Sequence record: NC_042084.1
Origin: Escherichia phage VB_EcoS-Golestan
Reading direction: 5' to 3' (one strand)
Length of the DNA stretch: 44,829 nucleotides
Shown: piece after piece, positions 1-44,829 of the stretch
Numbering within the stretch: the first letter of the stretch is position 1
How the letters are laid out: each line of letters starts with the position of its first letter
Translations under genes and position numbers: made by a program
The notes under the pieces: model-generated
What the model was told of the DNA's origin: nothing
Seen by the model: the letters and a program-made list of their open reading frames with translations, nothing else
Database searches by the model: none

Positions 1-27
1 ACGGAGCCGCAAGGCGCGTTTCTCGGT

Positions 28-1251
28 ATGCATTGCAAGTTTCCGGCATTCGTAGCTGGCTTCGGTACGGGTAAATCCGAAGTTATGTGCAACTCTGCAC
101 TACTCGACAGCATGGAAGGTGGTAGCGATTCTATCATCGCCATGTATGAGCCGACCTATGACCTGGTGCGCCTCATCCTTGCACCGCGTATGGAAGAAAA
201 GCTCACCGACTGGGGTATCCGGTACAAATACAACAAGTCTGACAACATAATCTATACGTCTTCCGGACAATTTGGGGATTTTGTTCTGCGTACACTTGAT
301 AATCCAGCAAGAATCGTTGGCTACGAATCGTTTCGTGCGAAAATCGACGAGTTGGACACCCTTAACATGGAGCACGCCGAGCACGCGTGGAACAAAGTCA
401 TCGCCCGTAACCGCCAGTTGCCGCGGACATATAAACCTATTACACCGAAACCTGCTAATACCGTTTCCGTGTTCACTACCCCGGAAGGATTCCGTTTCGT
501 ACATGACCGCTGGGTAGTCAAAAAGAATCCAGGCTACGAGATGATTCAGGCGTCCACCCTGTCTAACCCGTTCCTGCCAGAAGATTATGTGCAGTCGTTA
601 CGCGACACATACCCAGGTCAGTTGATTGACGCCTACATCGACGGCAAGTTCGTAAACCTCACGTCCGGAACGGTATACTATGCTTACGACCGCAGGAAAA
701 ACAGCAGTCGCGAAACAATCAATCCCGGCGAGACTCTGTATATTGGGCAGGACTTTAACGTAGGTCACATGGCGAGCACGGTTTACGTGCAACGCGGTAA
801 GGTCTGGCACGCTGTTGCCGAGTTGGTTGATATGTTCGATACGCCTGACGTAGTGCGGGCCATAACTGAGCGATGGAAAAGTAAGGGCCACTATATCGTT
901 ATGTACCCGGACGCCAGCGGCAAAAACCGTAAAAGCAACAACGCCAGTACCTCAGACATCGCTCAGTTACAGCAGGCCGGTTTCGAAGTACGCGCCAAAT
1001 CAACAAACCCGCCGGTTAAAGACCGCGTATCAGCAATGAACAAGGCGCTTGAATCTGGTATGGTCATGATTAATGAGCAGGCATGCCCGGTTACGGCGCG
1101 ATGCCTTGAGCAACAGGCTTACGACAAGAACGGCGAACCGGATAAATCGGGTGGTGTGGACCACCAGAACGACGGGACCACATATCCTATCGCGTATGAA
1201 ATGCCGATTCGCAAACCAGTTATTAATGTCCCGGTGACTTTCGCACTTTAA
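28..1251 (+). CDS. terL: terminase large subunit (5' end probably wraps to the window end)
   Basis: 407-aa ORF with Walker-A-like GFGTGKSE near the N-terminus. It follows terS across the window junction. The frame is open from nt 1 and in frame with GTG 44809. Confidence 0.85.
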   Translation: MHCKFPAFVAGFGTGKSEVMCNSALLDSMEGGSDSIIAMYEPTYDLVRLILAPRMEEKLTDWGIRYKYNKSDNIIYTSSGQFGDFVLRTLDNPARIVGYESFRAKIDELDTLNMEHAEHAWNKVIARNRQLPRTYKPITPKPANTVSVFTTPEGFRFVHDRWVVKKNPGYEMIQASTLSNPFLPEDYVQSLRDTYPGQLIDAYIDGKFVNLTSGTVYYAYDRRKNSSRETINPGETLYIGQDFNVGHMASTVYVQRGKVWHAVAELVDMFDTPDVVRAITERWKSKGHYIVMYPDASGKNRKSNNASTSDIAQLQQAGFEVRAKSTNPPVKDRVSAMNKALESGMVMINEQACPVTARCLEQQAYDKNGEPDKSGGVDHQNDGTTYPIAYEMPIRKPVINVPVTFAL

Positions 1252-1263
1252 GAGGATTATTCA

Positions 1264-2745
1264 ATGTTAACTATGAACGGTCAGAATCAGGGTGTTAAGA
1301 CAAAACACCGGGAATGGCTGCAGCACTTCAATAAATGGCAGAAGGTTCGCCATGCGCTGGAAGGCGACCTTATTCGCTATCTGCGCAACGTTGGGAAGAA
1401 TGAGCCGGACCCGACCTACGCGGCACAGCGCCAGGAAGAATACGAGAACGGCGCTATCTGTTACAACTTCACCAAGAGAACGCTGGCAGGGATGACGGGG
1501 TCGGTGATGCGTAAAGACCCTGAGCAAATTATCCCGCATGAACTGGAATACCTGTTGCACAACGCTGACGGTTCAGGCGTCGGGCTGTGGCAGCACGCGC
1601 AGGATACGTTAATGGAGATTAACTCGATAGGACGTGGTGGGTTGCTGGTTGACGCCCCGGAGACTGCTGCCGCAACGGCAGCTGAACAGAACGCAGGGTT
1701 ATTAAACCCGGTCATCGCATTCTACACCGCAGAGAACATCATCAACTGGCGACTGACCCGCGTCGGTTCTGTTAACCGTGTGACAATGGTCGTGTTGCGT
1801 GAAGTGTGGGAATACTCAGAACCTGGAGCAGAGTTCGAAACTAAGTTCGGTGAACAGTACCGCGTCCTTGACCTGATTGATGGTCGCTACCGCCAGCGCA
1901 TTTACCGTTTCGACGCCGAGGGCGGCGCTCAGGGCGAAGTAATCGAAATCTTCCCGGAACTCGGCGAACAGTTACGCGGCAAAATCCCGTTCACGTTCAT
2001 TGGTGCAAGCAACAACGATGCAACCATTGACGATGCACCTTTGCTGCCGTTGGCTGAGCTTAATATTGGGCATTTCCGCAACAGTGCAGACAATGAGGAG
2101 TCCAGCTTCGTCGTAGGCCAGCCTACTCTGTTCATCGCCCCCGGTGAGAACATGAGCATGGAACAGTGGAAAGAGGCCAACCCACACGGCGTGCGCATGG
2201 GGTCGCGTTCAGGCCATAACATTGGTTACGGCGGCAATGCGTTTCTGGTTCAGGCAGGAGAGAACAACCTCGCCAAGCAGAACATGCTGGATAAAGAGAA
2301 TCAGGCCATCCAGATTGGTGCGCAGCTTATCACCCCTACCCAGCAAATCACCGCTGAATCGGCACGGCTGCAACGCGGCGCGGATACGTCCGTTATGGCG
2401 ACAATCGCACGTAACGTAAGCATGGCATATACCGATGCGTTGCGCTGGGTGGCTGCGATGCTAGGGTTGCGTGAAGGTACAGAGGTTGAGTTCAAGCTGA
2501 ATATGGAGTTCTTCCTGCAACCAATGACCGCTCAGGACCGCACCCAGTGGATGGCGGATATTAACGCTGGCCTGTTACCGGCTACAGCTTACTATGCGGC
2601 ATTGCGTAAGGCGGGGGTAACTGACTGGACAGACGAGGACATTCAGAACGCTATCGAGGATGCGCCGCTGCCGTTAGGTGCTGTTACTCAGGTGGCGGGG
2701 GAGATTCCGCAGTCGGCGCAGCAACAGGACACCACTCAGCCGTAA
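1264..2745 (+). CDS. portal protein
   Basis: 493-aa ORF directly after terL. SD AAGAGGA lies 7 nt upstream. Size and position fit the terS-terL-portal-MuF order. Confidence 0.75.
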   Translation: MLTMNGQNQGVKTKHREWLQHFNKWQKVRHALEGDLIRYLRNVGKNEPDPTYAAQRQEEYENGAICYNFTKRTLAGMTGSVMRKDPEQIIPHELEYLLHNADGSGVGLWQHAQDTLMEINSIGRGGLLVDAPETAAATAAEQNAGLLNPVIAFYTAENIINWRLTRVGSVNRVTMVVLREVWEYSEPGAEFETKFGEQYRVLDLIDGRYRQRIYRFDAEGGAQGEVIEIFPELGEQLRGKIPFTFIGASNNDATIDDAPLLPLAELNIGHFRNSADNEESSFVVGQPTLFIAPGENMSMEQWKEANPHGVRMGSRSGHNIGYGGNAFLVQAGENNLAKQNMLDKENQAIQIGAQLITPTQQITAESARLQRGADTSVMATIARNVSMAYTDALRWVAAMLGLREGTEVEFKLNMEFFLQPMTAQDRTQWMADINAGLLPATAYYAALRKAGVTDWTDEDIQNAIEDAPLPLGAVTQVAGEIPQSAQQQDTTQP

Positions 2746-2755
2746 GTTCACATAT

Positions 2756-2776
2756 AGCCCCGAAAGGGGCTTTCTT
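2756..2776 (+). terminator. hairpin AGCCCC-GAAA-GGGGCT + TTCTT
   Basis: Read directly. Lies between the portal and MuF-like genes. Confidence 0.5.
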
Positions 2777-2781
2777 ATAGT

Positions 2782-3858
2782 ATGCTATTAACTTTAGTAC
2801 CACAGGGTTTAACTATGAGCTTACTTACATCCCTCATCAGCCATCAGATATGGCTGCAACGCACCGCATCCGGTGAGGTGAAAGACCTCACACCGTTCAT
2901 TCAGGAGATGCGGGATGAAATCAAACGGCAGGTGCTGTTATTCGGCGACGACGGGCGAAGCACTGCGCGGCTGAATAAACTGTTACGGGACCTTGAAGAA
3001 GCACTGACAGGGATTACAGGTGACTGGCAAACAAAGCTGACAGAAGACCTCAAGGAACTGGCGGCATATGAGGCTGAGTGGAACGTAAAGACACTGACCG
3101 CCAACGTAGCTGCGGAATTTGTTACACCTACCGCTGAACAGGTGTGGGCTGCTGCCGAGTTTCAACCGTTATCGTTGAGCGACAAGCCTGTTGACTTCAC
3201 TAAGCTGATGTCAGGTTGGGGTGAAACCGAAGTCGCGCGCCTGGTAACGGGTGTTAAGATGGGCTTTGTTCAGGGTAAGACAACACGGCAGATTGTTACA
3301 GAAGTAGTCGGTAAAGGCGGGCTGGCTGACGTATCAGAGAAATACGCCGCTACCGTAATCCGCACTGCGCTGTCTCACGTGTCCAACGAAGCCCGCAATG
3401 AAACATACCGCCAGAACGACGATATCATCGAGAAGTACGAATGGGTGTCAACGCTGGACAGCCGTACCAGTACGATTTGCAGAGCCAGGGACGGAATGAC
3501 GTGGGAAATCGGTAAAGGTCCGATGCCGCCAGCGCATCCGAATTGTCGAAGCACCACGGCTCCGGTAATCAGTTCAGAGTTCGACTTCCTCGATAAAGGC
3601 GCAAAACGGGCGGCTAAGGGCGCTGACGGCGGCACTCAGGTAAGCGCGGACACAACATATTACGAGTTCCTTAAACAACAACCGGCATGGTTCGTGGATG
3701 AAGCACTCGGGCCGACCCGCGGTAAGATTTTCCGCAACAGCGGTATATCGCCGGAAGAGTTTCGCGTAATATCTGTAGATGGTTTCGGGAATCCGCTCAC
3801 GCTTAAGCAGATGGCGGAACTCGATAAACGTGTTGCTGATTATCTGAAAGGGGGATAA
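2782..3858 (+). CDS. head morphogenesis protein (Mu F / SPP1 gp7-like)
   Basis: 358-aa ORF after the portal gene with the C-terminal motif PPAHPNCRSTT typical of the MuF/gp7 family. The start is ambiguous (ATG 2782 or ATG 2815). Confidence 0.7.
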   Translation: MLLTLVPQGLTMSLLTSLISHQIWLQRTASGEVKDLTPFIQEMRDEIKRQVLLFGDDGRSTARLNKLLRDLEEALTGITGDWQTKLTEDLKELAAYEAEWNVKTLTANVAAEFVTPTAEQVWAAAEFQPLSLSDKPVDFTKLMSGWGETEVARLVTGVKMGFVQGKTTRQIVTEVVGKGGLADVSEKYAATVIRTALSHVSNEARNETYRQNDDIIEKYEWVSTLDSRTSTICRARDGMTWEIGKGPMPPAHPNCRSTTAPVISSEFDFLDKGAKRAAKGADGGTQVSADTTYYEFLKQQPAWFVDEALGPTRGKIFRNSGISPEEFRVISVDGFGNPLTLKQMAELDKRVADYLKGG

Positions 3859-4319
3859 TGATGGGCTTTTTCAAAGTAACTGATGTACCGTCGCGTCGCG
3901 TTGTCCAGTTTGCTCGCGTGTCTGGCTCCGGCGAGAACGTGGTGTCTATTGGGGACGAAAGTGTGCTGGGTACACCAGTAGACGATATGCCGTTTGCGGA
4001 TAAAACCGGTATTGCGCTACCCGCGGCAGGGATGCTTTACGAGATTCCGTATCTGGCGGACGCAGGCGATGTGTATCTCTCTGTACAACCGAAAGACACA
4101 GAACTGACAGACGGCAGCGCGACTATCACTGTCGAAGTTAAGGCCGGTAAAGCACCATACGCGCTGACCTGGTACAAAGACGGTAAGGAAGTGGTAAACG
4201 CCCCTGCAGAGGCTCTGTCTCTGACGGTTAACGCGGTGGGTGAATACTTCGTTAAAGTTACCGATGCCGATGGCGTAGAGGCCTTCAGTAAAGCGGCGAA
4301 GGTTATTAAGCCTGAATGA
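3858..4319 (+). CDS. virion-associated protein with C-terminal Ig-like domain
   Basis: ATG overlaps the upstream TAA. The C-terminal half (ATITVEVKAGKAPYALTWYKDGKEV...GEYFVKVTDADG) has an Ig-like strand pattern. Confidence 0.5.
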   Translation: MMGFFKVTDVPSRRVVQFARVSGSGENVVSIGDESVLGTPVDDMPFADKTGIALPAAGMLYEIPYLADAGDVYLSVQPKDTELTDGSATITVEVKAGKAPYALTWYKDGKEVVNAPAEALSLTVNAVGEYFVKVTDADGVEAFSKAAKVIKPE

Positions 4320-4323
4320 TAAG

Positions 4324-4350
4324 AGGCCCCGAAAGGGGCTTTATTTTTAT
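4324..4350. terminator. hairpin AGGCCCC-GAAA-GGGGCTT + T-run
   Basis: Lies between convergent genes. Confidence 0.6.
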
Positions 4351-4418
4351 ATGAACATCGCGGTGATAACCGCAGCCGATACCCACAAAACAACATAAAA
4401 CATCACACTATTTGTCAT
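4347..4418 (-). CDS. 23-aa hydrophobic micro-protein
   Basis: MTNSVMFYVVLWVSAAVITAMFI. Its ATG overlaps the lipoprotein TGA (ATGA). It is below the ORF-track size cutoff. Confidence 0.3.
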   Translation of the reverse strand: MTNSVMFYVVLWVSAAVITAMFI

Positions 4419-4759
4419 TTGCATTTCTCGTCGTATGTTTGTTGTAACTGCGACAGACGATTACCGGCTGTCATCTCGTCCATAGAAGGCCCAGCGCCTG
4501 TGTCCATAAAGAACAGCGGAACAATCAGGAATGCGCCTGTAACACCGAGTACAACGTTAGTACCTATTTGCTTATTAACACGGTGCGTAGCGTTGGCTTG
4601 AGCTTGTTTTGTCGTGGCGATTCTCGATAGTAACTGATTACATGTTGCCGTTGTATCCCCCGCCTGATAAACCTGTAAAGCTGGGTCTGGCAACGACCTT
4701 ACGCAACCACTCAAACAAACGGCTACAACACCCGCTACTGCTAATTTAATATATTTCAT
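4415..4759 (-). CDS. lipoprotein with internal hydrophobic helix (possible superinfection exclusion)
   Basis: Signal peptide plus lipobox (MKYIKLAVAGVVAVCLSGC). A second hydrophobic segment is VVLGVTGAFLIVPLFFM. It lies on the opposite strand inside the head module. Confidence 0.7.
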   Translation of the reverse strand: MKYIKLAVAGVVAVCLSGCVRSLPDPALQVYQAGDTTATCNQLLSRIATTKQAQANATHRVNKQIGTNVVLGVTGAFLIVPLFFMDTGAGPSMDEMTAGNRLSQLQQTYDEKCK

Positions 4760-4857
4760 AGTTCACCATTACCCGTGTCAATTTCACCAATACCACTACA
4801 AGCCCAAAGAAACATCACCGCATCAACTGCAATTACTACTGAAATAACGACTAACAT
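4756..4857 (-). CDS. 33-aa membrane micro-protein
   Basis: MLVVISVVIAVDAVMFLWACSGIGEIDTGNGEL. SD GAGGAGG lies 5 nt upstream. Its TGA overlaps the lipoprotein ATG (ATGA). Confidence 0.4.
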   Translation of the reverse strand: MLVVISVVIAVDAVMFLWACSGIGEIDTGNGEL

Positions 4858-4884
4858 GACGGCCTCCTCGTTTCGATGTAATGA

Positions 4885-4913
4885 ATAGTACCCTATTATA
4901 TTGGTGTGTGCAA
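4885..4913 (-). promoter_or_regulatory. class I promoter TTGCAC-N17-TACTAT with conserved leader
   Basis: Exact hexamers and 17-nt spacer. The leader reads TCATTACATCGAAACGAG then SD. It drives the lipoprotein cassette. Confidence 0.6.
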
Positions 4914-4979
4914 ACTATTTATTTACGTATTCCAGTTATTCCACTCAATTGTAAATGTTGGAATAAACTATTCGAATAG

Positions 4980-5008
4980 TTGACTTTTCACTAAAAATGT
5001 GCTAAGCT
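4980..5008 (+). promoter_or_regulatory. promoter TTGACT-N17-TAAGCT (leader module 1)
   Basis: Near-identical in sequence and spacing to 37602-37630. Confidence 0.6.
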
Positions 5009-5014
5009 CCACCT

Positions 5015-5212
5015 GAGCTTGTGAAGTATGAACAAGCGACCGCGGCGCGGGCAGGTAACGGAGCGGGACGTAAGGTCCTGAGTGTAGTTACGCTGACGCG
5101 TTCGGAAGGGCCATACTCTATTGCTTGTGTAAAAAGTAACGGGTTTACTGAGATTACGCCGTTTCTATGTTTAAATGATAAGGACTAGCGCCCCGCTTTA
5201 AGGCGGGGCTTT
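5015..5212 (+). ncRNA. putative ~200-nt leader/terminated transcript 1
   Basis: Runs from the predicted start site 7 nt after the -10 to the hairpin at 5190-5209. It shares a 38-nt identical block (5012-5049) and about 150 nt of homology with copy 2. Confidence 0.35.
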
Positions 5213-5218
5213 ACTTAT
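5190..5218 (+). terminator. hairpin GCCCCGC-TTTAAG-GCGGGGC + TTTACTT (end of leader 1)
   Basis: 7-bp GC stem read directly, with a partial U tract. Confidence 0.5.
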
Positions 5219-5233
5219 CGAGAAAGGGGAAAC

Positions 5234-5620
5234 ATGAATCTTAAAGCAACTGTCGTAGCAGGAGCATGTTTCATCATCCTGGCTTACGCCCACGGCATTT
5301 ACCAGTATCGCAGCGGCTGGAGCGAAGGCCGGGCGAATCTCGTTTCGCAGCAACAGCAGAAAGCGCAGGCTGAGTTAGCGAAGAAAACACAACGGCAGCA
5401 GCAGGACGAATCAAAGGCCGCCGCCGCCGACAACGAAGGCAAGACGAAATCAGAGGTGATTACCCGTGAAGTCGTTAAATACATTAAAACGCCAGGTCGC
5501 AGCGTGTGCACTTTTGACCCTGAGCGCGTGCAGCTCAAGTCCCGCGCCGTCGCCAACGCCAATTCCATCCCCGGATACGACGATGATGCAGCCGCCGTGC
5601 AAACTGGCGCAGCCAAGTAG
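5234..5620 (+). CDS. i-spanin (Rz-like)
   Basis: N-terminal TMD (ATVVAGACFIILAYAHGIY), then a Q/A/K-rich coiled region. It contains the +1-frame lipoprotein ORF expected of Rz/Rz1 pairs. Confidence 0.75.
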   Translation: MNLKATVVAGACFIILAYAHGIYQYRSGWSEGRANLVSQQQQKAQAELAKKTQRQQQDESKAAAADNEGKTKSEVITREVVKYIKTPGRSVCTFDPERVQLKSRAVANANSIPGYDDDAAAVQTGAAK

Positions 5621-5729
5621 CGACGCTGATGAGGATTTGGCCGTCGACGTTCAGAATGCTGAATGCGTACGGCAACTGAGACTGAAAGTGTTCATGTTGC
5701 AGGATTACGTGAGGAATATTCTGGAATAG
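5466..5729 (+). CDS. o-spanin (Rz1-like lipoprotein), overlapped architecture
   Basis: GTG start. Lipobox LTLSAC is followed by a Pro-rich segment (SSSPAPSPTPIPSP). It starts inside the i-spanin gene in another frame and extends past its stop. Confidence 0.7.
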   Translation: MKSLNTLKRQVAACALLTLSACSSSPAPSPTPIPSPDTTMMQPPCKLAQPSSDADEDLAVDVQNAECVRQLRLKVFMLQDYVRNILE

Positions 5730-5811
5730 TTGCCTTGCATGTTGGAATAATTTATTCTTGACATGTAAATCCGGGTGGCCCGGATTCCAACGTCCAGGGG
5801 ACATACTGACT

Positions 5812-6513
5812 ATGAATCGTTTTTTACGTTATCCGTTCCAGGAAGAAGCTGGAGCAGAAGATAAAGCTGGTGGCGGTGACGCTCCTAAAATGTTCACCGC
5901 TGAAGAAGTTCAGGCGCTGATTGAGAAAGAAGTTGCCGGGCTTAAGGCCAATCAGGAAGCATTGCTGGCGGAGAAGAAAGAAGCCGCCCGTAAAGCAAAA
6001 GAGGCCGAAGAAGAACGGCAGCGTGCGCACCAGGAGGCGTTAAAGGCCGCCGGTAAGATGGACGAGTTTGAAAAGACGATTCGTAGCCAGTATGACCCGG
6101 TGTTAGCCGAGAAAGATGGCCGCATCTCCAAAATGGCAGAGCGCATCCTCGGCAGCGAACGTAAAGCGGTGCTAGGCTCTTTCGCGGGTGACTTTATTAC
6201 CCCGGAAGCAGTGGACATCCTTGCGCCGTTCGTTAAGACTGAGTTCGAAGGTGATGATGTGGTTACTAAGTTTGTCGGCGCAGACGGTAACGTAATCACG
6301 ACTGACCCGGAACAGTTCCGCAAATACCTGCGTGAACACAAAGCGTTTTCGCATTTGATTAAAGCAAATGCAGCTTCCGGCGGCGGGGCTTCCGGTGGCA
6401 AAGGCGGCGGGGCCGCACCAGCGTTTAAAGACATGAGTGAAGCAGAGCGTTTAGCCCTGTATAAATCGAACCCTGCCGAATTTGAACGGCAACTTAAAGC
6501 CCTGAGGAAATAA
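5812..6513 (+). CDS. scaffolding protein
   Basis: Highly charged, alpha-helical E/K/A-rich protein immediately upstream of the major capsid gene. The ATG at 5812 is preferred over the track start 5758. Confidence 0.65.
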   Translation: MNRFLRYPFQEEAGAEDKAGGGDAPKMFTAEEVQALIEKEVAGLKANQEALLAEKKEAARKAKEAEEERQRAHQEALKAAGKMDEFEKTIRSQYDPVLAEKDGRISKMAERILGSERKAVLGSFAGDFITPEAVDILAPFVKTEFEGDDVVTKFVGADGNVITTDPEQFRKYLREHKAFSHLIKANAASGGGASGGKGGGAAPAFKDMSEAERLALYKSNPAEFERQLKALRK

Positions 6514-6515
6514 TA

Positions 6516-7565
6516 ATGGCAATTACCACTATCGGCGATATCGTAACTGGCAACATCCCGGTCCTGGCGTCTTATATGACCGAGGACCCGGTAGAAAAAA
6601 CCGCGTTCTTCCAGTCTGGTATTCTCACCCCGACCCCATACGCCGCCGAGATTGCCCGCGGCCCGTCCAACGTCGCTAATATTCCTTTCTGGAAAGCGAT
6701 TGATACCTCTATCGAGCCGAACTACTCGAACGACGTATACCAGGACATCGCCACCCCGCGTAACGTGCAGACCGGCGAGATGATGGCGCGCGTTGCGTAC
6801 CTGAACGAAGGTTTCGGTCAGGCGGATTTGACCGTTGAACTGACCAGCCAGAACCCGCTGCAATCCGTAGCGTCACGTCTGGATAACTTCTGGCAGCGTC
6901 AGGCACAACGCCGTCTGATTGCTACCGCGCTCGGGCTGTACAATGACAACGTAGCCGCTACCGACGCATACCACGAGCAGAAGGACATGGTAATCGACGT
7001 GTCTGCTACTCTGGGCTTCGATGCGGGCGCGTTCATCGACGCTACCCAGACTATGGGCGATGCTCTGATGGGCAACGGCGGTGAAGTGCTGGGGGCTATC
7101 GCGATGCATAGCTTCGTTTATGCGCAGGCACGTAAGCAGCAGCTTATCGACTTCATCCGTGACGCGGACAACAACACCATGTTCGCCACCTACCAGGGCT
7201 ACCGCGTGATTGTTGACGACAGCATGACCGTAGTCGGCACTGGCCCGACCCGTAAGTTCATCTCCATCATCTTCGGCAACGGCGCTATCGGTTACGGTGA
7301 AGGTTCTCCGTCCAACCCGCTGGAATACGAGCGCGAAGCGTCCCGCGGCAACGGCGGCGGCGTTGAAACCCTGTGGACCCGTAAGACCTGGTTGCTACAT
7401 CCGTTTGGTTACAGCTTCACCAGTGCAGTAATCACTGGCAACGGCACCGAGACTACCCCGCGCTCTGCTTCCTGGCAGGACCTGGCGAACGCCTCCAACT
7501 GGAACCGTGTGGTTGAGCGTAAGCATGTACCGATTGCCTTCCTGGTAACTGGTGTCGGTGCCTAA
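6516..7565 (+). CDS. major capsid protein
   Basis: 349-aa ORF after the scaffold gene, followed by a strong intrinsic terminator. Position and size fit a major capsid protein. Confidence 0.8.
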   Translation: MAITTIGDIVTGNIPVLASYMTEDPVEKTAFFQSGILTPTPYAAEIARGPSNVANIPFWKAIDTSIEPNYSNDVYQDIATPRNVQTGEMMARVAYLNEGFGQADLTVELTSQNPLQSVASRLDNFWQRQAQRRLIATALGLYNDNVAATDAYHEQKDMVIDVSATLGFDAGAFIDATQTMGDALMGNGGEVLGAIAMHSFVYAQARKQQLIDFIRDADNNTMFATYQGYRVIVDDSMTVVGTGPTRKFISIIFGNGAIGYGEGSPSNPLEYEREASRGNGGGVETLWTRKTWLLHPFGYSFTSAVITGNGTETTPRSASWQDLANASNWNRVVERKHVPIAFLVTGVGA

Positions 7566-7580
7566 GGTTAAGCTATAATC

Positions 7581-7609
7581 GAGAGGGACTTCGGTCCCTC
7601 TTTTCATTT
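7581..7609 (+). terminator. intrinsic terminator after the capsid gene
   Basis: GAGGGAC-TTCG-GTCCCTC followed by TTTTCATTT. Confidence 0.7.
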
Positions 7610-7626
7610 ACTAAGAGGATTCCTAA

Positions 7627-7968
7627 ATGGCAGACGTATTGAAGCGACGCATCACCGGCGTCTCCGCTGACGCCCCGGGGGCCAAGATTGACATGGAGAC
7701 TATTTCTCCTGCGTCTTTCTCTACGGCACTTAACGCTACTACTGCAGTAACCGCAGGTGAAACTATGACGCTGACAGTCGTAGTAGCTGGCGGTCTTGAG
7801 CCATATTCTTACCAGTGGTATAAGAATAACAACGCTATCGCCGGGGCAAACGCTGCTACCTACGCTAAAGCGTCAACCACTACCGCCGATTCCGGCACGT
7901 ATAAAGTGGTTGTTCACGATGTGTATGGTAATATTATCTCCAGCAGCACCGCAGCAACTGTGTCTTAA
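7627..7968 (+). CDS. Ig-like domain protein (candidate head decoration)
   Basis: C-terminal Ig-like pattern YSYQWYKNNNAIAGANAATY...DSGTYKVVVHDVYGN, directly after the capsid gene. Confidence 0.55.
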   Translation: MADVLKRRITGVSADAPGAKIDMETISPASFSTALNATTAVTAGETMTLTVVVAGGLEPYSYQWYKNNNAIAGANAATYAKASTTTADSGTYKVVVHDVYGNIISSSTAATVS

Positions 7969-7972
7969 TACA

Positions 7973-7990
7973 ACGGCCCTTCGGGGCCGT
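7973..7990 (+). terminator. hairpin ACGGCCC-TTCG-GGGCCGT (no U tract)
   Basis: A stability element or weak terminator after the Ig-like gene. Confidence 0.3.
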
Positions 7991-8004
7991 AATAAGGAAA
8001 GGTC

Positions 8005-8184
8005 ATGGCAGATAATTATGTAATCCGCGAAAAGTACACCCACGTTGATGTTGTTGACGGTCAGGTGATGCCTGTTCGCGGTGCGGTAGAAGCGGAAGAA
8101 CTGGTTGCAACACAACCGGACAACGAAGAAGCGCACAACAACGGTGGTGGTACTAAGCGACGTCGCCGTAAGTCAGAGGAATAA
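8005..8184 (+). CDS. 59-aa protein with basic C-terminus
   Basis: SD AAGGAAAGG precedes ATG 8005. The ORF ends ...GGGTKRRRRKSEE. It fills the gap between flanking genes and is below the track cutoff. Confidence 0.45.
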   Translation: MADNYVIREKYTHVDVVDGQVMPVRGAVEAEELVATQPDNEEAHNNGGGTKRRRRKSEE

Positions 8185-8187
8185 TTT

Positions 8188-8700
8188 ATGCCGCTAATCG
8201 TGGAAGATGGGTCGATAGTACCTAACGCTGACAGTTACGTTAGTCTGGCTGACGCCCGCGCGTTAGCGGCTAATTATGGCCTGGAGCTACCGGAAGACGA
8301 TACTGCCACCGAAGTAGCCTTGCGCAACGGCGCTACTTATGTCGGGCTTGCAGAACCGCAGATGTGCGGCCGCCGTGTGTCCGCCGAGCAGTCCCTGGCG
8401 TACCCACGTACGGGAACAACACTAAACGGCTTCACCGTAGCTGATAATGTTATCCCACCGCAGTTAATCCGGGCGCAGGTAATCGCCGCTGTTACGTATG
8501 GAGCGGGCACTGATGTTCGGGCTAACTCCGATGGACGTTCCGTGCAGACCGAGCGTGTAGAGGGTGCGGTAACAGTTACCTACTTCAACAACGGCAACAG
8601 CGGGGCCACAACCGCGATCACCGCCGCTGACGACGCCTTACGCCCGTTACTGTGTGGTGGTCTTAACAACGGCTTCTCATTTAATGTGTACCGGGGTTAA
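8188..8700 (+). CDS. head-tail adaptor/connector protein
   Basis: The N-terminus MPLIVEDGSIVPNADSYVSLADARALA resembles the DnaT-like/gp6-like connector family as remembered. The position lies between head and neck genes. Confidence 0.55.
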   Translation: MPLIVEDGSIVPNADSYVSLADARALAANYGLELPEDDTATEVALRNGATYVGLAEPQMCGRRVSAEQSLAYPRTGTTLNGFTVADNVIPPQLIRAQVIAAVTYGAGTDVRANSDGRSVQTERVEGAVTVTYFNNGNSGATTAITAADDALRPLLCGGLNNGFSFNVYRG

Positions 8701-8702
8701 AA

Positions 8703-9317
8703 ATGGCGAAGACTAAATCAGAGATGTTTACTCTTATCGGCGCAAACCTCCCCGATAACACTACCGGGCTTATTACCCCAGCAGCGTTGCGCGAGGTAAT
8801 GACACAGATGGCTGACTCACCTATTTACGCCACTCCAGGTGTTAAAGAGGTTGAAGTTCTCCGTGCCACGTCTACGGTAACCCAAGCGCCTACCGCGGTA
8901 GATACGGCATTGCAGTTAACTTTCGGTGCAGCTCAGGGTAGTGCATCCGACCCGGTAATGATTAATGCTGCGGGGCTGGTTACATTCAACACCGCCGGTA
9001 ACCACGCCGTTCGCATCAAGTTACAGGCAGGCCGCACAGGTGCCAGCGGAACGTCTATCCTGTTATCACGCATTCTTCTGAACGGTGCTCAGTACGGCTC
9101 ACCTGCCGCCACGAAACTGGTAAGCGCGGACACCACAATCCCGATTGAATCTCGCGTTGTTATTAACCCAACAGCAGGCCAGACGTTTGCCGTTCAGATT
9201 ATGCGGGATAGCGTCGGAACTAACTTCGGTGGTGTATACCCGCAAGCGGCTACCGTAACCGCATGGGGTACAGCCCCGTCCGCGTTGCTGGTTATTTCGA
9301 GACTGGAGGCCGCCTGA
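8703..9317 (+). CDS. virion structural protein, unknown role
   Basis: 204-aa ORF in the connector block. The N-terminal motif LPDNTTGLITPAALREV is of a kind seen in fibre or structural proteins. Confidence 0.4.
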   Translation: MAKTKSEMFTLIGANLPDNTTGLITPAALREVMTQMADSPIYATPGVKEVEVLRATSTVTQAPTAVDTALQLTFGAAQGSASDPVMINAAGLVTFNTAGNHAVRIKLQAGRTGASGTSILLSRILLNGAQYGSPAATKLVSADTTIPIESRVVINPTAGQTFAVQIMRDSVGTNFGGVYPQAATVTAWGTAPSALLVISRLEAA

Positions 9318-9676
9318 TGAGCACCGCTTTCAGTAAACGTATGCAAGGCGTGGGTACACGCCTGCTAACCAAATTCGGCAGCACGGTATCTCTGGTTCGT
9401 GCTGGCTCGAAAGTGTGGGATGAAGTTCTCGGTGAGTACGTCTGGTCTGCGGATGAAGTGTTGCCGTTGAAAGCGGTTCCGGTTCCGGTTAATGCTGGAC
9501 TGGTAAACGGTTCGACGATTCAGGCGGCCGACATGATTGTTAAAGCCGATTACAGCGTCGTTCCGAAGATGGAAGACAAGGTTCAGTTTAGCGGCGCGCA
9601 ATGGTCTATCGTAGCTATCGAGACGAAGATGGTTAACGATGATGTCGTGGCATATTTTATTCAGGTGAGAAAATGA
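9317..9676 (+). CDS. head closure / head-tail joining protein
   Basis: ATG 9317 overlaps the upstream TGA. The 119-aa size and position are typical of this role. Confidence 0.45.
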   Translation: MSTAFSKRMQGVGTRLLTKFGSTVSLVRAGSKVWDEVLGEYVWSADEVLPLKAVPVPVNAGLVNGSTIQAADMIVKADYSVVPKMEDKVQFSGAQWSIVAIETKMVNDDVVAYFIQVRK

Positions 9677-10068
9677 GTTTCGCGCTTGATGTCTCTAAGT
9701 TCGTGGAAAAGGCGAAGAAGAACCCTGAGAAGGTGATGCGTCAGGTGTCTATCAAGCTGTTTTCCGCTATTATAAAGGCGAGTCCGGTAGATACTGGTCG
9801 GTTTCGCATGAACTGGATGGCATCTGGCGGTACTCCTGCTTCCGGGATTACGGATGCTACGGATAAATCAGGAAACACAGCAACCGGAAACGCTACAAGT
9901 TTCGTGCTGAAAGCCACCGACTGGCATGAGTTCACGCTGACAAATAACCTGCCGTATGCACAACGGCTGGAGTATGGCTGGTCGCAACAGGCCCCGCAAG
10001 GATTCGTCAGGACTAACGTGTCCCGCTTCCAGCAACTCATTAACGAAGAAGCTAGCAAGGTGAGATGA
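9673..10068 (+). CDS. neck/tail completion protein (HK97 gp10-like)
   Basis: Motifs SPVDTGRFRMNW and LPYAQRLEYGWS match the gp10-like family as remembered. Confidence 0.6.
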   Translation: MSFALDVSKFVEKAKKNPEKVMRQVSIKLFSAIIKASPVDTGRFRMNWMASGGTPASGITDATDKSGNTATGNATSFVLKATDWHEFTLTNNLPYAQRLEYGWSQQAPQGFVRTNVSRFQQLINEEASKVR

Positions 10069-10481
10069 TGGGCTACTTTGAGGACTTAACAAAAGCGTTT
10101 GATGTGCCGCTGGTAGCCTTCGGAACCACCAACGGCATCAAGGTAGCGCTTGAAAACATCGACGCGCCGACGTCAACAGATACGCCGTATCTGGCAAGTT
10201 ACATGTTGCTGGCGGATACCGAGCAGGCTGACTTATTCTTCACGGAACAACGCGCCGGTGTCTATCAGATAGACATTAACTACACATCGGTGAAAGGTAG
10301 CGCGCCAATCAATAAAATGGCAGACTTACTTAACACGGCGTTTAAATCAGGTAAGTCATTTTCACGTAACGACATCTGCGCCGAGGTTCAATCGGTTAGC
10401 CTGGGGCCGCTGATTGTAGAAAACGGATGGGCCAAAAGACCATTGTCAATTAACTTTATTGCATTCACCAAGAGGCTGTGA
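10065..10481 (+). CDS. tail terminator protein
   Basis: 138-aa ORF immediately upstream of the major tail gene, with coupled start and stop. Confidence 0.5.
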   Translation: MMGYFEDLTKAFDVPLVAFGTTNGIKVALENIDAPTSTDTPYLASYMLLADTEQADLFFTEQRAGVYQIDINYTSVKGSAPINKMADLLNTAFKSGKSFSRNDICAEVQSVSLGPLIVENGWAKRPLSINFIAFTKRL

Positions 10482-11650
10482 ATATGGCTACAACTCCTTT
10501 TAAGGGCGCGAATACCGCGCAATTCTATGTGGCGGAAACTACCCCGGGCGTAACACCGGCTAACCCGGTATGGTCGCCACTGCGTAACACAGGCGGCGTT
10601 CCTGCCATTACCCGTGACACGCTGACCTCCAACGAACTGGACGGCAGCCGCGAAACTACATCCATCCGCACCGGTAACAAGCAGGTTAGCGGTGAATATG
10701 CTATTGAGCTTAGCTCGAAAAGCCAGGATGACTGGCTAGCCGGGGCTTTAGGCTCTACGTGGCAGGCTGGCGTATCTCTGTCAGGGCTATCGATTACCGT
10801 CGCACCGGCTGGCAAGACGTTCACACGTGCCACCGGCAGCTTTATCACTGACAGAGTTGGGGTAGGCGACCTGATTGCGTTTACCGATTTAACTGGCGAT
10901 AATGCAAAACCATTTATTGTTACTGCAGTAACGGCTACGGTTGTTACTGGTGCAGGCATCCAACACACCCTGACCACCGAGACAAAAACTAGTAAGGCTA
11001 AAACTGGCGACACGCTGGAAACCGGTAATACGTGTAAGACGTTCTCTATCCTTACCTGGTACAAAGGCCAGTGCGGCGGTACTGACGCGTACACGTTAAC
11101 CAAAGGCGTGGAAGTTTCTGGTTTTACCATCGAACAGGCTGTTAACGCGATGGTAACTGGCAGCTTCCCATTCATCGGTCGCAGTCAGGAGATTCTCACC
11201 ACGCCGCCGACCGGTTCCAACTTCTCATCTGTTACTTTTGGTGATGAGCCGTTTTCTTCGGTTGACGTTTCCGTGTTCGATGGTTCTACGCCGTTGCGAT
11301 GCGACAGTCTGACTATCACCAACGATAACAGCGCGTCCGCGCAGTTCGAACTTGGTAACACTAACGTAGCGTTTGTTGAGCGTAGCCGCGCGGCTAACAC
11401 TTTCTCCATCTCCGGCAAGCTGTACGACATGGCGATGATTCAGAAGTTTATCAACGAACAGCAGGTAGAGATTAACTCTATTCTGGCGGGGGTAAACGGG
11501 GCTATGTCTTTCAGTTTGAAACGCGCAGAGCTTACAGCAGTAACACCAGAGATTGGCGGACCCGAGTCAATCACTCAGTCCATTGAGGGGCAGGCCACCG
11601 GCAACCAGTACCAGTCGTCTATCGTAATTCAACGTATCACCTACGCATAA
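10478..11650 (+). CDS. major tail protein
   Basis: 390-aa T/G/S-rich ORF after the terminator-protein gene, followed by a strong bidirectional terminator. Confidence 0.65.
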   Translation: MNMATTPFKGANTAQFYVAETTPGVTPANPVWSPLRNTGGVPAITRDTLTSNELDGSRETTSIRTGNKQVSGEYAIELSSKSQDDWLAGALGSTWQAGVSLSGLSITVAPAGKTFTRATGSFITDRVGVGDLIAFTDLTGDNAKPFIVTAVTATVVTGAGIQHTLTTETKTSKAKTGDTLETGNTCKTFSILTWYKGQCGGTDAYTLTKGVEVSGFTIEQAVNAMVTGSFPFIGRSQEILTTPPTGSNFSSVTFGDEPFSSVDVSVFDGSTPLRCDSLTITNDNSASAQFELGNTNVAFVERSRAANTFSISGKLYDMAMIQKFINEQQVEINSILAGVNGAMSFSLKRAELTAVTPEIGGPESITQSIEGQATGNQYQSSIVIQRITYA

Positions 11651-11654
11651 AACT

Positions 11655-11680
11655 AAGGCCCCTTTCGGGGCCTTTTTCTT
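11655..11680. terminator. bidirectional terminator AAGGCCCC-TTTC-GGGGCCTT
   Basis: Flanked by A and T tracts and lies between convergent genes. Confidence 0.75.
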
Positions 11681-12233
11681 ACAAACCTAATTTTAAAGCA
11701 ATGTCTATAACGTTCGATTTAACGTCACCCGGTATGATGTAGGTGTCGTAATCTTTTACACCACTAACATCATACAGATAGCCACGGCTATCGCCGATGA
11801 ACGTATAGCCGTCACGATGGAGGCGAACGATTTGCACGTCATGCCCTGCGGCGACGATAGGGGTAACTTCGCTGGCGAACCCACCATCGGACACCACAAA
11901 AACTTCGCCGCCGTCGGGCAAGTTCCCGGAAAGATACTTACCGAAATAATCATCGCCGAATACCGGTTTAACGAATTGCTCAGAAATGGCAATCATGAAC
12001 TGGCGACGAGATAACCCATTAAGGAAATCTTCTGGCTTTTCTTTCCGCGCCCGGTCGTCGTAGCCGTCGAGAAAGTCGTGGTAAGCATCCTGGCCTAACG
12101 CTGCCAAAGCAATATTGAACATCGGATTCTTGAAACGGGTAGTTCCTTTCGCAAAGCCCATCTCTACCAGCGCCCTAGCAAGTGTGTCTTTCCCACAACC
12201 AGCAGGGCCATTAAGAATAATTACCTTAGCCAT
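11679..12233 (-). CDS. P-loop kinase (T4 gp1 dNMP-kinase-like)
   Basis: The Walker A LNGPAGCGKDT and overall layout resemble T4 gp1 as remembered. It is the last gene of the leftward cassette. Confidence 0.55.
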   Translation of the reverse strand: MAKVIILNGPAGCGKDTLARALVEMGFAKGTTRFKNPMFNIALAALGQDAYHDFLDGYDDRARKEKPEDFLNGLSRRQFMIAISEQFVKPVFGDDYFGKYLSGNLPDGGEVFVVSDGGFASEVTPIVAAGHDVQIVRLHRDGYTFIGDSRGYLYDVSGVKDYDTYIIPGDVKSNVIDIALKLGL

Positions 12234-12721
12234 TACTTATCACTCCCGTGTGATTTTAAGTGTGTAGAGTCCCCGTTACAGTCGTACTCAGTGACCGCGT
12301 GTGTCGTGATTCCTAAGCCACGGAAATGCTTAATCACCGCGGGAGAGTCGTCGAATGCGCACAAGATTCTTTCCAGTCCGAAAGCACGCAACACCTCTTC
12401 TTTAATTACGATGTCTTTTCTGTTGTCGTGTTTGCTGCGCATGATTAGCGTGTCAAACCTAACGTTATTCTCTCGTAACCATTCGCGAGTCTCCTCCTCA
12501 GCGTCATCACTTCGCCCGGTAAGGATAATTATAGTAAGTCCGGAATGCCACAGTACGCTACACAAATGGATATTGTCGTATATCGGAGCGTCATCTTTGC
12601 AGGCCATGTTAAATGGCTTCCACGCCCACGTTTCTCCGTAGTTATCTTTTGGTAACAGGTGTAAGCGATGGGTACCGTCGGCCAATGTCCCGTCTAAATC
12701 GAAAATTACAATATCTTTCAT
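12233..12721 (-). CDS. HAD-family phosphatase (T4 Pnk 3'-phosphatase-domain-like)
   Basis: Motif I is IFDLDGTLAD. Later motifs are LTGRS, RKD and FDDS. It aligns by eye with the T4 Pnk C-terminal domain. Confidence 0.65.
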   Translation of the reverse strand: MKDIVIFDLDGTLADGTHRLHLLPKDNYGETWAWKPFNMACKDDAPIYDNIHLCSVLWHSGLTIIILTGRSDDAEEETREWLRENNVRFDTLIMRSKHDNRKDIVIKEEVLRAFGLERILCAFDDSPAVIKHFRGLGITTHAVTEYDCNGDSTHLKSHGSDK

Positions 12722-13848
12722 CCCAGCATCTCCGGTGAAATAGTTAAACGTGCGACCTCGCCATATTCGGCGCTATAAGTAATTACATTTGCACTGCGGC
12801 CCGACATCCATCCGCCGCGAGAGGCGTAGGCGTCTTTAGCCGCTAAGGTGCGGTGTTGCTCAACAATCATGTTACGGCTTTCTACAATCTTCTGGTGGTG
12901 CAGATGGCCTACGTGGGCGTAGCTGTAAACACTCTCGCCGAACGCTTTACGGAACTTGGCAATCATAACCGGTTCGATAGCGTCGAATCGTGCTTTATGC
13001 CCGTGATGGAAGAACAGCGTCGTTTTGCCGTGTTGCACCATCTTATAAACATCCGGCGACGTATCGACGAATACACGAGGCTCGTTGTCGTACAGTGTGC
13101 TGAACATCTCCGCCAGCCAAATCATCCCGGATTCGTCGTGGTTCCCCTGAACTATAAGCAAGCGAACAGTTTTATGCTTAACCAGAGCCATATCAACAAC
13201 ACGGCGGACCATGCGAATCATGTAGCGGACAAGTTTCTGGTAACGCGTGTCGGCGTCAAGGACATGACCACTCGCCGGTGTAACGGCGTCAAGACTATCG
13301 AAGTGAGCTAAGTCGCCAAGAAGATTAATAACCCCCGTACCTGCATCCGGTGCTTTCTGAAACGCAGCATCAAACCAACGAGAGAATAAGTCCTCCGCGA
13401 TTTTCATATCCCAGTCGTCGCCGCTCTCGTCAGCCCAGGCTAACATACCGAGATGGAAATCAGACACGGTGTACAGGTTAAGCAGCTTGTCGTCACGTTT
13501 AGCCCGGGCGGCCTTAACTGGCGGAACGGGAGTAATCTCCGACTTCATGCCTTCGACTACGGCTTTCATCAACTCAACCTGACGTTCGGCATCGGTGTCT
13601 GTCTTAACCCACTGCAACTTAGTGTTACCGAACTCGTCCACCAGAGACGACGTGCCTTTAATCTTGTAGCCGTCTGGTACAAGGTGGCTTACGTCCCGCC
13701 CGTGGCCTACGCCTTTCTTAGCCAGCTTCGCTTTACGGATTCGGATAACGCGGTCTGAGATTCCGTATTTACGGGCGATATCGATATTCTTCATCCCGGC
13801 GTTCAATTCTTCCTGTAATTGCTCGTCGGTTATTTTCTTCTGGGCCAT
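12718..13848 (-). CDS. HTH-domain / calcineurin-like metallophosphoesterase fusion
   Basis: An N-terminal HTH-like segment (NIDIARKYGISDRVIRIRK) is followed by phosphoesterase motifs SDFHLG, GDLAHFD, GNHDE, HHGH and GHLHH. SD GAGGAAG lies before ATG 13848. Confidence 0.65.
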   Translation of the reverse strand: MAQKKITDEQLQEELNAGMKNIDIARKYGISDRVIRIRKAKLAKKGVGHGRDVSHLVPDGYKIKGTSSLVDEFGNTKLQWVKTDTDAERQVELMKAVVEGMKSEITPVPPVKAARAKRDDKLLNLYTVSDFHLGMLAWADESGDDWDMKIAEDLFSRWFDAAFQKAPDAGTGVINLLGDLAHFDSLDAVTPASGHVLDADTRYQKLVRYMIRMVRRVVDMALVKHKTVRLLIVQGNHDESGMIWLAEMFSTLYDNEPRVFVDTSPDVYKMVQHGKTTLFFHHGHKARFDAIEPVMIAKFRKAFGESVYSYAHVGHLHHQKIVESRNMIVEQHRTLAAKDAYASRGGWMSGRSANVITYSAEYGEVARLTISPEMLG

Positions 13849-13886
13849 GCTTACTTCCTCGTGTTTAGGATTTGTCTTATAGTAGC

Positions 13887-14078
13887 CTACTTCTCTTTCA
13901 CGTTCGAGTTGCAAGCCCAGATTAAAATGAATACCCACGGCAACAGAATCCACCCGAGAAATAAGTTAGCCATGAATATCGCCAGCTTTGCTTTATGGTT
14001 ACGCATATGGGCCACCAAAAACGGGATAAAATAAACGGCTACAAAAATAATTAAGAAGAACATAGTGATACCGGTCAT
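13887..14078 (-). CDS. superinfection-immunity (Imm-like) membrane protein
   Basis: YFIPFLVAHMRNHKAKLAIFMANLFLGWILLPW matches the Imm-family pattern. AGGAG lies 7 nt before ATG 14078, which is preferred over the track start 14105. Confidence 0.6.
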   Translation of the reverse strand: MTGITMFFLIIFVAVYFIPFLVAHMRNHKAKLAIFMANLFLGWILLPWVFILIWACNSNVKEK

Positions 14079-14120
14079 AACATAACTCCTGATTTGAGAT
14101 AACATCGTCGGTGTAAGTGA

Positions 14121-14149
14121 ATAGTACGCTATTATATTGGGGTGTGCAA
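14121..14149 (-). promoter_or_regulatory. class I promoter TTGCAC-N17-TACTAT
   Basis: Same hexamers and spacing as 4885-4913. It drives the Imm-like / phosphoesterase / phosphatase / kinase cassette. Confidence 0.6.
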
Positions 14150-14164
14150 GTAGTGTGCTAGAAT
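14137..14164 (+). promoter_or_regulatory. candidate promoter TTGGGG-N16-TGcTAGAAT (tail operon restart)
   Basis: Extended -10, divergent from 14121-14149. Confidence 0.35.
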
Positions 14165-14256
14165 AATTTTGCGCCTAGTGTCGCACACGAAAAGCGGGTG
14201 GTTCCCGTCTGGCGCATTTCCTTTAACCAGTAACCTCTTAACCAAAGGATTAAAGA

Positions 14257-14673
14257 ATGAAACTTTCTGATTTTTATTACGAAGCGGAAGCCGAAAAGGG
14301 CGCACGTATGCCGATACCGCTAAAAGACGGTACTGATTCCGGGGAATGGCTTAATGTTGTTTCTCCTGAGGCGGACGTTGCCGTTAAGGCTATGCGCGCG
14401 TTCACCCTTGCATACCGGGCAGTATTAGGGAAATTAAAACCGCTTCGTGATAAGTGCGAAGAGATGAAAGATTTCTCTGAATACAACCTGAAGATGGAAG
14501 ACGCGGCGACGGACCTTAACCGTCAGTTAGCGATTGAATTGGTTAACGGGTGGAGCCTTGACGACGAATTCAATAAAGAGAATCTGAACACACTCCTGAC
14601 GCAATATAAACGACTCGCGGAACTTGTTGTTGTGTTTCATAACGAACAACTGCACCAGCTACAGGAAAAGTAG
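14257..14673 (+). CDS. tail assembly chaperone (G-like)
   Basis: 138-aa ORF immediately upstream of the tape measure gene. It ends at a slippery GGAAAAG followed by TAG. Confidence 0.7.
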   Translation: MKLSDFYYEAEAEKGARMPIPLKDGTDSGEWLNVVSPEADVAVKAMRAFTLAYRAVLGKLKPLRDKCEEMKDFSEYNLKMEDAATDLNRQLAIELVNGWSLDDEFNKENLNTLLTQYKRLAELVVVFHNEQLHQLQEK

Positions 14674-15038
14674 ACGCGTTGCTCCAGTTCGCCCGTTGGA
14701 ACTTCATAACCCGCCACAAACGGCGGGAATTTGACAGTATCGCCGATGGGCATAAAGCCGCGCTAATTGCTATGGGGGTTATGCAAGACGCGCCGGATGC
14801 AACGCAGGCCGCTGGGCCGGAATGCCCCCCTGAGCTACTAACCACATTTGAGAAGTACAGGGAAATTAAATTCACCCGCCGAGTGGACGACGACGGCATC
14901 AAGATGTACCCGCGCGAGCAATTACGATGGTCAGATTTAGTGGCGTACAGCACCGTTTCAGGCCAGAATATAGGGATGTTCGAATCCGACATCATCATGA
15001 GCTTAGACGCTATTTTCGAGGGTAGAAACGATGGCTGA
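14257..15038 (+). CDS. tail assembly chaperone -1 frameshift fusion (GT-like)
   Basis: The -1 frame is open from 14643 to 15038. Slippage on GAA AAG (14665-14670) would continue V-D-A-L-L-Q-F. The product ends overlapping the tape measure start. Confidence 0.5.
14664..14673 (+). other. candidate -1 frameshift site GGAAAAG-TAG
   Basis: Lys codon AAG preceded by AAA in the -1 frame, immediately before the stop. Confidence 0.5.
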
Positions 15039-17370
15039 TGTAGCTAGTTTAGTAGTAAAAGTAACAGAGCAAGGCGCGAAAGCCACATCAGACCGTCTTG
15101 ACAACCTTTCAAAGTCCGCAAAAGTAGCGGGGGCCGCCGTAGCAGGCCTTGCTTCTATCGTAGCGGCTACCGCGTATAAAGCTGCCCAAGAACTGGTTGA
15201 CTCACAGCGGCAACTGGACAAGATGTCCGCCAGTTTGAAGACCTTAACAGGAAGTACCCAAGGTGCTAAACAGGCGCTAAGTATCCTGCAAGATTTTGCC
15301 CGCGATACCCCATACGGACTGGAGCAGGCGGTGGAAGGCTTCCGTAAGCTGGTGGCCCTTGGCCTTACCCCATCCGAGGAGGCGTTGCGGTCCTACGGCA
15401 ATACCGCATCGGCTATGGGCAAGGACCTTAATCAGATGATTGAGGCGGTAGCCGACGCCAGTACGTTTGAGTTCGAACGCCTAAAAGAATTCGGCATCAA
15501 AGCCAAGCAGAACAAAAACGACGTAGAGTTTACATTCCGGGGGACAACAACCGTAGTTAAGAAAAGCGCTGCCGATATTGAGCAGTATTTACTTAATATT
15601 GGTAACGTAAATTTTGCCGGTGCCATGGCGGACCAGGCCAACACCCTTAATGGCGCTATCGCGAGCGCCAGTGACTCATGGTCGCAGCTAAAAATGACGC
15701 TTGCCACCAGTCTTGATGTTGGCGCACTTGCGGAACCTATCAGGTATATCGATGACTTGATCCAGGAATTAAACGCGTCTGTTGCTTCCGGTGAATTAGC
15801 CGCTGAAATGCAGATGTGGGGCGACATAGCGTCGGAAGTAGGAAGCGCTATCGAGATGTCATTCGACGCTGCGTTTGGCTTTGTTGGTGATGCCATCAAC
15901 GGGCTTAATGAACTGTGGGATTTCAGCAGCAAGAGTATTACCGATAGCGGAGAACAAACGGCCACCACCATCGCTGAATCCGCCGCCGATGCTCTTGACT
16001 TCATCGCGGAAGAGTTCACCGCGATGGAGAGATTCTTTGAAGATATGGTTAAAGGTGCTCAGGACGCTGGCCGTCTTGTACGCGCCGCTTTTACCCCCGG
16101 GGAATCAGTAGACGTAGCTAAAAATATCAACTTCCAGCTTGGCATGGCTTTGGATACCCAGCGCGATGTCGCCGACGTTACGCGTAAAAGTTTCCGCGAA
16201 CAGGTAGAAGCTCAACAGGATATTGTAGCGTTAAAACGCGCGGCGTATGACATCGATAAGGAGTCCGCAAAAGCTGAGGGGTTAAACAAATTTAAGGTAA
16301 CCGGAACCGGCGGCGGTTCTGACGATGACGGGTCAGCCGCAAAAGCCGCTAAGAAAGCAGCGGACGCGTTCGAGCGCCAGAAAAAGGCGGCGGAAGACTT
16401 CTACTATCAGTCAATCCATCTTAATGATGACGTATTTCAGAAAATAGAAGCTAACCAGGAAGAGCAACTGTCTAAGTTGCAGGATTTTTATAGCAATAAG
16501 CTTCTTAGCGACCAACAGTACGAAAACGCCAAGACGCAGATTATGCTCTCTGCCGAACAGGCCCGCCAGGAAGAACTGGACAAGAAAAGGAAAGAAGCCC
16601 AGGAGAAGCAGCAGAAAGGTGATGATTTCATGGCTCAGATTATGGGCCAGAACGCCACCGAGCTTGAGCTTCTGGATATTCAGGAACAGCAGAAACTGGC
16701 GGTAGCCGATAAGTACCGGGAACAAGGTCTGATTAGCGAGAAGCAGTATCAGGCTGCGCTTAACGCCATCAACGAGCAGTACGCAACCAAGCGTGCCGAC
16801 GCAACGGCAACAGCTTTCGGTAACATGGCCTCAAACATCGGGTCTGCGTTGGGCGAGGCTTCTGGCGCGTATAAGGCATTCGCTATCGTACAGGCTACTA
16901 TAGCCACGTACACCGCAGCTATTGAGGCATACAAGTCAACGGCTGCTATCCCTGTTGTTGGCCCGTTCCTGGCCCCTGTAGCCGCTGCCGCTGCCGTCGG
17001 GGCAGGTATGGCGCAGATTTCCGCTATCAGGTCAGCACGTGAACAGGGTGGACAGTTATCCGCCGGGCAGGCTTCCACCATCGCTGAACGCGGTAAACCC
17101 GAAGTTATCATGCCCGCTGGCGCATCGCGTGTGCGCACCGCGCAGCAGATGAAAGAAATTATGGGGCAAAACGGGTCTTCTTCCGGCCCATCTAATGTTA
17201 CCATTGTAAATAATACATCGAGTCAGATTGGCAACGTATCCACCGAGCAGGATGATGAAGGCCGTCTGCGTATCATCATAGAAGAGCAAGTTGCTGCATC
17301 TTTGCAGAACAGCAACAGTAAGATTAGCAAGGCCCGCAAGGCCACAAGAAACGCGCCGGGGTTTAAATAA
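15031..17370 (+). CDS. tape measure protein
   Basis: 779-aa helical, A/Q/E-rich protein with a hydrophobic Gly/Ala-rich segment near the C-terminus. The position is canonical. Confidence 0.85.
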   Translation: MADVASLVVKVTEQGAKATSDRLDNLSKSAKVAGAAVAGLASIVAATAYKAAQELVDSQRQLDKMSASLKTLTGSTQGAKQALSILQDFARDTPYGLEQAVEGFRKLVALGLTPSEEALRSYGNTASAMGKDLNQMIEAVADASTFEFERLKEFGIKAKQNKNDVEFTFRGTTTVVKKSAADIEQYLLNIGNVNFAGAMADQANTLNGAIASASDSWSQLKMTLATSLDVGALAEPIRYIDDLIQELNASVASGELAAEMQMWGDIASEVGSAIEMSFDAAFGFVGDAINGLNELWDFSSKSITDSGEQTATTIAESAADALDFIAEEFTAMERFFEDMVKGAQDAGRLVRAAFTPGESVDVAKNINFQLGMALDTQRDVADVTRKSFREQVEAQQDIVALKRAAYDIDKESAKAEGLNKFKVTGTGGGSDDDGSAAKAAKKAADAFERQKKAAEDFYYQSIHLNDDVFQKIEANQEEQLSKLQDFYSNKLLSDQQYENAKTQIMLSAEQARQEELDKKRKEAQEKQQKGDDFMAQIMGQNATELELLDIQEQQKLAVADKYREQGLISEKQYQAALNAINEQYATKRADATATAFGNMASNIGSALGEASGAYKAFAIVQATIATYTAAIEAYKSTAAIPVVGPFLAPVAAAAAVGAGMAQISAIRSAREQGGQLSAGQASTIAERGKPEVIMPAGASRVRTAQQMKEIMGQNGSSSGPSNVTIVNNTSSQIGNVSTEQDDEGRLRIIIEEQVAASLQNSNSKISKARKATRNAPGFK

Positions 17371-18788
17371 TGAGCGACTTATACTTTCCACGTAGCCTTA
17401 AGCCGGTGGTATCAAAAGGCTACTCAATGACCAGACGTAACAACGTCTGGAGTGTAGATTTAGCCGGTGGCGGGGTGCGTCAGGGCCGTGACACGTATTA
17501 CGACGTGTTCCCTGTTAGCGTAACCCTGATTACATCCGCAATGGGGCGACAGGCGTTTCTGTCGTTCCTCGAGAAAGTCGATGGTGGCGCGTCAAGTTTC
17601 TGGATGGCGCACGACTTCGGCATGGGTATTGAGGATTATCAGGTAACCATCACGTCCACTATAGCGGAGTCCACCGAAGACGGGATTAACTGGACAATTA
17701 CCTTCACGGCAACCGCCGAGAAATCGCCGTTCCAGGACCTTGAGAACCAATGCCTGATTAACAATCTTCCGGATTTGTATGGCTGTTATGGTGATTGCCT
17801 GGGCAGTTTCCTGAAAATATATGCGAACTACGAGACTACGTTCCCACGCATCTGGAGTAATGAAGGGCCTGCGGGATACCCGCCAATTAACCTTCTGGCG
17901 TCCGCGCTGGATAGCCGCATTGTTTATGAGGGGCCACAGGTATACCACATCAACCGAAACGGCAATCTTGTGCCATCAGCCGCAAATGAATGGCCCCTTA
18001 CGTTTATTGACGGGGTTGCTGTTGGGCGTGTGCCACCAGAAGGCGGTTCTATTAACTACCAGATAGGCGGGTTAGGTATTGGGTGGGTACATACTTTCAA
18101 CCGTATACCACTAACATCAACAGAGGACAGTGTATATCAAGGCAACCTGGCGGGCACAGTCACCCCAACAGCAGAAAATAACAGCCATTTCTTGTATGCC
18201 GAATCGCTGGGGGATTCAGTAATAGATGTTGGGGAAACATATACTGCTACGGTAATTCTTAAGGCGAATGGTGTCCAGTTTATTCAGGTTTATTGGAACG
18301 CAGGTAGCACAGGGATTTCACCGCACTACTCTAACTTCGACCTTATTAATAAAGCTGTATCAGGCACGGCGACATCGGCTTTCGTAACTGAAATATCTGA
18401 TGGGTGGGTTCTATGCTCAACTACCACAACCGCGACAGGAGACGGTTCTGCACTATCCTCCATCGCGGTGGCAAGCGTACCGTCTATGACGTCTACCAGA
18501 CTCCCGTCTTACGCATCGGATGGAGCATCTTCTTTTTCAGTTGCGTCCGCTCAGGTTGAAAAAAAACCATTTGCCACGTCGCCGATAGTAACTGACGCAT
18601 CACCATCCGCCCGCCCGGCGGCATCGGCAAAAGTAGCAATGAACGGCGCAACAAGCATCGACATTACCTATTCTGACGGCACTGTGGTAAACATTCCAGC
18701 GATTGGAGATTACGCCGCCATCCCACAGGCTGATTCTGCGTGGGGCAGTAAATACATCACTCGTATTGATTTTAATGTGGGCGGTTAA
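17370..18788 (+). CDS. minor/distal tail protein with C-terminal extension
   Basis: First gene after the tape measure gene; its ATG overlaps the TAA. 472 aa. Confidence 0.5.
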   Translation: MSDLYFPRSLKPVVSKGYSMTRRNNVWSVDLAGGGVRQGRDTYYDVFPVSVTLITSAMGRQAFLSFLEKVDGGASSFWMAHDFGMGIEDYQVTITSTIAESTEDGINWTITFTATAEKSPFQDLENQCLINNLPDLYGCYGDCLGSFLKIYANYETTFPRIWSNEGPAGYPPINLLASALDSRIVYEGPQVYHINRNGNLVPSAANEWPLTFIDGVAVGRVPPEGGSINYQIGGLGIGWVHTFNRIPLTSTEDSVYQGNLAGTVTPTAENNSHFLYAESLGDSVIDVGETYTATVILKANGVQFIQVYWNAGSTGISPHYSNFDLINKAVSGTATSAFVTEISDGWVLCSTTTTATGDGSALSSIAVASVPSMTSTRLPSYASDGASSFSVASAQVEKKPFATSPIVTDASPSARPAASAKVAMNGATSIDITYSDGTVVNIPAIGDYAAIPQADSAWGSKYITRIDFNVGG

Positions 18789-18791
18789 CTT

Positions 18792-19307
18792 ATGAGTCAG
18801 GAATCAGTAGAAGCAGCCTACCGCCGTAAGCTGGCCTCAAACCCCGACGGCGAGATTGACTACACGACGCTGGAGATAGTGCATCCGCTTCTTTCGAAGC
18901 GGTATTTACTTGTGCGCGGGCTACAGGAACTTACGGCAACACTGGAGACAGGCGAAACTATCACATTCGAACCTACCCCGATGGAGGCGTCGGGGGCGGC
19001 TAACAACAGTGATATGGACCAGACGACAACATTCACTCTGCCGGATATTCTCAATCAACTGGATGATGAGATGGATAAAATCCCGATGAGTAATACCGAG
19101 TTACCGAAGTTCATATTCCGCCGTTACGTCAGCACTGACCTGTCTTACCCGGCTGACGGCCCTGTCGTGTACGAGTTACAGGCCATTAATCAGGAGAAGG
19201 GCGAGTTCTCCGCAGATGTCGGTACACCTATGCTGAACCAACGAAGCACTGGTATACTGATGACACCTAAAGAGATACCGTTATTACGCGGCCTGTTGAC
19301 CACATGA
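18792..19307 (+). CDS. minor tail protein (DUF1833 / L-like)
   Basis: Position matches gpL. The N-terminal pattern YTTLEIVHPLLSKRYLLV is as in the DUF1833 family as remembered. Confidence 0.55.
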   Translation: MSQESVEAAYRRKLASNPDGEIDYTTLEIVHPLLSKRYLLVRGLQELTATLETGETITFEPTPMEASGAANNSDMDQTTTFTLPDILNQLDDEMDKIPMSNTELPKFIFRRYVSTDLSYPADGPVVYELQAINQEKGEFSADVGTPMLNQRSTGILMTPKEIPLLRGLLTT

Positions 19308-19669
19308 ATATTAACGACTACACGGGAATACCTTACGACTTTCGCAAACGCAATTGCTGGCATCACGTTCGCATTGTACGGGCCGATGCCGGGTTAGAAA
19401 CCCCGGCGTTCGACGTTACAAGCCCAACGGCGATTAACGAAGCGTTCGACGAAGGCCATCGTGACACGAAGGGGCTTACGAAGATTGATAAGCCTGAAAA
19501 CTTCTGTGCGGTGCTTATGGGGTATCGCCGTGGCGGTCGTATCGTGTGGCACGCGGGAGTTTACTTCGACGGGATGGTGAGTCATTGCGAGCTTGCGTCC
19601 CGTCAGGTACGACTTGACCGGCTGGCGGACCTCAGAGACACGTACACGGAGATTGAATTTTGGCGATAA
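19304..19669 (+). CDS. tail tip assembly protein with NlpC/P60-like Cys-His (K-like)
   Basis: CWHHVRIV...WHAGVY...SHCE gives a Cys/His pattern. The position lies between the L-like and J-like genes. Confidence 0.5.
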   Translation: MNINDYTGIPYDFRKRNCWHHVRIVRADAGLETPAFDVTSPTAINEAFDEGHRDTKGLTKIDKPENFCAVLMGYRRGGRIVWHAGVYFDGMVSHCELASRQVRLDRLADLRDTYTEIEFWR

Positions 19670-22227
19670 TCCTGCACTACACGCGAAATGCCGACGGGGC
19701 TTTCGACCGTACAAAACACGTCGGGATGCCGATGGAGTTTGTCGTTAACCGTATCCCGGACGGCGTTCCGGTACGCGTCTATCTTGGCGAGATTGGTGAT
19801 GATACTGATGTTACAGACGACTTCGACGCGCTCAAAGACGAGGACGCCGTGTACCACATTATTGAGGGCGCTGGCGGCGGCATTGGCGACGCCCTTGGGA
19901 GTGTATTCAGTTTCATCCTTAAGCCAATCGCCAAATTGTTCGGGCTAAACACAGCGGCTAACGCTAATTATTCCGCTACCAACAATCAGGCTACGTCGCC
20001 TAACAACAGTCTCACCGACCGCTCAAACAAGCCACGACCTTATGAGCGTTCTTATGATATCTGCGGGACAGTGCAGACCATCCCCAATGACCTGATGCAA
20101 ACATATAAGGTGTTTAATGCCGCGGGTGCGCTTATTGAATATGCGTACTATGACGCCGGTCGAGGGTATCTGCATATTGAGGAAGACGGTGTAACTGAGG
20201 CAGATACCCGAATCAGCGAGATAACTGGCTCGTCGGTGGCGGTGTATTCCCCTTACACTTCGCCGAATAACACCAACGCCCCACAATTGCATATTGGCGA
20301 CCCGATAGACCAGAAATTGTACGTTACATTTAAAAACGCCGATGTCGATGGCGCTGTTCTTCCCGCCCCTAATGATATCGCTATAGACGTGCAGGACTAC
20401 ACTGTCCAGCGGCAGGGAACAACCGGCGTTGTAATAGGCGATGACGCTGGTTTCGATGAGTTTTTGGCTGTCGGAGACCTGGCATATTTCGATAACGTAT
20501 ATGCGGACACAACTCCTGGGTCTTTAGGTAATGAGGTTAACTTAGACGGGAGGTACACTGTTCTTTCTGTTAGTGAAACGACCCTTATTGTGGACGTCAG
20601 TACAAATCAATCAATATGGAACCAGCTAGGGTCATCGGTGTGGTTTATAGGTGAAGAGGGTAACCATCTCATAGGTCCGGCGGACACTTACGCGGCTTCC
20701 CTCTCTGAATGGGCGTACATCACCCGCGGTACGGTCAACCGTGTTGTAGCCAATGTCGCCGCCAGCAACGGCATGTATAAATATAACGGCGATTATAACC
20801 GTGCCTCCGTTACGGTGGAACTGCAATACCAGATGGTGGACGAATTGAAACAGCCCGTTGGTGGCATATTCACCGTGCAAGGCACTGTTACAGGGAGAAA
20901 CACCGATTACACTGGTATTACCCTATACGGAAGCTTGCCTACCGCTTCCAGATTCCGCGCCCGTATGCGCCGTGTTTCCGATACTGATAAAGATTTTGAG
21001 GGTACTGTTAGCGACGAGGTTACTTTCACTAATCTGTACGGGCAGTCACTGGATACAACCCCGCACTACGGCAACCGCACTACTGTACACTGCGCTCGTA
21101 AACAAACCCCACGTGCCGCCGAGGTGTCAGAACCGGAACTGCGCATGATTGCTACCGAGATGTGCTACAAATACTTAGGTAACGGCGTATTCGATACGGT
21201 AATGACACCGAACACTCAGGCCGTGCAGTCGCTAATCAGGCTGGCGCGTGACCCTGTGGTGGGTAATCTGGAACTGACAACGGCAAACATGGACAAGTTA
21301 CTCGCTGTGCAGGAAGAAATTGAATCCTATTTTGGAAGTGAATTAGCGGGGCAGTTCTGCTACACGTTCGACGACTACGACACCACGATGCAGGACATCG
21401 TTCAGACCATCGCGGAAGCCGTTTTCTGTACTGCGTACCGTAAAGGTGCGGATATTATGCTGCGATTTGATCGTCCGGTTGCGGGGCCCGAAATGGTGTT
21501 CACCCACCGCAGCAAAACGACCGGTACGGAGAAATGGACGCGCACGTTCAACGATTCGACAACCTACGATAGCCTGTCGTTCTCGTACATTGACCCGGAT
21601 ACAAACGTACAGGAGACGATTTATATCCCGGAAGAACTCGGCGCGAACACCGAGGAGTACGAATCGAAGGGTGTACGTAACTATCAGCAAGCGTACTGGC
21701 TGGCGTGGCGTCGCTACCAGCGCAACACGTTAAGTAAAGTTGTCGTAGAGTTCGAAGCTACCGAAGAAGGCGCTCTCGCTACTCCCGGCGGCGTAATCAG
21801 CGTGGTTAAAGGTTCACGTATCGCGCCTCAGGATGGTTATGTTGTTGCCGTTAATGGGCTTACGCTGACACTGTCGCAACCTGTTACGTTTACCCCCGGC
21901 GATGACCACTCCATCATCCTCAAGAAGCGCGATGGCTCCGTGCAGAGTATTTCTGTTATCAAAGGAAGCCACGACCGCGAGGTGATTATGCTCTCCGCGC
22001 CGGAGGAGGCAATCTACACGGGGAATAGCGCACTAAAAACTGAGTTTTCATTCGGCAACGAAGCAAGGCATAATGCTCAGAAGATAGTTGTTTCTTCAAT
22101 CGACCCCGGCGACGACCGCACGGTCAAGATTACTGGTTACAACTATGACGACGGATTCTATAAATACGACGGCGTCGCGCCATACGGCAGCAGCTTCTCC
22201 GACGGATTCAGCAATGGTTTTAATTAA
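19660..22227 (+). CDS. tail tip / central fibre protein (J-like)
   Basis: 855-aa ORF after the K-like gene, with a probable TTG start at 19660. Confidence 0.7.
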   Translation: MAIILHYTRNADGAFDRTKHVGMPMEFVVNRIPDGVPVRVYLGEIGDDTDVTDDFDALKDEDAVYHIIEGAGGGIGDALGSVFSFILKPIAKLFGLNTAANANYSATNNQATSPNNSLTDRSNKPRPYERSYDICGTVQTIPNDLMQTYKVFNAAGALIEYAYYDAGRGYLHIEEDGVTEADTRISEITGSSVAVYSPYTSPNNTNAPQLHIGDPIDQKLYVTFKNADVDGAVLPAPNDIAIDVQDYTVQRQGTTGVVIGDDAGFDEFLAVGDLAYFDNVYADTTPGSLGNEVNLDGRYTVLSVSETTLIVDVSTNQSIWNQLGSSVWFIGEEGNHLIGPADTYAASLSEWAYITRGTVNRVVANVAASNGMYKYNGDYNRASVTVELQYQMVDELKQPVGGIFTVQGTVTGRNTDYTGITLYGSLPTASRFRARMRRVSDTDKDFEGTVSDEVTFTNLYGQSLDTTPHYGNRTTVHCARKQTPRAAEVSEPELRMIATEMCYKYLGNGVFDTVMTPNTQAVQSLIRLARDPVVGNLELTTANMDKLLAVQEEIESYFGSELAGQFCYTFDDYDTTMQDIVQTIAEAVFCTAYRKGADIMLRFDRPVAGPEMVFTHRSKTTGTEKWTRTFNDSTTYDSLSFSYIDPDTNVQETIYIPEELGANTEEYESKGVRNYQQAYWLAWRRYQRNTLSKVVVEFEATEEGALATPGGVISVVKGSRIAPQDGYVVAVNGLTLTLSQPVTFTPGDDHSIILKKRDGSVQSISVIKGSHDREVIMLSAPEEAIYTGNSALKTEFSFGNEARHNAQKIVVSSIDPGDDRTVKITGYNYDDGFYKYDGVAPYGSSFSDGFSNGFN

Positions 22228-22239
22228 AGAGGACTCTAT

Positions 22240-24225
22240 ATGTCAAGCGGATGCGGTGACGTTTTAAGCCTGGCGGATTTACAGACCGCCAAGAAACATC
22301 AGATTTTCGAGGCCGAGGTTATCACTGGCAAATCCGGCGGTGTAGCTACGGGTGCAGACATTGATTACGCAACAAATAAGGTTACCGGGCAGACGCAGAA
22401 GACGCTTCCTGCCGTGTTGCGCGACGCGGGTTTTTCTCCGGTGTCATGGGATTTCTCCACAGGCGGCACGTTAACCGTTAACGACCGGGACAAGGTGGTG
22501 TATGACCCTGTTAGCAAAACATGGTACTCGTACGCAGGTACGTTACCAGTTGTTGTCCCTGCATCGTTTAATCCAGTCGGTAACGCTAACTGGAAGCCGC
22601 AGACAGACCCAAATTTGCGTAATGATTTGGCGTCAAGTACCGCCGGTTTGGGGGCTTCACTGGTGTCTTTTTCCAACGGTAACACCGTTGAAACATTATC
22701 TGACGCGGACGGTGCCAAGAACATAGGCAGCGGCGAAAGGAGTTTGCTTGCACGTAACAATGATATTAAGCATTCAGGAGACTTCTCTACCCTGCAAGCT
22801 GCAGTAGATGCATCGTTACAGAAAAATGACTTACTTATTTCCCCTGGTGAATATACTGAAAAAGTTACTATTGGTAGCGCACAGTTAAAAGGCGTTGGCG
22901 GGGCTGTAGTACTAAAAACACCAGCAGACTTTACAAACACTGTTCAGGTTAATTTATCGACGCCTCATTGGCAATTCCGCCATAGTGGCGGTTTTGCTAT
23001 AGATGGTTCTGGTACAACCGGGGCCGTAGGTATTAGTTTTGACCCGTCAGACCAATATTCCGGACGTCATAATTTTAGTGATTTATACATACACAACATC
23101 AACAAGGCAATTCAGAAGCCTTCCGGGAACATCGGTAATACATGGAGAAATATTGGGGTATCTACGTGTGATTGGGGGTATTACGCGATTAGTGGCTCAG
23201 AGATGCATTGCGGGGCCGATACCCTCTACAATATCCACTTCGACGGCATCTCCGCCTATGCCGTCTACCTAAACGGCACTGTCGATAACGGCGGGATAGG
23301 CGGATGGTGGCTTAAAGACTCCATTATTGAGGCTTCCGGAGGCGGCGGGATATATTTAAAAAGCAAATCAGGTGACTGCCCTATATCTCCATGCGGGGTA
23401 TCCAATGTATGGACGGAAGCGATTGCAACATCATCGGCTGTTCAGGTAGACGGCGTGGCGCAAAAACCGCGAGTTCTCAAGTTGGTAGACACCGCGATAT
23501 TCTTTGCTGAGTATTCTTATCTCAATAACATCGAGCTATCCAACTCCAACTTAGTAACTTATGGTTGCCGTTTTGACAACGCCGATGGTAATCAGGATAT
23601 TGTAGTGGATGCACAAAGCACCATCGTAGCCCACGACGTGTATTTAAACGGCAGTTCTGGAAAGGACGTTATTGTAGAGTCTGTCGCGTCGCAATCCGCA
23701 ACGGTAGCCACTACAAACTTGTCTCTGCGAGGAAATTTAACAAGGGGACGAGTGTTTAATACGCCGACGGGGAATAAGTTAAAAGCTATCACATTTGACT
23801 CAGGTAGCCATAATTTTTCTGGTAGCGGTACCGTTAACGGTTCGACTGTATCTGACGGACTTCACGCCGCTACATGTACCGAATTTTCATTCCCTGGGTC
23901 CGGTTTATATGAAATGGTAGCGTCAAGAACGACACTTACATCCGGTAGATGGTACGTGTGGGGCGTCAACTCTCGCCTCCAATCAGGAACAGCAGATGTG
24001 AGTATAACGTCAGGTATTACTATGGGTAGCGTTTATACTAAGTCTGGTGAGTGGATTAGCACATTTGGGGTGGGTAAAGCTTCCGCTAACGGTACTGTAA
24101 GTCTGTACGTCTCTACTGCGGGAGGTTCAGGTGCTGTTATCAGATTTAGCGACTTCTTCATCGCTGAGTTTACGACGCAGGCTCAGGCTTTAGCTTTCGC
24201 TAACTCCAGAATGTCGTTGGCTTAA
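22240..24225 (+). CDS. tailspike (right-handed beta-helix depolymerase-like)
   Basis: The N-terminal module MSSGCGDVLSLADLQTAKKHQIFEAEVITGK is recalled from enterobacterial siphovirus and T5-like spikes. The body has beta-helix-like repeats (GGFAIDGSG, IHNINKA...). Confidence 0.75.
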   Translation: MSSGCGDVLSLADLQTAKKHQIFEAEVITGKSGGVATGADIDYATNKVTGQTQKTLPAVLRDAGFSPVSWDFSTGGTLTVNDRDKVVYDPVSKTWYSYAGTLPVVVPASFNPVGNANWKPQTDPNLRNDLASSTAGLGASLVSFSNGNTVETLSDADGAKNIGSGERSLLARNNDIKHSGDFSTLQAAVDASLQKNDLLISPGEYTEKVTIGSAQLKGVGGAVVLKTPADFTNTVQVNLSTPHWQFRHSGGFAIDGSGTTGAVGISFDPSDQYSGRHNFSDLYIHNINKAIQKPSGNIGNTWRNIGVSTCDWGYYAISGSEMHCGADTLYNIHFDGISAYAVYLNGTVDNGGIGGWWLKDSIIEASGGGGIYLKSKSGDCPISPCGVSNVWTEAIATSSAVQVDGVAQKPRVLKLVDTAIFFAEYSYLNNIELSNSNLVTYGCRFDNADGNQDIVVDAQSTIVAHDVYLNGSSGKDVIVESVASQSATVATTNLSLRGNLTRGRVFNTPTGNKLKAITFDSGSHNFSGSGTVNGSTVSDGLHAATCTEFSFPGSGLYEMVASRTTLTSGRWYVWGVNSRLQSGTADVSITSGITMGSVYTKSGEWISTFGVGKASANGTVSLYVSTAGGSGAVIRFSDFFIAEFTTQAQALAFANSRMSLA

Positions 24226-24229
24226 AACT

Positions 24230-24253
24230 AAGGCCCCAAACGGGGCCTTTTCT
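24230..24253. terminator. bidirectional terminator AAGGCCCC-AAAC-GGGGCCTT
   Basis: Lies between the tailspike gene and the leftward operon end. Confidence 0.7.
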
Positions 24254-24391
24254 CTACTCTTCTGATAACTTCTCCAGTACAAACGCCAGTTGCGCATTAG
24301 CGGCGTCTCTTTGCTGGCGTAATCGTAGAACCTCTTCTTCAAGTTCCTTGATACGTTTTTGTAATGCCGGAATCGGGGCTATGATATTCAT
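24254..24391 (-). CDS. 45-aa coiled-coil micro-protein
   Basis: MNIIAPIPALQKRIKELEEEVLRLRQQRDAANAQLAFVLEKLSEE. It has an ATGA overlap with the Toprim gene stop and is below the track cutoff. Confidence 0.35.
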   Translation of the reverse strand: MNIIAPIPALQKRIKELEEEVLRLRQQRDAANAQLAFVLEKLSEE

Positions 24392-24903
24392 CTGGTAAAT
24401 TTCCTCGCAAGATACGTTATTTCTTCTTCACAAAGTTCATCGAGGTCGTTAGATACAAATCCTCTGGAGAATGTTCTGCTAAATTTTAAACCAGCTTTAT
24501 CATTATCCCCAGCGCACACCCAATCATACGGCAGAAGTGACATTTGCCGCCGTAGGTCAGTTGGTATATTCGACCCAAGTGCGCTTACGGCATTGAACCC
24601 GCAATTCATCAAAGCAACAGCTTTAAATATGCTTTCGGTAACAAATACTGTCCCACTTTCAGGAAGGTACTCCAACCCCCATAAACACGGCCTTGTTGTT
24701 CGGGTAAAGTACCGCGCGTCTTTAGGGTTTTTACAGTTCTTTTCAGCATGTGGCTTGTAATGCTGGTATCCTCGTAGCCTACCGTCAAAACCCCACAAGT
24801 AGAATGTAGCAACGCCAGGGGCTAAGACTACCTGGAGACGGTCTGCGTCAAAACCTCGTGACAGCAGATGCGCCTTAAGTAGTAACTCCTCGCCATCCAT
24901 CAT
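24388..24903 (-). CDS. Toprim-domain (DnaG-like) protein
   Basis: VFVTESIFKAVALMNCGFNAVSALG...CAGDNDKAG gives E...DxD Toprim motifs. Confidence 0.65.
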   Translation of the reverse strand: MMDGEELLLKAHLLSRGFDADRLQVVLAPGVATFYLWGFDGRLRGYQHYKPHAEKNCKNPKDARYFTRTTRPCLWGLEYLPESGTVFVTESIFKAVALMNCGFNAVSALGSNIPTDLRRQMSLLPYDWVCAGDNDKAGLKFSRTFSRGFVSNDLDELCEEEITYLARKFTR

Positions 24904-26324
24904 TTCTTACCTCGTCTCTTCATGTAATTAAGCAACTCTTCCTGTACCGATTTCTTCTCGTCAGTACGTGTGGCAACAACCTCGTCCAGCGTGTCTTTAG
25001 CGACGATGTGATAGAGGAACACCGGTCGCTCGTGCCCCGCTTGTTTCTGGCGGACCGGGCCTATACGCTCAACAACCTGCAAATAGTGCTCAAGGTTCCA
25101 GCCTTGCGAGATGAACGCCAGATGATGACCCCCGTCCTGTAAATTCAAACCATGCCCGGCTGACGCAGGATGCACGCATAAAATCTCGATTTCCCCACGG
25201 TTCCACGCTTCCATCTGCTTATTACCCTTCGCACCTTTGGCAAATGCCTGGGCCTGCGGGAATCGCTTAAGGATGCGCTCCAGTTCGTGCTTGAACTGAT
25301 AGGCCACCAGTAACGGCGCGCCCTGTAACTCTTCCACAATGGACTCCAGTGCGTCCAGTTTCGTGTCGTGCACTTTCTCCCAGTCTTTGGTTGCTTCGCC
25401 GTCAGGGCCCGAAACATACACGGCACCGGAGGCAATCTGCAGACACTTCGACGTCTTCGCCGCAGCGTTAGCCGCTTCAACTTCTCCGCTTTCCAGTTCC
25501 GCGAATAGCTTCTCCTCCATATCGATGTACGCCTGACGTGCTTTCTTCGGCAGGTCGATTTCAACCGGCACGATAACAGGCGCTTCACAACCGAACCACT
25601 CGGCGGCGTCAATCGTCAGACTGATGTCCTTCATCTTCTGGTGAATCTCGTTATCTGCACCAGGGCGGGCGTGATATTCACGTGCCATCGCAGATTTTCC
25701 TTTCTGTACCGAATTAAACCAGCGGTCGGTGAATGCTGTATACGACGAACCTAGGCGCTCGCCAGCGTCGATAAACCAGTTCTGGCCCCACAAATCCTTG
25801 AGGCCGTTTGGTGACGGTGTACCAGTCAGGTTAATAAAACGCTTAACCCTTCCGAAAGCCACTTTACTAAGCGCCTTTGCACGCTTGCTACCACCTGAAC
25901 GGCTGCGGAATGATTTAAGCTTCGTGCTTTCATCTGCAACGATAACCGTAAAAGGCCAGTCGTCTTTGCCGTAGTAGTCAATCAGCCACTCGATAACCTC
26001 ATAGTTCGTGCAAACCACGTTAGCATCTGACTCCAGCGCCGCGATGCGGCGCTTCTCTGAACCAGTCGCATCTACAACACGCAGACATGGGAATTGCCAT
26101 TTCTCTTGCTCTGCAGGCCACGTACCAGACGCAACCCGCAGCGGGGCGAGGATTAACACGCGGTCGTCATCATTAAGTTGGCCGTTTCGGAACAGTCGGT
26201 TTAATGCCCACAGTACGCTGCCAGTCTTCCCAGCGCCCATGCTTGCCCATATGTTGCAGCGATGGTGCCGCAGCATGAACGAAGTCATGAGCTTTTGGTA
26301 CTCACGCCTTTGAAACTTACTCAT
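24900..26324 (-). CDS. SNF2/DEAD-like helicase
   Basis: Walker A SMGAGKTG, a DEST box (VIVADESTKLK) and C-terminal helicase motifs (HPASAGHGLNLQ). Confidence 0.8.
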   Translation of the reverse strand: MSKFQRREYQKLMTSFMLRHHRCNIWASMGAGKTGSVLWALNRLFRNGQLNDDDRVLILAPLRVASGTWPAEQEKWQFPCLRVVDATGSEKRRIAALESDANVVCTNYEVIEWLIDYYGKDDWPFTVIVADESTKLKSFRSRSGGSKRAKALSKVAFGRVKRFINLTGTPSPNGLKDLWGQNWFIDAGERLGSSYTAFTDRWFNSVQKGKSAMAREYHARPGADNEIHQKMKDISLTIDAAEWFGCEAPVIVPVEIDLPKKARQAYIDMEEKLFAELESGEVEAANAAAKTSKCLQIASGAVYVSGPDGEATKDWEKVHDTKLDALESIVEELQGAPLLVAYQFKHELERILKRFPQAQAFAKGAKGNKQMEAWNRGEIEILCVHPASAGHGLNLQDGGHHLAFISQGWNLEHYLQVVERIGPVRQKQAGHERPVFLYHIVAKDTLDEVVATRTDEKKSVQEELLNYMKRRGKK

Positions 26325-27246
26325 TTACCGCCCCCATGAATGCCTTTATAAATTCAGCAGCTACTTGCGGGACGATGGCATTGCCGTAACCGCGCAATCG
26401 TCCCACTCTGGCGGGTATCCCATCAGCCAGCGGGAATGTGCCGGGTTCAACTGGCCTGAATTTTCCATCCCGGCATCCGAGCCAGTCTGCCTCTGACCAG
26501 AAGCCGTGATGCGGATTGGTCGCGATATTTTCAGTCCCTGCTCCGTTGAGTAGTCCAGCCTGTCGAAAGTCCGGTCCTTTCCGTCCTTGCGAATCACTGT
26601 CTCTCCGCTCCCTCTGTAATCGTTCGCGGTCGGCGTCGCCCATGCCGTCATCGCGGCGGCCCACCCCAGTTTGTTCGGTTTCGTCCTGCCGTCTGTGCTG
26701 CGCATGTTCACGTCGTTTGTTATCAGTGATACTGCTGGCGTGGGCCAATCTATGCGCGCCGAAGAAAAGTCGGTCGCGTTTGTGCGGTGCGCCGACGCTA
26801 CAAGCTGGGAGTACGGCAAACCCGACGGCGTAGTTTTCTCCTTCCAGGTGAGTTTGTAAATCGCACATCCACGATTTTGCAATTGCTGGCGCAACCTGCT
26901 CCCCAAAGAGGACTGGAGGGCGGCACTCGCTGATGAGGTCGAGGAACACAGGTGCGAGGTGTCTCGGGTCGAACTGTCCGAGTTGCTTTCCCGCTGCGCT
27001 AAACGGTTGGCAAGGCGGGCTTCCCGTCCAGAGAGGCGCATCTTCCGGAACTCCCGCAAGTCTGAGCGCGAGAGGCCAGCCGCCGATACCAGCGAAAAAA
27101 TGACACTGGGTGAATCCGTCGAGGTCTTCTGGCTTAACTTCAGTAATGCTTCTTTCATCTACAACTCCAAAAGGTATGTGACCCTGTTTTATTAATTCAC
27201 GCAGCCACGCGGCTGCGCCTTTATCCCATTCGTTGTAATAGTTCAT
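26317..27246 (-). CDS. DNA (cytosine-5) methyltransferase
   Basis: Motif I FFAGIGGW, motif IV PPCQPFSAAGK, motif VI FGEQV, motif VIII APHKRDRLFF and motif X GYGNAIVPQVA. Residues about 165-245 are R/D/E/Q/G-rich low complexity. Confidence 0.85.
   Translation of the reverse strand: MNYYNEWDKGAAAWLRELIKQGHIPFGVVDERSITEVKPEDLDGFTQCHFFAGIGGWPLALRLAGVPEDAPLWTGSPPCQPFSAAGKQLGQFDPRHLAPVFLDLISECRPPVLFGEQVAPAIAKSWMCDLQTHLEGENYAVGFAVLPACSVGAPHKRDRLFFGAHRLAHASSITDNKRREHAQHRRQDETEQTGVGRRDDGMGDADRERLQRERRDSDSQGRKGPDFRQAGLLNGAGTENIATNPHHGFWSEADWLGCRDGKFRPVEPGTFPLADGIPARVGRLRGYGNAIVPQVAAEFIKAFMGAVNE
26361..27158 (-). CDS. alternative-frame ORF nested in the methyltransferase gene (WPTP-repeat region); coding status unresolved
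   Basis: 265 codons in the +1 frame on the same strand. GGAG lies 6 nt before the ATG. The C-terminal 170 aa carry KLTWKEKTTPSG, DWPTP, AWATPTAND and LNPAHSRWLMGYPPEWD. Confidence 0.35.
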   Translation of the reverse strand: MKEALLKLSQKTSTDSPSVIFSLVSAAGLSRSDLREFRKMRLSGREARLANRLAQRESNSDSSTRDTSHLCSSTSSASAALQSSLGSRLRQQLQNRGCAIYKLTWKEKTTPSGLPYSQLVASAHRTNATDFSSARIDWPTPAVSLITNDVNMRSTDGRTKPNKLGWAAAMTAWATPTANDYRGSGETVIRKDGKDRTFDRLDYSTEQGLKISRPIRITASGQRQTGSDAGMENSGQLNPAHSRWLMGYPPEWDDCAVTAMPSSRK

Positions 27247-27434
27247 TTTGCCACCAGAACTAACTCTTTACGCCCGAACGCCGTAACGTTACCGGTTACA
27301 TCTTCGATAACCAGTTTACCGTTCGACTCGACGTACACCGTATCAACGGCAACAGGCCGACGGGTCTTAACGTTGAAAATCATGTCGCCAGGTACGATGT
27401 CACGTGCTGGTTTGCGGTCATATTCGTGTTTCAT
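27243..27434 (-). CDS. hypothetical protein (63 aa)
   Basis: First ORF downstream of the leftward promoter at 27468-27496. It has an ATGA overlap with the methyltransferase gene. Confidence 0.55.
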   Translation of the reverse strand: MKHEYDRKPARDIVPGDMIFNVKTRRPVAVDTVYVESNGKLVIEDVTGNVTAFGRKELVLVAK

Positions 27435-27464
27435 TTCTCAATTCCTTATATTGTTGGTGTAGGA

Positions 27465-27752
27465 CTAACTATAATAGTTCGCTATTAGGGCGTCAACCTG
27501 TTTAAACGAACCAACGACAAAAACATTAGCACCACGCTTACGCATCCGCTCGTGCTCCCGTAACTGGTGTGGATCCGGCTTCGTGCTTTCGTCTTTCTTT
27601 ATCTCGACGAACCAGATGACGCCGCCGGGGAGAATTACCAGCAGGTCAGGGGCGCCGGAACGTCCTTCGTAGGAAAGTTTACGAACGAGGCCACCAATGG
27701 CCTCGAATCGGTCTTTTGCGTATTTCTGTATTTTGCCCTCAGGCGTACTCAT
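27465..27752 (-). CDS. VRR-NUC domain nuclease
   Basis: GAPDLLVILPGG...FVEIKKD gives PD-(D/E)xK motifs. The ATG at 27752 (MSTPEGK) is preferred over the track start. Confidence 0.7.
   Translation of the reverse strand: MSTPEGKIQKYAKDRFEAIGGLVRKLSYEGRSGAPDLLVILPGGVIWFVEIKKDESTKPDPHQLREHERMRKRGANVFVVGSFKQVDALIANYYS
27468..27496 (-). promoter_or_regulatory. class II promoter TTGACG-N17-TATAGT
   Basis: Lies inside the 3' end of the VRR-NUC gene. The spacer carries the palindrome AATAG-N4-CTATT. Confidence 0.5.
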
Positions 27753-27837
27753 CCACACACCCCTCACGTTTCGTATGCGCAATACCACAGCGCGGACAGA
27801 TCCGGCGGTCTTCTTCGTAGAACCAGTAAATTTTCAT
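27739..27837 (-). CDS. 32-aa Cys-containing micro-protein
   Basis: MKIYWFYEEDRRICPRCGIAHTKREGCVDEYA. It has an ATGA overlap with the upstream micro-ORF. Confidence 0.3.
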   Translation of the reverse strand: MKIYWFYEEDRRICPRCGIAHTKREGCVDEYA

Positions 27838-27965
27838 TCCAGCACCCACAGATAAATTGTTACTAACATACCTAATACGGCAACCATCATGCCGTATTGA
27901 CCCTCGTGACAGTAGACACCGGCGGCGAATCCCGCCAGTACCGCAATAATCAGTTTACTTGGCAT
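27834..27965 (-). CDS. 43-aa membrane micro-protein
   Basis: MPSKLIIAVLAGFAAGVYCHEGQYGMMVAVLGMLVTIYLWVLE. It starts inside the polymerase gene 3' end. Confidence 0.3.
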   Translation of the reverse strand: MPSKLIIAVLAGFAAGVYCHEGQYGMMVAVLGMLVTIYLWVLE

Positions 27966-30219
27966 ATCGCTTCATCTCCGCACCTTCAGCTACAAGAGGG
28001 AACCCCTCCGCCCATTCCGGCAATTCGCACATCAACCGCTCAAGCTCTGCTACATTGTATTCCGGTGAATCTGGTGTCTCGCAGATAATCTCATCGTGTA
28101 CGTGAAGTACAATCGGGTAGCCGTTTGCTTCTACGTTCAGCAGGGCATTAGCCAGCAAATCACGGCACAATGCCTGAGTGCAGTTTTCCACCAGTTTACC
28201 CGAGTAGGTGTACTGGAACCCCCACTGACGGGTTAGCTGATTTTCGCCCTGGTACTTAATGCGCACGTTAGTAGACACCTTCCCGTCTCCATCTGTTTCT
28301 TTCGACACGCTCAACCCGACGCCCGGATAAGACATAACGCGACCCGACGGCAACGTCATGCGCAACCACCAACCAGCGACTTTGTTGCCGTTGTTGTCCG
28401 TTTCTACGTTACGCGAAAACTTAACACCCCGCGGTCCCGCAGTGAACTCTTTACCTGGATTGCGGATAGCTGCCATAGCGGCGTCTTCAATATCCCGCCA
28501 GAACGCTACTGTTTCCGGGTGGGACTCGCGCCACATGCGCTTGATAGCGTCACAGGTACGCCACACTTTCTTATCAAGAATATACGATGGTCGGTCATCC
28601 TTTTCACCTGGCCGCGGAGGTCGCTTGGCTTCCTGAATACGTGCCCATTCATAGCCGCGTGCAGTAGCGGCCCATATATGGTCGGGGAATGTCCCGTCCA
28701 TTGTTTTTGCCATATCAACCAGGTTTAAGCCGAGGTTCTTAGCAAACTGAACGAAAGCACCGACACCACCAGCATAGCCAAGGCCCAATTCACATGCTTT
28801 ACCTATCTGGCGTAGGTCACTACGGCTTTCGAGAATGTAATCAGGGTCCATGCCGAACATCTTACCCGCGGTTACACAGTAAATATCCAATCCCGCACGG
28901 AAGGTATCGAGAGCGGTTTCTTCTCCCGCCAGCCATGCCAACCCGCGACCTTCAACGTTAGAGTAATCAGCTACGACAAACTTACGCCCGGCTTCCGGTA
29001 TGATGCAGCTACGCACCGTCGATGCCGTTAGCTTGGCTACATCGAAACGGCGATGCGCGCGGCCTTTAAACAACAGGTCGATTCCGTAGGACAATGGGTG
29101 TGTTACTCTCCACCAGTCCTTCTCTGACATCCAGTCATAACGTACTTTCTTCTTTTTATTCTTCGGGTCGTCATGATAGTACCCGCGCGCCAGGTTCTGT
29201 GGCTGGAAGCCTTTACCCGCGAACCGTAACGTACGCTTTGCCCCACCGTACTGGATACAACCGCGGCGTCGGTCGTCCGACGAGCGGCCTAACAGCAGCG
29301 GGTTATATTTCGTGGACGCTGTTGACGCGGCCCCGAGGCGCATTTCGATAATCGTGCGGGCGTCGTCAGGTAAATCATCATCGGCCAGCAGGTCATTCAG
29401 CGTCGACTTCTGTGCGTTGTGTATGCGGTGTGCGGGGGCCAGTTCACGTAGAATAGGCAGAAAGTCCTTACCGGTAAGCGAGCCGCCGTATTTACGTTGA
29501 GCTTCTTCCTGTAACTGTGCCTTGTGCTTCTCTACGGCTTCAATCGCGGCTTCCGCCAGTGCGACGTCAACCTTAAATCCGCGGTCGTTGATTAACTGGT
29601 CAAGTTCCAGTACACGGTCTTCGAACTCGGAGTTACCCCAACGCGGCAGCTTATGGAAGACTTCACGCATCGCAGTGATGTCGCTCACGGCGTACCTGAT
29701 GAACATCGCCCACTCGTCAGGGTGAGTTTCTGCGGTGTAGCGGCGGATTTTGTAGTTCTTCGGCGTCGGTTTAGAGAAACGCTTAATCAGAGCCTTGCCG
29801 CGTTTATCTTTCGCGTTGTCGGCGGATACACCCAGCACTTCGCACAGCGCATCAAGAGAACCCGGTAGCGCGTGACGAAACGCCCAAATCATAGTATCAA
29901 TGGTGTTGCTTACCGGAATATCAAAGCCCCAGCAGTGCTTCATGATGAGCCTATCGAAAAGTCCACCGTTGTGCCATACCATCTTAATGCGACTGTTTGG
30001 CTTAACCAGACGGCGTAGAGCGCGGTGTAAATCCACGGGCATATCACTGCCGTCGGTGCAATCCCATACCTGTACAGGCTCGTCGTCAAAAGCGTAGGTA
30101 CAGATAAGCACTTCGGTAGTTGGATGCTCGGCGTAAGCATAGGAGCCGACTTTCTTCAAATCGGCTTCGGAGAATGTTTCAAAGTCTAAGTAAAGCAATG
30201 TGTTCATAGTCTGTACCAC
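27955..30219 (-). CDS. DNA polymerase, family A, with 3'-5' exonuclease domain
   Basis: Exo I LDFETFS, motif A VADYSNVEGR, motif B RQIGKACELGLGYAGG and motif C HVHDEI. Confidence 0.9.
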   Translation of the reverse strand: MVQTMNTLLYLDFETFSEADLKKVGSYAYAEHPTTEVLICTYAFDDEPVQVWDCTDGSDMPVDLHRALRRLVKPNSRIKMVWHNGGLFDRLIMKHCWGFDIPVSNTIDTMIWAFRHALPGSLDALCEVLGVSADNAKDKRGKALIKRFSKPTPKNYKIRRYTAETHPDEWAMFIRYAVSDITAMREVFHKLPRWGNSEFEDRVLELDQLINDRGFKVDVALAEAAIEAVEKHKAQLQEEAQRKYGGSLTGKDFLPILRELAPAHRIHNAQKSTLNDLLADDDLPDDARTIIEMRLGAASTASTKYNPLLLGRSSDDRRRGCIQYGGAKRTLRFAGKGFQPQNLARGYYHDDPKNKKKKVRYDWMSEKDWWRVTHPLSYGIDLLFKGRAHRRFDVAKLTASTVRSCIIPEAGRKFVVADYSNVEGRGLAWLAGEETALDTFRAGLDIYCVTAGKMFGMDPDYILESRSDLRQIGKACELGLGYAGGVGAFVQFAKNLGLNLVDMAKTMDGTFPDHIWAATARGYEWARIQEAKRPPRPGEKDDRPSYILDKKVWRTCDAIKRMWRESHPETVAFWRDIEDAAMAAIRNPGKEFTAGPRGVKFSRNVETDNNGNKVAGWWLRMTLPSGRVMSYPGVGLSVSKETDGDGKVSTNVRIKYQGENQLTRQWGFQYTYSGKLVENCTQALCRDLLANALLNVEANGYPIVLHVHDEIICETPDSPEYNVAELERLMCELPEWAEGFPLVAEGAEMKRYAK

Positions 30220-30482
30220 GTCTGATAGTCTGCTTCTGTGAGATGGTCGTCGCGATCTTGTTTCTTGTTTTTACCGCGTTCTATGATTTCTGCCCAAGTC
30301 CGGTCTGGGTCTGTGTCTTCTATTAAATGTTTATGCTCCTCGCATGCATAGTGTTTATACCAGTCTCGTACACCGTAAGCTGGAGGGTATTTAGTCATCC
30401 AAATTGCTCTAACTTTTTTACCTTCTGCCTTACAAAATTTGCAGTATGTGATGCGTCTGTATCTCTTAAGTTCCGCTGCCAT
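30204..30482 (-). CDS. hypothetical protein (Cys/His-containing, 92 aa)
   Basis: ORF overlapping the polymerase start by 16 nt. It contains CKFCK...CEEHKH. Confidence 0.5.
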   Translation of the reverse strand: MAAELKRYRRITYCKFCKAEGKKVRAIWMTKYPPAYGVRDWYKHYACEEHKHLIEDTDPDRTWAEIIERGKNKKQDRDDHLTEADYQTWYRL

Positions 30483-30496
30483 TATTTTCGACCCTT

Positions 30497-30524
30497 AGTA
30501 AAAAGGCCCAATGAAGGGCCTTAG
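30497..30524 (-). terminator. intrinsic terminator after the SSB gene
   Basis: AAGGCCC-TTCATT-GGGCCTT + TTTTAC on the minus strand. Confidence 0.6.
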
Positions 30525-30541
30525 TTAAATTGATTCAGATA

Positions 30542-31171
30542 TTAGCGGCGGCGACGTTCGCGGCGCGGTGCTTCATCTTCTTCTTCGTCGTCTTCCAGGT
30601 CATTGACGCTCGCAGCGACTTTAGAACCGCCGAACGCTTTGCCTTCGCCAACGTATTTAATCGCCAGCAGGTTAACGCCGAGGACTTTATATTTCTGGCT
30701 GAACCAGATTTCTACGCTTACGTTAGCAACGCAGCCGCTGTAAACCTGTTCACCTTCAATCTGTTCACCGTCTACATTGAAGTCCTGCTCTACCTGAGTC
30801 TCGCCTTTTTTAGAGGTTACAATCAGCGGTTGTTTCTGTGCCTTCGCTTTGAAGTAGAAGCCTTCCGGGAAGTCTTCAAACGGATTGTCGCGCTCGGCAA
30901 TGTCTTTAATCGCGCATTTATCCATGTGCTTACCTTCACCGTAGTTGGACTTCATCCATTTCTCGGCAGCGGCTGCGCCTAACGCTTCTTCAACTACAGC
31001 GTAAACGGTGTCGTAGAGCGCATCGATTTGCGCATGGTCAGACGGCAGGATAATCGTTGCGCTGTACTGACCTTTAGTGATTGATCCATCGTCGTTTTCA
31101 CGGTCTTTTTCGCGTTCGAATACGTTAACCCAGGCAGTGTTTACTTTACGCAGATTTAATTTCAGTCCCAT
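30542..31171 (-). CDS. single-stranded DNA-binding protein (DUF2815-like)
   Basis: 209 aa with an acidic tail DLEDDEEEDE. It lies adjacent to the DUF2800-like nuclease, as in T1-like modules as remembered, and has a strong promoter and its own terminator. Confidence 0.6.
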   Translation of the reverse strand: MGLKLNLRKVNTAWVNVFEREKDRENDDGSITKGQYSATIILPSDHAQIDALYDTVYAVVEEALGAAAAEKWMKSNYGEGKHMDKCAIKDIAERDNPFEDFPEGFYFKAKAQKQPLIVTSKKGETQVEQDFNVDGEQIEGEQVYSGCVANVSVEIWFSQKYKVLGVNLLAIKYVGEGKAFGGSKVAASVNDLEDDEEEDEAPRRERRRR

Positions 31172-31184
31172 TTGATTTCTCGCT

Positions 31185-31205
31185 TTTCAGTTTCAGTTTC
31201 AGTTT
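31185..31205 (-). repeat. hexanucleotide repeat (TTTCAG)3 on the plus strand = (CUGAAA)3 in the SSB 5' UTR
   Basis: Counted directly. Confidence 0.9.
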
Positions 31206-31235
31206 ACTCCGGGATCTGCCCGGCCAGTGATTAGA

Positions 31236-31264
31236 ACTATAATAGCTAACTATTCATGTGTCAA
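31236..31264 (-). promoter_or_regulatory. class II promoter TTGACA-N17-TATAGT (SSB operon)
   Basis: Consensus -35 with 17-nt spacer. The palindrome lies in the spacer. Confidence 0.6.
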
Positions 31265-31453
31265 ATAAAATTTTGCAATAGGGATTATGTTCTCGAAATT
31301 AAGCATATTGGCCGGTTCGAACTCATCCTCTACAGGGTAGTATCGCATCATGGTACCGTTCAAGAACGTGAACGATTCCGAGTGTAGATACCCATCCCAG
31401 CGCCATACCATCAAAAAATCTTTATCAGTCGGCATTTCATTTACTTGAATCAT
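31250..31453 (-). CDS. hypothetical protein (67 aa)
   Basis: SD GGAGGA precedes ATG 31453, which has an ATGA overlap with the nuclease stop. Confidence 0.5.
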   Translation of the reverse strand: MIQVNEMPTDKDFLMVWRWDGYLHSESFTFLNGTMMRYYPVEDEFEPANMLNFENIIPIAKFYLTHE

Positions 31454-32691
31454 TCTAAATCCTCCTCTGTAACTTGATTCCACTCAGGACGTTTGTCATC
31501 CGCCGTTGCGACGCATGGCGCACCGGGCTTACGGGTAATGAAGTCTTTCAGTTCTTCTTCCGGTACAATTTTAACCGCTTCGGTCGGTGTCATAAGAACT
31601 ACCTTTTGCAGCATAGTACCGTACTTCTCGAATACTGCATCGGTATCTTTCCACGCACGATTACCCGGGCGTCCTTCAACCAACTTGTAACCAGGAACTT
31701 TCTTACCTGAATGCAACGCGGCCGCCATAGCTTTCTCAACCTTGTCGATGTGCTGGCGCAACAGCGGCAACTTCTCATACTCAGCTACGAGTTGCTCCGG
31801 CGTCAGTTCCAGCACAAAGTCGTCTTCCAGTTCTTCCGCCAGTACAGAATTAACCGTCTTTGTACGCGCAGCGCATTGTTCAGAGAACCGGCACCACTGA
31901 CAACCATCTACCGATGGCTTGAAGTCCGACGCTTTCAGGTTCTTCTTGCCACGGAAATACGCATCAAGCGCTAACAGCGCGCGTTTCTGTGCGAACTTAG
32001 CGAACAGTTCCAGTCCTTCAACCGAGATGTCCCACTCTGTCGCACCCCCAGCGTAAGGCTGGAAGATGACCAGACGAACGGTTGTTATGTTATAACGTCT
32101 CTTGAGTCGACGATAAACACCGAGAGCGTAAAGCATAAGCTGCTTGTTTTCTTTCGCTTCGACGCGATGCCGCCCGGTTTTCAGGTCGCCGATAATGAGC
32201 ATGTGCTCGTCGGTGTTTGCCAGTTCCTGGACAGCAACGAGGTCAGCGGTTCCGAACGTCTCAACGCCTTCATACCCCGGATGCAATACCTCAGTAAGAT
32301 TAACACGCATTTCCAGCTTGGCGTAAGTCGCTATATCGATAATCGCCTTGCAGTAGTCGGTGTACTTGCGCACCTGCTCAATCATGTCCGCCGTAATCAG
32401 TACCGCGCCTTTCATCGGGCTGATTAGTGCCTTAATCTGGCCTTTGCCTTCATCCAGCACGTAAGCACCGACTTCACGCTCTAACGGCAGCGCAGTTCCG
32501 CGAATATAAGCGTTGAGATGGACCTCAGCTATGGTGTGCATTGCCGTGCCTAATACAGCGGCTTTACCTGGCGTGTTAGGGATATCTTTTTCACAGGCCA
32601 GTGATGCCGCGCAACTTAGCCACTTTTTAGCCCCTGACGGCGACAGTAAGGCATGTACATCGTTATTGCCGCCGCGTTCTTTAAGAATCAT
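31450..32691 (-). CDS. PD-(D/E)XK exonuclease (DUF2800 / Cas4-like)
   Basis: The N-terminal motif is LLSPSGAKKWLSCAAS. Also present are GDLKTG and a C-terminal Cys cluster CQWCRFSEQC. Confidence 0.7.
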   Translation of the reverse strand: MILKERGGNNDVHALLSPSGAKKWLSCAASLACEKDIPNTPGKAAVLGTAMHTIAEVHLNAYIRGTALPLEREVGAYVLDEGKGQIKALISPMKGAVLITADMIEQVRKYTDYCKAIIDIATYAKLEMRVNLTEVLHPGYEGVETFGTADLVAVQELANTDEHMLIIGDLKTGRHRVEAKENKQLMLYALGVYRRLKRRYNITTVRLVIFQPYAGGATEWDISVEGLELFAKFAQKRALLALDAYFRGKKNLKASDFKPSVDGCQWCRFSEQCAARTKTVNSVLAEELEDDFVLELTPEQLVAEYEKLPLLRQHIDKVEKAMAAALHSGKKVPGYKLVEGRPGNRAWKDTDAVFEKYGTMLQKVVLMTPTEAVKIVPEEELKDFITRKPGAPCVATADDKRPEWNQVTEEDLE

Positions 32692-33035
32692 CGTAAACTC
32701 TCCAAATACAAGTTTAATGCCTGTAACTGTTCTTCTGTAGGAATGAAAGAATCATCGCGATGTAAGTCGCTTAACTGTTGCAACATTCCTGCGAACTGAC
32801 GTCTTGCGTCAACAGCGTCCATGTGATGCTTTTCACTTTTATATATTAATGTTTTCGGGTAATCCTCAAGCCTGCCAGACGATTTATTCACGCGGAGCGC
32901 ACGAGCTTCATGCACAATGTGAATGTACTTTTTGCCGTTTTGTAACACAGTAGCTACGCCGCTGCTCTTTCTGCGGTCGCCGACTGTGTAAACCTTGTCG
33001 CCACTACGCAGATTAAGCCACCATTTATCGGTCAT
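32688..33035 (-). CDS. hypothetical protein (115 aa)
   Basis: ATG 33035 has an ATGA overlap with the upstream stop. Confidence 0.5.
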   Translation of the reverse strand: MTDKWWLNLRSGDKVYTVGDRRKSSGVATVLQNGKKYIHIVHEARALRVNKSSGRLEDYPKTLIYKSEKHHMDAVDARRQFAGMLQQLSDLHRDDSFIPTEEQLQALNLYLESLR

Positions 33036-33304
33036 ACCCTGTTCTCCCACTGGTCAATTAAATGTCGTGTCTGGTGCTGGCAGTGCATGGCCCAGCTATA
33101 CATCGACTCGAAGACATAAAAGTCAGGCTTGGCAAAAGTCGTGCGCTTAATCTGCGACACGTGACGGCCTATATCTTTGGGCCTGGGTACTTTGCCTAAG
33201 TACGCCATCTCTTCCATCTGGTGCGCACCGGAAGGAGCGCGCAATAGCCATAGAGCCTCCGTGTTATCCCGTCGGTCAATACCTCGGTAGAGTTGGTAAA
33301 TCAT
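33032..33304 (-). CDS. hypothetical protein (90 aa)
   Basis: ORF in the leftward operon. Confidence 0.5.
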   Translation of the reverse strand: MIYQLYRGIDRRDNTEALWLLRAPSGAHQMEEMAYLGKVPRPKDIGRHVSQIKRTTFAKPDFYVFESMYSWAMHCQHQTRHLIDQWENRV

Positions 33305-33346
33305 ATTACGACCCTCTGTTAAAGCGGCCCGAAGGCCGCGGGATAG

Positions 33347-33850
33347 TTATTCTTCTTCGAAATACTTGTTCTTGATTGCCGTCAGGCGTTCAAGGTACTC
33401 GGGCAGGTCTTCATCTTTAATCGCGGCAATCTTCATTTTCTTACCGGTGAACTCCTCCAGCAGTTCATCGGAATCGTCGCACGCAGCATCGCTAGGACCT
33501 TCGTTAATTGCATCGTCGATAGCCTGAATCTGGTCACGAAGAGACTGGTAATCGACCTCTTCTTTCTCTTCTTCTGGTTCTGGAGTCGGCTCCTCTACTT
33601 TAGCTTTACGCGGCTTGCGTTTCGGCTTCTCTTCTTCTTCTGCTGGTTTAGCGTCAACGATGTCTTCACCTTCAACAGGGATTTCTTTTGTTGCTTCTTT
33701 TTCGCACTCAGCTACCGCTTCTTTGGTATACACTACCGTCTCTACTTCTAACGGCGCTGCAACTTGTGCTGACTGTTTCGCACTGTTCGCAGCAATCAGT
33801 TCATGTGCAACTACGAAACGTTCCAGTAATTTTAAGAATTGTTCTAACAT
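33347..33850 (-). CDS. highly acidic protein (167 aa)
   Basis: E/D-rich with one basic patch (EEEKPKRKPRKAKVEEPTPEPEEEKEE). Confidence 0.55.
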   Translation of the reverse strand: MLEQFLKLLERFVVAHELIAANSAKQSAQVAAPLEVETVVYTKEAVAECEKEATKEIPVEGEDIVDAKPAEEEEKPKRKPRKAKVEEPTPEPEEEKEEVDYQSLRDQIQAIDDAINEGPSDAACDDSDELLEEFTGKKMKIAAIKDEDLPEYLERLTAIKNKYFEEE

Positions 33851-33872
33851 TTGTTTCTCCTGTTTATTTAGG

Positions 33873-34100
33873 TTACTCGCCGTCGCCTTCTGTAAGGCTA
33901 TCGTCTATTAATTCAAATTTACCGTTTGAGTGTTGGATAGCTTCTTGCCCGCAATGGTCGCAAACCACCAGTTTATCGAATCCGTCAAACTCGTCCCCGA
34001 CTACGCAAGAAAGTACAAATTTATGTTTTGTACATACTTCTTGCGGTGCGCCGAAAATTGCGTGAAAACATTTAGTTATAGCTCCAGTGATTATGTTCAT
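33873..34100 (-). CDS. hypothetical protein (75 aa, Cys-containing)
   Basis: First gene of the operon driven by the leftward promoter at 34129-34157. Confidence 0.5.
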   Translation of the reverse strand: MNIITGAITKCFHAIFGAPQEVCTKHKFVLSCVVGDEFDGFDKLVVCDHCGQEAIQHSNGKFELIDDSLTEGDGE

Positions 34101-34128
34101 ATCTTCACCTCTCGTTTGGTATGGGTTA

Positions 34129-34157
34129 ACTATAATAGCGAACTATTCACATGTCAA
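34129..34157 (-). promoter_or_regulatory. class II promoter TTGACA-N17-TATAGT
   Basis: Consensus -35. Divergent from the XRE-gene promoter. The palindrome lies in the spacer. Confidence 0.6.
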
Positions 34158-34177
34158 TGGGCTTTTCTAAAATAATT

Positions 34178-34191
34178 AATATGGTACTATT
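34178..34191 (+). promoter_or_regulatory. operator-like palindrome variant overlapping the extended -10 (TGgTACTAT) of the XRE gene promoter
   Basis: AATAT-GGTA-CTATT. The -10 TACTAT is at 34185-34190 with TG at 34182-34183. Confidence 0.45.
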
Positions 34192-34221
34192 CACATATCA
34201 ACTAACTAAGGAGTAGCTGAC

Positions 34222-34437
34222 ATGCAACCATCTGAACTAGGCATTCGTGTAGAACAACGCCGTAAAGAACTCGGCATCTCCCAGCGCCGTCTGGCGGTCC
34301 TGACCGGCGTTTCCCAGGGCGCAATTAACCAGCTGGCTCTCGGTGTAACTCAGGACGTCCGCCCGGCAACGTTGTTTAAACTGGCGGAAGTGCTGGAAGT
34401 AGACGCTAAGTGGCTGGCGTTCGGTGAAGGGGCTTGA
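34222..34437 (+). CDS. XRE/Cro-type HTH transcriptional regulator
   Basis: LGISQRRLAVLTGVSQGAINQLALG is a classic HTH_3 pattern. It is a lone rightward gene in a divergent promoter region and has its own terminator. Confidence 0.8.
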   Translation: MQPSELGIRVEQRRKELGISQRRLAVLTGVSQGAINQLALGVTQDVRPATLFKLAEVLEVDAKWLAFGEGA

Positions 34438-34452
34438 CGCCCCTTTCTTTTT
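34427..34452 (+). terminator. terminator after the XRE gene
   Basis: AAGGGG-loop-CCCCTT + TCTTTTTATT. Confidence 0.6.
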
Positions 34453-34648
34453 ATTGCACCTTTATCGGGTATCTTTTGCGAAACTTACCTAACCCGCAGT
34501 ACACGCTGTAAGCCTCTGTGTAACTGAACACAACATGATACCCGCGCCCATAAGGAACTACGTTAAGAACTTCTACTACTTCGCCTCTGTGGTTGGTGTA
34601 TTTATTACCTTTCAGTTCGTCGCTTACTTCTTTAAATTTACCGCTCAT
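34451..34648 (-). CDS. hypothetical protein (65 aa)
   Basis: ATGA-coupled to the primase-helicase gene. Confidence 0.5.
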   Translation of the reverse strand: MSGKFKEVSDELKGNKYTNHRGEVVEVLNVVPYGRGYHVVFSYTEAYSVYCGLGKFRKRYPIKVQ

Positions 34649-36906
34649 TCCAAATCCTCCTCTGTCACTGTCAACATTTCATTCGGTTCGTATATTGTCT
34701 TTGGAATCTTGTTATCGTTTATGCCCCACGGCAGTCGATATTGCTTAGGTATAGGCCTGTTGTTGTTATCCAGCCCAGAGACGATAACTCCCGCCTCGTG
34801 CATCTCTTCCAGTTTCTTTCGAAGGTCGTTATTAGCGTTAATTGGTACGCCGTAACTATCCTCTTTCGCGGCTTTGACGATAGCGGACATAGAAAACCCG
34901 CGCTTGTCGTCGCCCTGCTCCTGCAATTTACCCAACGCGTAAATAACCGTAGCCTCTTTGGTGTCCAGTTTCTCGAACTGACCTACCTTTTCTTTAACGG
35001 CTTCCTTCTGTTCGTCGGTCATACCTTCTACTTTCTTCACGAAGACAGAGAAGGCGTTAAAGTTAACAAAGACATCGATGTGCGGATTTCCCGCGTCAAA
35101 ATCTCGTACATCGTCACTACTATACCCTTCCGGAAGCCCCATGAAGTTGTGAGTTGGTTCTTTCTTTTCCGGTGGCTCCGCTATCTGAATCTTCTGTATT
35201 ACGAATCCTCTGGCTTTCTGCCGTTCTCCGTTTCGGTTCTTTATGTGATACAGGTTTATCTCTAAGTTATTGTCGTTGTCCGGCTTATGCAGGAACATCC
35301 CATTATCAATGGAGTTGTGAAAGTCGCTTCCACCCTTCGGCATCATGCCGTTTTCAGACGGCACAGTTTCGTCGATGTTTTTAGTCGGGTGCACCATAGC
35401 GCCGACCGCGGCGTTAAGCGTCGACGCTATTTCGTTAAGCGCCTGCGCCGCTTCTTTCATCGACCTGTTGTCGTTCTCGTCGAAGCCAGGTATGCAAGTT
35501 TGTAGGGTATCAAACGTAACCTTTACAATTTTCTCTTCACCGGCAACACGGCGCATCATTCTTACTGCCCGGCGGCGCCACACCTCATCGAGTAAGTTAC
35601 ACCCATCCGCAACACAATCGATAATGTGCAAGCGGTCAAGGTTGTCACCGAGGGCGATTTGCAAAGACTTTTTATGACGCTCGAACGACTGTGCACCTTC
35701 ACCGGCGAAAATGAACGCATGTCCTTCCGCGACCTCCGCCCCACCGAACGCATATCTTTTTTCGGAGGCAATAGCGGCGTCAATCGCCATGCTAAATGTT
35801 GACTTACCGGTGTGGGACTTTGCGCAAATGTAGAATGATTCGTTAGTCTGCATAAGGCCGTCTACGACGGAGTAAGCAGGTTCTTTTTCAACTTCCGGCT
35901 CGTCTTCGAGGTCTTCCAGCGTGCAAGTTACAGGCTCCTCGTTCTCTGTGCGATGCAGTTCTTCAACCTCTTCGTCCGGTAAATCAGGCAAAGCCGCACG
36001 AATGCTGTTAATACTGATAGGTTGCTTGTCTACGTTAAGCTCGTCCGGAAGGCCGCACATACGCAGGGCTAGATGTTGCCGGCGGTTAAGCTCGGTACAA
36101 GCGCCATTGTTTGTGTGCTGGCAGACAAAGCGCACTTCTTTACCGTCAAGCATGATGCTGGTGGAGCCTTTACCGGTGTGCAGGTGTTCGTTAGGGCAGG
36201 GCACTTCGTACCCGCGCCCGGAAGATAAAGCGTCAAGTCCAAGCTCCGCTTCGCAGAAATGCGCTATATCTGCGTTAAGCCCATGCTCATCAGCGGCAAG
36301 TGTCTTAGCTTCACGTTTACGCAACCCCATCTCTTCGGCTTTCTTGATGTACCGCTCCGCACGGATAACACGCCCTTCTGTAACCGTTATCTTCGACTCT
36401 CTATGCGGCAGGTAGATAAGGCGGTTGCCGTCTTCTGTGCAGTGGTCACGCAATGCCTCGTCTATTTCTAACTCTGCACAAATAGCCCGTTGCACCATCC
36501 ACGCATCGTTAGAGTTAAACGGCGTGCGAGCCGGAACCAGAACGCGGAAGGCGTAATCACCGTTTTTACACGCGTGCTGATGGGATGCCGTTGTGTGTAG
36601 AATATTGAAGAACGGCGCGTTCTTGAATTTGCGGGTAAGGTCGCGGTACTGAGTACGGTTGAGATGGTCGAAGTCAAACTTAACCACACTGTCTTCCAGA
36701 ATCGCGTTTTTACGGCGACCCCCAACGGGGGCGATAGCCTTCTGCTTAATCTTGGCAGCGTCGTACTCTTCCTTAGTCCATGACGGGTCTACGGACAGAC
36801 GCTTCGATGTATCGCAGACATATTCTACGAACTGCTCCAGCGGCATTTCACGCGCTACAGGGTTTTTATCGAATGTGTTGCGCAGCGTTGCAAAAACAAT
36901 ATTCAT
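34645..36906 (-). CDS. primase-polymerase (AEP-like) / RecA-fold helicase fusion
   Basis: The N-terminus has DxD (VKFDFDH) and an SxH-like motif (TTASHQH). A central Cys/His cluster is CPNEHLH...CQH...C. The Walker A is AKSHTGKST. Confidence 0.6.
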   Translation of the reverse strand: MNIVFATLRNTFDKNPVAREMPLEQFVEYVCDTSKRLSVDPSWTKEEYDAAKIKQKAIAPVGGRRKNAILEDSVVKFDFDHLNRTQYRDLTRKFKNAPFFNILHTTASHQHACKNGDYAFRVLVPARTPFNSNDAWMVQRAICAELEIDEALRDHCTEDGNRLIYLPHRESKITVTEGRVIRAERYIKKAEEMGLRKREAKTLAADEHGLNADIAHFCEAELGLDALSSGRGYEVPCPNEHLHTGKGSTSIMLDGKEVRFVCQHTNNGACTELNRRQHLALRMCGLPDELNVDKQPISINSIRAALPDLPDEEVEELHRTENEEPVTCTLEDLEDEPEVEKEPAYSVVDGLMQTNESFYICAKSHTGKSTFSMAIDAAIASEKRYAFGGAEVAEGHAFIFAGEGAQSFERHKKSLQIALGDNLDRLHIIDCVADGCNLLDEVWRRRAVRMMRRVAGEEKIVKVTFDTLQTCIPGFDENDNRSMKEAAQALNEIASTLNAAVGAMVHPTKNIDETVPSENGMMPKGGSDFHNSIDNGMFLHKPDNDNNLEINLYHIKNRNGERQKARGFVIQKIQIAEPPEKKEPTHNFMGLPEGYSSDDVRDFDAGNPHIDVFVNFNAFSVFVKKVEGMTDEQKEAVKEKVGQFEKLDTKEATVIYALGKLQEQGDDKRGFSMSAIVKAAKEDSYGVPINANNDLRKKLEEMHEAGVIVSGLDNNNRPIPKQYRLPWGINDNKIPKTIYEPNEMLTVTEEDLE

Positions 36907-37031
36907 TTCTTTTTCTCCGCACGTTCTAAGGCTTCCTGCATACGACGCATTGCGCGGTTCATCTTTACCGGTGCGAAGAAATCAGCGCCATGTTTCTGGC
37001 GGCGTAGCTGTGGAACTATTAACTTCGACAT
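36903..37031 (-). CDS. 42-aa basic micro-protein
   Basis: MSKLIVPQLRRQKHGADFFAPVKMNRAMRRMQEALERAEKKK. SD AAGGA lies upstream, and it has an ATGA overlap with the primase-helicase start. Confidence 0.35.
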   Translation of the reverse strand: MSKLIVPQLRRQKHGADFFAPVKMNRAMRRMQEALERAEKKK

Positions 37032-37081
37032 TGTATAATCCTTGTGCTTACTTTGATGATTTGTGCTTTAGCCCCGACGTT

Positions 37082-37315
37082 CTAGCGTTGGGGTTTCTTT
37101 TGCCTACGTGCCGCATTAATCCACTCTCCTTCGCTCTGGTAGAAACTGCAATCAAGAATATCCTCTATAGAAAATTTAACTATTTTAGTGGGTCCACAAA
37201 AGTTATAAGGGAAAAGTTCTACATAACACCCATCGTCGGTTATATTTGACGCAATCTTGAAATAATATTTAATGCTGTCGTCTTCACGGAAGCTACAACC
37301 CATACGCCCAATCAT
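37082..37315 (-). CDS. hypothetical protein (77 aa)
   Basis: ORF in the leftward operon, coupled to the upstream HTH gene. Confidence 0.5.
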   Translation of the reverse strand: MIGRMGCSFREDDSIKYYFKIASNITDDGCYVELFPYNFCGPTKIVKFSIEDILDCSFYQSEGEWINAARRQKKPQR

Positions 37316-37494
37316 TTCACGTTCTCCTTAATCCACGCTTCAACTTTATTACGGTCAAATGTTCCTGGTAAACGGCGCCCCATAACTTTAATACAGCAGT
37401 CAGGGAATTTACCACTGCGTAACCAGTTATTAATTGTCTGACGTGTTACCCCGATACGTTCTGCTACTTCATTCTGGGTCATGTAATGTTGCAT
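37312..37494 (-). CDS. AlpA/MerR-like HTH DNA-binding protein
   Basis: MTQNEVAERIGVTRQTINNWLRSGKFP. AGGAG lies 8 nt before ATG 37494. Confidence 0.65.
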   Translation of the reverse strand: MQHYMTQNEVAERIGVTRQTINNWLRSGKFPDCCIKVMGRRLPGTFDRNKVEAWIKENVK

Positions 37495-37525
37495 TTTCAT
37501 ATCTCCTGTTTGTTTGGTGAAAACG

Positions 37526-37554
37526 AGTATAGGATAGCGGGAATGTAAAAGCAA
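37526..37554 (-). promoter_or_regulatory. promoter TTGCTT-N17-TATACT
   Basis: Upstream of the AlpA-like HTH gene and divergent from the leader-2 promoter. Confidence 0.45.
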
Positions 37555-37601
37555 CTAAAACACCACACAAAGTTACTAAGATACAAAAGATGCTACTGGT
37601 A

Positions 37602-37630
37602 TTGACTTTTACTAAAAAATATGGTAAGCT
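37602..37630 (+). promoter_or_regulatory. promoter TTGACT-N17-TAAGCT (leader module 2)
   Basis: Paralog of 4980-5008. Confidence 0.6.
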
Positions 37631-37636
37631 CAGCCT

Positions 37637-37858
37637 GAGCTTGTGAAGTATGAACAAGCGACCGCGGCGCGCGGCAGGCGAAACGAGCACGTGTAGCGTG
37701 TGGAGTGAGGCTCGCTAGCGCGTTTGGGAGGCCCAAAGTCTATTGTAAATCCCACCTAAATATCTAAGTTACTGATTTGCCGTAGGTCAGAACCGCAAGC
37801 TCACTCACTCACTCACTCACTCACTCTTGGTGCCTTCGGCACCACGTTCGTTTCGTTT
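37637..37858 (+). ncRNA. putative ~220-nt leader/terminated transcript 2
   Basis: Paralog of leader 1 (identical block 37634-37671). It contains (CTCA)6 and ends at the hairpin 37829-37843. Confidence 0.35.
37800..37826 (+). repeat. tetranucleotide repeat (CTCA)6 + CTC
   Basis: Counted directly. Noncoding and inside leader 2. Confidence 0.95.
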
Positions 37859-37860
37859 CG
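37829..37860 (+). terminator. hairpin GGTGCC-TTC-GGCACC + U-containing tail (end of leader 2)
   Basis: Read directly. The tail is ACGTTCGTTTCGTTTCG. Confidence 0.4.
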
Positions 37861-37910
37861 CTCGCCATCCCATTAAACGAAAGAATCACAACGGCAACGT
37901 AACTATTCTC

Positions 37911-37939
37911 TTGCACACCCCAACATAATAGGATACTAT
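37911..37939 (+). promoter_or_regulatory. class I promoter TTGCAC-N17-TACTAT
   Basis: Exact hexamers. The leader reads TCACTTATCGAAACGAG then AGGAG. Confidence 0.6.
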
Positions 37940-37973
37940 TCACTTATCGAAACGAGACAGAGGAGTGAGGGTT

Positions 37974-38165
37974 ATGTTTAAGAAGGGTCAGTTGGTTAAA
38001 ACTAAACGCGGAGGGCAATATGTATTAGTGTTGCAGGACGAGAGCGAGTATGACGAGGATAATCTGGTTGACGTATGGGGTCTGGTAAGAAAGAAAACTG
38101 GGTTCGCCTCACGCGATAATTTAGAACTCATCGGCAACAATTTTAAATTCAAAGGGGTGAAGTGA
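37974..38165 (+). CDS. hypothetical protein (63 aa)
   Basis: AGGAG lies 8 nt before ATG 37974. It is the first gene after the promoter at 37911. Confidence 0.55.
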   Translation: MFKKGQLVKTKRGGQYVLVLQDESEYDEDNLVDVWGLVRKKTGFASRDNLELIGNNFKFKGVK

Positions 38166-38383
38166 TGATTAAGGTGGAGATTAAATCGAAAGAGACAAAA
38201 CAAACTGTAGCCAGTAAAGAATTCAACAGTGAATCCGAAATAGGTCCCTGGTTAAAACAGTACGTACATTTGCAGACGGTTTATATCATTCTGACGAAGG
38301 CAAGTGGCGTTACCGTTTTACTAGAACCGGCATCGAATAATGATGCTTGTGCCGACGACTCTGAGGGAGGTTGCCGTGGATAA
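38165..38383 (+). CDS. hypothetical protein (72 aa)
   Basis: ATG overlaps the upstream TGA. Confidence 0.5.
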   Translation: MIKVEIKSKETKQTVASKEFNSESEIGPWLKQYVHLQTVYIILTKASGVTVLLEPASNNDACADDSEGGCRG

Positions 38384-38425
38384 TATTTTAATTGTCAGCG
38401 CTGTTTATGCGGGGTGGAGGTTGAT

Positions 38426-38620
38426 ATGAGTCCATATAATGAATTCCGCTTACGCCGTCTTGTTGGTGGGCTGCGCGCCGCCGAGTTTGGCGTTGAATGT
38501 CGGGAAAAGGCGAAGTACACCCCATGGAAGTCGTGGAATTTGGCCCACGCTAAGGCGGTAGCGCAGTACCGGGAGTACAAGTTAAATAGTTTCCTAAAGC
38601 ACCACGGGGTAGAGCTATGA
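38426..38620 (+). CDS. hypothetical protein (64 aa)
   Basis: GGAGG lies 5 nt before ATG 38426. Confidence 0.5.
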   Translation: MSPYNEFRLRRLVGGLRAAEFGVECREKAKYTPWKSWNLAHAKAVAQYREYKLNSFLKHHGVEL

Positions 38621-38760
38621 GAGAAGCATTCGAACGGTGGGCCGTCGTCGAGGGTCTGCCGGTTAACAAGGGTTCGAAGAAAGAGTACCTGAACATTAAG
38701 ACGCGTCTCGCGTGGCGGGCGTGGAAAGCTGGTGTGCAAACTGTGATGAATACGAGGTGA
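38617..38760 (+). CDS. 47-aa hypothetical protein
   Basis: MREAFERWAVVEGLPVNKGSKKEYLNIKTRLAWRAWKAGVQTVMNTR. It has an ATGA overlap and is below the track cutoff. Confidence 0.4.
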   Translation: MREAFERWAVVEGLPVNKGSKKEYLNIKTRLAWRAWKAGVQTVMNTR

Positions 38761-38763
38761 GAT

Positions 38764-38952
38764 ATGAGCGAGTGGATTAAGTGTAGCGAGCGGATGCCGG
38801 AGCCTTATGAATACGTTCTTGTAACTGATGGTTTTGTCGGTTGTGAGGTTATGCGTGTTAATTCAGATGGCTACTGGGGACCAGCGAAGAGTTTATATCA
38901 CGGTGATATCTCCCACTGGATGCCCTTACCTGAGCCACCGGCGCCGGTGTAA
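38764..38952 (+). CDS. DUF551-like protein
   Basis: WIKCSERMPE...VLV...ISHWMPLPEPP matches the DUF551 pattern as remembered. Confidence 0.6.
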   Translation: MSEWIKCSERMPEPYEYVLVTDGFVGCEVMRVNSDGYWGPAKSLYHGDISHWMPLPEPPAPV

Positions 38953-38997
38953 CAGGGGGTATAACAGGTCAATAGGTTACTATTTTACTGAGTGACT

Positions 38998-39035
38998 TAC
39001 GCTGCTACACAGCAGCGTATCATTTTTCTCATTTT
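38998..39035 (+). terminator. intrinsic terminator TACGCTGCT-ACAC-AGCAGCGTA + T tracts
   Basis: 9-bp stem followed by TCATTTTTCTCATTTTT. Confidence 0.7.
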
Positions 39036-39112
39036 TGTTCTATTTCACCAAACGCAACAATCGAAGCGACTATTGCAGGAGATGCAACAATACAGGCACC
39101 AATAAAATTTAC

Positions 39113-39141
39113 TTGCACACTAAGATAGAATAGGCTACTAT
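39113..39141 (+). promoter_or_regulatory. class I promoter TTGCAC-N17-TACTAT
   Basis: Exact hexamers. The leader reads TCATTTACACCAACGAG. Confidence 0.6.
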
Positions 39142-39172
39142 TCATTTACACCAACGAGTGGAGAGATGGAAG

Positions 39173-39340
39173 ATGACGTTTAAAGAAGCGGTATCATACG
39201 GGTACTTAAGACGTAGAGGAAATTATAAAGGTGCTCCGTGGGTGTGCAATGGGCGCCAGTTCGATACCTGGAAAGAGGCACTGGCGGAAGCCAATGAAAT
39301 GTTAAAAAGAGACTGGGAGCAACAGAAAAATGGACAGTAA
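39173..39340 (+). CDS. hypothetical protein (55 aa)
   Basis: First gene after the promoter at 39113. GGAG lies upstream of ATG 39173; GTG 39158 is an alternative start. Confidence 0.45.
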   Translation: MTFKEAVSYGYLRRRGNYKGAPWVCNGRQFDTWKEALAEANEMLKRDWEQQKNGQ

Positions 39341-39782
39341 AAACGAAGTATTCGAGTACCTGATTGACCAACTACGTCAGCAGGTAAATAACAACCAGTG
39401 CGAAGACCTGGCGCAAGAGGTGCAGTCGCTTAAGAATCGGTTACGTGACGCGTCGGCGCAGATTAAGGAGTTGCATAAAGAGCTTGAGTATATTGGGGGC
39501 GAGTACAGACGAGCACTTGATTACGATCTTAGCGATGCACCTAAGCAATCTGGTTGCCGTAAGGGATACACCCAGAAATCATGCTGGATTGAGTGGTCAG
39601 GAGGAGCTTGCCCTGTGCCACGCGGAACACTTGTCGATGTTATTTACCGCGACGGGGAAACCTTATGTGGCTTGCCTGCTGATGAGCTTAACGACACGGA
39701 AAGAGATGCTAGCGTCTGCTTTTGGCGACACAATGGTATGTCTAATGACATAGTTCGTTACCGTAAGGCCGTGCGCCAATGA
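39330..39782 (+). CDS. hypothetical protein (150 aa; coiled-coil N-terminus, Cys-containing C-terminus)
   Basis: Largest ORF of this operon. The C-terminus reads SCWIEWSGGACPVPRG...VCFW. Confidence 0.55.
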   Translation: MDSKNEVFEYLIDQLRQQVNNNQCEDLAQEVQSLKNRLRDASAQIKELHKELEYIGGEYRRALDYDLSDAPKQSGCRKGYTQKSCWIEWSGGACPVPRGTLVDVIYRDGETLCGLPADELNDTERDASVCFWRHNGMSNDIVRYRKAVRQ

Positions 39783-39982
39783 CCAGCATCTTATTTATCT
39801 GGGTATTGTCCGCAGGCCAGATGCAACTAGCGGCATCAGAAACGTTCTACTCGATGGAGGCGTGCCAGTCAGCGGCACGCGCCGCAGAGAACGCGCACTT
39901 CCTGTTTCAGGGCGACAAGCCCAACGATTCAGAGGTACGCGCTATCTGCTCACCTAAGCGACTTGGTAAACAGGGGAAATAA
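39779..39982 (+). CDS. small secreted/membrane protein (67 aa)
   Basis: N-terminal hydrophobic segment MTSILFIWVLSAGQMQLAAS. Confidence 0.5.
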   Translation: MTSILFIWVLSAGQMQLAASETFYSMEACQSAARAAENAHFLFQGDKPNDSEVRAICSPKRLGKQGK

Positions 39983-39983
39983 C

Positions 39984-40166
39984 ATGGTACAGAGATATGG
40001 CTACAACCCGATGTTCGGGTTTACTCCTGATGTTGAAGGCGGGTTAGTGCTTTACGAAGATTACGCGAAACTCGAAGCCGAGTTACAGAAATACAAGGAC
40101 CAGTTCCTCGATTACGTCGAGTGCGCGAACTGTGGGTCAATTACACATGTGGAAGGGGTGGAGTGA
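39984..40166 (+). CDS. hypothetical protein (60 aa)
   Basis: ATG 39984 lies right after the upstream TAA. Confidence 0.5.
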   Translation: MVQRYGYNPMFGFTPDVEGGLVLYEDYAKLEAELQKYKDQFLDYVECANCGSITHVEGVE

Positions 40167-40168
40167 AG

Positions 40169-40414
40169 ATGACGAGTAGAGAACGGTTTGAAAAGTGGTT
40201 TAATAGAAGAAGCAACTGGAAAATAACTCCATCAATGAGAAAGAAGGATGGATATATTGGCAACCCATCTGCGCAAAGCAAATGGGAAGTGTGGAAGGCG
40301 TCACGCGAAGAAATTGAGATTCAAGCGTGTCCGTGCCCAAACGACCATGGCCCGTATGTTGATGACCATTATCGCGAGCAAATTAATAACGCAGGCCTAA
40401 AGTTGAAAAAATGA
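40169..40414 (+). CDS. hypothetical protein (81 aa)
   Basis: MTSRERFEKWFNRR..., with SD GGGGTGGAG upstream. Confidence 0.5.
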   Translation: MTSRERFEKWFNRRSNWKITPSMRKKDGYIGNPSAQSKWEVWKASREEIEIQACPCPNDHGPYVDDHYREQINNAGLKLKK

Positions 40415-40500
40415 TTATCCAACTGAACGACATCATGAAAGCCGATATCATTCAGCTTGAAGATTACGGCATACAACTCGCGGAGATTCTCGGTATATGA
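40411..40500 (+). CDS. 29-aa micro-protein
   Basis: ATGA overlaps at both ends bridge the flanking genes. Confidence 0.3.
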   Translation: MIIQLNDIMKADIIQLEDYGIQLAEILGI

Positions 40501-40790
40501 GCCTCGCAACTGACATCCTGAAACGAAGCGGCCTTGCGCCGCTGTCACCGAGAGCGAAGACGAGTATATACAAGCGCCGAGGTAACGCGCTGTACCCAGA
40601 GATTCAGGCCAGACGTAAAGCTATCCGCGCCTGTGGATTCCAGAACGGGAAGGCTGTGAATCTCGGTGAGTTTAAAACGCAGGAGCGCGCAGCTATTGCT
40701 AATCGGTTATTTAATTACTGGAAATCGCTGGGATACGATGATATTCCGACTAAACCGCAGAGACGACAATACATCTGGCGTCATAAATAA
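40497..40790 (+). CDS. AP2-like DNA-binding domain protein
   Basis: GKAVNLGEFKTQERAAIANRLFNYW resembles the AP2/ERF-type fold seen in phage HNH and integrase partners. Confidence 0.4.
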   Translation: MSLATDILKRSGLAPLSPRAKTSIYKRRGNALYPEIQARRKAIRACGFQNGKAVNLGEFKTQERAAIANRLFNYWKSLGYDDIPTKPQRRQYIWRHK

Positions 40791-40821
40791 ACCGTTATTA
40801 GGATAATTCCTACCCGTGGTA

Positions 40822-40859
40822 TCCTCCAGTTACTGCATACTTAATACGCACCTGGAGGA
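40822..40859 (+). promoter_or_regulatory. hairpin sequestering the holin Shine-Dalgarno
   Basis: TCCTCCAG (40822-40829) is complementary to CTGGAGGA (40852-40859), which contains the holin SD. Confidence 0.45.
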
Positions 40860-40865
40860 TTCATC

Positions 40866-41174
40866 TTGGATAAATTTACTGAAACAGTGACAGGCTGGCT
40901 TCTCGCTGCCGCACTGGTCGGTGGATTGGTCGGACTAAGACAACATAAAAAGTCTATATCCGGGCCGATTGACGGACTGGTATTTCTTCTCACCGGCTTC
41001 GCGTGTGCCATTTTCGGTGCACCTCTTGCTGCTCAATGGTTCGGTATTACCGGTGAGCGCGAGATAGCTGGCCTCGGATTCATCATTGCCATTCTCTGGA
41101 TGCCTATCTATTCCCGCCTTTCTGGCATCGTATCGGGCGGCGATATTGCCCGCCCAGGAGGACCGCATGACTGA
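40866..41174 (+). CDS. holin (three predicted TMDs)
   Basis: TTG start 6 nt after GGAGGA. Hydrophobic segments are WLLAAALVGGLVGL, LVFLLTGFACAIFGAPLAA and GLGFIIAILWMPIY. It lies upstream of the endolysin gene. Confidence 0.65.
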   Translation: MDKFTETVTGWLLAAALVGGLVGLRQHKKSISGPIDGLVFLLTGFACAIFGAPLAAQWFGITGEREIAGLGFIIAILWMPIYSRLSGIVSGGDIARPGGPHD

Positions 41175-41439
41175 GCTATTCTGGTTTGTCGTAATGCTTT
41201 CAATTGGCGCTTCGTCCCTGTTCAACGTGTATAACGAACACGTGGACGACGGGCTGTTCGGGCGTGTGCTTTATATTCTGACTGCTATTGTCTGCGCCGC
41301 CGGATGTATCCACCTGTTACAGGGCAGCATGTCACCGACGCTGCCTGAGACATTAATCACATTAGTTGCGCTGCGTCAGATTCGTCAGGCGTGGCTGTCG
41401 TACGGAGGGCATAAGCGTGTCTCGAAACATTTCAGATAA
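41167..41439 (+). CDS. second lysis membrane protein (holin/antiholin-like, two TMDs)
   Basis: MTELFWFVVMLSIGASSLF and VLYILTAIVCAAGCIHLL. It lies between the holin and endolysin genes. Confidence 0.5.
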   Translation: MTELFWFVVMLSIGASSLFNVYNEHVDDGLFGRVLYILTAIVCAAGCIHLLQGSMSPTLPETLITLVALRQIRQAWLSYGGHKRVSKHFR

Positions 41440-41902
41440 TGGGTTGCATTTCACCGCAGCATTTGAGGGATTCCGCGGAACCGCGTATCGCGCTACACCG
41501 AACGAGAAGTACCTTACGATTGGGTATGGTCACTACGGGCCGGACGTTAAGGCGGGGCAGACCATCACACCGGGACAAGGACTCCTGTTACTGAATCGTG
41601 ATATGGCTAAGGCTGTAGCCGCAGTTGATGCGGCAGCACACCATTCGCTTACACAGGCACAGTTCGACGCAGTGTGCGACCTGGTGTATAACGCTGGTGC
41701 CGGTGTGATTGCGGCTACTACTGGCACAGGTAAGGCACTGCGTTCTGGTGACGTCACGACTCTGCGGGCTAAGCTGGCGCTGTTCATCAACCAGAACGGC
41801 AAACCGATACTTGGACTGCGTCGTCGTACCGCCGGTCGTCTGGCGCTGTTCGACGGTAAACCGTGGCAGGAGGCGGAGGCTATCGGGAGGGCTGTTAGAT
41901 GA
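41417..41902 (+). CDS. endolysin (T4-lysozyme-like, GH24)
   Basis: FTAAFEGFRGTAYRAT...LTIGYGHYG gives an E-D-T catalytic pattern. GTG 41417 follows GGAGGG. Confidence 0.8.
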   Translation: MSRNISDNGLHFTAAFEGFRGTAYRATPNEKYLTIGYGHYGPDVKAGQTITPGQGLLLLNRDMAKAVAAVDAAAHHSLTQAQFDAVCDLVYNAGAGVIAATTGTGKALRSGDVTTLRAKLALFINQNGKPILGLRRRTAGRLALFDGKPWQEAEAIGRAVR

Positions 41903-41963
41903 TGGAAGAAAACTGGGACGTATAGTAAACTTACTCCCACGCTGCTTGTGCTTGCACCACCCG

Positions 41964-41996
41964 AAACCCGGACCGCGAATCCGGGTTTTATTTTAC
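41964..41996 (+). terminator. terminator after the endolysin gene
   Basis: AAACCCGG-loop-CCGGGTTT + TATTTTA. Confidence 0.65.
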
Positions 41997-41999
41997 CAA

Positions 42000-42028
42000 T
42001 TGACACCTAAGACTAATCCGACGATACT
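42000..42028 (+). promoter_or_regulatory. promoter TTGACA-N17-GATACT (orphan, drives a small RNA)
   Basis: Consensus -35 with 17-nt spacer. It lies between two terminators with no ORF downstream. Confidence 0.5.
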
Positions 42029-42034
42029 TAAATC

Positions 42035-42099
42035 ACCTCCTGTTCCATCCCTCTGCTCTCCAGTTTTATCCCGGCCCTGACCCAGCCGGGATTTTTTTT
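42035..42099 (+). ncRNA. putative ~65-nt CU-rich small RNA with anti-SD sequence
   Basis: Orphan promoter plus GC hairpin and T8 terminator, with no start codon inside. The 5' region is ATCACCTCCT. Confidence 0.45.
42070..42099 (+). terminator. strong terminator CCCGGC-loop-GCCGGG + T8
   Basis: Read directly. It ends the putative small RNA. Confidence 0.75.
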
Positions 42100-42121
42100 A
42101 TCTATTTTCGGTAATGACTAG

Positions 42122-42150
42122 TTGACTATTACCCTCGACCCTATTATATT
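42122..42150 (+). promoter_or_regulatory. promoter TTGACT-N17-TATATT
   Basis: Followed by the leader TACTCCATCGACAACGAG, related to the class I leaders. Confidence 0.55.
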
Positions 42151-42183
42151 TACTCCATCGACAACGAGAACGGAGTAGAGAAG

Positions 42184-42432
42184 ATGAGTAACGTACTGAC
42201 AATCGCAATAACCGAGGAACTTGAAGCCAAATGTATCGCATGGACTATGGGTAATGACCCGGTTGCTATGCGTAAATTTCCAATGAAAATCACAGACATC
42301 GAAGCATTCAAAGATGCACAACTGATGGCACGCATCGCCGTTAGTAACCTGAGCAATAGCATCCCTGCGGACGCGTTCTGGTTCGCTGCAATGCAGACAC
42401 TTAAAGCAGCATATGCAGGAGAGAAGAAATGA
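42184..42432 (+). CDS. hypothetical protein (82 aa)
   Basis: First gene after the promoter at 42122, with SD GGAG upstream. Confidence 0.55.
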   Translation: MSNVLTIAITEELEAKCIAWTMGNDPVAMRKFPMKITDIEAFKDAQLMARIAVSNLSNSIPADAFWFAAMQTLKAAYAGEKK

Positions 42433-42626
42433 AAGTTAAAGCAGCTAAAATTCTCTGGTTACCCGCCCTTGACTATGTGACAGAGGGTAAAGTGTATGAC
42501 GTATACAACCCGAAAACTACTGGTTTTGGTTATATAGTTGCCGATGACGGCTGTGATATTTACATAGACTTTGGTAGCGATGAAGGTGATGGTTTCCACG
42601 GCGTTAAATGGGAGATTGTCGAATGA
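42429..42626 (+). CDS. hypothetical protein (65 aa)
   Basis: ATGA-coupled ORF. Confidence 0.5.
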   Translation: MKVKAAKILWLPALDYVTEGKVYDVYNPKTTGFGYIVADDGCDIYIDFGSDEGDGFHGVKWEIVE

Positions 42627-42784
42627 GCGAACAAACACCAATCAGCCAACCGTTACGAGTAGGCCGTAAAGTCAGTCACATCCCGTTCCCGACACGCGAA
42701 GAACTGATGAAACGTAACAGTTTCCCGGGGCCGGACAAGAACAAGTATCTCAACCGCATGTGGGGAGAGCGTAAAAATGACTGA
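42623..42784 (+). CDS. 53-aa hypothetical protein
   Basis: MSEQTPISQPLRVGRKVSHIPFPTREELMKRNSFPGPDKNKYLNRMWGERKND. ATGA-coupled and below the track cutoff. Confidence 0.4.
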   Translation: MSEQTPISQPLRVGRKVSHIPFPTREELMKRNSFPGPDKNKYLNRMWGERKND

Positions 42785-42962
42785 CCGTGAATATGAAAAG
42801 ATGATGGTAGAGGCCGTTAACGGCGGCGTAGACATTAGCCACGTGATGTGCGTCCTGAATAATAAAATCGCGGTAGCCGAGCAAATGGTGGAGTCGCTTT
42901 ACGAGACGCGCCGTGAACTGATTAACCGCTTCAACCTGAACAAAGGTGACACCAATGCCTAA
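42777..42962 (+). CDS. hypothetical protein (61 aa)
   Basis: ORF overlapping its neighbours by 8 nt. Confidence 0.5.
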   Translation: MTDREYEKMMVEAVNGGVDISHVMCVLNNKIAVAEQMVESLYETRRELINRFNLNKGDTNA

Positions 42963-43242
42963 AATCACAATCGCATCTCTCGAGCGCCGTATTCTGGTGC
43001 TTGAGTCGGAGAAACAGACGTTAGGCGGGCAACTGTCGATTAACGGTGAGTTTCAGCTGGAGGCGTTCCGTATACTCCTCGGCGTTATGAAGCAGGAACC
43101 CAGCGCATACGCGGGAGTGTTCCTTGACGAGGAAGGTTCGCAGACACTAAGTTACTACGCTACCGAAGAAGAATTAGCGTTCGACGGCCCCGCGGTATCT
43201 ATCCCGCTGTTCGATAACTGGATGGTGTACGACTATGACTAA
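42955..43242 (+). CDS. hypothetical protein (95 aa)
   Basis: The ATG at 42955 is preferred over the track start 42946. Confidence 0.5.
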   Translation: MPKITIASLERRILVLESEKQTLGGQLSINGEFQLEAFRILLGVMKQEPSAYAGVFLDEEGSQTLSYYATEEELAFDGPAVSIPLFDNWMVYDYD

Positions 43243-43420
43243 AGCGCCTGAACCAGTAGTTATCGATGGCGTCCTGTGGAAGCCATACTCGGTTTACCAC
43301 ATCGACGCCGACGGGAAGAAGTTTAGCTTCTACATTTTTGCAATTAGCCGTGAGCACGCCGCTTGTGTGGTTGACGATATTCGAGAAACGGCGTGGCTTG
43401 GTGATGAGATAGCGGGGTGA
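43235..43420 (+). CDS. hypothetical protein (61 aa)
   Basis: ORF overlapping the upstream gene by 8 nt. Confidence 0.5.
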   Translation: MTKAPEPVVIDGVLWKPYSVYHIDADGKKFSFYIFAISREHAACVVDDIRETAWLGDEIAG

Positions 43421-43424
43421 GAGT

Positions 43425-43508
43425 ATGAGTCTCGAGGTGGTTATCGGTCTGGTGGGTCTTAGTTACTTCATTGGGCTGTTGGTTGGGTTTCTGTGGGGTA
43501 AATACTAA
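43425..43508 (+). CDS. 27-aa membrane micro-protein
   Basis: MSLEVVIGLVGLSYFIGLLVGFLWGKY. Its TAA overlaps the next ATG. Confidence 0.3.
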   Translation: MSLEVVIGLVGLSYFIGLLVGFLWGKY

Positions 43509-43678
43509 TGTTCAGTGACATTAACGCGGCAATCGAAGAAGCAATCTGGCGTCGCTACAACGGCGAGCAACAACGGCATTTCTGCCTGGTGCAACGCGGT
43601 AACATGATTGCCGTAGTGCAGGACCGCGATAACAAATATCCGAATGCGATGTGGACAACGAGGAATTTTTTAGGATGA
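43508..43678 (+). CDS. 56-aa hypothetical protein
   Basis: MFSDINAAIEEAIWRRYNGEQQRHFCLVQRGNMIAVVQDRDNKYPNAMWTTRNFLG. Coupled at both ends and below the track cutoff. Confidence 0.4.
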   Translation: MFSDINAAIEEAIWRRYNGEQQRHFCLVQRGNMIAVVQDRDNKYPNAMWTTRNFLG

Positions 43679-43911
43679 TTACCAGCATTCCGAACCTGAT
43701 TAAAGAATTCGGCACGATGGCCGAGACATGCCGGCAAACCGGCATCAACGAAATGACGATTGCGAAGTACAGCAAAGACGTTGATTGCGAGCGCCACGTA
43801 ATTTATAACAATCGTCTGATGACACATGTTAAGACAAGCCCGGTGTTATTCACGCGCCGAGGTATCACTAAAACTGAGCAACGCATTGCTAAAGGGGAGA
43901 GTGGGGAATGA
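43675..43911 (+). CDS. HTH-like DNA-binding protein (78 aa)
   Basis: ETCRQTGINEMTIAKYSKD is a helix-turn-helix-like segment. ATG 43675 has an ATGA overlap. Confidence 0.45.
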   Translation: MITSIPNLIKEFGTMAETCRQTGINEMTIAKYSKDVDCERHVIYNNRLMTHVKTSPVLFTRRGITKTEQRIAKGESGE

Positions 43912-44090
43912 TTGAGATTTTGAGGGCTACGAATGTTGCTGGTGACCTGGTGTTTTGGCTGGCCTTTCTCGGTGTGCTGATAAAACAACCGACTCTGTTT
44001 AACAGTCTCCCTCGTTACCTGTGGTGGCCTATGTTTTTAGGCATGGGTGTATCAGGCGTGGCAGGCATCCTTTTGTGGTTTTTCAAATGA
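43908..44090 (+). CDS. membrane protein (two TMDs, 60 aa)
   Basis: LVFWLAFLGVLI and MFLGMGVSGVAGILLWFF. Confidence 0.5.
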   Translation: MIEILRATNVAGDLVFWLAFLGVLIKQPTLFNSLPRYLWWPMFLGMGVSGVAGILLWFFK

Positions 44091-44188
44091 GACTACTAAT
44101 CATCCCTAACGCCTGGGCCATTCCCGTAGCCAACGACCATTACGGCGGCGACGGTAAAAGAGCGCAACGACACGGCCTATACAACTGA
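44087..44188 (+). CDS. 33-aa micro-protein
   Basis: ATGA-coupled. It is the last ORF before the terminator at 44193. Confidence 0.3.
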   Translation: MRLLIIPNAWAIPVANDHYGGDGKRAQRHGLYN

Positions 44189-44192
44189 TACA

Positions 44193-44215
44193 AGCCCTCT
44201 ACGGAGGGCTTTTCT
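44193..44215 (+). terminator. terminator AGCCCTC-TACG-GAGGGCT + TTTCT
   Basis: Lies upstream of terS. Confidence 0.55.
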
Positions 44216-44309
44216 GTACATCCCGCCCAATCCCCTTATATAATCTATTTAGACGCGTAGGGCGCGTCTGGTGCGCTCTGATGGTCAGACGCATATGCAA
44301 GGGGATTCT

Positions 44310-44819
44310 ATGAAGCTGAAACTTAAGCAGCCATCGCCAGAGGTGGTGCAAGCTGCACATGAAGAAGCTGTTAGCGCAAACCGTCGCCGTAAACAACCGC
44401 GCGGTAAACAGAGCCTTTATCAATCATCCCGTAATTCCGCGGCGTTGTGGGACCCGGACTATTGCGACGAACTGATTCGTTTCTTCGACCGCACGTCATG
44501 GAAACTTGTGCCCACGTCCAAAGGTGACGAACGCCCGCTGATTCAGGATAAACCGCCATCACTGGCCCGCTTCGCCTTACACATCGGCGTCACTATCCCT
44601 ATTATTAAGCTTTGGCTGCGTGAGATTCCCGCATTTGCAGAAGCCTGGGAGACAGCACAGGCGCTGGAAGAGGCATACTTCACTGAAACGGGGGCCGCGG
44701 GCATCTCTGCTACGTTTGCTGCCGCGAAACTGGGCCTGAATAAAACAGTTGTCGCCGAAGAAGTACGCGACGAGCCAATCAGCGAAGTAACAATTAAGGT
44801 GGTGTCCGGTGAACGTTAA
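44310..44819 (+). CDS. terS: terminase small subunit
   Basis: 169 aa with an HTH-like segment PSLARFALHIGVTIPIIKLW. Its stop overlaps the GTG that opens the terL frame. The start is ATG 44310 (or 44295/44271). Confidence 0.75.
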   Translation: MKLKLKQPSPEVVQAAHEEAVSANRRRKQPRGKQSLYQSSRNSAALWDPDYCDELIRFFDRTSWKLVPTSKGDERPLIQDKPPSLARFALHIGVTIPIIKLWLREIPAFAEAWETAQALEEAYFTETGAAGISATFAAAKLGLNKTVVAEEVRDEPISEVTIKVVSGER

Positions 44820-44829
44820 TATCACGGCA

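Follow-up and report, generated by a model that had tools for sequence, protein, structure and literature searches.

A Conserved Structured Leader RNA at Operon Heads in Guernseyvirinae Phages, with a Possible Role in Transcriptional Read-Through

Guernseyvirinae phages carry a new family of structured leader RNAs that is specific to this subfamily and was previously undescribed as RNA. We analyzed the 44,829-nucleotide sequence NC_042084.1 (the whole of this stretch is referred to as the window), which is the 44,829-bp genome of Escherichia phage VB_EcoS-Golestan, a virulent E. coli phage of the genus Kagunavirus (Guernseyvirinae). Two paralogous copies of the leader were found, each following its own promoter. 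We propose tentatively, with somewhat less than an even chance of being right, that this RNA acts in cis and allows RNA polymerase to pass the leader terminator and further internal terminators, in the manner of a put or nut site but as a member of neither class.

Results

The plus strand of the genome encodes terminase, portal, and head genes (28–4319), spanin, head, and tail genes (5234–11650), tail genes (14257–24225), and early, lysis, and small-terminase genes (37974–44819), while the minus strand carries the replication genes (24254–37500). When 30 small or unannotated open reading frames were scanned with PHROGs, two helix-turn-helix regulators (34222–34437 and 37312–37500) and no antiterminator family of the Q or N type came up, nor does the GenBank annotation of this genome list an antiterminator gene. 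Both leader copies are situated in divergent intergenic regions, each at the head of a plus-strand unit, and both leaders with their promoters and hairpins, the promoter at 37911–37939, and the internal hairpins at 7581–7611 and 38998–39029 lie on the plus strand.

Sigma-70 promoters of the form TTGACT-N17-TAAGCT were confirmed at both loci; the one at 4980–5008 had been claimed by an earlier sequence-only reading of this DNA. Read directly, the copy 1 promoter (4980–5008) consists of the −35 hexamer TTGACT (4980–4985), a 17-nt spacer, and the −10 hexamer TAAGCT (5003–5008). The copy 2 promoter (37602–37630; repeat family D2) has identical hexamers at 37602–37607 and 37625–37630, again 17 nt apart. 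For copy 1, transcription is predicted to start at G5015/A5016, 7–8 nt past the −10 hexamer. This promoter is conserved together with the element in 179 phage records, and in phage fBC-Eco01 the same promoter had already been annotated in silico as a host promoter.

The 38-mer CCTGAGCTTGTGAAGTATGAACAAGCGACCGCGGCGCG, which that reading had found in both copies, is indeed identical at 5012–5049 and 37634–37671. An exact repeat of this length within 45 kb is well above chance expectation. A repeat finder placed it in a single 70-nt family (4980–5049 and 37602–37671) with 89% identity. The second shared block that had been pointed out, GCGTT.GG.AGG.CC.A..TCTATTG, was recovered at 5099–5123 and 37721–37745, with its end, UCUAUUG in the RNA, at 5123 and 37745; beyond this point the similarity decays. 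The homology, put at about 150 nt in the sequence-only reading, is therefore real, but its conserved structured part covers only about 115 nt (5009–5123). A covariance model of the element finds exactly two copies in the whole genome (136 and 89 bits, next match 11.5 bits), namely copy 1 at 5009–5123 and copy 2 at 37631–37745 (88.9 bits; P2 variant B, see below). The paralogous promoter-plus-leader layout is thus real. The region containing the 38-mer is likewise conserved in related phages, as that reading would lead one to expect.

Both copies fold to one architecture although the interior sequences of the second hairpin differ. The RNA opens with a 5′-terminal hairpin, P1, and continues, after a gap of 0–2 nt, with P2, a long and imperfect hairpin whose internal loop is conserved; a conserved tail, CGGAAGGGCC..UCUAUUG, completes it. 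In copy 1, P1 (GCUUGU-GAAGUAUGA-ACAAGC, 5017–5037) begins 2–3 nt past the predicted start site; as suggested earlier, the transcript probably starts with this hairpin. P2 of copy 1 (5040–5105) has the base CCG/CGG, a bulged C, and GGCGCG/CGCGUU with a tandem G.U; these are followed by CAG-GUAAC/GUUAC-G-CUG, the internal loop GGAG/AGUGUA, and the apical stem CGGGAC/GUCCUG. It is followed by the single-stranded tail AAGGGCCAUACUCUAUUG (5106–5123). Copy 2 contains the same P1, a P2 with a different but compensated interior, and the tail GGAGGCCCAAAGUCUAUUG.

To describe the fold across the family, we collected homologues from GenBank phages and IMG/VR by pattern and by anchoring on neighboring genes, built the covariance model, and realigned its 83 matches, 42 of which are distinct. 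Fitting the alignment to the model biases pair counts somewhat, and in these 42 distinct sequences standard pairs fill 95.2% of the cells, compared with 29–45% when the partners are slid by 1–3 columns. With the sequences phylogenetically clustered into about six subtypes, compensatory double changes are seen at 12 of the 29 pairs, and covariation extends over 11 of the 14 pairs of helices 3 and 4; the same compensations are seen in plain MAFFT alignments. One pair of the lower stem is C-G in 18 sequences, U-A in 18, and A-U in 4. None of 500 column shuffles reached the observed covariation score. The covariation analysis, which the sequence-only reading had proposed, was strongly positive, and the conserved RNA fold is real.

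Of 40 sequences, 38 retain the tandem G.U. Since the opposite strand would carry A.C at this position, the folding species is the plus-strand transcript. The apical loops vary freely (GUAA, GUCA, AUUA, CUCG, UCACAA). Conservation is concentrated in ACCGCGG.GC...GC.UUCGG, in the internal loop, and in the tail AAGGGCC..UCUAUUG. The internal loop reads ..ACG(G)AGC.. on its 5′ side and ..GAGUGUAG.. on its 3′ side, where Jerseyvirus has UAGCGUAA.

The leader RNA is non-coding. An open reading frame of 55 codons at 5021–5188 was rejected as a gene because it is not conserved across variants: a 1-nt indel reduces it to 19 codons in the commonest variant, and its length and frame differ from subtype to subtype. 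In some relatives, an open reading frame over the leader nevertheless appears as a hypothetical protein (fBCEco01_09 is one case); the in silico annotation of fBC-Eco01 marks the same promoter and terminator and lays a coding sequence over the RNA. The leader RNA should supplant such spurious annotations in several GenBank records. No tRNA or tmRNA was found. The element also belongs to no known family in Rfam 15: the whole genome searched at gathering thresholds gave only int-alpA (14168–14232), and nothing above chance level emerged from either leader at E ≤ 10.

At the spanin locus the element is nearly constant, and it precedes the late genes in most of the subfamily. Among 47 loci in IMG/VR anchored on the spanin gene, 45 have the element at a distance of about 110 nt upstream, and the other two are truncated. 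The order is always the same: promoter, element at the transcript start, a spacer of 65–100 nt, a covarying GC hairpin, a U-rich tail, a ribosome-binding site, and the spanin gene. This leaves no space for another promoter. Jerseyvirus carries a divergent form of copy 1 (37–45 bits) behind a −10 hexamer TACGCT; it keeps the plan of P2 and the tail, while its P1 is shorter and of another sequence (UACGCU-UUC-AGCGUA). Despite this difference in sequence, P1 begins no more than a few bases from the predicted start site in Kagunavirus and Jerseyvirus alike. Cornellvirus has the same layout as the other spanin leaders. The first covariance model was negative for Cornellvirus FSL SP-031; with a broader model the best match in that genome is the syntenic spanin leader (13.4 bits, E ∼ 0.13), which retains CGGAAGGGUC..UCUUUU. 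Judged from these sequence features, this leader is a probable diverged relative of the element.

Wider scans used patterns over IMG/VR and 185,579 GTDB genomes (one per species) followed by the model as a filter, and they returned contigs of the Guernseyvirinae type only. Two apparently bacterial matches come from phage contigs that were mis-binned or are contaminants, and a single match in an actinophage falls inside a gene by chance. The element was not found in Serratia phage ZDD2, the nearest outgroup by capsid gene.

Downstream of copy 1, a spacer (5124–5189) with the semiconserved block UUACUGAGAUUACGCCGU at 5145–5162, the core of which (..ACUGA..GCCGU..) recurs in alignments of all leader types, leads to a terminator-like hairpin. 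This hairpin, GCCCCGCU-UUAA-GGCGGGGC (5190–5209), was detected by a terminator scan (−17.2 kcal/mol, z = −3.2) and is followed by the tail UUUACUUAU to 5218. The spanin ATG at 5234 comes 16 nt later, and the Shine-Dalgarno sequence AAAGGGG (5222–5228) lies in between. The sequence-only reading had described a GC hairpin separated from the spanin gene by a promoter-less 16-nt gap; this description holds, as the gap leaves too little room for a promoter. Comparison of Kagunavirus with Jerseyvirus shows covariation in the hairpin stem itself, where 7 of 14 sequences have G-C in place of C-G.

The remainder of the copy 2 leader (37746–37860) contains the block ..GUUACUGAUUUGCCGUAG.., a (CACU)n repeat (37800–37827), and the hairpin UGGUGCC-UUC-GGCACCA (37828–37844, −11.2 kcal/mol) with the tail CGUUCGUUUCGUUUCG. 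The U-tract of this hairpin is poor, and termination there is uncertain. Weak U-tracts are found at copy 1 (UUUACUUAU), in Jerseyvirus (UUAGCGUAU), and at copy 2 (CGUUCGUUUCG); the hairpins may be inefficient terminators or have a different function. Farther on, a separate promoter, TTGCAC-N17-TACTAT (37911–37939), serves the first early gene (37974). This promoter belongs to a repeated promoter family and fits the PHIRE "phage promoter" consensus reported for fBC-Eco01. The earlier claim that the downstream genes need read-through therefore stands for copy 1, where it is obligatory, but not for the early gene at locus 2.

Further terminator-like hairpins occur within the downstream units. One lies just past the major capsid gene (7581–7611, −15.5 kcal/mol, z = −3.6). 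It is inside the operon driven from copy 1, so expression of 7627–11650 would require read-through. Another lies in the rightward unit downstream of copy 2 (38998–39029, −15.4 kcal/mol, z = −5.6), and more are found at 41965 and 2756. RNAalifold on whole leaders, together with inspection, revealed no strong conserved alternative pairing between element and terminator; the only long-range 5′–3′ helix that it returned is weak and supported by two sequence states.

Locus 2 is optional and modular. Anchoring on the helix-turn-helix gene that neighbors copy 2 showed the element at 14 of 29 Guernseyvirinae loci, and blastn placed it at two sites in 41 of 179 GenBank records. The remaining locus 2 sites hold unrelated promoter-leader cassettes, types X and Y, whose leaders give no covariance model match. 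Every cassette type ends with a terminator-like hairpin followed by the highly conserved TTGCAC-N17-TACTAT promoter. Replacement at this locus in related phages indicates that the element is dispensable there. The P2 subtypes A, B, C, and D are shuffled between the two loci, and one contig combines a D′-type locus 1 with a C-type locus 2; we take this exchange to argue that the two loci are functionally equivalent. As separate observations, type Y shares with the element an AACGAGC-hairpin-GAAGUGUUAG motif and a GCUCUAUUC segment, a resemblance that no model match backs as homology, and another cassette of promoter, short RNA, and terminator is present at 42000–42098.

Discussion

How could this RNA work? 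For the spanin, head, and tail transcripts of locus 1, the promoter of the element is the only plausible source, and the hairpin at 5190 lies on the path. According to our preferred model, the ∼110-nt structured RNA at the 5′ end of the transcript would act in cis on the polymerase that made it, either alone, as HK022 put does, or together with a factor from phage or host, as in the case of a nut site. The polymerase so modified would pass the hairpin at 5190–5218 and later internal terminators such as that at 7581, and the spanin, head, and tail genes (5234–11650) would be expressed. Without this modification, polymerase would halt at the hairpin, and an RNA leader of about 200 nt would be released. 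The long rightward unit, which passes the lysis genes and continues into those for terminase and portal, would be served by copy 2 in the same manner. We consider this cis-acting model the simplest because it accounts for the hairpin at 5190 and the internal hairpins with neither a Q or N protein nor an antiterminator pairing in evidence. The covarying fold, its fixed position at the transcript start, and the pair of copies behind two promoters, as in putL/putR, also favor it. The weak U-tracts, the separate early promoter at locus 2, the replacement of the element there, and the lack of put homology or a convincing boxA speak against it. What we infer is where transcription starts, that the hairpins terminate, that they are read through, and that the mechanism works in cis; the only published Kagunavirus time-course RNA-seq is at gene level and silent on leaders (PMC12645636).

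In the main rival model, a stable small RNA of about 200 nt stands alone and acts in trans, with the late genes of locus 1 expressed by incidental leakage through the terminator. Such an RNA might sequester a protein of host or phage as a decoy or sponge, or it might be an anti-defense RNA or a base-pairing regulator. A promoter, a structured RNA, and a terminator are exactly what a small RNA gene looks like, and both copies are bracketed by promoter and hairpin about 200 nt apart, with terminal hairpins that would stabilize the product. Locus 2 fits this description particularly well: its cassette has its own terminator followed by a separate promoter, it swaps with the promoter-RNA-terminator cassettes X and Y, as accessory early loci often do, and a similar cassette exists at 42000–42098. 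Copy 1 argues otherwise, as it is universally conserved and welded to the late operon, with its hairpin tail 16 nt before the spanin ATG. The U-tracts, moreover, are weak for an efficient small-RNA terminator. A host origin or a long antisense target was rejected after blastn against 5,426 complete E. coli genomes gave no match, that is, neither similarity nor extended complementarity, although short seeds may exist. No extended complementarity occurs elsewhere in the phage either, and the tail has no second complementary site. Taken together, we regard a trans-acting small RNA as unlikely, if by no means negligible.

A riboswitch-like or protein-dependent attenuator, in which binding of a metabolite, an ion, or a phage protein sets termination locally at 5190 without processive effect, seems to us quite improbable. 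A highly conserved internal loop and tail beside variable apical loops are typical of a ligand or protein pocket, a terminator does follow 65–100 nt downstream, and in type B copy 2 an alternative hairpin (UUUGGG-AGG-CCCAAA, 37723–37737) can form in competition with the base of P2. This hairpin is, however, limited to one subtype. We found no conserved, mutually exclusive antiterminator, the best candidate being about 4 bp (GGGC/GCCC), the spacer between domain and terminator is long and poorly conserved, and Rfam returned no match. The lack of a conserved element-terminator pairing fits a mechanism that modifies the polymerase better than a classical riboswitch.

It is also highly improbable, in our estimate, that the element is a 5′ stabilizer or processing signal that protects the late mRNA from decay dependent on the 5′ end or provides an RNase III site and leaves termination unaffected. 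The location of P1 at the extreme 5′ end in both genera, with differing sequence, suggests a generic role of a 5′ hairpin. RNase III cuts long, interrupted hairpins in T7, and P2 resembles these substrates. Yet the strict conservation across genera of the internal loop, the tandem G.U, and the 18-nt tail exceeds what a stabilizer needs, and the constant downstream terminator would be left unexplained. Finally, an element at the DNA level, either a helix-turn-helix operator palindrome or a transcript-primed replication origin, is barely credible: P1 does form a 6-9-6 inverted repeat over the start site, the genome has two helix-turn-helix genes, and G-rich RNA segments lie downstream of a strong promoter, but the P1 variants (eight distinct sequences) keep U.G wobbles that break a DNA palindrome and disfavor the operator reading, the tandem G.U and the compensatory changes point to RNA pairing from one strand, and the two copies share the same strand, both at operon heads.

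Beyond cis-acting read-through as such, one may speculate that the element represents a novel structural class of protein-independent antiterminator RNA that binds polymerase, that is, an analogue of put with an unrelated fold that gates the late genes of virulent Escherichia and Salmonella phages throughout the subfamily and of which type Y, with the internal-loop motif in common, would be a further variant. We hold this extension to be doubtful. RNA-only or RNA-centered processive antitermination is represented by very few systems (put, EAR, canT, conAn2), and each of them has taught how a nascent RNA can reprogram RNA polymerase. The present element occurs in hundreds of sequenced phages of the therapeutic type whose sole polymerase is that of E. 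coli or Salmonella. The natural variation of the element eases the design of mutational tests, and tractable hosts exist, as E. coli K-12 in which the O16 antigen has been restored supports growth of the BASEL phages Bas70–76. If the element controls read-through, it would explain the timing of late genes with no known late regulator; even as a trans-acting small RNA it would be a new conserved phage non-coding RNA.

Comparison with Known Antitermination Systems

The parallel with lambda PR′-tR′ and HK022 putL/putR that was drawn from the sequence alone holds formally. As in HK022, two paralogous structured RNAs lie just past strong promoters and ahead of terminators (PMC9378689). Like the element, putL begins at the 5′ end of its transcript, and both put and the element consist of two adjacent stem-loops with little or no linker (PMC9378689). 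HK022 has no N for its early operons (PMC9378689), and in the phage studied here no antiterminator of the N or Q type was detected. The two RNAs differ in size (about 110 nt for the element, about 74 nt for put) and in plan: the element has a short P1, a long P2, and a single-stranded tail, whereas put has two comparable stems and a triplex (PMC9378689). Moreover, the element occurs in virulent Guernseyvirinae and put in lambdoid phages, and the activity of the element is predicted. Suppression of termination by put needs no factor, acts in cis, and depends on the zinc-binding domain of β′. Homology between the two RNAs was rejected. A put covariance model built from six put sequences and run with filters off at E ≤ 10 gives 90.9 bits for putL and 60.4 bits for putR and has no match at 5009–5123 or 37631–37745; in the reverse search, the element model has no match at the put sites. 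The element model also gave a weak match close to PR′ of HK022 (36886–36956, 15 bits), which on inspection we attribute to chance.

With lambda PR′-tR′ the element shares, here in silico, a strong, constitutive promoter, a leader of about 200 nt that runs to a terminator, and late genes with no promoter of their own. Around the start site the −10 hexamer recurs in altered form: TGAGCT at 5014–5019 agrees with TAAGCT in five of six positions and lacks the key A at position 2. In Jerseyvirus, TACGCT recurs unchanged 3 nt past the −10 hexamer. Going by sequence, such a repeat could be a sigma-dependent pause element. Lambda Q acts via DNA and does not require a structured RNA, whereas the conserved feature in these phages is an RNA fold, and no Q-like gene was found among the 30 open reading frames scanned.

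Lambda nutL and nutR are likewise paralogous RNA signals past two promoters, and a hairpin with a linear motif could recruit a factor to the polymerase in either case. The boxA consensus (GCUCUUUA or CGCUCUUA) has no match across the family in alignments inspected by eye, where the nearest boxA-like motifs are ACUCUAUUG, AGUCUAUUG, and GCUAUAUUG. The tail ..CUCUAUUG resembles boxA GCUCUUUA loosely, while the Jerseyvirus sequence GCUAUAUUG does not resemble it at all. The structure is also far larger than boxB, and no N-like arginine-rich protein was identified.

The remaining systems, EAR of B. subtilis, canT of Tn916, and conAn2 of pLS20, belong to Gram-positive hosts and other mobile elements and are larger, canT exceeding 300 nt (PMC11658703, PMC8191782); our sequence comparison with them was made through Rfam. 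Each of them forms a separate sequence family and acts in cis and processively (PMC11658703, PMC8191782). In layout they resemble the phage element, since all are structured RNAs that head long operons with internal terminators (PMC11658703, PMC8191782).

Promoters, terminators and leaders of other operons

Inspection of the window revealed a second repeated promoter family with the form TTGCAC/TTGACA-N17-TACTAT/TATAGT. Its members lie on the minus strand at 4882-4913 and 14118-14149 and on the plus strand at 37911-37942 and 39113-39141, and related sites were recognized as minus-strand promoters at 27467-27496, 31235-31264 and 34128-34157. Promoters of this family stand at the start of the early, accessory and replication units. 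Its spacer contains a near-palindrome (AATAG..CTATT) that may be an operator, and a conserved 5' UTR (..ATCGAAACGAG..GGAG) follows downstream. The family matches the "phage promoter" consensus predicted with PHIRE for fBC-Eco01, which had been ascribed to a phage RNA polymerase. Contrary to this attribution, these phages do not encode a phage RNA polymerase.

The ends of the structural operons are marked by repeated terminator modules. The module AAGGCCCC-loop-GGGGCCTT occurs at 11645-11676 and 24220-24251, and its copy at 11655-11674 scores as a terminator on either strand. The module GCCCCGAAAGGGGCT is found at 2757-2784 and 4326-4353.

The sole Rfam match in the genome is an int-alpA RNA at 14168-14232 (+), which scores 36.6 bits (gathering score, 35.8). 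This match ends in UUUCCUUU and sits in the tail-operon leader, directly upstream of the gene for the tail-assembly chaperone (14257). Therefore, the third late operon also begins with a structured leader.

A further cassette of promoter, short RNA and terminator was observed at 42000-42150 (+). It starts with the promoter TTGACA-N17-GATACT (42000-42028), continues with a leader rich in C and U (about 55 nt, containing ..CACCUCCUGUUCCAUCCCUCUGCUCUCC..), and ends in a strong terminator (CCCGGC..GCCGGG plus eight U, 42070-42098), immediately followed by another plus-strand promoter, TTGACT-N17-TATATT (42122-42150). A CCUCC stretch in this cassette resembles an anti-Shine-Dalgarno sequence.

Variation at the site of copy 2

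In Kagunaviruses without copy 2 of the leader RNA, the same site is occupied by unrelated promoter-leader-terminator cassettes. These lie some 130-500 nt upstream of the gene for the helix-turn-helix protein, on the strand opposite to it. We distinguish type X (loci L105 and L108) and type Y (L120, L122, L124, L129, L131 and L132). Type Y contains a variable hairpin between the flanks GAAAACGAGC and GAAGUGUUAG, which resembles the internal loop of the leader RNA, as well as a GCUCUAUUC segment similar to its tail. Type Y is either a strongly diverged relative or a shared RNA module.

The leader of copy 2 also contains a tetranucleotide repeat, (CACU)n, at 37800-37827 (+), with a copy number that varies among phages (about 6 in the window vs 3 in the RP180-like locus L116). 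Because this repeat is rich in C, poor in G and unstructured, Rho could load onto the transcript here. Furthermore, three substitutions in the copy 2 subtype of the window give rise to a perfect alternative hairpin, UUUGGG-AGG-CCCAAA (37723-37737, +), which competes with the base of the long hairpin P2 and is absent from other subtypes.

Annotation of the element

Several GenBank records show a "hypothetical protein" CDS drawn over the RNA element (window 5021-5188 (+); 522-638 in locus L237). This open reading frame is not conserved among the variants and is probably spurious. The record OR594183.1 (L005, Escherichia phage vB_EcoM_SHAK7858) is assigned to Autographiviridae/Kayfunavirus in its taxonomy line and carries "EcoM" in its name. 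Since this genome has the synteny of a Kagunavirus and carries the element in both copies, the record has apparently been misclassified.

Possible long-range pairing and the predicted transcript start

For whole leaders, RNAalifold predicts that the 5' arm of the terminal hairpin P1 forms a long-range helix with the segment immediately 3' of the terminator hairpin (5013-5027 with 5213-5227 in the window; for Jerseyvirus loci, e.g., 1308-1320 with ~1470-1480 in L100). The Kagunavirus helix pairs CUUG/CGAG plus AAGU/ACUU; that of Jerseyvirus consists of UACGCU/AGCGUA, which exactly repeats the 3' arm of P1. Because just two sequence states back this prediction, the helix may be due to chance.

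The predicted transcript start bears a near-copy of the -10 hexamer (5014-5019), such that TAAGCT is followed by TGAGCT in Kagunavirus. The Jerseyvirus equivalent reads TACGCT-ACC-TACGCT (loci L093-L102, near position 1305). This -10-like repeat is reminiscent of the sigma-dependent pause elements found at late promoters of lambdoid phages.

What the first reader, a model, noticed from the sequence alone, without database searches (positions are those of the whole stretch)
11679..14149. Opposite-strand cassette splitting the tail module: Imm-like protein, HTH-phosphoesterase, Pnk-type phosphatase and P-loop kinase
Four leftward genes, with their own class I promoter and a bidirectional terminator, are inserted between the major tail gene and its chaperones. 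The genes are translationally coupled.

The combination is a kinase with a GKD P-loop, a HAD phosphatase resembling the T4 Pnk 3'-phosphatase domain, and a calcineurin-type phosphoesterase fused to an HTH. This has the enzymatic repertoire of a nucleic-acid end-healing pathway (2',3'-cyclic phosphate or 3'-phosphate removal plus 5' phosphorylation), but no ligase is present. Alternatively it could be a nucleotide or signal-degrading countermeasure.

Co-transcription with a superinfection-immunity-type membrane protein suggests a host-interaction or defence-related unit rather than morphogenesis.
Basis: partly seen in the sequence, partly recalled or inferred. Interest (0 to 1): 0.5.

Follow-up and report, generated by a model that had tools for sequence, protein, structure and literature searches.

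The report
Leftward accessory operon in Kagunavirus tail module
A four-gene backward-facing operon really does sit inside the tail genes of this E. coli phage, but it is an already annotated, widely shared set (an immunity-type membrane protein, a DNA-binding Mre11-like phosphoesterase, a T4-Pnk-type 3'-phosphatase and a T4-gp1-type nucleotide kinase) that looks like DNA and nucleotide metabolism rather than an RNA end-repair or defence system.

Summary
The window is essentially Escherichia phage vB_EcoS_SCS44 (Kagunavirus). A leftward unit runs from a promoter-like element (14150-14114) through four genes to a bidirectional hairpin terminator (11674-11655), between the tail-tube gene and the tail chaperones.

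- **Coupling.** Only the three enzyme genes overlap (ATGA, TAATG). The Imm gene is 38 nt from the next gene.
- **HAD protein.** It is a true T4-Pnk-type 3'-phosphatase, with all eight residues I recall as essential in T4 Pnk conserved.
- **Ligase.** None is encoded.
- **Synteny.** The same MPE-HAD-kinase order occurs in Webervirus and in podovirus PP99, next to DNA-metabolism genes. T1 has all three genes. Most relatives keep the phosphoesterase but lack HAD and kinase.

A 2026 paper already noted the trio and proposed nucleotide supply. I favour a DNA-processing and dNMP-salvage role; this is inferred, not shown. The end-healing and defence readings are not supported.

Side finding: a covarying int-alpA RNA motif (14168-14232, + strand) lies upstream of the chaperone gene.

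The parts
14114..14150 (-). Promoter-like element of the cassette: -35 TTGCAC (14149-14144), 17-nt spacer, -10 TACTAT (14126-14121). It is one of four copies of a 37-nt element in the window.
   Evidence: Read. Four copies against 0 expected by chance. The hexamers are conserved in Kagunavirus and in Jerseyvirus SETP13. Activity is not shown.
13887..14078 (-). Imm-like small membrane protein, 63 aa, with two hydrophobic segments.
   Evidence: PF14373 Imm_superinfect 1.8e-13, 50.6 bits against a cutoff of 27.9. phrog_1039 'immunity to superinfection' 1.8e-23. AGGAG lies 7 nt upstream of the ATG.
12718..13848 (-). HTH-metallophosphoesterase, 376 aa. N-terminal three-helix HTH (about aa 5-45), a beta-hairpin plus helix (about aa 60-105), and an MPE core (about aa 119-376).
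12233..12721 (-). Stand-alone HAD 3'-phosphatase of the T4 Pnk type, 162 aa. Its start overlaps the MPE stop codon (ATGA).
   Evidence: PF25109 HAD_PNKP 4.5e-20, 72.7 bits against a cutoff of 27.6. PDB matches: Pnkp1 4xrp 5.7e-6, T4 Pnk 5uj0 and 1ltq. T4 Pnk residues D165, D167, R176, R213, D254, K258, D277 and D278 all fall in invariant columns.
11679..12233 (-). P-loop (GCGKDT) nucleotide kinase of the T4 gp1 dNMP-kinase type, 184 aa. Its start overlaps the HAD stop codon (TAATG).
11655..11674 (.). Bidirectional intrinsic-terminator hairpin (AAGGCCCC-loop-GGGGCCTT) between the tail-tube stop codon (11650) and the kinase stop codon (11679).
   Evidence: Scored on both strands. The T-run is good on the + strand (TTTTCTT) and weaker on the - strand (AGTTTTAT).
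14168..14232 (+). int-alpA RNA motif (Rfam RF02996) in the divergent intergenic region, upstream of the first chaperone gene. It bounds the cassette but is not part of its transcript.
   Evidence: 36.6 bits against a gathering score of 35.8; it is the only Rfam match in the window. In 7 distinct Guernseyvirinae versions, 96.7% of cells are paired and 3 pairs show compensatory changes; slid controls give 34-56%.
14137..14164 (+). Candidate divergent promoter for the chaperone and tape-measure genes: TTGGGG, 16 nt, extended -10 TGcTAGAAT.
   Evidence: Read. The TGn-TAGAAT/TATTCT element is conserved in the alignment. The consensus scanner did not call it. This is inference only.

Best explanation
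**Shown**
- This is a self-contained leftward transcription unit (promoter, four genes, bidirectional terminator). It is conserved at this position in Guernseyvirinae.
- It combines modules with different evolutionary spread.
  - (a) A lineage-specific Imm-type two-helix membrane protein.
  - (b) An HTH-fused Mre11/SbcD-like metallophosphoesterase with an intact two-metal active site. It is found in thousands of phage genomes. A published pangenome survey reports it as persistent in Drexlerviridae.
  - (c) A tightly linked pair that travels together and is often placed just after (b): a T4-Pnk-type HAD 3'-phosphatase and a T4-gp1-type dNMP kinase.

**Inferred mechanism**
- The enzymes serve phage DNA replication and are not part of morphogenesis.
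- The HTH tethers the phosphoesterase to DNA. There it acts as a Rad50-independent nuclease or end-processing enzyme that releases 5'-dNMPs, from host or damaged DNA.
- The HAD enzyme removes 3'-phosphates from DNA ends or 3'-nucleotides, which would otherwise block exonucleases and polymerase.
- The kinase converts 5'-dNMPs to dNDPs, which re-enter the dNTP pool through host NDP kinase.
- The kinase is the only nucleotide-metabolism enzyme I found in this genome.
- The Imm-like protein is a separate passenger that probably blocks superinfection.
- The shared promoter class suggests expression together with the small rightward genes at 38-40 kb. I take these to be early genes from their position at the divergence point from the replication genes, not from expression data.
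For: **Identity and anatomy:**

**HAD:** Pfam HAD_PNKP above threshold. All eight T4 Pnk residues that I recall as essential are invariant.

**Kinase**
- PHROG 139 matches at 1.5e-43.
- hhalign extends into the nucleotide-binding region, including the shared LNGKSP / LgGxSPR motif.
- Eight Arg/Lys residues outside the P-loop are invariant (K35, R61, K64, R77, K89, R137, R140, R150), as expected for a nucleotide-monophosphate kinase. No invariant Asp lies between the P-loop and residue 116.
- In Chaseviridae the kinase sits between a DNA ligase and a dUTPase.

**MPE**
- All five motifs are invariant.
- Motif II GDxxH and motif III GNHD follow the Mre11 pattern.
- The HTH is retained across the family.

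**Synteny**
- Same order MPE-HAD-kinase in Webervirus, after the Dam methylase and small ORFs (helicase further upstream).
- Same order in podovirus PP99, between endonuclease VII and DNA ligase, at 52%, 55% and 42% identity.
- T1 has gp16, gp64 and gp62.
- Ahp1 has a divergent MPE followed by HAD and kinase.
- In at least 8 lambdoid-like metagenomic phages the MPE gene is immediately upstream of the Q antiterminator. In L019 NinB and a RecA-dependent nuclease lie upstream; in L018 only the latter.

**Literature:** PMC13164509 reports the 'DNA repair exonuclease' as persistent (508 of 522 Drexlerviridae). It notes PNK plus dNMP kinase as the commonest genes right after it, and proposes nucleotide supply.

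**Genome content:** no ligase, Rad50/SbcC, ribonucleotide reductase or other nucleotide enzyme is annotated or found by PHROG among the ORFs tested.
Against: - No biochemical or genetic data exist for any of the three enzymes in this lineage.
- Profile searches against PDB sequences gave only E 0.17-0.35 for SbcD and the Pseudomonas MPE nuclease.
- A role for a 3'-phosphatase in salvage is weakly motivated, because the known nucleases would produce 5'-dNMPs with 3'-OH ends.
- Most Guernseyvirinae lack HAD and kinase. The three enzymes therefore cannot form an obligatory pathway.
- Expression timing is unknown. The only transcriptome (K1B4, PMC12645636) places the Imm gene in a 'late' class together with replication genes, on an odd 120-min time scale.
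Confidence: 0.5

Rival explanations
1. Split Pnk-style end-healing. The HAD enzyme removes 3'-phosphates or 2',3'-cyclic phosphates and the kinase phosphorylates 5'-OH ends of broken RNA or DNA. The MPE helps with cyclic phosphates, as in Clostridium thermocellum Pnkp. A host ligase, or an adjacent phage ligase in other phages, seals the break.
For: - The HAD protein is a true member of the Pnk phosphatase family, with a complete catalytic set.
- HAD and a P-loop kinase are adjacent and translationally coupled in several phage families, echoing the two Pnk activities.
- In PP99 and in two IMG/VR phages a DNA ligase gene directly follows the kinase.
Against: - The alignment to T4 Pnk covers only the P-loop.
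- No invariant Asp is available in the stretch where, as I recall, T4 Pnk carries its general base D35.
- This genome has no RNA or DNA ligase.
- From my own knowledge, E. coli RtcB needs unhealed ends, so RNA healing without a phage ligase would be counter-productive.
- In Chaseviridae the kinase occurs next to dUTPase without a HAD gene.
Confidence: 0.12
2. Anti-defence unit. The phosphoesterase degrades immune signalling nucleotides, and the kinase/phosphatase pair counters nucleotide-depletion or nucleotide-modifying defences. It is co-expressed with a superinfection-exclusion protein as a host-interaction island.
For: - It is an opposite-strand island in a structural module, with its own promoter of the same class as the small rightward genes that I presume are early.
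- It is co-transcribed with an Imm-type gene.
- HAD and kinase are variable accessory genes.
Against: - PADLOC gives no significant match: nothing for three of the proteins, and only weak P-loop-type matches (E 0.02-0.05) for the kinase. PADLOC does not model anti-defence proteins, so this is a weak test.
- The HTH domain is retained across the family, which argues for a DNA substrate or target.
- In Drexlerviridae, Autographiviridae and lambdoid-like phages the same genes lie in replication or recombination regions without an Imm gene.
- A gene reported as persistent in 508 of 522 Drexlerviridae is atypical for an anti-defence gene.
Confidence: 0.1
3. No common pathway. The cassette is a mosaic of independently acquired accessory genes (Imm; MPE; the HAD-kinase pair) that share only a promoter and a permissive insertion site between the tail tube and chaperone genes.
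For: - The three modules have different distributions. The Imm-like gene was found in 12 of the 80 IMG/VR loci, all of them Guernseyvirinae-type.
- MPE occurs in 2038 phage records, often alone.
- HAD-kinase is replaced by small ORFs in SETP13 and in many Kagunavirus contigs.
- In T1 the MPE lies about 35 kb from HAD and kinase.
Against: - The identical order MPE-HAD-kinase, with overlapping stop and start codons, recurs in three unrelated phage families at only 40-55% identity. Chance is unlikely to maintain this.
- A divergent MPE also precedes HAD and kinase in Ahp1.
Confidence: 0.2
4. The HTH-phosphoesterase is mainly a DNA-binding regulator, for example of late or lysis gene expression. 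The catalytic domain would serve a signalling or sensing role, and HAD and kinase would be unrelated neighbours.
For: - The HTH resembles sigma-70 region 4, LuxR/GerE and Fis-type domains (GerE 0.078).
- The gene lies immediately upstream of the lysis cassette in Drexlerviridae.
- It lies upstream of Q or the holin in metagenomic phages.
Against: - The metal-binding and catalytic residues are invariant across thousands of homologues, so catalysis is under selection.
- Where Q is present it is a separate gene.
- In Kagunavirus the gene is far from the lysis genes at 40.9-41.9 kb.
Confidence: 0.08

Closest known systems
T4 polynucleotide kinase/phosphatase (PseT), C-terminal HAD 3'-phosphatase domain (PDB 1LTQ, 5UJ0) and Capnocytophaga Pnkp1 (4XRP)
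   Same: Same Pfam family (HAD_PNKP). It has the DxDxT nucleophile motif, and every residue I recall as essential in T4 Pnk (D165, D167, R176, R213, D254, K258, D277, D278) is conserved.
   Different: It is a stand-alone 162-aa protein with no fused Pnk-type kinase domain. It carries an extra segment (LHLLPxKD..W..FN) and a conserved C-terminal LKSHGxDK tail. The phage has no partner RNA ligase.
T4 gp1 deoxynucleoside monophosphate kinase (PDB 1DEK)
   Different: Only 18-19% identity. It is 184 aa against 241 aa, so about 60 residues of T4 gp1 are missing. Its substrate range is untested.
Mre11/SbcD nuclease domain (T. maritima Mre11 3QG5, S. aureus SbcD 7DOG, E. coli SbcD 6S6V)
   Different: The modelled MPE core runs to the C-terminus, so there is no room for a capping domain. 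No Rad50/SbcC ATPase partner is encoded. Instead it has an N-terminal HTH plus a beta-hairpin module. Sequence-level similarity is marginal (E 0.17).
Phage T1 gp16 / gp64 / gp62, Webervirus 'DNA repair exonuclease - PNK - dNMP kinase', and Pectobacterium phage PP99 orf28-30
   Same: Orthologous proteins at 41-55% identity. The gene order and the tight linkage of HAD and kinase are the same. The trio is described in PMC13164509.
   Different: In those phages the genes lie in early or DNA-metabolism regions, next to the lysis cassette or a DNA ligase. They have no Imm gene and are not inside the tail module. In T1 an HNH gene separates HAD from the kinase.
Clostridium thermocellum Pnkp (P-loop kinase + metallophosphoesterase + ligase-like domain)
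   Same: It combines a P-loop kinase with a calcineurin-type phosphoesterase that acts on nucleic-acid ends.
   Different: Here the proteins are separate. The kinase is of the dNMP-kinase type, the MPE is closest to Mre11 rather than to the lambda-phosphatase type, there is no adenylyltransferase or ligase component, and an extra HAD phosphatase is present.
T4 Imm (superinfection immunity protein)
   Same: Pfam Imm_superinfect above threshold. A small protein with two hydrophobic helices.
   Different: 63 aa against 83 aa as I recall for T4 Imm. Function is untested in this lineage. The one transcriptome paper merely repeats the annotation.

Membership tests
HAD_PNKP (T4 Pnk-type 3'-phosphatase) | Match to the family profile above the curated threshold | tested here: met
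   PF25109: 72.7 bits against a cutoff of 27.6, E 4.5e-20, covering 140 of 143 profile positions.
HAD_PNKP (T4 Pnk-type 3'-phosphatase) | DxDxT nucleophile motif and the essential residues of T4 Pnk (D165, D167, R176, R213, D254, K258, D277, D278; the essential-residue list is from my own knowledge) | tested here: met
   All eight align to invariant columns D8, D10, R19, R70, D103, K107, D124 and D125. T4 numbering was verified.
HAD_PNKP (T4 Pnk-type 3'-phosphatase) | 3'-phosphatase activity on DNA/RNA ends or 3'-dNMPs | not testable with these tools
   Needs an enzyme assay.
Bifunctional polynucleotide kinase-phosphatase / RNA repair system (T4 Pnk + Rnl) | A Pnk-type 5'-OH polynucleotide kinase domain | tested here: not met
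Bifunctional polynucleotide kinase-phosphatase / RNA repair system (T4 Pnk + Rnl) | A partner ligase encoded by the same genome | tested here: not met
   No ligase appears in the annotation of the near-identical record or in PHROG scans of the unassigned ORFs tested.
T4 gp1-type dNMP kinase | P-loop kinase fold closest to gp1, with similarity beyond the P-loop | tested here: met
T4 gp1-type dNMP kinase | Phosphorylation of dNMPs | not testable with these tools
   Needs an enzyme assay. Sequence-only searches against PDB found only the P-loop.
Mre11/SbcD nuclease | Five metallophosphoesterase motifs with metal-binding Asp/His/Asn residues | tested here: met
   D130, H132, D179, N236, H237, H282, H315 and H317 are invariant (H315 in 90% or more of alignment A1, invariant in A4) across 63-68 diverse homologues.
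Mre11/SbcD nuclease | A C-terminal capping domain and a Rad50/SbcC ATPase partner | tested here: not met
   The modelled MPE core runs to residue 376, the C-terminus, leaving no room for a capping domain. No SMC-like gene is present in the window.
Mre11/SbcD nuclease | Closest fold among metallophosphoesterases | tested here: inconclusive
Imm_superinfect (T4 Imm-like) | Profile match above threshold and a small two-helix membrane topology | tested here: met
   PF14373: 50.6 bits against a cutoff of 27.9. Two hydrophobic stretches are visible in the 63-aa sequence. Exclusion activity was not tested.
Known anti-phage defence systems (PADLOC) | Match to any defence-system protein model | tested here: not met
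   Three proteins give no match. The kinase gives only P-loop-type matches at E 0.02-0.05. Anti-defence families are not in this library.
int-alpA RNA (Rfam RF02996) - flanking element | Score at or above the Rfam gathering threshold, with base pairs supported by covariation | tested here: met
   36.6 bits against 35.8, full-length match. 96.7% of cells paired, 3 pairs with compensatory changes, slid controls 34-56%.

The most novel reading that the evidence does not exclude
The HTH-fused, Rad50-independent Mre11-like phosphoesterase may be an uncharacterised phage DNA-processing enzyme. The family has about 4,600 clusters at 50% identity. It is reported as persistent in T1-like phages and sits immediately upstream of the Q antiterminator gene in lambdoid-like phages (from memory, the position of lambda NinI). 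The HTH would target it to DNA. With the linked Pnk-type 3'-phosphatase and dNMP kinase it would form a three-step line from host or damaged DNA to dNDPs. Alternatively, it would form a DNA end-cleaning system that rescues phage DNA cut by host nucleases leaving 3'-phosphate ends.
Probability: 0.15. Interest if true: 0.6.

Novelty: already known. Interest (0 to 1): 0.3.

Why it matters
The cassette is ordinary in one sense. It is present and annotated in public Kagunavirus genomes: the K1ind records carry notes 'similar to Era103, T1, SETP3', and SCS44 annotates three of the four genes with specific product names and the kinase as a hypothetical protein. The three-enzyme set has also been described in T1-like phages.

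What remains open is function. None of the three enzymes has been studied in these phages, yet the HTH-phosphoesterase is one of the most widespread uncharacterised enzyme families in siphophages. For phage-therapy genomes, such as K1- and UTI-targeting Kagunavirus phages, it is useful to know that these genes are nucleotide and DNA-metabolism accessories and not toxins or lysogeny functions.

The analysis also corrects the common database label 'polynucleotide kinase'. The protein so labelled is a phosphatase only, and the neighbouring kinase is of the dNMP-kinase type.

Tried and rejected
- **Single-sequence PDB searches.** The phosphoesterase gave nothing. The kinase gave P-loop matches only.
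- **Profile-to-PDB searches.** The kinase profile again found only the P-loop. Structure prediction was needed.
- **First homologue search with the phosphoesterase.** It returned only 96-100% identical proteins, which are useless as an alignment. Searching with profiles of diverse members solved this.
- **PADLOC.** No significant match.
- **NCBIfam.** Nothing above threshold.
- **Consensus promoter scanner.** It missed the cassette promoter because the -35 matches only 3 of 6 positions. The repeat-family search found it.
- **Literature.** Searches for Jerseyvirus or Drexlerviridae with metallophosphoesterase, for T1 host DNA degradation, and for the gene trio found nothing. The int-alpA search found one unrelated paper.
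- **K1B4 transcriptome paper.** Too coarse to time the cassette.
- **RNA folding of the intergenic region.** Energy alone was not significant, z = -0.61. The Rfam model and covariation were what identified the RNA.
- **Ahp1 gp25.** BLAST shows no similarity to the phosphoesterase, although Pfam shows it is a divergent member of the same superfamily.


Full report
**Identity of the window**

The region 11500-14400 matches Escherichia phage vB_EcoS_SCS44 (ON001686.1) at 99.3% identity and at identical coordinates. That phage belongs to genus Kagunavirus, subfamily Guernseyvirinae, and its genome is 44,829 bp. In that record three of the four genes already carry specific product names: polynucleotide kinase, metallophosphoesterase and superinfection immunity protein. 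The kinase is listed as a hypothetical protein. The older K1ind records carry notes such as 'similar to Era103, T1, SETP3'.

**Anatomy**

On the minus strand the unit reads as follows.

- A promoter-like element: TTGCAC (14149-14144), 17 nt, TACTAT (14126-14121).
- The Imm-like gene, 14078..13887. AGGAG lies 7 nt upstream of the ATG.
- A 38-nt gap containing GAGGAAG.
- The HTH-phosphoesterase gene, 13848..12718.
- The HAD gene, 12721..12233, overlapping the previous stop codon by ATGA.
- The kinase gene, 12233..11679, overlapping by TAATG.
- An 8-bp GC-rich hairpin at 11674-11655. It scores as a terminator on both strands and lies 4 nt after the stop codon of the rightward tail-tube gene.

The flanking genes are a Phage_tube_2 protein and two tail assembly chaperones, followed by the tape-measure gene.

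The consensus scanner did not call the promoter, because the -35 matches only 3 of 6 positions. It does belong to a 37-nt element, CTTGCACAC-N6-ATAATAG-NN-TACTATTCAYTTA. That element occurs four times where none is expected by chance:

- 4878-4914 (-)
- 14114-14150 (-)
- 37910-37946 (+)
- 39112-39148 (+)

The last two head the rightward blocks of small genes, next to the divergence point from the replication genes. I presume these are early genes from their position, not from expression data. The first drives two small leftward ORFs inside the head module. The -35 and -10 hexamers are retained from Kagunavirus to Jerseyvirus SETP13.

**The HAD protein**

- It exceeds the Pfam HAD_PNKP threshold: 72.7 bits against 27.6.
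- Its nearest solved relatives are Pnkp1 and the T4 Pnk phosphatase domain.
- In an alignment with T1, PP99, Webervirus and Ahp1 homologues and with T4 Pnk, eight T4 residues fall in invariant columns: D165, D167, R176, R213, D254, K258, D277 and D278. I recall these as the residues essential for the T4 3'-phosphatase.
- It is a phosphatase only, so the database name 'polynucleotide kinase' is misleading.

**The kinase**

Sequence searches against solved structures see only the P-loop. With an alignment of 64 diverse homologues, AlphaFold2 gave a confident model (pLDDT 93.6).

- Foldseek against the whole PDB also ranks 1DEK first. T4 Pnk is not among the top 50 hits.
- The family profile aligns to T4 gp1 over 74 columns, including a shared LNGKSP-type motif. 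It aligns to T4 Pnk over only the 26 P-loop columns.
- PHROG 139 'dNMP kinase' matches at 1.5e-43.
- The invariant residues are dominated by Arg and Lys, as in nucleotide-monophosphate kinases. No invariant Asp lies between the P-loop and residue 116, the stretch where (as I recall) T4 Pnk has its general base D35.

I conclude that this is a nucleotide kinase of the gp1 type. Its substrate has not been tested.

**The HTH-phosphoesterase**

The family is very large. It is found in 2038 phage records and in 4637 clusters at 50% identity, nearly all about 380 aa long.

- Invariant residues are D130, H132, G178-D179, T190, N236-H237, H282, G314 and H317, with H182, D184 and H315 in at least 90% of sequences. 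They reproduce the five metallophosphoesterase motifs in the Mre11 style (GDxxH, GNHD).
- The model (pLDDT 79) shows an N-terminal three-helix bundle, a beta-hairpin plus a long helix, then the catalytic core running to the C-terminus.
- Across homologues the N-terminus hits many HTH families, including Sigma70_r4_2, GerE, Fis-type and LysR-type.
- The core leaves no room for a capping domain, and the genome has no Rad50/SbcC gene.

It works like an Mre11-type enzyme at the active-site level. It is not a canonical family member.

**Synteny**

| Phage or group | Arrangement |
|---|---|
| Webervirus (Drexlerviridae) | MPE-HAD-kinase in the same order, after the Dam methylase and small ORFs (helicase further upstream) and before the holin |
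| Pectobacterium phage PP99 (Autographiviridae) | Same order between endonuclease VII and DNA ligase; 52%, 55% and 42% identity |
| T1 | MPE (gp16) before the lysis region; HAD (gp64) and kinase (gp62) in the left arm, split by an HNH gene |
| Ahp1 | A divergent metallophosphoesterase precedes HAD and kinase |
| 4HA13 (Chaseviridae) | The kinase sits between a DNA ligase and a dUTPase |
| JK16, Dhillonvirus Lust | MPE alone |
| Jerseyvirus SETP13 | Imm and MPE at the same tail position, followed by two small ORFs instead of HAD and kinase |

Quantitatively, MPE homologues at >=80% identity occur in 290 phage records. The kinase reaches that level in 48 records and the HAD protein in 55. Only 52 of 325 records cover the whole cassette.

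I also surveyed 80 IMG/VR loci.

- HAD and kinase follow the MPE gene in Kagunavirus-type and PP99-type contigs. In the PP99-type contigs a ligase follows them.
- In eight diverse lambdoid-like contigs the gene immediately after MPE is a Q antiterminator (PF06530, 2.7e-10).
- In two further contigs (L018/L019) a RecA-dependent nuclease lies upstream of the MPE gene, and in L019 also NinB.
- From memory, lambda carries NinI in that position.
- HNH homing endonuclease genes recur beside the MPE gene.

[quoted passage not shown] It names PNK and dNMP kinase as the commonest genes right after the exonuclease, and hypothesises that they enhance nucleotide supply (PMC13164509).

**Interpretation**

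The evidence favours a DNA and nucleotide-metabolism role for the three enzymes. The Imm-like gene looks like a lineage-specific passenger.

My working model has three steps.

1. The HTH-tethered phosphoesterase processes DNA.
2. The HAD enzyme clears 3'-phosphates.
3. The kinase returns dNMPs to the pool.

The kinase is the only nucleotide-metabolism enzyme I found in this genome. Every mechanistic step in this model is inferred. I give the model about 0.5.

The end-healing reading fails two defining tests: there is no Pnk-type kinase and no ligase. The defence reading has no positive evidence. PADLOC gives no significant match, the HTH is retained across the family, and a published survey reports the gene as persistent in T1-like phages. 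A pure mosaic reading is weakened because the same coupled gene order recurs across three phage families. It remains partly true, however, since HAD and kinase are dispensable in most relatives.

**Side finding: an RNA motif at the cassette boundary**

The intergenic region between the cassette promoter and the first chaperone gene contains the window's only Rfam match. It is the int-alpA RNA motif at 14168-14232 on the + strand, scoring 36.6 bits against a gathering score of 35.8.

- In seven distinct Guernseyvirinae versions, 96.7% of cells are paired and three pairs carry compensatory changes. Slid controls give 34-56%.
- The motif starts a few bases after a conserved + strand extended -10 (TGcTAGAAT, 14156-14164). 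It may therefore be the 5' end of the transcript that restarts tail-gene expression after the cassette.
- A model built from these sequences also finds two copies in an unrelated metagenomic phage. Each lies at the 5' end of an HNH gene beside the MPE homologue.

**Verdict**

The cassette is already in public annotations and in the literature, so novelty is low. The open and moderately interesting question is what the very widespread HTH-Mre11-like enzyme does.

Noticed in passing
window 14168-14232 (+): An Rfam int-alpA RNA motif (RF02996), the only Rfam match in the window at gathering threshold. It lies between the cassette promoter and the chaperone gene. Covariation supports its three helices in 7 distinct Guernseyvirinae versions.
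   Followed up: yes
window 14137-14164 (+): A candidate divergent promoter (TTGGGG, 16 nt, TGcTAGAAT) overlaps the cassette promoter back-to-back. Its predicted start coincides with the 5' end of the int-alpA motif. It would restart tail-gene transcription after the terminator at 11655-11674.
   Followed up: partly
window 4878-4914 (-), 37910-37946 (+), 39112-39148 (+): Three further copies of the 37-nt promoter element. Two head the small-gene blocks at 38-40 kb. One drives a second opposite-strand mini-cassette.
   Followed up: partly
window 4415-4857 (-): Two small leftward ORFs (114 aa in phrog_13472, function unknown, and 33 aa) lie inside the head module and are driven by the same promoter class. 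This parallels the studied cassette.
   Followed up: partly
L080 3645-3711 and 6243-6305 (+): In an unrelated metagenomic phage, two int-alpA-like RNA copies each lie at the 5' end of an HNH endonuclease gene, on either side of the MPE homologue. This suggests the motif is a leader element of mobile genes.
   Followed up: partly
L012 (T1) 5465-5959 and 42028-42510; IMG/VR loci L050, L080, L082, L085, L090: HNH homing-endonuclease genes recur next to the MPE gene. In T1 one splits the HAD and kinase genes.
   Followed up: partly
L051, L052, L054, L057, L060, L064, L068, L073: In lambdoid-like metagenomic phages the HTH-MPE gene is immediately upstream of a Q antiterminator gene. From memory, this is the position of lambda NinI, which is itself a metallophosphoesterase.
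   Followed up: partly
L018 and L019 7565-7927 (+): A 120-aa gene with a Pfam Acb2_Tad1_hairpin match (an anti-CBASS/Thoeris sponge-like fold) lies just after the lysozyme gene, four genes downstream of the MPE homologue.
   Followed up: no
window 11587-11632: Eight of the 21 differences from ON001686.1 within 11500-14400 cluster here. Most are spaced at multiples of 3 nt, at the 3' end of the tail-tube gene. This looks like a small recombination patch of third-codon-position changes.
   Followed up: no
window 12233-12262 (-), C-terminus of the HAD protein: A C-terminal tail LKSHG(S/V)DK is conserved in the Kagunavirus, T1 and Webervirus HAD proteins but is absent from T4 Pnk. It could be an interaction motif.
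   Followed up: no
window 5234-5729 (+): In the near-identical record, two 'putative spanin' genes are annotated inside the head module, about 35 kb from the holin and lysozyme genes at 40.9-41.9 kb.
   Followed up: no

Follow-up and report, generated by a model that had tools for sequence, protein, structure and literature searches.

A candidate operator palindrome dispersed over the promoters of the virulent phage vB_EcoS_SCS44, and a 434 Cro-like protein as its most probable binder

The window analyzed here, a stretch of 44,829 bp, is the complete genome of Escherichia phage vB_EcoS_SCS44 (ON001686.1), a virulent siphovirus of the genus Kagunavirus (Guernseyvirinae), whose record annotates neither an integrase nor a CI-type repressor. 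A gene for a 71-aa XRE/HTH_3 protein is present on the + strand (34222..34437, with a terminator at 34426-34446). Its neighbours are hypothetical genes and a helicase operon; the genome has a single methyltransferase gene (26317-27246), at a distance of 7 kb, and no annotated endonuclease. The region upstream of the XRE gene carries an exact copy of the palindrome AATAG-N4-CTATT (34134..34147, AATAGCGAACTATT) within a predicted leftward promoter (-35 TTGACA at 34157..34152, -10 TATAGT at 34134..34129), and a one-mismatch copy (34178..34191, AATATGGTACTATT) which overlaps, on the + strand, the -10 (TACTAT, 34185-34190) of a promoter for the XRE gene itself. The G-to-T deviation in the latter copy is fixed in all Kagunavirus variants. 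The promoter at this copy has no good -35 in Kagunavirus, and in Jerseyvirus it is of the form TTGC(A/G)(C/T)-N17-TACTAT (class A, see below). A possible rightward -35 (TTCACA, 34146-34151) adjoins or overlaps the exact copy; in the alternative rightward promoter TTCACA-N16-TAAAAT, this copy would lie at the -35 and the variant just past the start. Helical phasing of the two sites was considered and rejected, since their spacing is 44 or 45 bp in Kagunavirus vs 55 bp in the Jerseyvirus wksl3, so that no strict phase is kept. The original prediction had taken this divergent region for a classic regulatory switch; one exact and one fixed variant copy are indeed located there, but with about 11 sites in the genome it is not the centre of the system.

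A pattern search of the whole SCS44 genome found AATAG-N4-CTATT at eight sites, starting at positions 4884, 14120, 27473, 31241, 34134, 37927, 38971 and 39129, against a mean of 0.02 in dinucleotide-preserving shuffles, in which 8 copies were never reached. With up to one mismatch, 13 sites were found and 1.13 expected. All eight exact sites of the original prediction were thus recovered at their positions, and the one-mismatch copy that it had placed at 34178-34191 is among the 13. When all half-sites of 4–6 bases with gaps of 0–8 were enumerated, this palindrome was the most over-represented one in both SCS44 and phage Snoke, ahead of terminator stems. Each exact copy is intergenic or at the extreme 3' end of a gene, the sites at 27473 and 31241 overlapping the final bases of annotated CDSs because their promoters sit at gene ends. 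The exhaustive scan, which had been proposed as a check for copies scattered at random through coding regions, found no further exact copy in the coding sequence of SCS44, and only one of the five one-mismatch copies (21318) lies deep within a gene. The word CTATT by itself is strongly concentrated in non-coding DNA, which constitutes 6% of the genome. One of the one-mismatch copies (TATAGTATGCTATT, 2776-2789) is located directly 3' of the portal-gene terminator and is kept in phages G, LM02P1 and wksl3; no convincing promoter was seen around it.

Promoters are described here as sequence predictions, not mapped transcription starts, and sites are oriented by the downstream gene. Seven of the exact copies could be assigned to two classes of promoter, all seven members of which have a 17-bp spacer in SCS44. 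Class A, TTGCAC-N17-TACTAT, has four members, every one with the palindrome: P4884 (palindrome 4884..4897, -35 4913..4908, -10 4890..4885) and P14120 (14120..14133, -35 14149..14144, -10 14126..14121) on the - strand, and P37927 (37927..37940, -35 TTGCAC at 37911-37916, -10 TACTAT at 37934-37939) and P39129 (39129..39142, -35 39113-39118, -10 39136-39141) on the + strand. P14120 drives the superinfection-immunity, phosphoesterase and kinase genes, P37927, in which the right half overlaps the -10, is followed by the small early genes at 37974-38952, and P39129 drives the genes from 39173 onward. In this class AATAG occupies spacer positions 11–15 and CTATT the final four bases of the -10 and one more, with the dyad centre at about -12.5. 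Class B, TTGAC(A/G)-N17-TATAGT, has three members, all leftward and all with the palindrome: P27473 (palindrome 27473..27486, -35 TTGACG at 27496..27491, -10 27473..27468), located within the 3' end of the VRR-NUC gene and driving a methyltransferase and helicase operon; P31241 (31241..31254, -35 31264..31259, -10 31241..31236), driving the operon of the ssDNA-binding protein and DNA polymerase; and P34134, described above. Within the right half of the genome they rank highest as sigma-70 promoters, agreeing with the consensus at 10–11 of 12 positions. Here the whole dyad lies in the spacer, sharing just its last T with the -10, and is centred at about -18.5.

A third register is represented by conserved one-mismatch copies placed over the -35 TTGACT, with centres at about -33.5. 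One of them (ACTAG-TTGA-CTATT; ACTAGTTGACTATT, 42117..42130) covers the -35 of P42122 (42122-42127, + strand), which has the -10 TATATT at 42145-42150; the other (AATAG-TTGA-CTTTT; AATAGTTGACTTTT, 4975..4988), kept in phages G, LM02P1 and K1B4, covers that of P4980 (4980-4985, + strand), which has a TGc-TAAGCT -10 at 5003-5008. The candidate operators thus overlap the -35, the spacer or the -10 of predicted promoters, that of the XRE gene included. The overlap of seven exact copies with a -10 or spacer, as originally described, therefore holds for all members of both classes. So does the description of the eighth (38971..38984, + strand), said to follow a DUF551-like gene and to lack a -35: a TACTAT is present there without a -35, and the site is located between the DUF551 gene and a terminator (38998-39019). 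No copy was seen at the terminase promoter (TGTACA-N18-TATAAT) or at the extended -10 promoter read in front of the tail genes. A conserved leader word, AAACGAG or CAACGAG, was noticed just upstream of the Shine-Dalgarno sequence and downstream of several palindrome-bearing promoters (4873, 34117 on the minus strand, and 37950, with variants at ~39155 and ~42165); it is also found in leaders of Jerseyvirus and of the Serratia phage.

For an estimate of constraint, relatives were collected from phage records and IMG/VR contigs, and for five promoter sites only distinct 34-mers were kept (n = 100). The half-sites differed from SCS44 in 10 of 1000 cells (1.0%) and the central N4 in 79 of 400 (19.8%), while the 10-bp flanks, with the invariant hexamers included, differed in 116–137 of 1000 (~12%). 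At the 34134 site the half-sites are invariant in 24 distinct variants and the centre varies; the exception is 38971, at which both halves are kept in 6 of 10 variants. RNA polymerase does not read the spacer, to which both class B halves and the class A left half belong; across the 100 variants, such half-site positions are more conserved, by a factor of 12–20, than the spacer positions next to them. An indel that falls between dyad and -35 in some relatives has shifted the -35, the dyad staying fixed relative to the -10. Part of the conservation of the right half in class A is owed to RNA polymerase, since this half doubles as the -10. The palindrome is real, far beyond chance and under purifying selection, and it has the dyad symmetry, conserved outer half-sites and non-conserved central 4 bp of a 434/P22-type operator.

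The same figures bear on a reading in which there is no dedicated binder and the palindrome is only a by-product, due to the architecture of the promoters and their common descent, through duplicated cassettes with -10-like, near-symmetric hexamers on each strand. The module TATAATAG-N4-CTATTCA is common to both classes, so that common descent of promoter cassettes does contribute to their similarity, and the leaders are similar within each class. Moreover, the right half equals the -10 in class A, and the class B promoters have a perfect TATAAT on the opposite, + strand (34129-34134, 31236-31241 and 27468-27473), overlapping the left half-site (TATAATAG). These TATAAT hexamers were rejected as real promoters, there being no -35 at 16–18 bp, and are for this reason probably by-products of symmetry rather than divergent promoters. 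We consider the by-product reading improbable, however, in view of the strong conservation of the spacer half-sites, the retention of the word at three registers, the symmetry of its variants or the replacement of the word at the same positions in one genus.

These last two features were seen in the search of relatives that had been suggested along with the scan, which found the element kept in Kagunavirus, Jerseyvirus and a Serratia relative. Exact copies number 7 in Snoke, 6 in G, 8 in LM02P1 and 9 in K1B4 (all Kagunavirus), 3 in wksl3 (Jerseyvirus) and 1 in the Serratia relative Smarc3, other promoters of which carry degenerate copies. In wksl3 there are also class B sites with AATCG or CGATT, i.e. 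the same substitution in either half, and AATCG is found in either half across wksl3 and Smarc3. Likewise, P42122 has its mismatch on the left in Kagunavirus (ACTAG...CTATT) and on the right in wksl3 (AATAG-TTGA-CTAGT). Symmetric variation of this kind is predicted if a dimer reads two half-sites that are equivalent. A flanking T and A at the wksl3 sites extend the element to 16 bp in Jerseyvirus. In Cornellvirus (the ZS group, including FSL SP-031), no AATAG-N4-CTATT was found at up to one mismatch; AATAC-N4-CTAAT, which is not a true palindrome, occurs at the same promoter registers, with 3 exact and 2 one-mismatch sites (3134, 4055, 7371, 13996 and 33131 in Salmonella phage vB_STM-ZS), all in promoter-like contexts. 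This word is kept in IMG/VR relatives with a variable centre, and is absent from the SCS44 promoters. When IMG/VR was scanned for the class B promoter, contigs beyond those of Guernseyvirinae size gave just single matches, probably due to chance.

The distribution of the words also bears on whether a host transcription factor binds the dyad. The sites do lie in sigma-70 promoters of enterobacterial phages, and the screen of host factors was non-exhaustive, but the element follows the phage lineage: Jerseyvirus and Cornellvirus both have Salmonella hosts and use different words, whereas Kagunavirus, with E. coli as host, and Jerseyvirus share the same one. Since the word tracks phage lineage and not host, the binder is more likely to be phage-encoded. 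We know of no E. coli regulator with this consensus, and a host factor appears very improbable.

Among the phage proteins, the 71-aa XRE protein is most probably the binder, judging from its sequence, modelled structure and distribution. It matches Pfam HTH_3 (E 2.3e-12), and its best solved relative by sequence is 434 Cro, which is also 71 aa long (phmmer against the PDB, E 2e-6, residues 6–68). The AF2 model (pLDDT 81.5) has five helices, and its top Foldseek match is again 434 Cro (2cro, TM 0.73/0.79), followed by matches to the 434 repressor, the C proteins C.AhdI, C.BclI and C.Esp1396I, SinR, HipB and P22 c2, the last of which is among both the sequence and the fold matches. The protein thus combines an HTH_3 domain with a five-helix, 434 Cro-like fold. 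In the lambdoid phage CobraSix, a homologue is located in the cro position, between genes for a CI-like repressor and a CII-like protein. The XRE protein is present in Kagunavirus, Jerseyvirus, Cornellvirus and Smarc3, and is the sole HTH protein found in every element-bearing lineage. In addition, distant homologues of the subfamily on unrelated viral IMG/VR contigs adjoin 5-N4-5 dyads of their own: one contig has three copies of TGTAG-N4-CTACA (7878, 8280 and 8309; 0.11 expected) beside the XRE homologue and another three copies of AATAC-N4-GTATT (6409, 7195 and 7220; 0.04 expected).

Covariation of the XRE recognition helix with the operator is equivocal. The proteins of Kagunavirus and Jerseyvirus are 49% identical, and their recognition helices (SQGAINQ and SQSLITH) differ at 4 of 7 positions with the same core operator; that of Cornellvirus (TQSAISH) resembles the Jerseyvirus helix although the element differs. 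The original proposal that the XRE protein, or another HTH protein of the phage, may gate promoters through this palindrome finds partial support: constraint, registers and symmetric variants all speak for the operator, and the XRE protein stands as its best candidate ligand, but helix covariation does not settle the assignment.

Other phage proteins were also considered as binders. One is a 62-aa HTH_17 (excisionase/MerR-like) protein (37312..37500, - strand), whose gene opens the helicase-primase operon. Its identity between Kagunavirus and Jerseyvirus, which share the core motif, is 82%, the corresponding figure for XRE being much lower; a K1B4 RNA-seq paper lists an HTH-domain gene, probably this one, among four peaking within 30 min; the number of exact copies drops in lineages without it; and the promoter of its own operon, read by eye as TTGCTT-N17-TATACT (~37535-37563, - strand), has no copy of the palindrome. 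Against this, not even an HMM search finds HTH_17 in Cornellvirus or Smarc3, both of which keep operator-like elements at the same promoter positions. In LM02P1, moreover, the HTH_17 protein is only 66% identical, with the recognition helix SPMTLNRW instead of TRQTINNW, yet this phage has 8 exact palindromes and an XRE protein 98.6% identical. The covariation of the HTH_17 helix with the operator is likewise equivocal. Small HTH_17 proteins tend to act as monomers or to recognise direct repeats rather than 14-bp dyads, and we regard this protein as an unlikely binder. The diverged LM02P1 gene is located at 35280-35465, the rest of the regulatory region being conserved, and no close HTH_17 relatives were found outside Kagunavirus and Jerseyvirus in the phage collection or IMG/VR.

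The imperfect covariation of the XRE helix would favour an unrecognised phage protein, for which the products of 33347-33850, 33032-33304, 40497-40790 and 42184-42432 are candidates, all four being conserved in all four lineages and two of them lacking a Pfam domain. In none of the four was a DNA-binding domain seen, however, and the XRE protein already fits by fold, operator geometry and position, so that the chance of such a binder seems small. Three further ideas were rejected: i) a NinH-like protein as the binder, as it is present in Cornellvirus, which lacks AATAG/CTATT, and missing from Smarc3, which has it; ii) a role as an RNA hairpin, the stem being 5 bp and the class A element lying upstream of the predicted start; and iii) MerR-type activation, which would call for an over-long spacer (19–20 bp) and a regulator with a dimerising coiled coil, the spacers here being 17 bp and HTH_17 having just 62 aa.

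The XRE protein and the palindrome can be compared with several known systems. The operators of 434 Cro and repressor are 14 bp long (ACAA-N6-TTGT), and in the 434 complex the outermost adenine is contacted by the recognition helix through its first glutamine. The likeness to our system extends to the 71-aa, five-helix HTH_3 fold, the 14-bp dyad, conserved in its outer bases and variable in between, the overlap with promoter core elements and the weaker site on the regulator's own promoter; the glutamine is conserved, and every lineage with it has an operator starting with AATA. Unlike 434, SCS44 is virulent, with no CI partner and no OR1–3 triplet, its sites are spread over ~40 kb at no fewer than 7 promoters and not in two clusters, and the half-site sequence is unrelated. 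Nor does the XRE region resemble a lambdoid CI-OR-Cro immunity region: no CI-like repressor or integrase is annotated, the divergent neighbour of the XRE gene has no HTH, and there are two sites 44 bp apart instead of three in tandem. The P22 repressor binds rotationally symmetric sites in which the outer bases are contacted and the four non-conserved central bp are not (PMC4267663). The palindrome described here has the same conservation pattern, being symmetric with four variable central bp, but the P22 sites are 18 bp long and serve a lysis-lysogeny switch, while those of this lytic phage are 14 bp (16 bp in Jerseyvirus).

As to dispersal, 8 exact and at least 3 conserved variant copies are located between 4884 and 42130. 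The likeness here is to P1 C1 and mycobacteriophage L5 gp71, in which one small regulator acts at many scattered sites on many operons. The C1 operators and gp71 stoperators are asymmetric and serve prophage maintenance, the L5 stoperators blocking elongation, in contrast to the symmetric sites of SCS44, which lie in promoter cores and would act within the lytic cycle. The C proteins of restriction-modification systems are likewise small, have the XRE fold and regulate their own promoter by binding to dyads there, but SCS44 has many dispersed sites and no restriction-modification pair adjacent to the gene. The palindrome system would thus be of the Cro/434 type. It would be unusual in that Cro works alone, in a virulent phage, at sites scattered over most of the early and middle promoters, and in that the operator words are genus-specific.

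Taken together, computation gives good support to AATAG-N4-CTATT as an operator. That it is the operator of a phage-encoded dimeric HTH repressor, most probably the 71-aa XRE protein, forming a Cro-type regulon in a virulent phage, is a reading of the sequences to which we assign a probability of about 60%, with the XRE protein as binder, repression as effect and the timing as its inferred steps. According to this model, host sigma-70 RNA polymerase would fire the near-consensus phage promoters after injection. As the XRE protein accumulates, its dimer would occupy the 14-bp dyad, each recognition helix reading one outer 5-bp half-site and the central 4 bp staying uncontacted. Polymerase would then be excluded by a dyad over the -10 (class A), over the spacer and the upstream edge of the -10 (class B) or, at the weaker one-mismatch copies, over the -35, and the host-takeover, immunity and DNA-metabolism operons would be turned down on both strands. 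At higher protein concentrations, the fixed weaker copy on the XRE promoter would add negative autoregulation. As the dyad is inside the RNA polymerase footprint in every class, repression would most naturally be steric; activation is unnecessary, and MerR-type action excluded, since class B is near-consensus and all seven spacers are 17 bp. The genes driven from palindrome-bearing promoters are small early ones, those of the superinfection-immunity operon and those of three DNA-metabolism operons. The sole transcriptome of a relative, an RNA-seq study of K1B4, reported a latent period of 30 min, sampled to 120 min and classed genes by peak time only, and is for these reasons too coarse to show a shut-off. 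A full-text literature search found no study of the promoters or regulators of these phages, neither operators nor this motif being described in the genome papers examined, and no promoters are listed in the annotated phage records examined. Serratia phage eta has been described as sharing just a part of its genome (22–43 kb of its map) with the group, with no repressor homologue reported.

If the model holds, a promoter set and a one-protein regulon would be defined for the whole subfamily, and the presence of a repressor-annotated gene in strictly lytic genomes would be explained. It would also provide synthetic biology with a compact orthogonal repressor-operator pair with natural variants, and half-site mutations and genus operator swaps would become handles for phage engineering. 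A more speculative extension, which we rate as unlikely, is that the Cro-only circuit gates nearly every strong early and middle promoter of the virulent Guernseyvirinae and that operator and regulator have co-diverged by genus (AATAG/CTATT vs AATAC/CTAAT), creating immunity groups among strictly lytic phages. If true, the regulator of a resident phage could silence the promoters of a relative that co-infects or superinfects if the two share a type, but not if their types differ, and immunity types would shape phage competition and cocktail design. For therapy or food biocontrol of E. coli and Salmonella, few phages are isolated as often as Kagunaviruses and Jerseyviruses.

Three other features were noted near the promoters described above. 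Two unannotated stretches on the + strand, 4980-5209 and 37602-37844, are paralogous, with 77% identity overall and near identity over the first ~100 nt. Each has a strong extended -10 promoter (TTGACT-N14-TGn-TAAGCT) at its start and an intrinsic terminator at its end (5190-5209 and 37828-37844, respectively). They look like a pair of phage non-coding RNAs, although neither matches a family in Rfam. A (CACT)6 microsatellite (37802-37825) is located just upstream of the terminator of the second stretch. Finally, the region 14168-14232 (+ strand) has a gathering-level Rfam match to int-alpA RNA (RF02996; 36.6 bits vs a cutoff of 35.8) and lies between an extended -10 promoter (gTGcTAGAAT, ~14152-14161), which is back-to-back with P14120, and the tail assembly chaperone gene.

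Follow-up and report, generated by a model that had tools for sequence, protein, structure and literature searches.

A predicted paralogue of a conserved structured 5′-leader RNA upstream of the lysis and packaging operon of Escherichia phage VB_EcoS-Golestan

Background

The put RNA of phage HK022 is an element of about 70 nt with two comparable stem-loops that form a V, and its action is blocked by mutations in the β′ zinc-binding domain. In lambda, Q depends on a DNA site within the promoter together with a sigma-dependent pause, and not on any conserved RNA fold of 110 nt. The eps-associated RNA (EAR) of Bacillus subtilis, from the 2010 work of Irnov and Winkler, is reportedly a structured cis-acting RNA of about 120 nt that brings about processive read-through of terminators in a long operon. 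The HK022 element suppresses both intrinsic and Rho-dependent termination, and no dedicated phage antiterminator protein is needed; there are two put copies per genome, and putL starts at +3 of the transcript (PMC9378689).

The window analysed here, 44,829 bp in length, is the complete genome of Escherichia phage VB_EcoS-Golestan, a Kagunavirus of the Guernseyvirinae. In the annotation its rightward genes form three blocks, and the leftward blocks hold replication and accessory genes. Phages of this subfamily (Kagunavirus, Jerseyvirus and Cornellvirus) rank among the most frequently isolated siphoviruses of E. coli and Salmonella and among those most used in therapy, and to our knowledge they encode no RNA polymerase and no recognised antiterminator. 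Literature searches for transcript-level data on this phage group yielded a single gene-level RNA-seq study, which is silent on non-coding regions.

Two intergenic regions of the window carry related modules, copy 1 before the spanin-capsid operon and copy 2 ahead of the first lysis and packaging operon gene. Judged by sequence and predicted fold, copy 2 is a paralogue of a conserved structured 5′-leader RNA. The corresponding RNA family, about 110 nt long, is previously undescribed and spans the subfamily, and it is very probably a real family of structured leaders. Compared with Escherichia phage vB_EcoS_SCS44 (ON001686.1), the genome has 220 scattered substitutions, two of them within the leader of copy 1 and none in copy 2.

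Sequence and promoters of the two copies

When the region 37500-38000 is compared with the window by blastn, a match appears at 4980-5123 (79% over 147 nt, E=1e-24). With their promoters included, copy 1 covers 4980-5124 and copy 2 covers 37602-37746. A preliminary description of this DNA had assigned the two copies a common promoter and a common 38-mer, and both are there: the 38-mer CCTGAGCTTGTGAAGTATGAACAAGCGACCGCGGCGCG occurs exactly at 5012-5049 and 37634-37671, and the promoters have identical hexamers and spacing in the layout TTGACT, 17 bp, TGnTAAGCT. Pairwise alignment shows that the promoter and first 38 nt are identical between copies and that the remainder has diverged. The same alignment contains the 1-nt indel that had been described directly 3′ of the 38-mer, and this does break the frame of the common ATG: the two readings differ after codon 7, copy 1 giving MNKRPRRGQVTERDVRS and copy 2 MNKRPRRAAGETSTCSVWSEAR before the stop codon.

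The −10 element of the module promoter agrees with TATAAT at three of six positions and was missed by a generic promoter scan. The predicted promoter is nevertheless backed by its extended −10 TG and by strict conservation, with hexamers and spacing retained in all 28 of 28 distinct Kagunavirus copies. Transcription of copy 2 is predicted to start at about 37637. At the copy 1 promoter, a 12-bp palindrome, CTATTCGAATAG (4968-4979), is centred near −41.5, and TTATTCC repeats lie farther upstream. A palindrome like that of copy 1 was not found upstream of copy 2.

Table 1. Features of the window that bear on the two module copies
Feature	Position	Strand	Basis and remarks
Copy 1 promoter region	4968..5008	+	Predicted; −35 4980-4985, −10 5003-5008
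Copy 1 structured module	5014..5124	+	Model R1, 131.7 bits; P1 5017-5037, P2/P3 5040-5105, tail to 5124
Copy 1 hairpin, GCCCCGC-TTTAAG-GCGGGGC then TTTACTTAT	5190..5209	+	dG −15.8, T-tail 3.0, d = +14
Rightward block 2: spanin, capsid, head-tail operon, copy 1 at head	5234-11650	+	Annotation
Terminator-like hairpin after major capsid gene, inside spanin-capsid operon	7581-7602	+	Terminator scan
Bidirectional terminator closing spanin-capsid operon	11655-11674		Terminator scan
Rightward block 3: tail genes	14257-24225		Annotation
Copy 2 promoter	37602..37630	+	Read from sequence, predicted; −35 TTGACT 37602-37607, 17-bp spacer
Copy 2 promoter, −10 region	extended −10 TG 37622-37623; TAAGCT 37625-37630	+	Predicted
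Copy 2 structured module	37636..37746	+	Covariance model R1, 92.4 bits, E=4.5e-22
Copy 2 P1 hairpin	37639-37644/37654-37659	+	Pair map
Copy 2 P2	37662-37679/37712-37727	+	Pair map; capped by P3
Copy 2 P3	37688-37692/37698-37702	+	Pair map
Copy 2 conserved 3′ tail	37728-37746	+	UUGGGAGGCCCAAAGUCUAUUG
Copy 2 linker	37747..37799	+	Pairwise alignment, relatives; weakly similar to copy 1 linker (GTTACTGA..CCGT)
(CTCA)6.8 microsatellite	37800..37826	+	Tandem Repeats Finder
Copy 2 GC hairpin, GGTGCCTTCGGCACC	37829..37843	+	GGTGCC-TTC-GGCACC, 6-bp stem, 3-nt loop as folded
Downstream class I promoter, TTGCAC-17-TACTAT	37911-37939	+	Predicted; start about 37946
First gene of rightward early/lysis/packaging operon	37974..38165	+	Annotation
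Rightward block 1: small genes, holins, lysozyme, terS, then terL, portal and beyond	37974 to terS at 44819, on via terL (28) to 4319	+	Annotation
Terminator-like hairpins in copy 2-headed operon	38998-39019, 2756-2771	+	Terminator scan

Fold, covariation and coding potential

From 21 distinct copies RNAalifold predicts three helical elements, P1, P2 and P3, with five compensatory pairs. P1 (GCUUGU/ACAAGC) begins 2-3 nt past the predicted transcription start, P2 is a long irregular hairpin, and P3 is the variable apical hairpin on top of it. Compensatory changes occur in P3 and P2 and include C-G to U-A in seven sequences and U-A to A-U in five. In a combined alignment of 26 distinct rows including Jersey-type sequences, which was fitted to the covariance model and gives somewhat inflated figures for that reason, 96.8% of cells pair (28-46% with the partners slid), 12 of 25 pairs change on both sides, and the covariation score is 0.367 (0.02-0.075 in slid controls). 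An independent MAFFT alignment agrees. Conserved G-U pairs identify the plus strand as the functional one. The conserved tail has the form CGGAAGGGYC-NNR-GUCUAUUG. Purine-rich internal loops, AACGGAGC / GAGUGUAG, are also conserved, with covarying helices on either side, and their sequences diverge fast between genera.

The only Rfam 15 match in the whole window at gathering thresholds is the int-alpA RNA motif (RF02996) at 14168-14232, with 36.6 bits for a threshold of 35.8; there is none at the module. Permissive Rfam scans of both copies (E up to 10) gave chance-level matches only, and scans of sixteen related loci and of phage K1G added nothing at the module.

The preliminary description had placed conservation at the RNA or DNA level rather than on a peptide. 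Since the ATG frame is unconserved and the stems stay paired through compensatory changes, selection at the RNA level, and not on a peptide, is supported by the sequences; moreover, there is no ATG in the P1 loops of the Jersey-, D- and E-type homologues described below. A leader peptide or small protein gene is rejected, as the frame is unconserved among homologues. A mini-ORF after the Shine-Dalgarno-like GGAAGGG was also set aside: it reads UUG-UAA in copy 2 and UUG CUU GUG UAA in copy 1 and, by eye, is unconserved in the D- and E-types.

Several more specific structural identities were likewise rejected. A pseudoknot joining the P1 loop (AGUAUG) to the tail (CAUACU) has the required complementarity only in sequences of the copy 1 type; CAUAGU stands in most variants, and one locus (L056) alters the loop without compensation. 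By eye, UAGCG-containing loops match the RfaH ops element GGCGGTAGCGTG at 8-9 of 12 positions in some types and at 5 of 12 in the Kaguna-type, and are unconserved, and a K-turn, loop E or UAA/GAN identity gives no consistent fit for the internal loop. An alternative pairing between GCGAAACGAGC (37679-37689) and GUUCGUUUCGU after the hairpin is insignificant, with about 0.2 such pairings expected by chance on a rough estimate.

Distribution and exchange between loci

In IMG/VR, 40 loci were retrieved by an exact 21-mer scan, among them 28 distinct module sequences, and covariance model R1 was applied to loci fetched via the capsid protein. In 29 of 29 Kagunavirus loci scored, R1 places the module about 210 nt ahead of the spanin gene (94.7-137.6 bits), and it detects a diverged module at about 38 bits in 11 Jersey-type loci. 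Among deposited phage genomes searched by blastn, the Kaguna-type module occurs in 179 records at 220 places, with two per genome in only some. The Jersey-type is present in 268 records and the D-type (Cornellvirus FSL SP-031, phiEap-2, Hafnia TS33 and 'pink') in 13, at one place each. A blastn search of 5,426 complete E. coli genomes with the module gave no match, and an origin in the host or a long target there was set aside accordingly.

The Kaguna-, Jersey- and D-types have a common order of promoter, 5′ hairpin, long two-part hairpin, tail, linker, GC hairpin and spanin start codon, and the diverged leaders of the D- and E-types keep the same architecture at the same place before the spanin gene. 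A second model, R2, built from Kaguna-type and Jersey-type sequences together, has its best match in D- and E-type loci exactly at the leader, with marginal E values of 0.03-0.7 (about 0.03 for L121 and L123, 0.23 for L095). Comparison of the types suggests a common core of the form GCGACCGC...CGGAAGGGYC-NNR-GUCU. P1 lies at the predicted 5′ end in the Kaguna-, Jersey- and D-types, and in the E-type it seemingly begins about 25 nt past the predicted start. The D-type has a large hairpin upstream of the common core, not inside it. The head of the spanin-capsid late operon is the ancestral and universal place of the module in the Guernseyvirinae, where it also occurs in diverged forms. At three loci (L062, L063 and L078), an unrelated leader with TTTGCGAG repeats stands at the module position.

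It may be observed, by eye, that the two purine-rich loop motifs, resembling AACGAGC and AGYGAGG, lie on swapped strands in the D-type relative to the Kaguna-type.

Copy 2, upstream of the rightward early/lysis/packaging operon, is present in a subset of Kagunaviruses only. Two copies in one genome usually represent different P2/P3 'alleles' with identical promoter and P1. L007 and L055 have at their capsid locus a type C core identical to the one at the copy 2 locus of L020, which indicates that modules are exchanged between loci; those at the two loci are presumably biochemically equivalent. Phage K1G has no module at the copy 2 locus. Instead, a strong promoter (TTGACA-16-TAAAAT) stands there before some 330 nt of different non-coding sequence, and a long hairpin and the class I promoter come next. 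Because K1G carries another 5′ sequence, the 5′ part of this non-coding unit is a swappable cassette.

Linker, repeat and terminators

The preliminary description had given copy 2 its own hairpin at 37829-37843 and a separate class I promoter at 37911, and these elements are present, the promoter occupying 37911-37939. Read by eye, the hairpin has a UUCG tetraloop on a 5-bp stem, followed by ACGTTCGTTTCGTTTCG. An operator-like palindrome, AATAG-N4-CTATT at 37927-37940, lies within the class I promoter element (37911..37940), and the same 30-bp element has been reported in phage fBC-Eco01 as a repeated 'phage promoter' consensus (PMC9825357). The nonamer GGAGTGAGG is also present, although one base away from the 37703-37711 given for it: it occupies 37702-37710, and occurs a second time at 37962-37970, in the ribosome-binding site of the gene at 37974. 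As had been proposed, the CTCA repeat, then counted as (CTCA)6, can pair with it (GAGUGAG with CUCACUC). In relatives the tract has three units. Copy 2 linker and (CTCA)n together are untranslated and have a C/G ratio of 3.0, against a genome 99th percentile of 2.34, and Rho may load on this C-rich, G-poor stretch. The copy 1 linker is not C-rich (C/G 0.53).

Hairpins were scored by a d'Aubenton-Carafa-type score (T-tail and d). By this measure the copy 2 hairpin, with a dG of −8.9, a T-tail of 0.56-0.94 and d of −49 to −40 and then ACGTTCGTTTCG, is the poorest intrinsic terminator among the hairpins scored. The T-tails of the phage's other hairpins are 2.3-3.2, and that of a control sequence labelled as a lambda tR2-like terminator is 4.55. 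Relatives with the module at the copy 2 locus have a long hairpin in place of this one, with no adjacent U-tract.

The copy 1 hairpin is the best intrinsic terminator among the phage hairpins scored, and lies 24 nt before the spanin start codon. A promoter scan found no further promoter-like site between copy 1 and the spanin-capsid operon. Since the sole promoter-like element of the operon lies upstream of it, the copy 1 hairpin needs read-through. In the Jersey- and D-types, the GC hairpin after the module has a weak U-tail (T-tail about 1.85), so that a regulated terminator is unconserved as such. A possible role of the hairpin at 5190 as a mimic of a type I-E CRISPR repeat was dismissed; only the CCCCGC/GCGGGG stem is in common with the repeat, and the flanks differ.

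A proposed cis-acting leader and its alternatives

The anatomy of the two regions is best explained overall by a cis-acting leader that would control termination or read-through, possibly in the manner of HK022 put; the chance that this explanation is right may be put at a little under even. Copy 2 more likely governs the reach of the transcribing RNA polymerase than constitutes a free-standing small RNA gene, and the view that it is mainly a leader and not a stand-alone gene is mildly favoured. The narrower claim that the leader controls termination specifically is tentative and on the doubtful side. The nascent folded module, alone or with a phage factor, would act in cis on the polymerase making it, which would then pass downstream hairpins, terminators and a Rho-loading stretch by a put-like or nut-like logic. 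From copy 1, the obstacles passed would be the hairpins at 5190-5209 and 7581-7602. From copy 2, they would be the C-rich (CTCA)n tract, the hairpin at 37829-37843 and those at 38998-39019 and 2756-2771, and the lysis and packaging genes would thereby be transcribed late and despite terminators, from a promoter that precedes the early class I promoter.

This reading as an elongation or termination leader is drawn from the promoter-adjacent position, the conserved fold and the terminators before and within the operon. It is also drawn from the presence of two copies, each heading a long operon, together with the lack of a recognisable protein antiterminator: Pfam and PHROGs scans of 19 protein queries (17 distinct proteins) found nothing Q- or N-like. 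The queries were two helix-turn-helix proteins, run against both libraries, and 15 annotated or unknown-function proteins, and the scans returned HTH_17 and HTH_3 regulators, a weak NinH-family match, and primase- and kinase-like matches.

Several points speak against a put-like model. Most phages of the subfamily have the module on just one of three rightward late operons, and the tail operon has int-alpA instead. The U-tail of the GC hairpin is weak in other lineages, P1 of the E-type is displaced from the predicted start, and the genes behind copy 2 do not need it, as they have their own downstream promoter. The fast divergence of the loops between genera is easier to reconcile with a co-evolving phage partner than with the conserved host polymerase. 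By analogy with put, the module could be a second, evolutionarily unrelated family of RNA-only processive antiterminators, although this is unlikely. In that event, the nascent 110-nt RNA would bind the RNA polymerase of E. coli or Salmonella close to the RNA exit channel, with the purine-rich internal loop, strand-swapped in another lineage, as the polymerase-binding surface. The polymerase would then resist intrinsic and Rho-dependent terminators across the capsid operon and, with copy 2, across the lysis/packaging operon too.

The preliminary description had seen in copy 2 not a simple 5′ UTR but what looked like an RNA gene in its own right, of about 220 nt. On such an account transcription would end soon after 37843, and a discrete RNA of about 210-260 nt would act in trans, whether as a base-pairing small RNA or as a decoy drawing off any binding partner of the copy 1 leader. 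A separate predicted promoter does serve the downstream genes, K1G shows a non-coding unit conserved at the copy 2 locus despite its swapped 5′ part, and the lack of the −41.5 palindrome at copy 2 implies that the copies are regulated differently. The worst U-tail scored, however, leaves no Hfq-type 3′ end, and the alternative hairpin of relatives also lacks an adjacent U-tract. The 3′ end could instead arise by Rho loading on (CTCA)n and trimming to 37829-37843 rather than by intrinsic termination, and the untranslated stretch of linker and repeat, with its C/G above the genome 99th percentile, is in keeping with this. At copy 1, though, the same RNA is necessarily a 5′ UTR, and modules have been exchanged between the loci. 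Nor did a target come to light: the E. coli genomes searched contain nothing that matches the module, none of the 78 translation-initiation regions of the phage stood out convincingly in duplex energy (a weak method), and the 23-nt tail has no second or antisense copy within three mismatches in the phage. The poor terminator, the leader position of copy 1 and the exchange of cores thus tell against the earlier view, and a stand-alone RNA gene is considered improbable.

The other two alternatives retain a leader, and each is thought less probable again. The module might stabilise or process mRNA, with the 5′ hairpin and compact fold shielding late transcripts from RNase E and RppH and the downstream GC hairpin serving as a processing or protective boundary, polymerase behaviour being unaffected. 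This would suit the location of P1 at the predicted 5′ end in three of the types and the retention of the GC hairpin just before the ribosome-binding site even where its U-tail is weak. A small hairpin suffices for 5′ protection, however, whereas here some 110 nt are conserved, including internal loops and a single-stranded tail; the identity of promoter and first 38 nt between otherwise diverged copies and the E-type P1, which lies away from the predicted 5′ end, are further difficulties. Alternatively, and with a similarly small chance of being correct, the module might be a sensor leader, that is, a riboswitch or protein-binding attenuator in which a metabolite or a phage or host protein decides between termination and read-through and so times late expression. 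The order of copy 1, with an aptamer-like domain, linker, strong terminator and ribosome-binding site, recalls such a device, as do the conserved purine-rich internal loops between covarying helices, and the strand swap of two loop motifs in the D-type is as expected if the loop is a binding site. Yet no known aptamer class was matched at Rfam gathering scores or at E up to 10, the variation of loop sequences between genera is unusual for a metabolite pocket, no covariation-backed alternative pairing between module and terminator was found, and the 19 protein queries yielded no candidate RNA-binding protein.

An unannotated, covariation-backed RNA at the head of the capsid operon in hundreds of genomes offers a handle on late-gene expression. 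If the module is put-like, its phages would be only the second family to reprogram the host polymerase by means of RNA alone; if it is bound by a phage factor, a new RNA-protein regulatory pair would be at hand. For annotation, the module accounts for an intergenic region that is conserved yet 'empty', and for several spurious 'hypothetical protein' calls over it.

Comparison with known systems

The EAR element differs in being located inside an operon of a Gram-positive chromosome, not at the 5′ end of a transcript, and has no Rfam-level similarity to the module. The int-alpA motif of the window itself is closer in position. It begins at the predicted start of the tail operon, directly after an extended −10 promoter, and is thus a positional analogue of the module. 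However, it has an outer stem enclosing two hairpins, and the module copies have no match to RF02996.

The lambda PR′-6S RNA-tR′ unit is similar in having a constitutive-looking promoter, a non-coding leader of about 200 nt and a terminator directly before the late operon. It also shows that a short discrete RNA and a read-through leader can both hold for one unit. The Golestan phage differs in that no Q-like protein was found among the 19 protein queries, and only Jersey-type leaders clearly repeat the −10 sequence in the early transcribed region (TACGCT twice).

Homology to HK022 put is rejected, there being no model match: with filters off, R1, which is the model of the module and not of put, scored at best 4.9 bits (E=3.9) on HK022 24000-32000, a region that we take to hold PL-putL and PR-putR. 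As in HK022, a structured cis RNA comes right after a sigma-70 promoter, P1 here beginning 2-3 nt past the predicted start. There are likewise two copies, each heading an operon that contains terminators, although promoters and terminators are here predicted and most relatives are single-copy. The put RNA is built from two stem-loops with bulges; the module has two stem-loop domains, but these are very unequal (a 21-nt P1 and a 66-nt P2/P3) and are followed by a conserved tail. Whereas put serves the early operons of a temperate lambdoid phage, the module heads the capsid operon of virulent siphoviruses. By analogy, and with the action of the module on polymerase as yet putative, HK022 put is its nearest functional analogue.

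Structured RNAs at the rightward blocks

An int-alpA RNA, a match to Rfam family RF02996, begins where transcription of the tail operon is predicted to start, and the extended -10 promoter TGCTAGAAT lies immediately 5' of that RNA. Among the three rightward late blocks, those for capsid and tail, their starts being predicted, thus carry a structured RNA right at the 5' end of the transcript. The structured RNA of the third block is located approximately 340 nt 5' of the first gene, before a class I promoter (TTGCAC-17-TACTAT). In a distant relative (L117, 1447-1512), the int-alpA motif is located between structural genes.

Coordinates of features in the window
Feature	Position	Strand	Remarks
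AATAG-N4-CTATT palindrome	4884, 14120, 27473, 31241, 34134, 37927, 38971, 39129
Two direct TATTCCA repeats and perfect palindrome CTATTCGAATAG	4927-4979		5' of copy 1 promoter
Inverted repeat, outer 6 bp only (AAGCTC...GAGCTT)	5005-5021		copy 1
Extended -10 promoter TGCTAGAAT	14156-14164
int-alpA RNA (RF02996)	14168-14232	+	Rfam match, 36.6 bits (threshold 35.8)
Inverted repeat AAGCTCAG-C-CTGAGCTT	37627-37643		copy 2
(CTCA)6.8	37800-37826		3' of copy 2

The region downstream of copy 2

The stretch that follows copy 2, the promoter and leader module preceding the early/lysis/packaging operon, is transcribed, untranslated and C-rich, and its (CTCA)n tract is a length-variable microsatellite, longer here than the (CTCA)3 of related contigs (n = 6 examined). 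Further downstream, folding predictions distinguish two transcripts of gene 37974, the first early gene. Within 37940-37971 of the predicted read-through transcript, which starts at 37637, its ribosome-binding site GAGGAGUGAGGG pairs with UCACUU at 37940-37945 and has a mean unpaired probability of 0.15, whereas in the class I transcript, starting at approximately 37946, the site is open (0.87). It might follow that this gene would be poorly translated from read-through transcripts.

Sequence variation and alternative leaders

The window and the GenBank record ON001686.1 (L001) are equal in length and differ by substitutions at 220 positions spanning 3483 to 41839. None of these falls in 37500-38000, and two are in the leader of copy 1, the module heading the spanin-capsid operon, at 5141 and at 5201, the latter in the hairpin loop.

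At the copy 2 locus of phage K1G (L124, 36640-37040), a different AU-rich non-coding leader of approximately 330 nt is found behind the promoter TTGACA-16-TAAAAT. It contains a GCCCCGC/GCGGGGC hairpin and ends in ...CCCCGUCUAUUU, reminiscent of the module tail; this leader has no Rfam match. In the relatives L062, L063 and L078, the module is absent 5' of the spanin gene; around the promoter region of the capsid operon there are instead five or six copies of TTGCGAG, some in each orientation. Such an array looks like a distinct, protein-operated regulatory cassette in the module's position.

Promoter-associated repeats and putative operators

The copy 2 inverted repeat covers both the -10 element and the start site, and only its outer 6 bp are retained in copy 1 and relatives. 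In Jersey-type phages, which have a diverged form of the module, the -10 element TACGCT has a direct repeat 3 nt downstream, which could serve as a sigma-dependent pause element.

The AATAG-N4-CTATT palindrome occurs eight times in the window, against approximately 0.04 expected. Because it overlaps the -10 element of class I promoters, it looks like an operator, putatively for a phage helix-turn-helix regulator. The perfect palindrome upstream of copy 1 is centred near -41.5 relative to the start; related GGAATAAAnTATTC palindromes occupy the equivalent position in Jersey- and D-type phages, and no such palindrome lies 5' of the copy 2 promoter. Together with the TATTCCA repeats, this distribution suggests that a DNA-binding protein sharing half-sites with the class I operator acts on the copy 1 promoter as a regulator, possibly an activator. 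A repeated 'phage promoter' consensus matching the palindrome/class I promoter element of the window has been reported in fBC-Eco01 (PMC9825357).

Follow-up and report, generated by a model that had tools for sequence, protein, structure and literature searches.

A possible conserved small RNA gene beside the lysis genes of Guernseyvirinae phages

The locus and its distribution in related phages

The window analysed here is the complete genome (44,829 nucleotides) of Escherichia phage vB_EcoS_SCS44 ("SCS44"; Kagunavirus, Guernseyvirinae). Between the endolysin stop codon and a downstream operon of small genes, this genome exhibits a terminator-like hairpin (T1), a sigma-70-type promoter (P1), a CU-rich tract, an intrinsic terminator (T2) and a second promoter (P2), all on the same strand (Table 1). 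The first-pass annotation of this DNA had described a TTGACA-N17-GATACT promoter lying between a lysis-operon terminator and a second terminator with a GC stem and a T8 run. All of these elements are present: the promoter is found where it was placed, the upstream terminator was confirmed as a 10-bp hairpin, and the second terminator, with its GC stem and T8, ends at 42099. P2 is located 22 bp past the U tail of T2 and would drive the downstream operon. It is annotated as a promoter in the AG11 GenBank record and shares CCCTATTATATT with other phage promoter regions. GenBank records at the locus are blank, carry a promoter or terminator label only, or list spurious small ORFs (AG11_59A, Bas72_0073).

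Table 1. Features at the locus, in positions of the SCS44 genome
Feature	Position	Strand	Description
T1, terminator-like accessory hairpin	41963-41996	+	10-bp hairpin followed by UUUUAUUUU; hairpin seen in the fold
P1, sigma-70-type promoter	42000-42028	+	TTGACA 42000-42005, 17-bp spacer, GATACT 42023-42028
5' single-stranded CU-rich region	42035-42067	+	predicted, from the inferred start
Conserved block CUCCUG	42037-42042	+	kept across genera
Conserved block CAUCCCUCU	42046-42054	+	kept across genera
Conserved block GCUCUCC	42055-42061	+	kept across genera, as GCUC(U)CC
Conserved UUUUAU	42064-42069	+	directly before the hairpin
T2, intrinsic terminator	42068-42099	+	8-bp stem, 9-nt loop (CCUGACCCA), U8 tail
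T2 stem	42068-42075 / 42085-42092	+	AUCCCGGC/GCCGGGAU; U8 ends at 42099
P2, second promoter	42122-42150	+	TTGACT, 17-bp spacer, TATATT
5'UTR and start codon of the first P2 gene	42157-42186	+	AUCGACAACGAGAACGGAGUAGAGAAGAUG; nearly invariant in both genera

Kagunavirus and Jerseyvirus phage records containing the module number 443; a capsid protein at least 80% identical to that of SCS44 is encoded in about 460 records. P1, T2, P2 and the 5'UTR are inherited as one block. Between the two genera the module is about 76% identical, and the lysis genes next to it are 47-71% identical. In L060, a metagenomic variant, T2 and a P1-like promoter (TTGACA-N17-CATACT) are retained with a different transcribed insert between them, and ACCUCCUGUUUCAUCC is still fused to its terminator. 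A host or prophage origin of the unit was rejected, given that 5,426 complete E. coli genomes contain no match to it and that, among 185k species genomes scanned for the pattern, the only matches were chance ones in unrelated taxa. An exact-protein look-up for RNA-seq-derived contigs retrieved genomic contigs only.

T1 sits in a variable insert (41903-41996) between the endolysin stop codon and P1. Bas72, the Jerseyviruses and most of the metagenomic relatives do not have this insert; fEg-Eco06 and K1ind3 have it in a form longer by 66 nt. In most relatives the endolysin gene ends next to or within the -35 hexamer: the stop TGA of Bas72 lies inside TTGACA and that of S10 lies 1 nt before the hexamer, both phages being devoid of T1. 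The earlier description of an orphan unit enclosed by two terminators is therefore true for SCS44, where T1 intervenes, but not for most relatives, in which T1 is absent and the unit has its promoter where the upstream coding sequence ends and uses T2 in common with the lysis operon. In these phages the CU tract would also belong to the 3'UTR of the lysis mRNA, and T2 would also end the lysis operon. In many Kagunaviruses the endolysin stop lies inside TTGACA, which could contribute to the conservation of the -35 hexamer there.

Promoter, CU-rich tract and terminator

P1 matches the consensus at 10 of 12 hexamer positions. Such a match alone is unremarkable, being found at 8 sites in the whole genome, and a scan of 3.5 kb at a threshold of 9/12 detected 5 sites for 3.7 expected. 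Among the unique unit-bearing versions (n=45, two genera), GATACT is invariant and TTGACA is kept in 43; two natural variants exhibit substitutions in the -35 hexamer (TTAACA and TTGACG). The spacing is 17 bp in all versions, with about half of the spacer positions differing between Kagunavirus and Jerseyvirus. A lack of hexamer conservation in relatives had been proposed as evidence that would speak against the unit; the hexamers are in fact kept across the two genera.

The frequency of 10/12 matches in the genome, the -35 variants and the endolysin stop codon forming part of TTGACA in many Kagunaviruses are all compatible with an inactive P1, the hexamers of which would be kept for unrelated reasons in a region serving only as the 3'UTR and terminator of the lysis operon. 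However, this reading is improbable in view of the 12 hexamer positions unchanged between genera next to a spacer that differs at about half of its positions, of the strict 17-bp spacing, and of a -35 hexamer equally kept where it stands apart from the stop codon (Jerseyvirus and SCS44-type phages).

The -35 hexamer is where sequence homology among the relatives starts, the sequences ahead of it being of several unrelated kinds. The stretch from the -10 hexamer to the first conserved block is variable in both length and sequence, so that conservation resumes at the predicted transcription start, A42035, 7 nt after the -10 hexamer. The putative RNA thus has, directly upstream, a predicted promoter of its own with conserved hexamers and spacing. 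The early promoter A1 of phage T7 exhibits the same combination of a GATACT -10 hexamer, a 17-bp spacing and a near-consensus -35 hexamer. This likeness suggests that P1 is a strong promoter for the host polymerase. What T7 A1 transcribes is a long early operon, whereas P1 is predicted to give a terminated RNA of 65 nt.

No ATG, GTG or TTG occurs on the + strand from 42029 to 42099, in agreement with the original observation that no start codon or ORF lies between P1 and T2. Protein coding on this strand was rejected on this ground and because indels between the genera shift any frame. On the minus strand, AGGAGGTGAT constitutes a perfect Shine-Dalgarno (SD) sequence but precedes only a 6-codon ORF (MEQEVI), which, on translation by hand, is not found in the same form in Jerseyvirus versions of the AG11/ER22 type; minus-strand coding was likewise discarded.

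The CU-rich tract is unpaired over 33-35 nt in both the single-sequence fold and the consensus fold, and is about 80% pyrimidine in both genera. The 35-nt segment 42038-42072 contains 29 pyrimidines, which is the genome maximum over 44,523 such segments of the transcribed strands and about 4 sd higher than their mean (16.2, sd 3.0). The whole tract exhibits 63% identity between genera. Three blocks of it are conserved across the genera (Table 1), and UUUUAU or UUUAU is found immediately 5' of the hairpin in nearly all versions. An unpaired 5' region with three conserved blocks is the accessible and conserved seed expected of a small RNA. Both the pyrimidine tract and the conservation pattern across relatives are beyond chance.

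T2 has an RNA folding energy of -13.8 kcal/mol, the 33 nt on its 5' side being predicted to be unpaired, and is predicted to set the 3' end of an RNA of about 64-65 nt. The U tail ranges from U7 to U17 in the relatives, with at least 7 U in every version. In the alignment of the T2 stem, 92.8% of cells are paired, compared with 21-50% when the partner columns are slid. One stem pair is changed on both sides, being C:G in 10 sequences and U:A in 7; since the diversity amounts to two clades, this single compensatory pair represents one evolutionary event. The consensus structure consists of the terminator hairpin only, with about 35 unpaired nt ahead of it. The 8-bp GC-rich stem, the U8 tail and the U-rich stretch ahead are those of an Hfq-type RNA. 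More generally, the proposed Hfq-type architecture agrees with the observed layout (CU-rich single strand, U-rich stretch, hairpin and U8), all parts of which are conserved; promoter, CU tract and terminator are each kept in Kagunavirus and Jerseyvirus.

A putative regulatory RNA and its pairing partners

We propose, with a probability of roughly 0.45, that the segment 42000-42099 is a self-contained non-coding RNA gene of about 64-65 nt, conserved across Guernseyvirinae phages. The promoter, tract and terminator are kept together in about 440 related genomes, and are therefore probably a regulatory RNA gene; the conservation pattern supports a genuine gene, the RNA of which would measure about 64 nt and be laid out like an Hfq-binding small RNA. 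This gene is probably previously undescribed: the RNA is not described in the literature, and Rfam has no family for it. The single RNA-seq study of a Kagunavirus is a gene-level report without intergenic analysis (PMC12645636). Its subject, phage vB_Eco_K1B4 (PRJNA939978 / PRJCA028359), is a near relative of ST20 and XY1, which both have the module; RNAs of 65 nt are under-sampled in its bead-cleaned libraries.

In the proposed mechanism, the host sigma-70 RNA polymerase would initiate at the near-consensus P1, at about A42035, transcribe the 33-nt unstructured tract (about 80% pyrimidine) and halt at the intrinsic terminator T2. The RNA would then accumulate, bind a chaperone and pair with its targets. 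Most likely, the three conserved C/U blocks (CUCCUG, CAUCCCUCU and GCUC(U)CC) would pair with purine-rich ribosome-binding regions and lower translation. In most relatives the product would be a small RNA of the 3'UTR kind that has a promoter of its own, and the insertion of the extra terminator T1 would have made the unit free-standing in SCS44. The sole candidate target that can be named is the invariant initiation region of the first P2 gene (GGAGUAGAGAAGAUG), with which the small RNA may pair in trans, or in cis where transcription continues through T2. Host targets are equally possible.

A more specific proposal concerned the 16S rRNA. The sequence ATCACCTCCT at 42032-42041 had been pointed out as identical to 10 nt of the 3' end of E. 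coli 16S rRNA (GAUCACCUCCUUA). The identity exists, but it is a Kagunavirus feature. The 16S-like sequence in this genus is (AUC)ACCUCCUG, while its Jerseyvirus counterpart is CCUGCUCCUG or GUCGCUCCUG, with GCUCCUG in every version and no CCUCC anywhere in the tract; a CCUCC core with its flanks is thus not conserved across the RNA family. Since the 16S tail of E. coli is the same as that of Salmonella, conservation in both genera would be expected of a true mimic. Any single 10-mer is expected to have about 0.09 exact matches in 2 x 44.8 kb; with up to one mismatch, this 10-mer has 2 matches for 1.7 expected, which alone is not significant. With the predicted start at A42035, the AUC at 42032-42034 would lie outside the RNA. 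A pairing of CUCCAG with CUGGAG in the SD region of the holin gene had also been suggested. CCUGGAGG is indeed found upstream of holin gene 40866. The pairing is of 6 bp only, and Jerseyvirus S10 does not have it, the best duplex in that phage having an energy of -2.0.

C-rich anti-SD motifs are known from other small RNAs, and an RNA acting as a soluble copy of the anti-SD sequence, occluding ribosome-binding sites globally (that of the holin gene included) and competing with ribosomes, would account for the 10-nt identity and for the sequence upstream of holin gene 40866. It would also agree with the CUCC- or CUCU-type complements of GGAG held by all three conserved blocks and with the retention of ACCUCCUG in L060. 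Rfam scans (2-kb, and focused by E-value) gave only sub-threshold matches driven by the terminator, and the best of these are RNAs with a UCUCC-type seed beside a terminator: the Betaproteobacteria toxic sRNA RF02278 (25.0 bits against a gathering threshold of 50) and anti-hemB RF02837 (19.6 against 49.5), with alignments covering only UCUCC and the terminator. We nevertheless regard this possibility as very unlikely, on account of the CCUCC core missing from Jerseyvirus (GCUCCUG) despite the common 16S tail of the hosts, the 3 of 10 bases located upstream of the predicted start, the statistically ordinary 10-mer, the short and non-conserved holin pairing, and the modest correlation (r = 0.44-0.57) of the pairing energies with those of the true anti-SD. 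We assign an equally small likelihood to the broader idea that one of the strongest promoters of a strictly lytic phage yields an abundant, pyrimidine-rich RNA acting as a general SD decoy, rivalling 16S rRNA for purine-rich ribosome-binding sites.

Regarding specific targets of the proposed RNA, its duplexes with all initiation regions (78 in SCS44, 61 in S10) have energies only about 2 sd better than those of composition-matched shuffles (z ~-2). The top target matches fall on orthologous genes in both phages (39330 and 15808), with different pairing registers. Any CU-rich RNA pairs with purine-rich sites, and we therefore judge these predictions uninformative. The target prediction suggested by the first-pass annotation, applied to the duplex energies with the phage initiation regions, did not beat controls of matched composition. 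No complementarity of at least 10 nt to SCS44's own transcripts was found, and the longest perfect complementarity in S10 is one 10-mer, at chance level. Targets of perfect complementarity were accordingly dropped, the longest matches (9-10 nt) being as chance predicts.

The 5'UTR and start codon of the first P2 gene are invariant in the BLAST-derived set, and they are a candidate for pairing with the CU tract, either in cis or in trans. As a specific target this adjacent initiation region was rejected. Its duplex with the CU tract is not significant (p ~0.1 against dinucleotide shuffles, 45 variants), its rank is 11th among the 78 genes of SCS44 and 11th among the 61 of S10, and the natural substitutions are mixed, some breaking the proposed helix (C15A, C17A, C19A, U23G) and others being compatible with it (G21A, C15U). 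A covarying 5'UTR hairpin closing the start codon of the same gene looked compensatory in two sequences and failed when the comparison was extended to 48 variants differing by exchange of the first gene. The "RNA polymerase inhibitor" label given to a downstream gene in a relative was also set aside, finding no sequence support in PDB or Pfam.

The same region is central to the main alternative, namely a cis-acting 3'UTR/terminator module with tandem promoters, in which T2 is the lysis-operon terminator and no trans-acting RNA is involved. The CU tract would then be a 3'UTR or leader element, which could keep the region unstructured for efficient termination, or could, in read-through transcripts, fold onto the site where ribosomes bind the first P2 gene and thereby restrict translation of this gene to the P2-initiated mRNA; P1 would be an auxiliary promoter and its short product a by-product. 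Jerseyviruses and most Kagunaviruses, with no T1 and an endolysin stop codon abutting or overlapping the -35 hexamer, always have the tract in the 3' end of the lysis mRNA. In the minimum-energy folds of the SCS44 and S10 read-through transcripts, the CU tract is paired with GGAGUAGAG..AUG of the following gene, the P2-initiated 5'UTR folded alone is unstructured, and P1, T2, P2 and the 5'UTR are inherited together. Yet the z-score of the read-through fold is only -1.66 in SCS44, that of S10 being dominated by the terminator itself, and read-through should be rare at a terminator as strong as T2. Nor does a cis module explain the invariant hexamers and 17-bp spacing around a free spacer, the unit kept intact behind the added T1 in SCS44-type phages, or the L060 promoter-terminator unit with different content. 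We consider this alternative possible, though rather unlikely.

A late-promoter leader comparable to lambda PR'-tR' (6S RNA), where a constitutive promoter would give a short terminated RNA until RNA polymerase, modified by a phage antiterminator, reads on through T2 into packaging and structural genes, seems extremely unlikely. The locus does combine a strong promoter with a strong terminator about 65 nt later, beside the lysis genes, and it is followed downstream by terS and the morphogenesis genes as well as by homologues of lambdoid nin-region genes (NinH, DUF2737). However, no Q or other antiterminator Pfam family was detected among the 29 proteins scanned, a mostly small-sized part of the proteome, and inspection of the initially transcribed region revealed no -10-like pause element. 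The near-consensus P2 directly after T2 makes antitermination unnecessary, and the lysis genes lie upstream of the unit rather than downstream. A terminated leader as the only route into the late genes was rejected for these last two reasons.

Relation to known systems and significance

Returning to the small RNA reading, the unit is most similar in layout to Hfq-dependent small RNAs of enterobacteria such as RybB, SgrS, RyhB and CyaR (the last with a C-rich anti-SD seed). It has in common with them a predicted sigma-70 promoter of its own, a predicted length within 60-90 nt, a pyrimidine-rich seed suited to the masking of ribosome-binding sites, and a U-rich stretch that leads directly into a GC-rich terminator hairpin, with 7 U or more in the tail; with RybB it shares a conserved single-stranded seed at the extreme 5' end. 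The combination of U-rich stretch, terminator hairpin and U tail has reportedly been defined by Otaka, Ishikawa and Aiba as an "Hfq-binding module". Unlike the small RNAs named, the unit is carried by a virulent phage, its seed region is unusually long (33 nt) and of low complexity, and it has no homology to any Rfam family (best score 25 bits for a threshold of 50).

The position of P1 at or overlapping the endolysin end in Jerseyviruses and most Kagunaviruses, with a shared T2, recalls DapZ and MicL, which are 3'UTR-derived RNAs with their own promoter. In contrast to these, the promoter of the unit lies at the stop codon and not deep in the coding sequence, and in SCS44 the unit is split from the lysis operon by T1. 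CU- or C-rich complements of GGAG beside an intrinsic terminator are also exhibited by RF02278, Burkholderia anti-hemB (RF02837) and Staphylococcus aureus RsaE and RNAIII (UCCC), but these belong to other taxa and usually present the motif in hairpin loops instead of an unstructured 5' region. Short phage promoter-terminator units are known from lambda OOP, the lambda PR'-tR' 6S leader (which also adjoins lysis genes), P22 Sar, DicF and AgvB/AsxR. All of them come from temperate phages or prophages, and most are antisense to, or sponges of, defined partners, while the present unit has no antisense partner and, unlike the lambda 6S system, no Q-type antiterminator among the 29 scanned proteins.

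Guernseyvirinae (Kagunavirus and Jerseyvirus) are among the phages of E. coli and Salmonella most often isolated for therapy and biocontrol, and the regulatory RNAs of strictly lytic phages are barely charted. If no such RNA is made, the locus would still be a portable expression module, a set of terminator, promoter and invariant 5'UTR followed by interchangeable first genes. If the RNA is real, more than 400 genomes would have their annotation corrected, and the unit would provide a compact candidate for phage translation control, of about 64 nt and with one promoter, for which natural sequence variants are at hand in two host genera. Should it act as a general SD decoy, ribosomes would be re-allocated from host to phage messages, or the timing of lysis and of early-gene translation would be set; this would be an RNA control of translation initiation unlike the usual logic of one RNA and few targets.

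Promoter, terminator and predicted transcript

The 44,829-bp sequence matches the whole genome of Escherichia phage vB_EcoS_SCS44 (ON001686.1; Kagunavirus, Guernseyvirinae) base for base. The unit occupies part of a 281-bp gap that separates the end of the lysozyme gene (41902) from the start of a run of small genes (42184). These genes, of unassigned function, lead to terS at 44295 and, past the ends of the record, to the packaging and structural genes. The first-pass annotation had described an orphan promoter-terminator unit encoding a small RNA, and all the elements it listed were located where it had placed them. The + strand has no ATG, GTG or TTG from 42029 to 42099. With the start taken 7 nt past the -10 hexamer, the predicted RNA extends from A42035 to the U tail (64-65 nt); its predicted fold consists of the terminator hairpin only, with 33 nt unpaired. 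The upstream lysozyme gene is annotated at 41444-41902 (152 aa), with 41366-41902 as a possible alternative; in relatives the gene is annotated with about 161-166 aa and begins within the holin gene before it. The start codon called for SCS44 may therefore be wrong.

Predicted features of the locus, the repeated motif and the variant unit
Feature	Position	Strand	Description
P1 (promoter of the unit)	TTGACA 42000-42005, 17 bp, GATACT 42023-42028	+	10/12 consensus match
T1 (upstream terminator-like hairpin)	41963-41996	+	10-bp hairpin then UUUUAUUUU
T2 (terminator closing the unit)	ends 42099	+	8-bp stem, 9-nt loop, U8 tail
P2 (downstream promoter)	42122-42150	+	TTGACT-N17-TATATT, 10/12; 22 bp past T2
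Repeated motif GTGAATAGTAC(C/G)CTATTATATTGG	4876-4904	+	promoter- or operator-like
Repeated motif	14112-14140	+	promoter- or operator-like
Repeated motif	34127-34155	-	promoter- or operator-like
Repeated motif, partial copy	42138-42152
Variant unit of metagenome phage L060	4651-4813	-	contig ERZ1643246 NODE-617, 44.7 kb

P1 lacks the repeated motif listed in the table. Copies of this motif are intergenic, ahead of operons, and hold a palindrome (AATAG..CTATT) overlapping the -10-like TATTATAT; its 15-nt 3' half has 5 matches against 0.8 expected. For Kagunavirus fBC-Eco01 an identical consensus has been reported as a "phage RNA polymerase promoter" (PMC9825357). The annotation lists no phage RNA polymerase, however, and an operator for a phage HTH regulator seems the more likely interpretation. 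Elsewhere, back-to-back near-consensus sigma-70 promoters (10/12 and 11/12) at 34146 (+) and 34157 (-) flank an HTH gene (34222-34437), and an 11/12 promoter at 31264 (-) lies at the 5' end of a small gene (31250-31453). In the large divergent gap at 37500-37974, no site reaches a 10/12 promoter match.

Conservation and boundaries of the module

BLAST identified the 189-bp intergenic module in 443 phage records, nearly all at full length, with 94-100% identity to SCS44 in Kagunaviruses and about 76% in Salmonella Jerseyviruses. Since a capsid protein at least 80% identical is found in about 460 records, the module is close to universal in the subfamily. It has no match among 5,426 complete E. 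coli genomes.

Upstream of a 21-nt 5'UTR anchor we compared 48 unique sequences, drawn from GenBank phages, IMG/VR and metagenomes; the unit is recognisable in 45 of them. The proposed promoter hexamers are kept in these relatives: GATACT is invariant, and TTGACA is replaced in only two versions (TTAACA, TTGACG). Their spacing is always 17 bp, while the genera differ at about half of the positions within the spacer. The stretch from the -10 hexamer to the first block varies in length and sequence (TAAATCAC, AAACCTG or GGTGTCG), and conservation picks up again at the predicted start. The predicted transcript retains the blocks CUCCUG, (Y)CAUCCCUCU(R), GCUC(U)CC and UUUAU. The consensus structure is the terminator alone, its stem exhibiting one two-sided change (C:G to U:A) that separates the genera. 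DNA identity is 79% for P1 (hexamers 100%), 82% for T2 and 63% for the CU tract, against 47-57% for the holins and 71% for the endolysin, the less conserved genes nearby. Judged from these alignments, the pattern is that predicted for a functional transcription unit.

Homology with relatives starts at the -35 hexamer; the sequences in front of it are of several unrelated types. The endolysin stop codon lies 1 nt before TTGACA in Jerseyviruses, and the stop TGA lies inside TTGACA in Bas72-type Kagunaviruses. T1 and the preceding 60 nt form a variable insert present in a minority only (SCS44, K1ind3 and fEg-Eco06), 66 nt longer in the latter two than in SCS44. The description as an orphan unit with a terminator on either side is therefore accurate for SCS44 only. 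In most members of the family, T2 would double as the lysis-operon terminator and the CU tract as the lysis mRNA 3'UTR. That the locus is purely a cis-acting 3'UTR/terminator/promoter module we consider plausible, though less likely than a trans-acting small RNA. The variable segment (41903-41996, endolysin stop to P1) is opened by an 8-codon mini-ORF (ATGATGGAAGAAAACTGGGACGTATAG, 41898-41924) that overlaps the stop codon of the endolysin gene. When the 3' end of the lysis mRNA is folded, GAUGGAA of the segment has its complement in UUCCAUC of the CU tract.

Downstream, the conserved block takes in P2 and a nearly invariant 5'UTR (AUCGACAACGAGAACGGAGUAGAGAAGAUG). Because part of the set was retrieved by means of its 21-nt core, this invariance is firm only for BLAST-derived sequences. 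Between Kagunavirus and Jerseyvirus, the 5'UTR (42157-42186) is better conserved than the capsid gene, which exhibits 84% DNA identity. The first P2 gene (42184) is exchanged at the ATG, and at least 10 N-termini unrelated to one another occur there. L060 retains T2 and a P1-like promoter (TTGACA-N17-CATACT) around an insert of another kind, structured and about 90 nt long, for which the phage collection holds no match; ACCUCCUGUUUCAUCC is joined directly to the same terminator. This pattern indicates that the unit evolves as a promoter-terminator cassette. Further downstream, 43235-43420 encodes a 61-aa protein whose fEg-Eco06 orthologue carries the label "RNA polymerase inhibitor, similar to 2LMC_A" (T7 Gp2). 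The SCS44 protein has neither a Pfam hit nor a sequence match in the PDB (best E-value 0.66, an unrelated protein), so this label is unsupported at the sequence level.

Pyrimidine tract and its possible targets

ATCACCTCCT (42032-42041), identical to 10 nt of the 16S rRNA 3' end, has 2 matches at up to one mismatch against 1.7 expected, and 10/12 promoter sites number eight genome-wide; neither is statistically remarkable alone. The pyrimidine composition is remarkable: the tract is the most pyrimidine-rich 35-nt window on the transcribed strands (29/35; mean 16.2, sd 3.0), the other top windows all being antisense to coding sequences (12/12).

The 10-nt match was proposed to make the RNA a copy of the 16S anti-Shine-Dalgarno tail. 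The match exists in SCS44, but Jerseyviruses exhibit CCUGCUCCUG or GUCGCUCCUG at the position of AUCACCUCCUG, without the CCUCC core, although the 16S tail is identical in E. coli and Salmonella. The predicted start would also leave AUC of the 10-mer untranscribed, and the suggested pairing with the holin Shine-Dalgarno region (CUCCAG:CUGGAG) amounts to 6 bp and is lost in Jerseyvirus S10. This reading is thereby weakened. The conserved trait is a general CU-rich, GGAG-complementary character rather than an rRNA-tail copy; the 16S identity is a coincidence confined to one lineage, or a variant seed at best.

Predicted duplexes of the single-stranded tract with all annotated phage initiation regions were stronger, by about 2 sd, than those of shuffled RNAs with matched composition (SCS44, -14.7 versus -13.7 ± 0.5; S10, -14.0 versus -12.7 ± 0.6). 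The most appealing candidate target is the invariant initiation region directly behind P2, where blocks 2-3 are predicted to pair with GGAGUAGAG and the start-codon GAUG in both genera. Minimum-energy folds of read-through transcripts contain the same long-range helix, and the P2-initiated leader folded alone is unstructured. Tested against dinucleotide shuffles, however, the duplex does not reach significance (p about 0.1, 45 variants), the region ranks only 11th among genes in each phage, and natural substitutions in the helix are both compatible and disruptive. Perfect complementarity of at least 10 nt is absent from SCS44's own transcripts and limited to one chance-level 10-mer in S10. Gene 39330-39782 and its Jerseyvirus orthologue (L033, 15808-16305), which share only an N-terminal coiled-coil half (MxxKNEVFEYLIDQLRQQVN...), give the strongest or second-strongest predicted duplex with the candidate RNA, in differing pairing registers; we treat this as a composition effect.

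Relation to known RNAs

No Rfam family reached threshold. The best hit was Betaproteobacteria toxic sRNA (25 bits versus 50), followed by PsrR1 and anti-hemB; the alignments cover UCUCC and the terminator only, and these families are functional analogies rather than homologues. At this locus GenBank annotation is blank or gives the terminator only (phi135) or P2 only (AG11), and spurious ORFs are called across it (AG11_59A, Bas72_0073). We found no description of this RNA in the published literature; the single Kagunavirus transcriptome paper is limited to a gene-level analysis. A lambda-like PR'-tR' antitermination leader, to which a promoter followed by a terminator might be compared, is unlikely: no Q-family protein occurs among the 29 proteins scanned, P2 comes after the terminator, and the lysis genes lie upstream of the unit.

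With its U-rich stretch, its GC-rich hairpin and a tail of 7 U or more, the unit matches the enterobacterial Hfq-binding module in architecture. In most relatives it also fits the pattern of 3'UTR small RNAs that carry a promoter of their own. On the comparative evidence, the unit is real and conserved, and its most likely product is a new phage small RNA, for which we put a functional trans-acting role at a probability of roughly 0.45, the remainder beyond the cis-acting module falling to other explanations.
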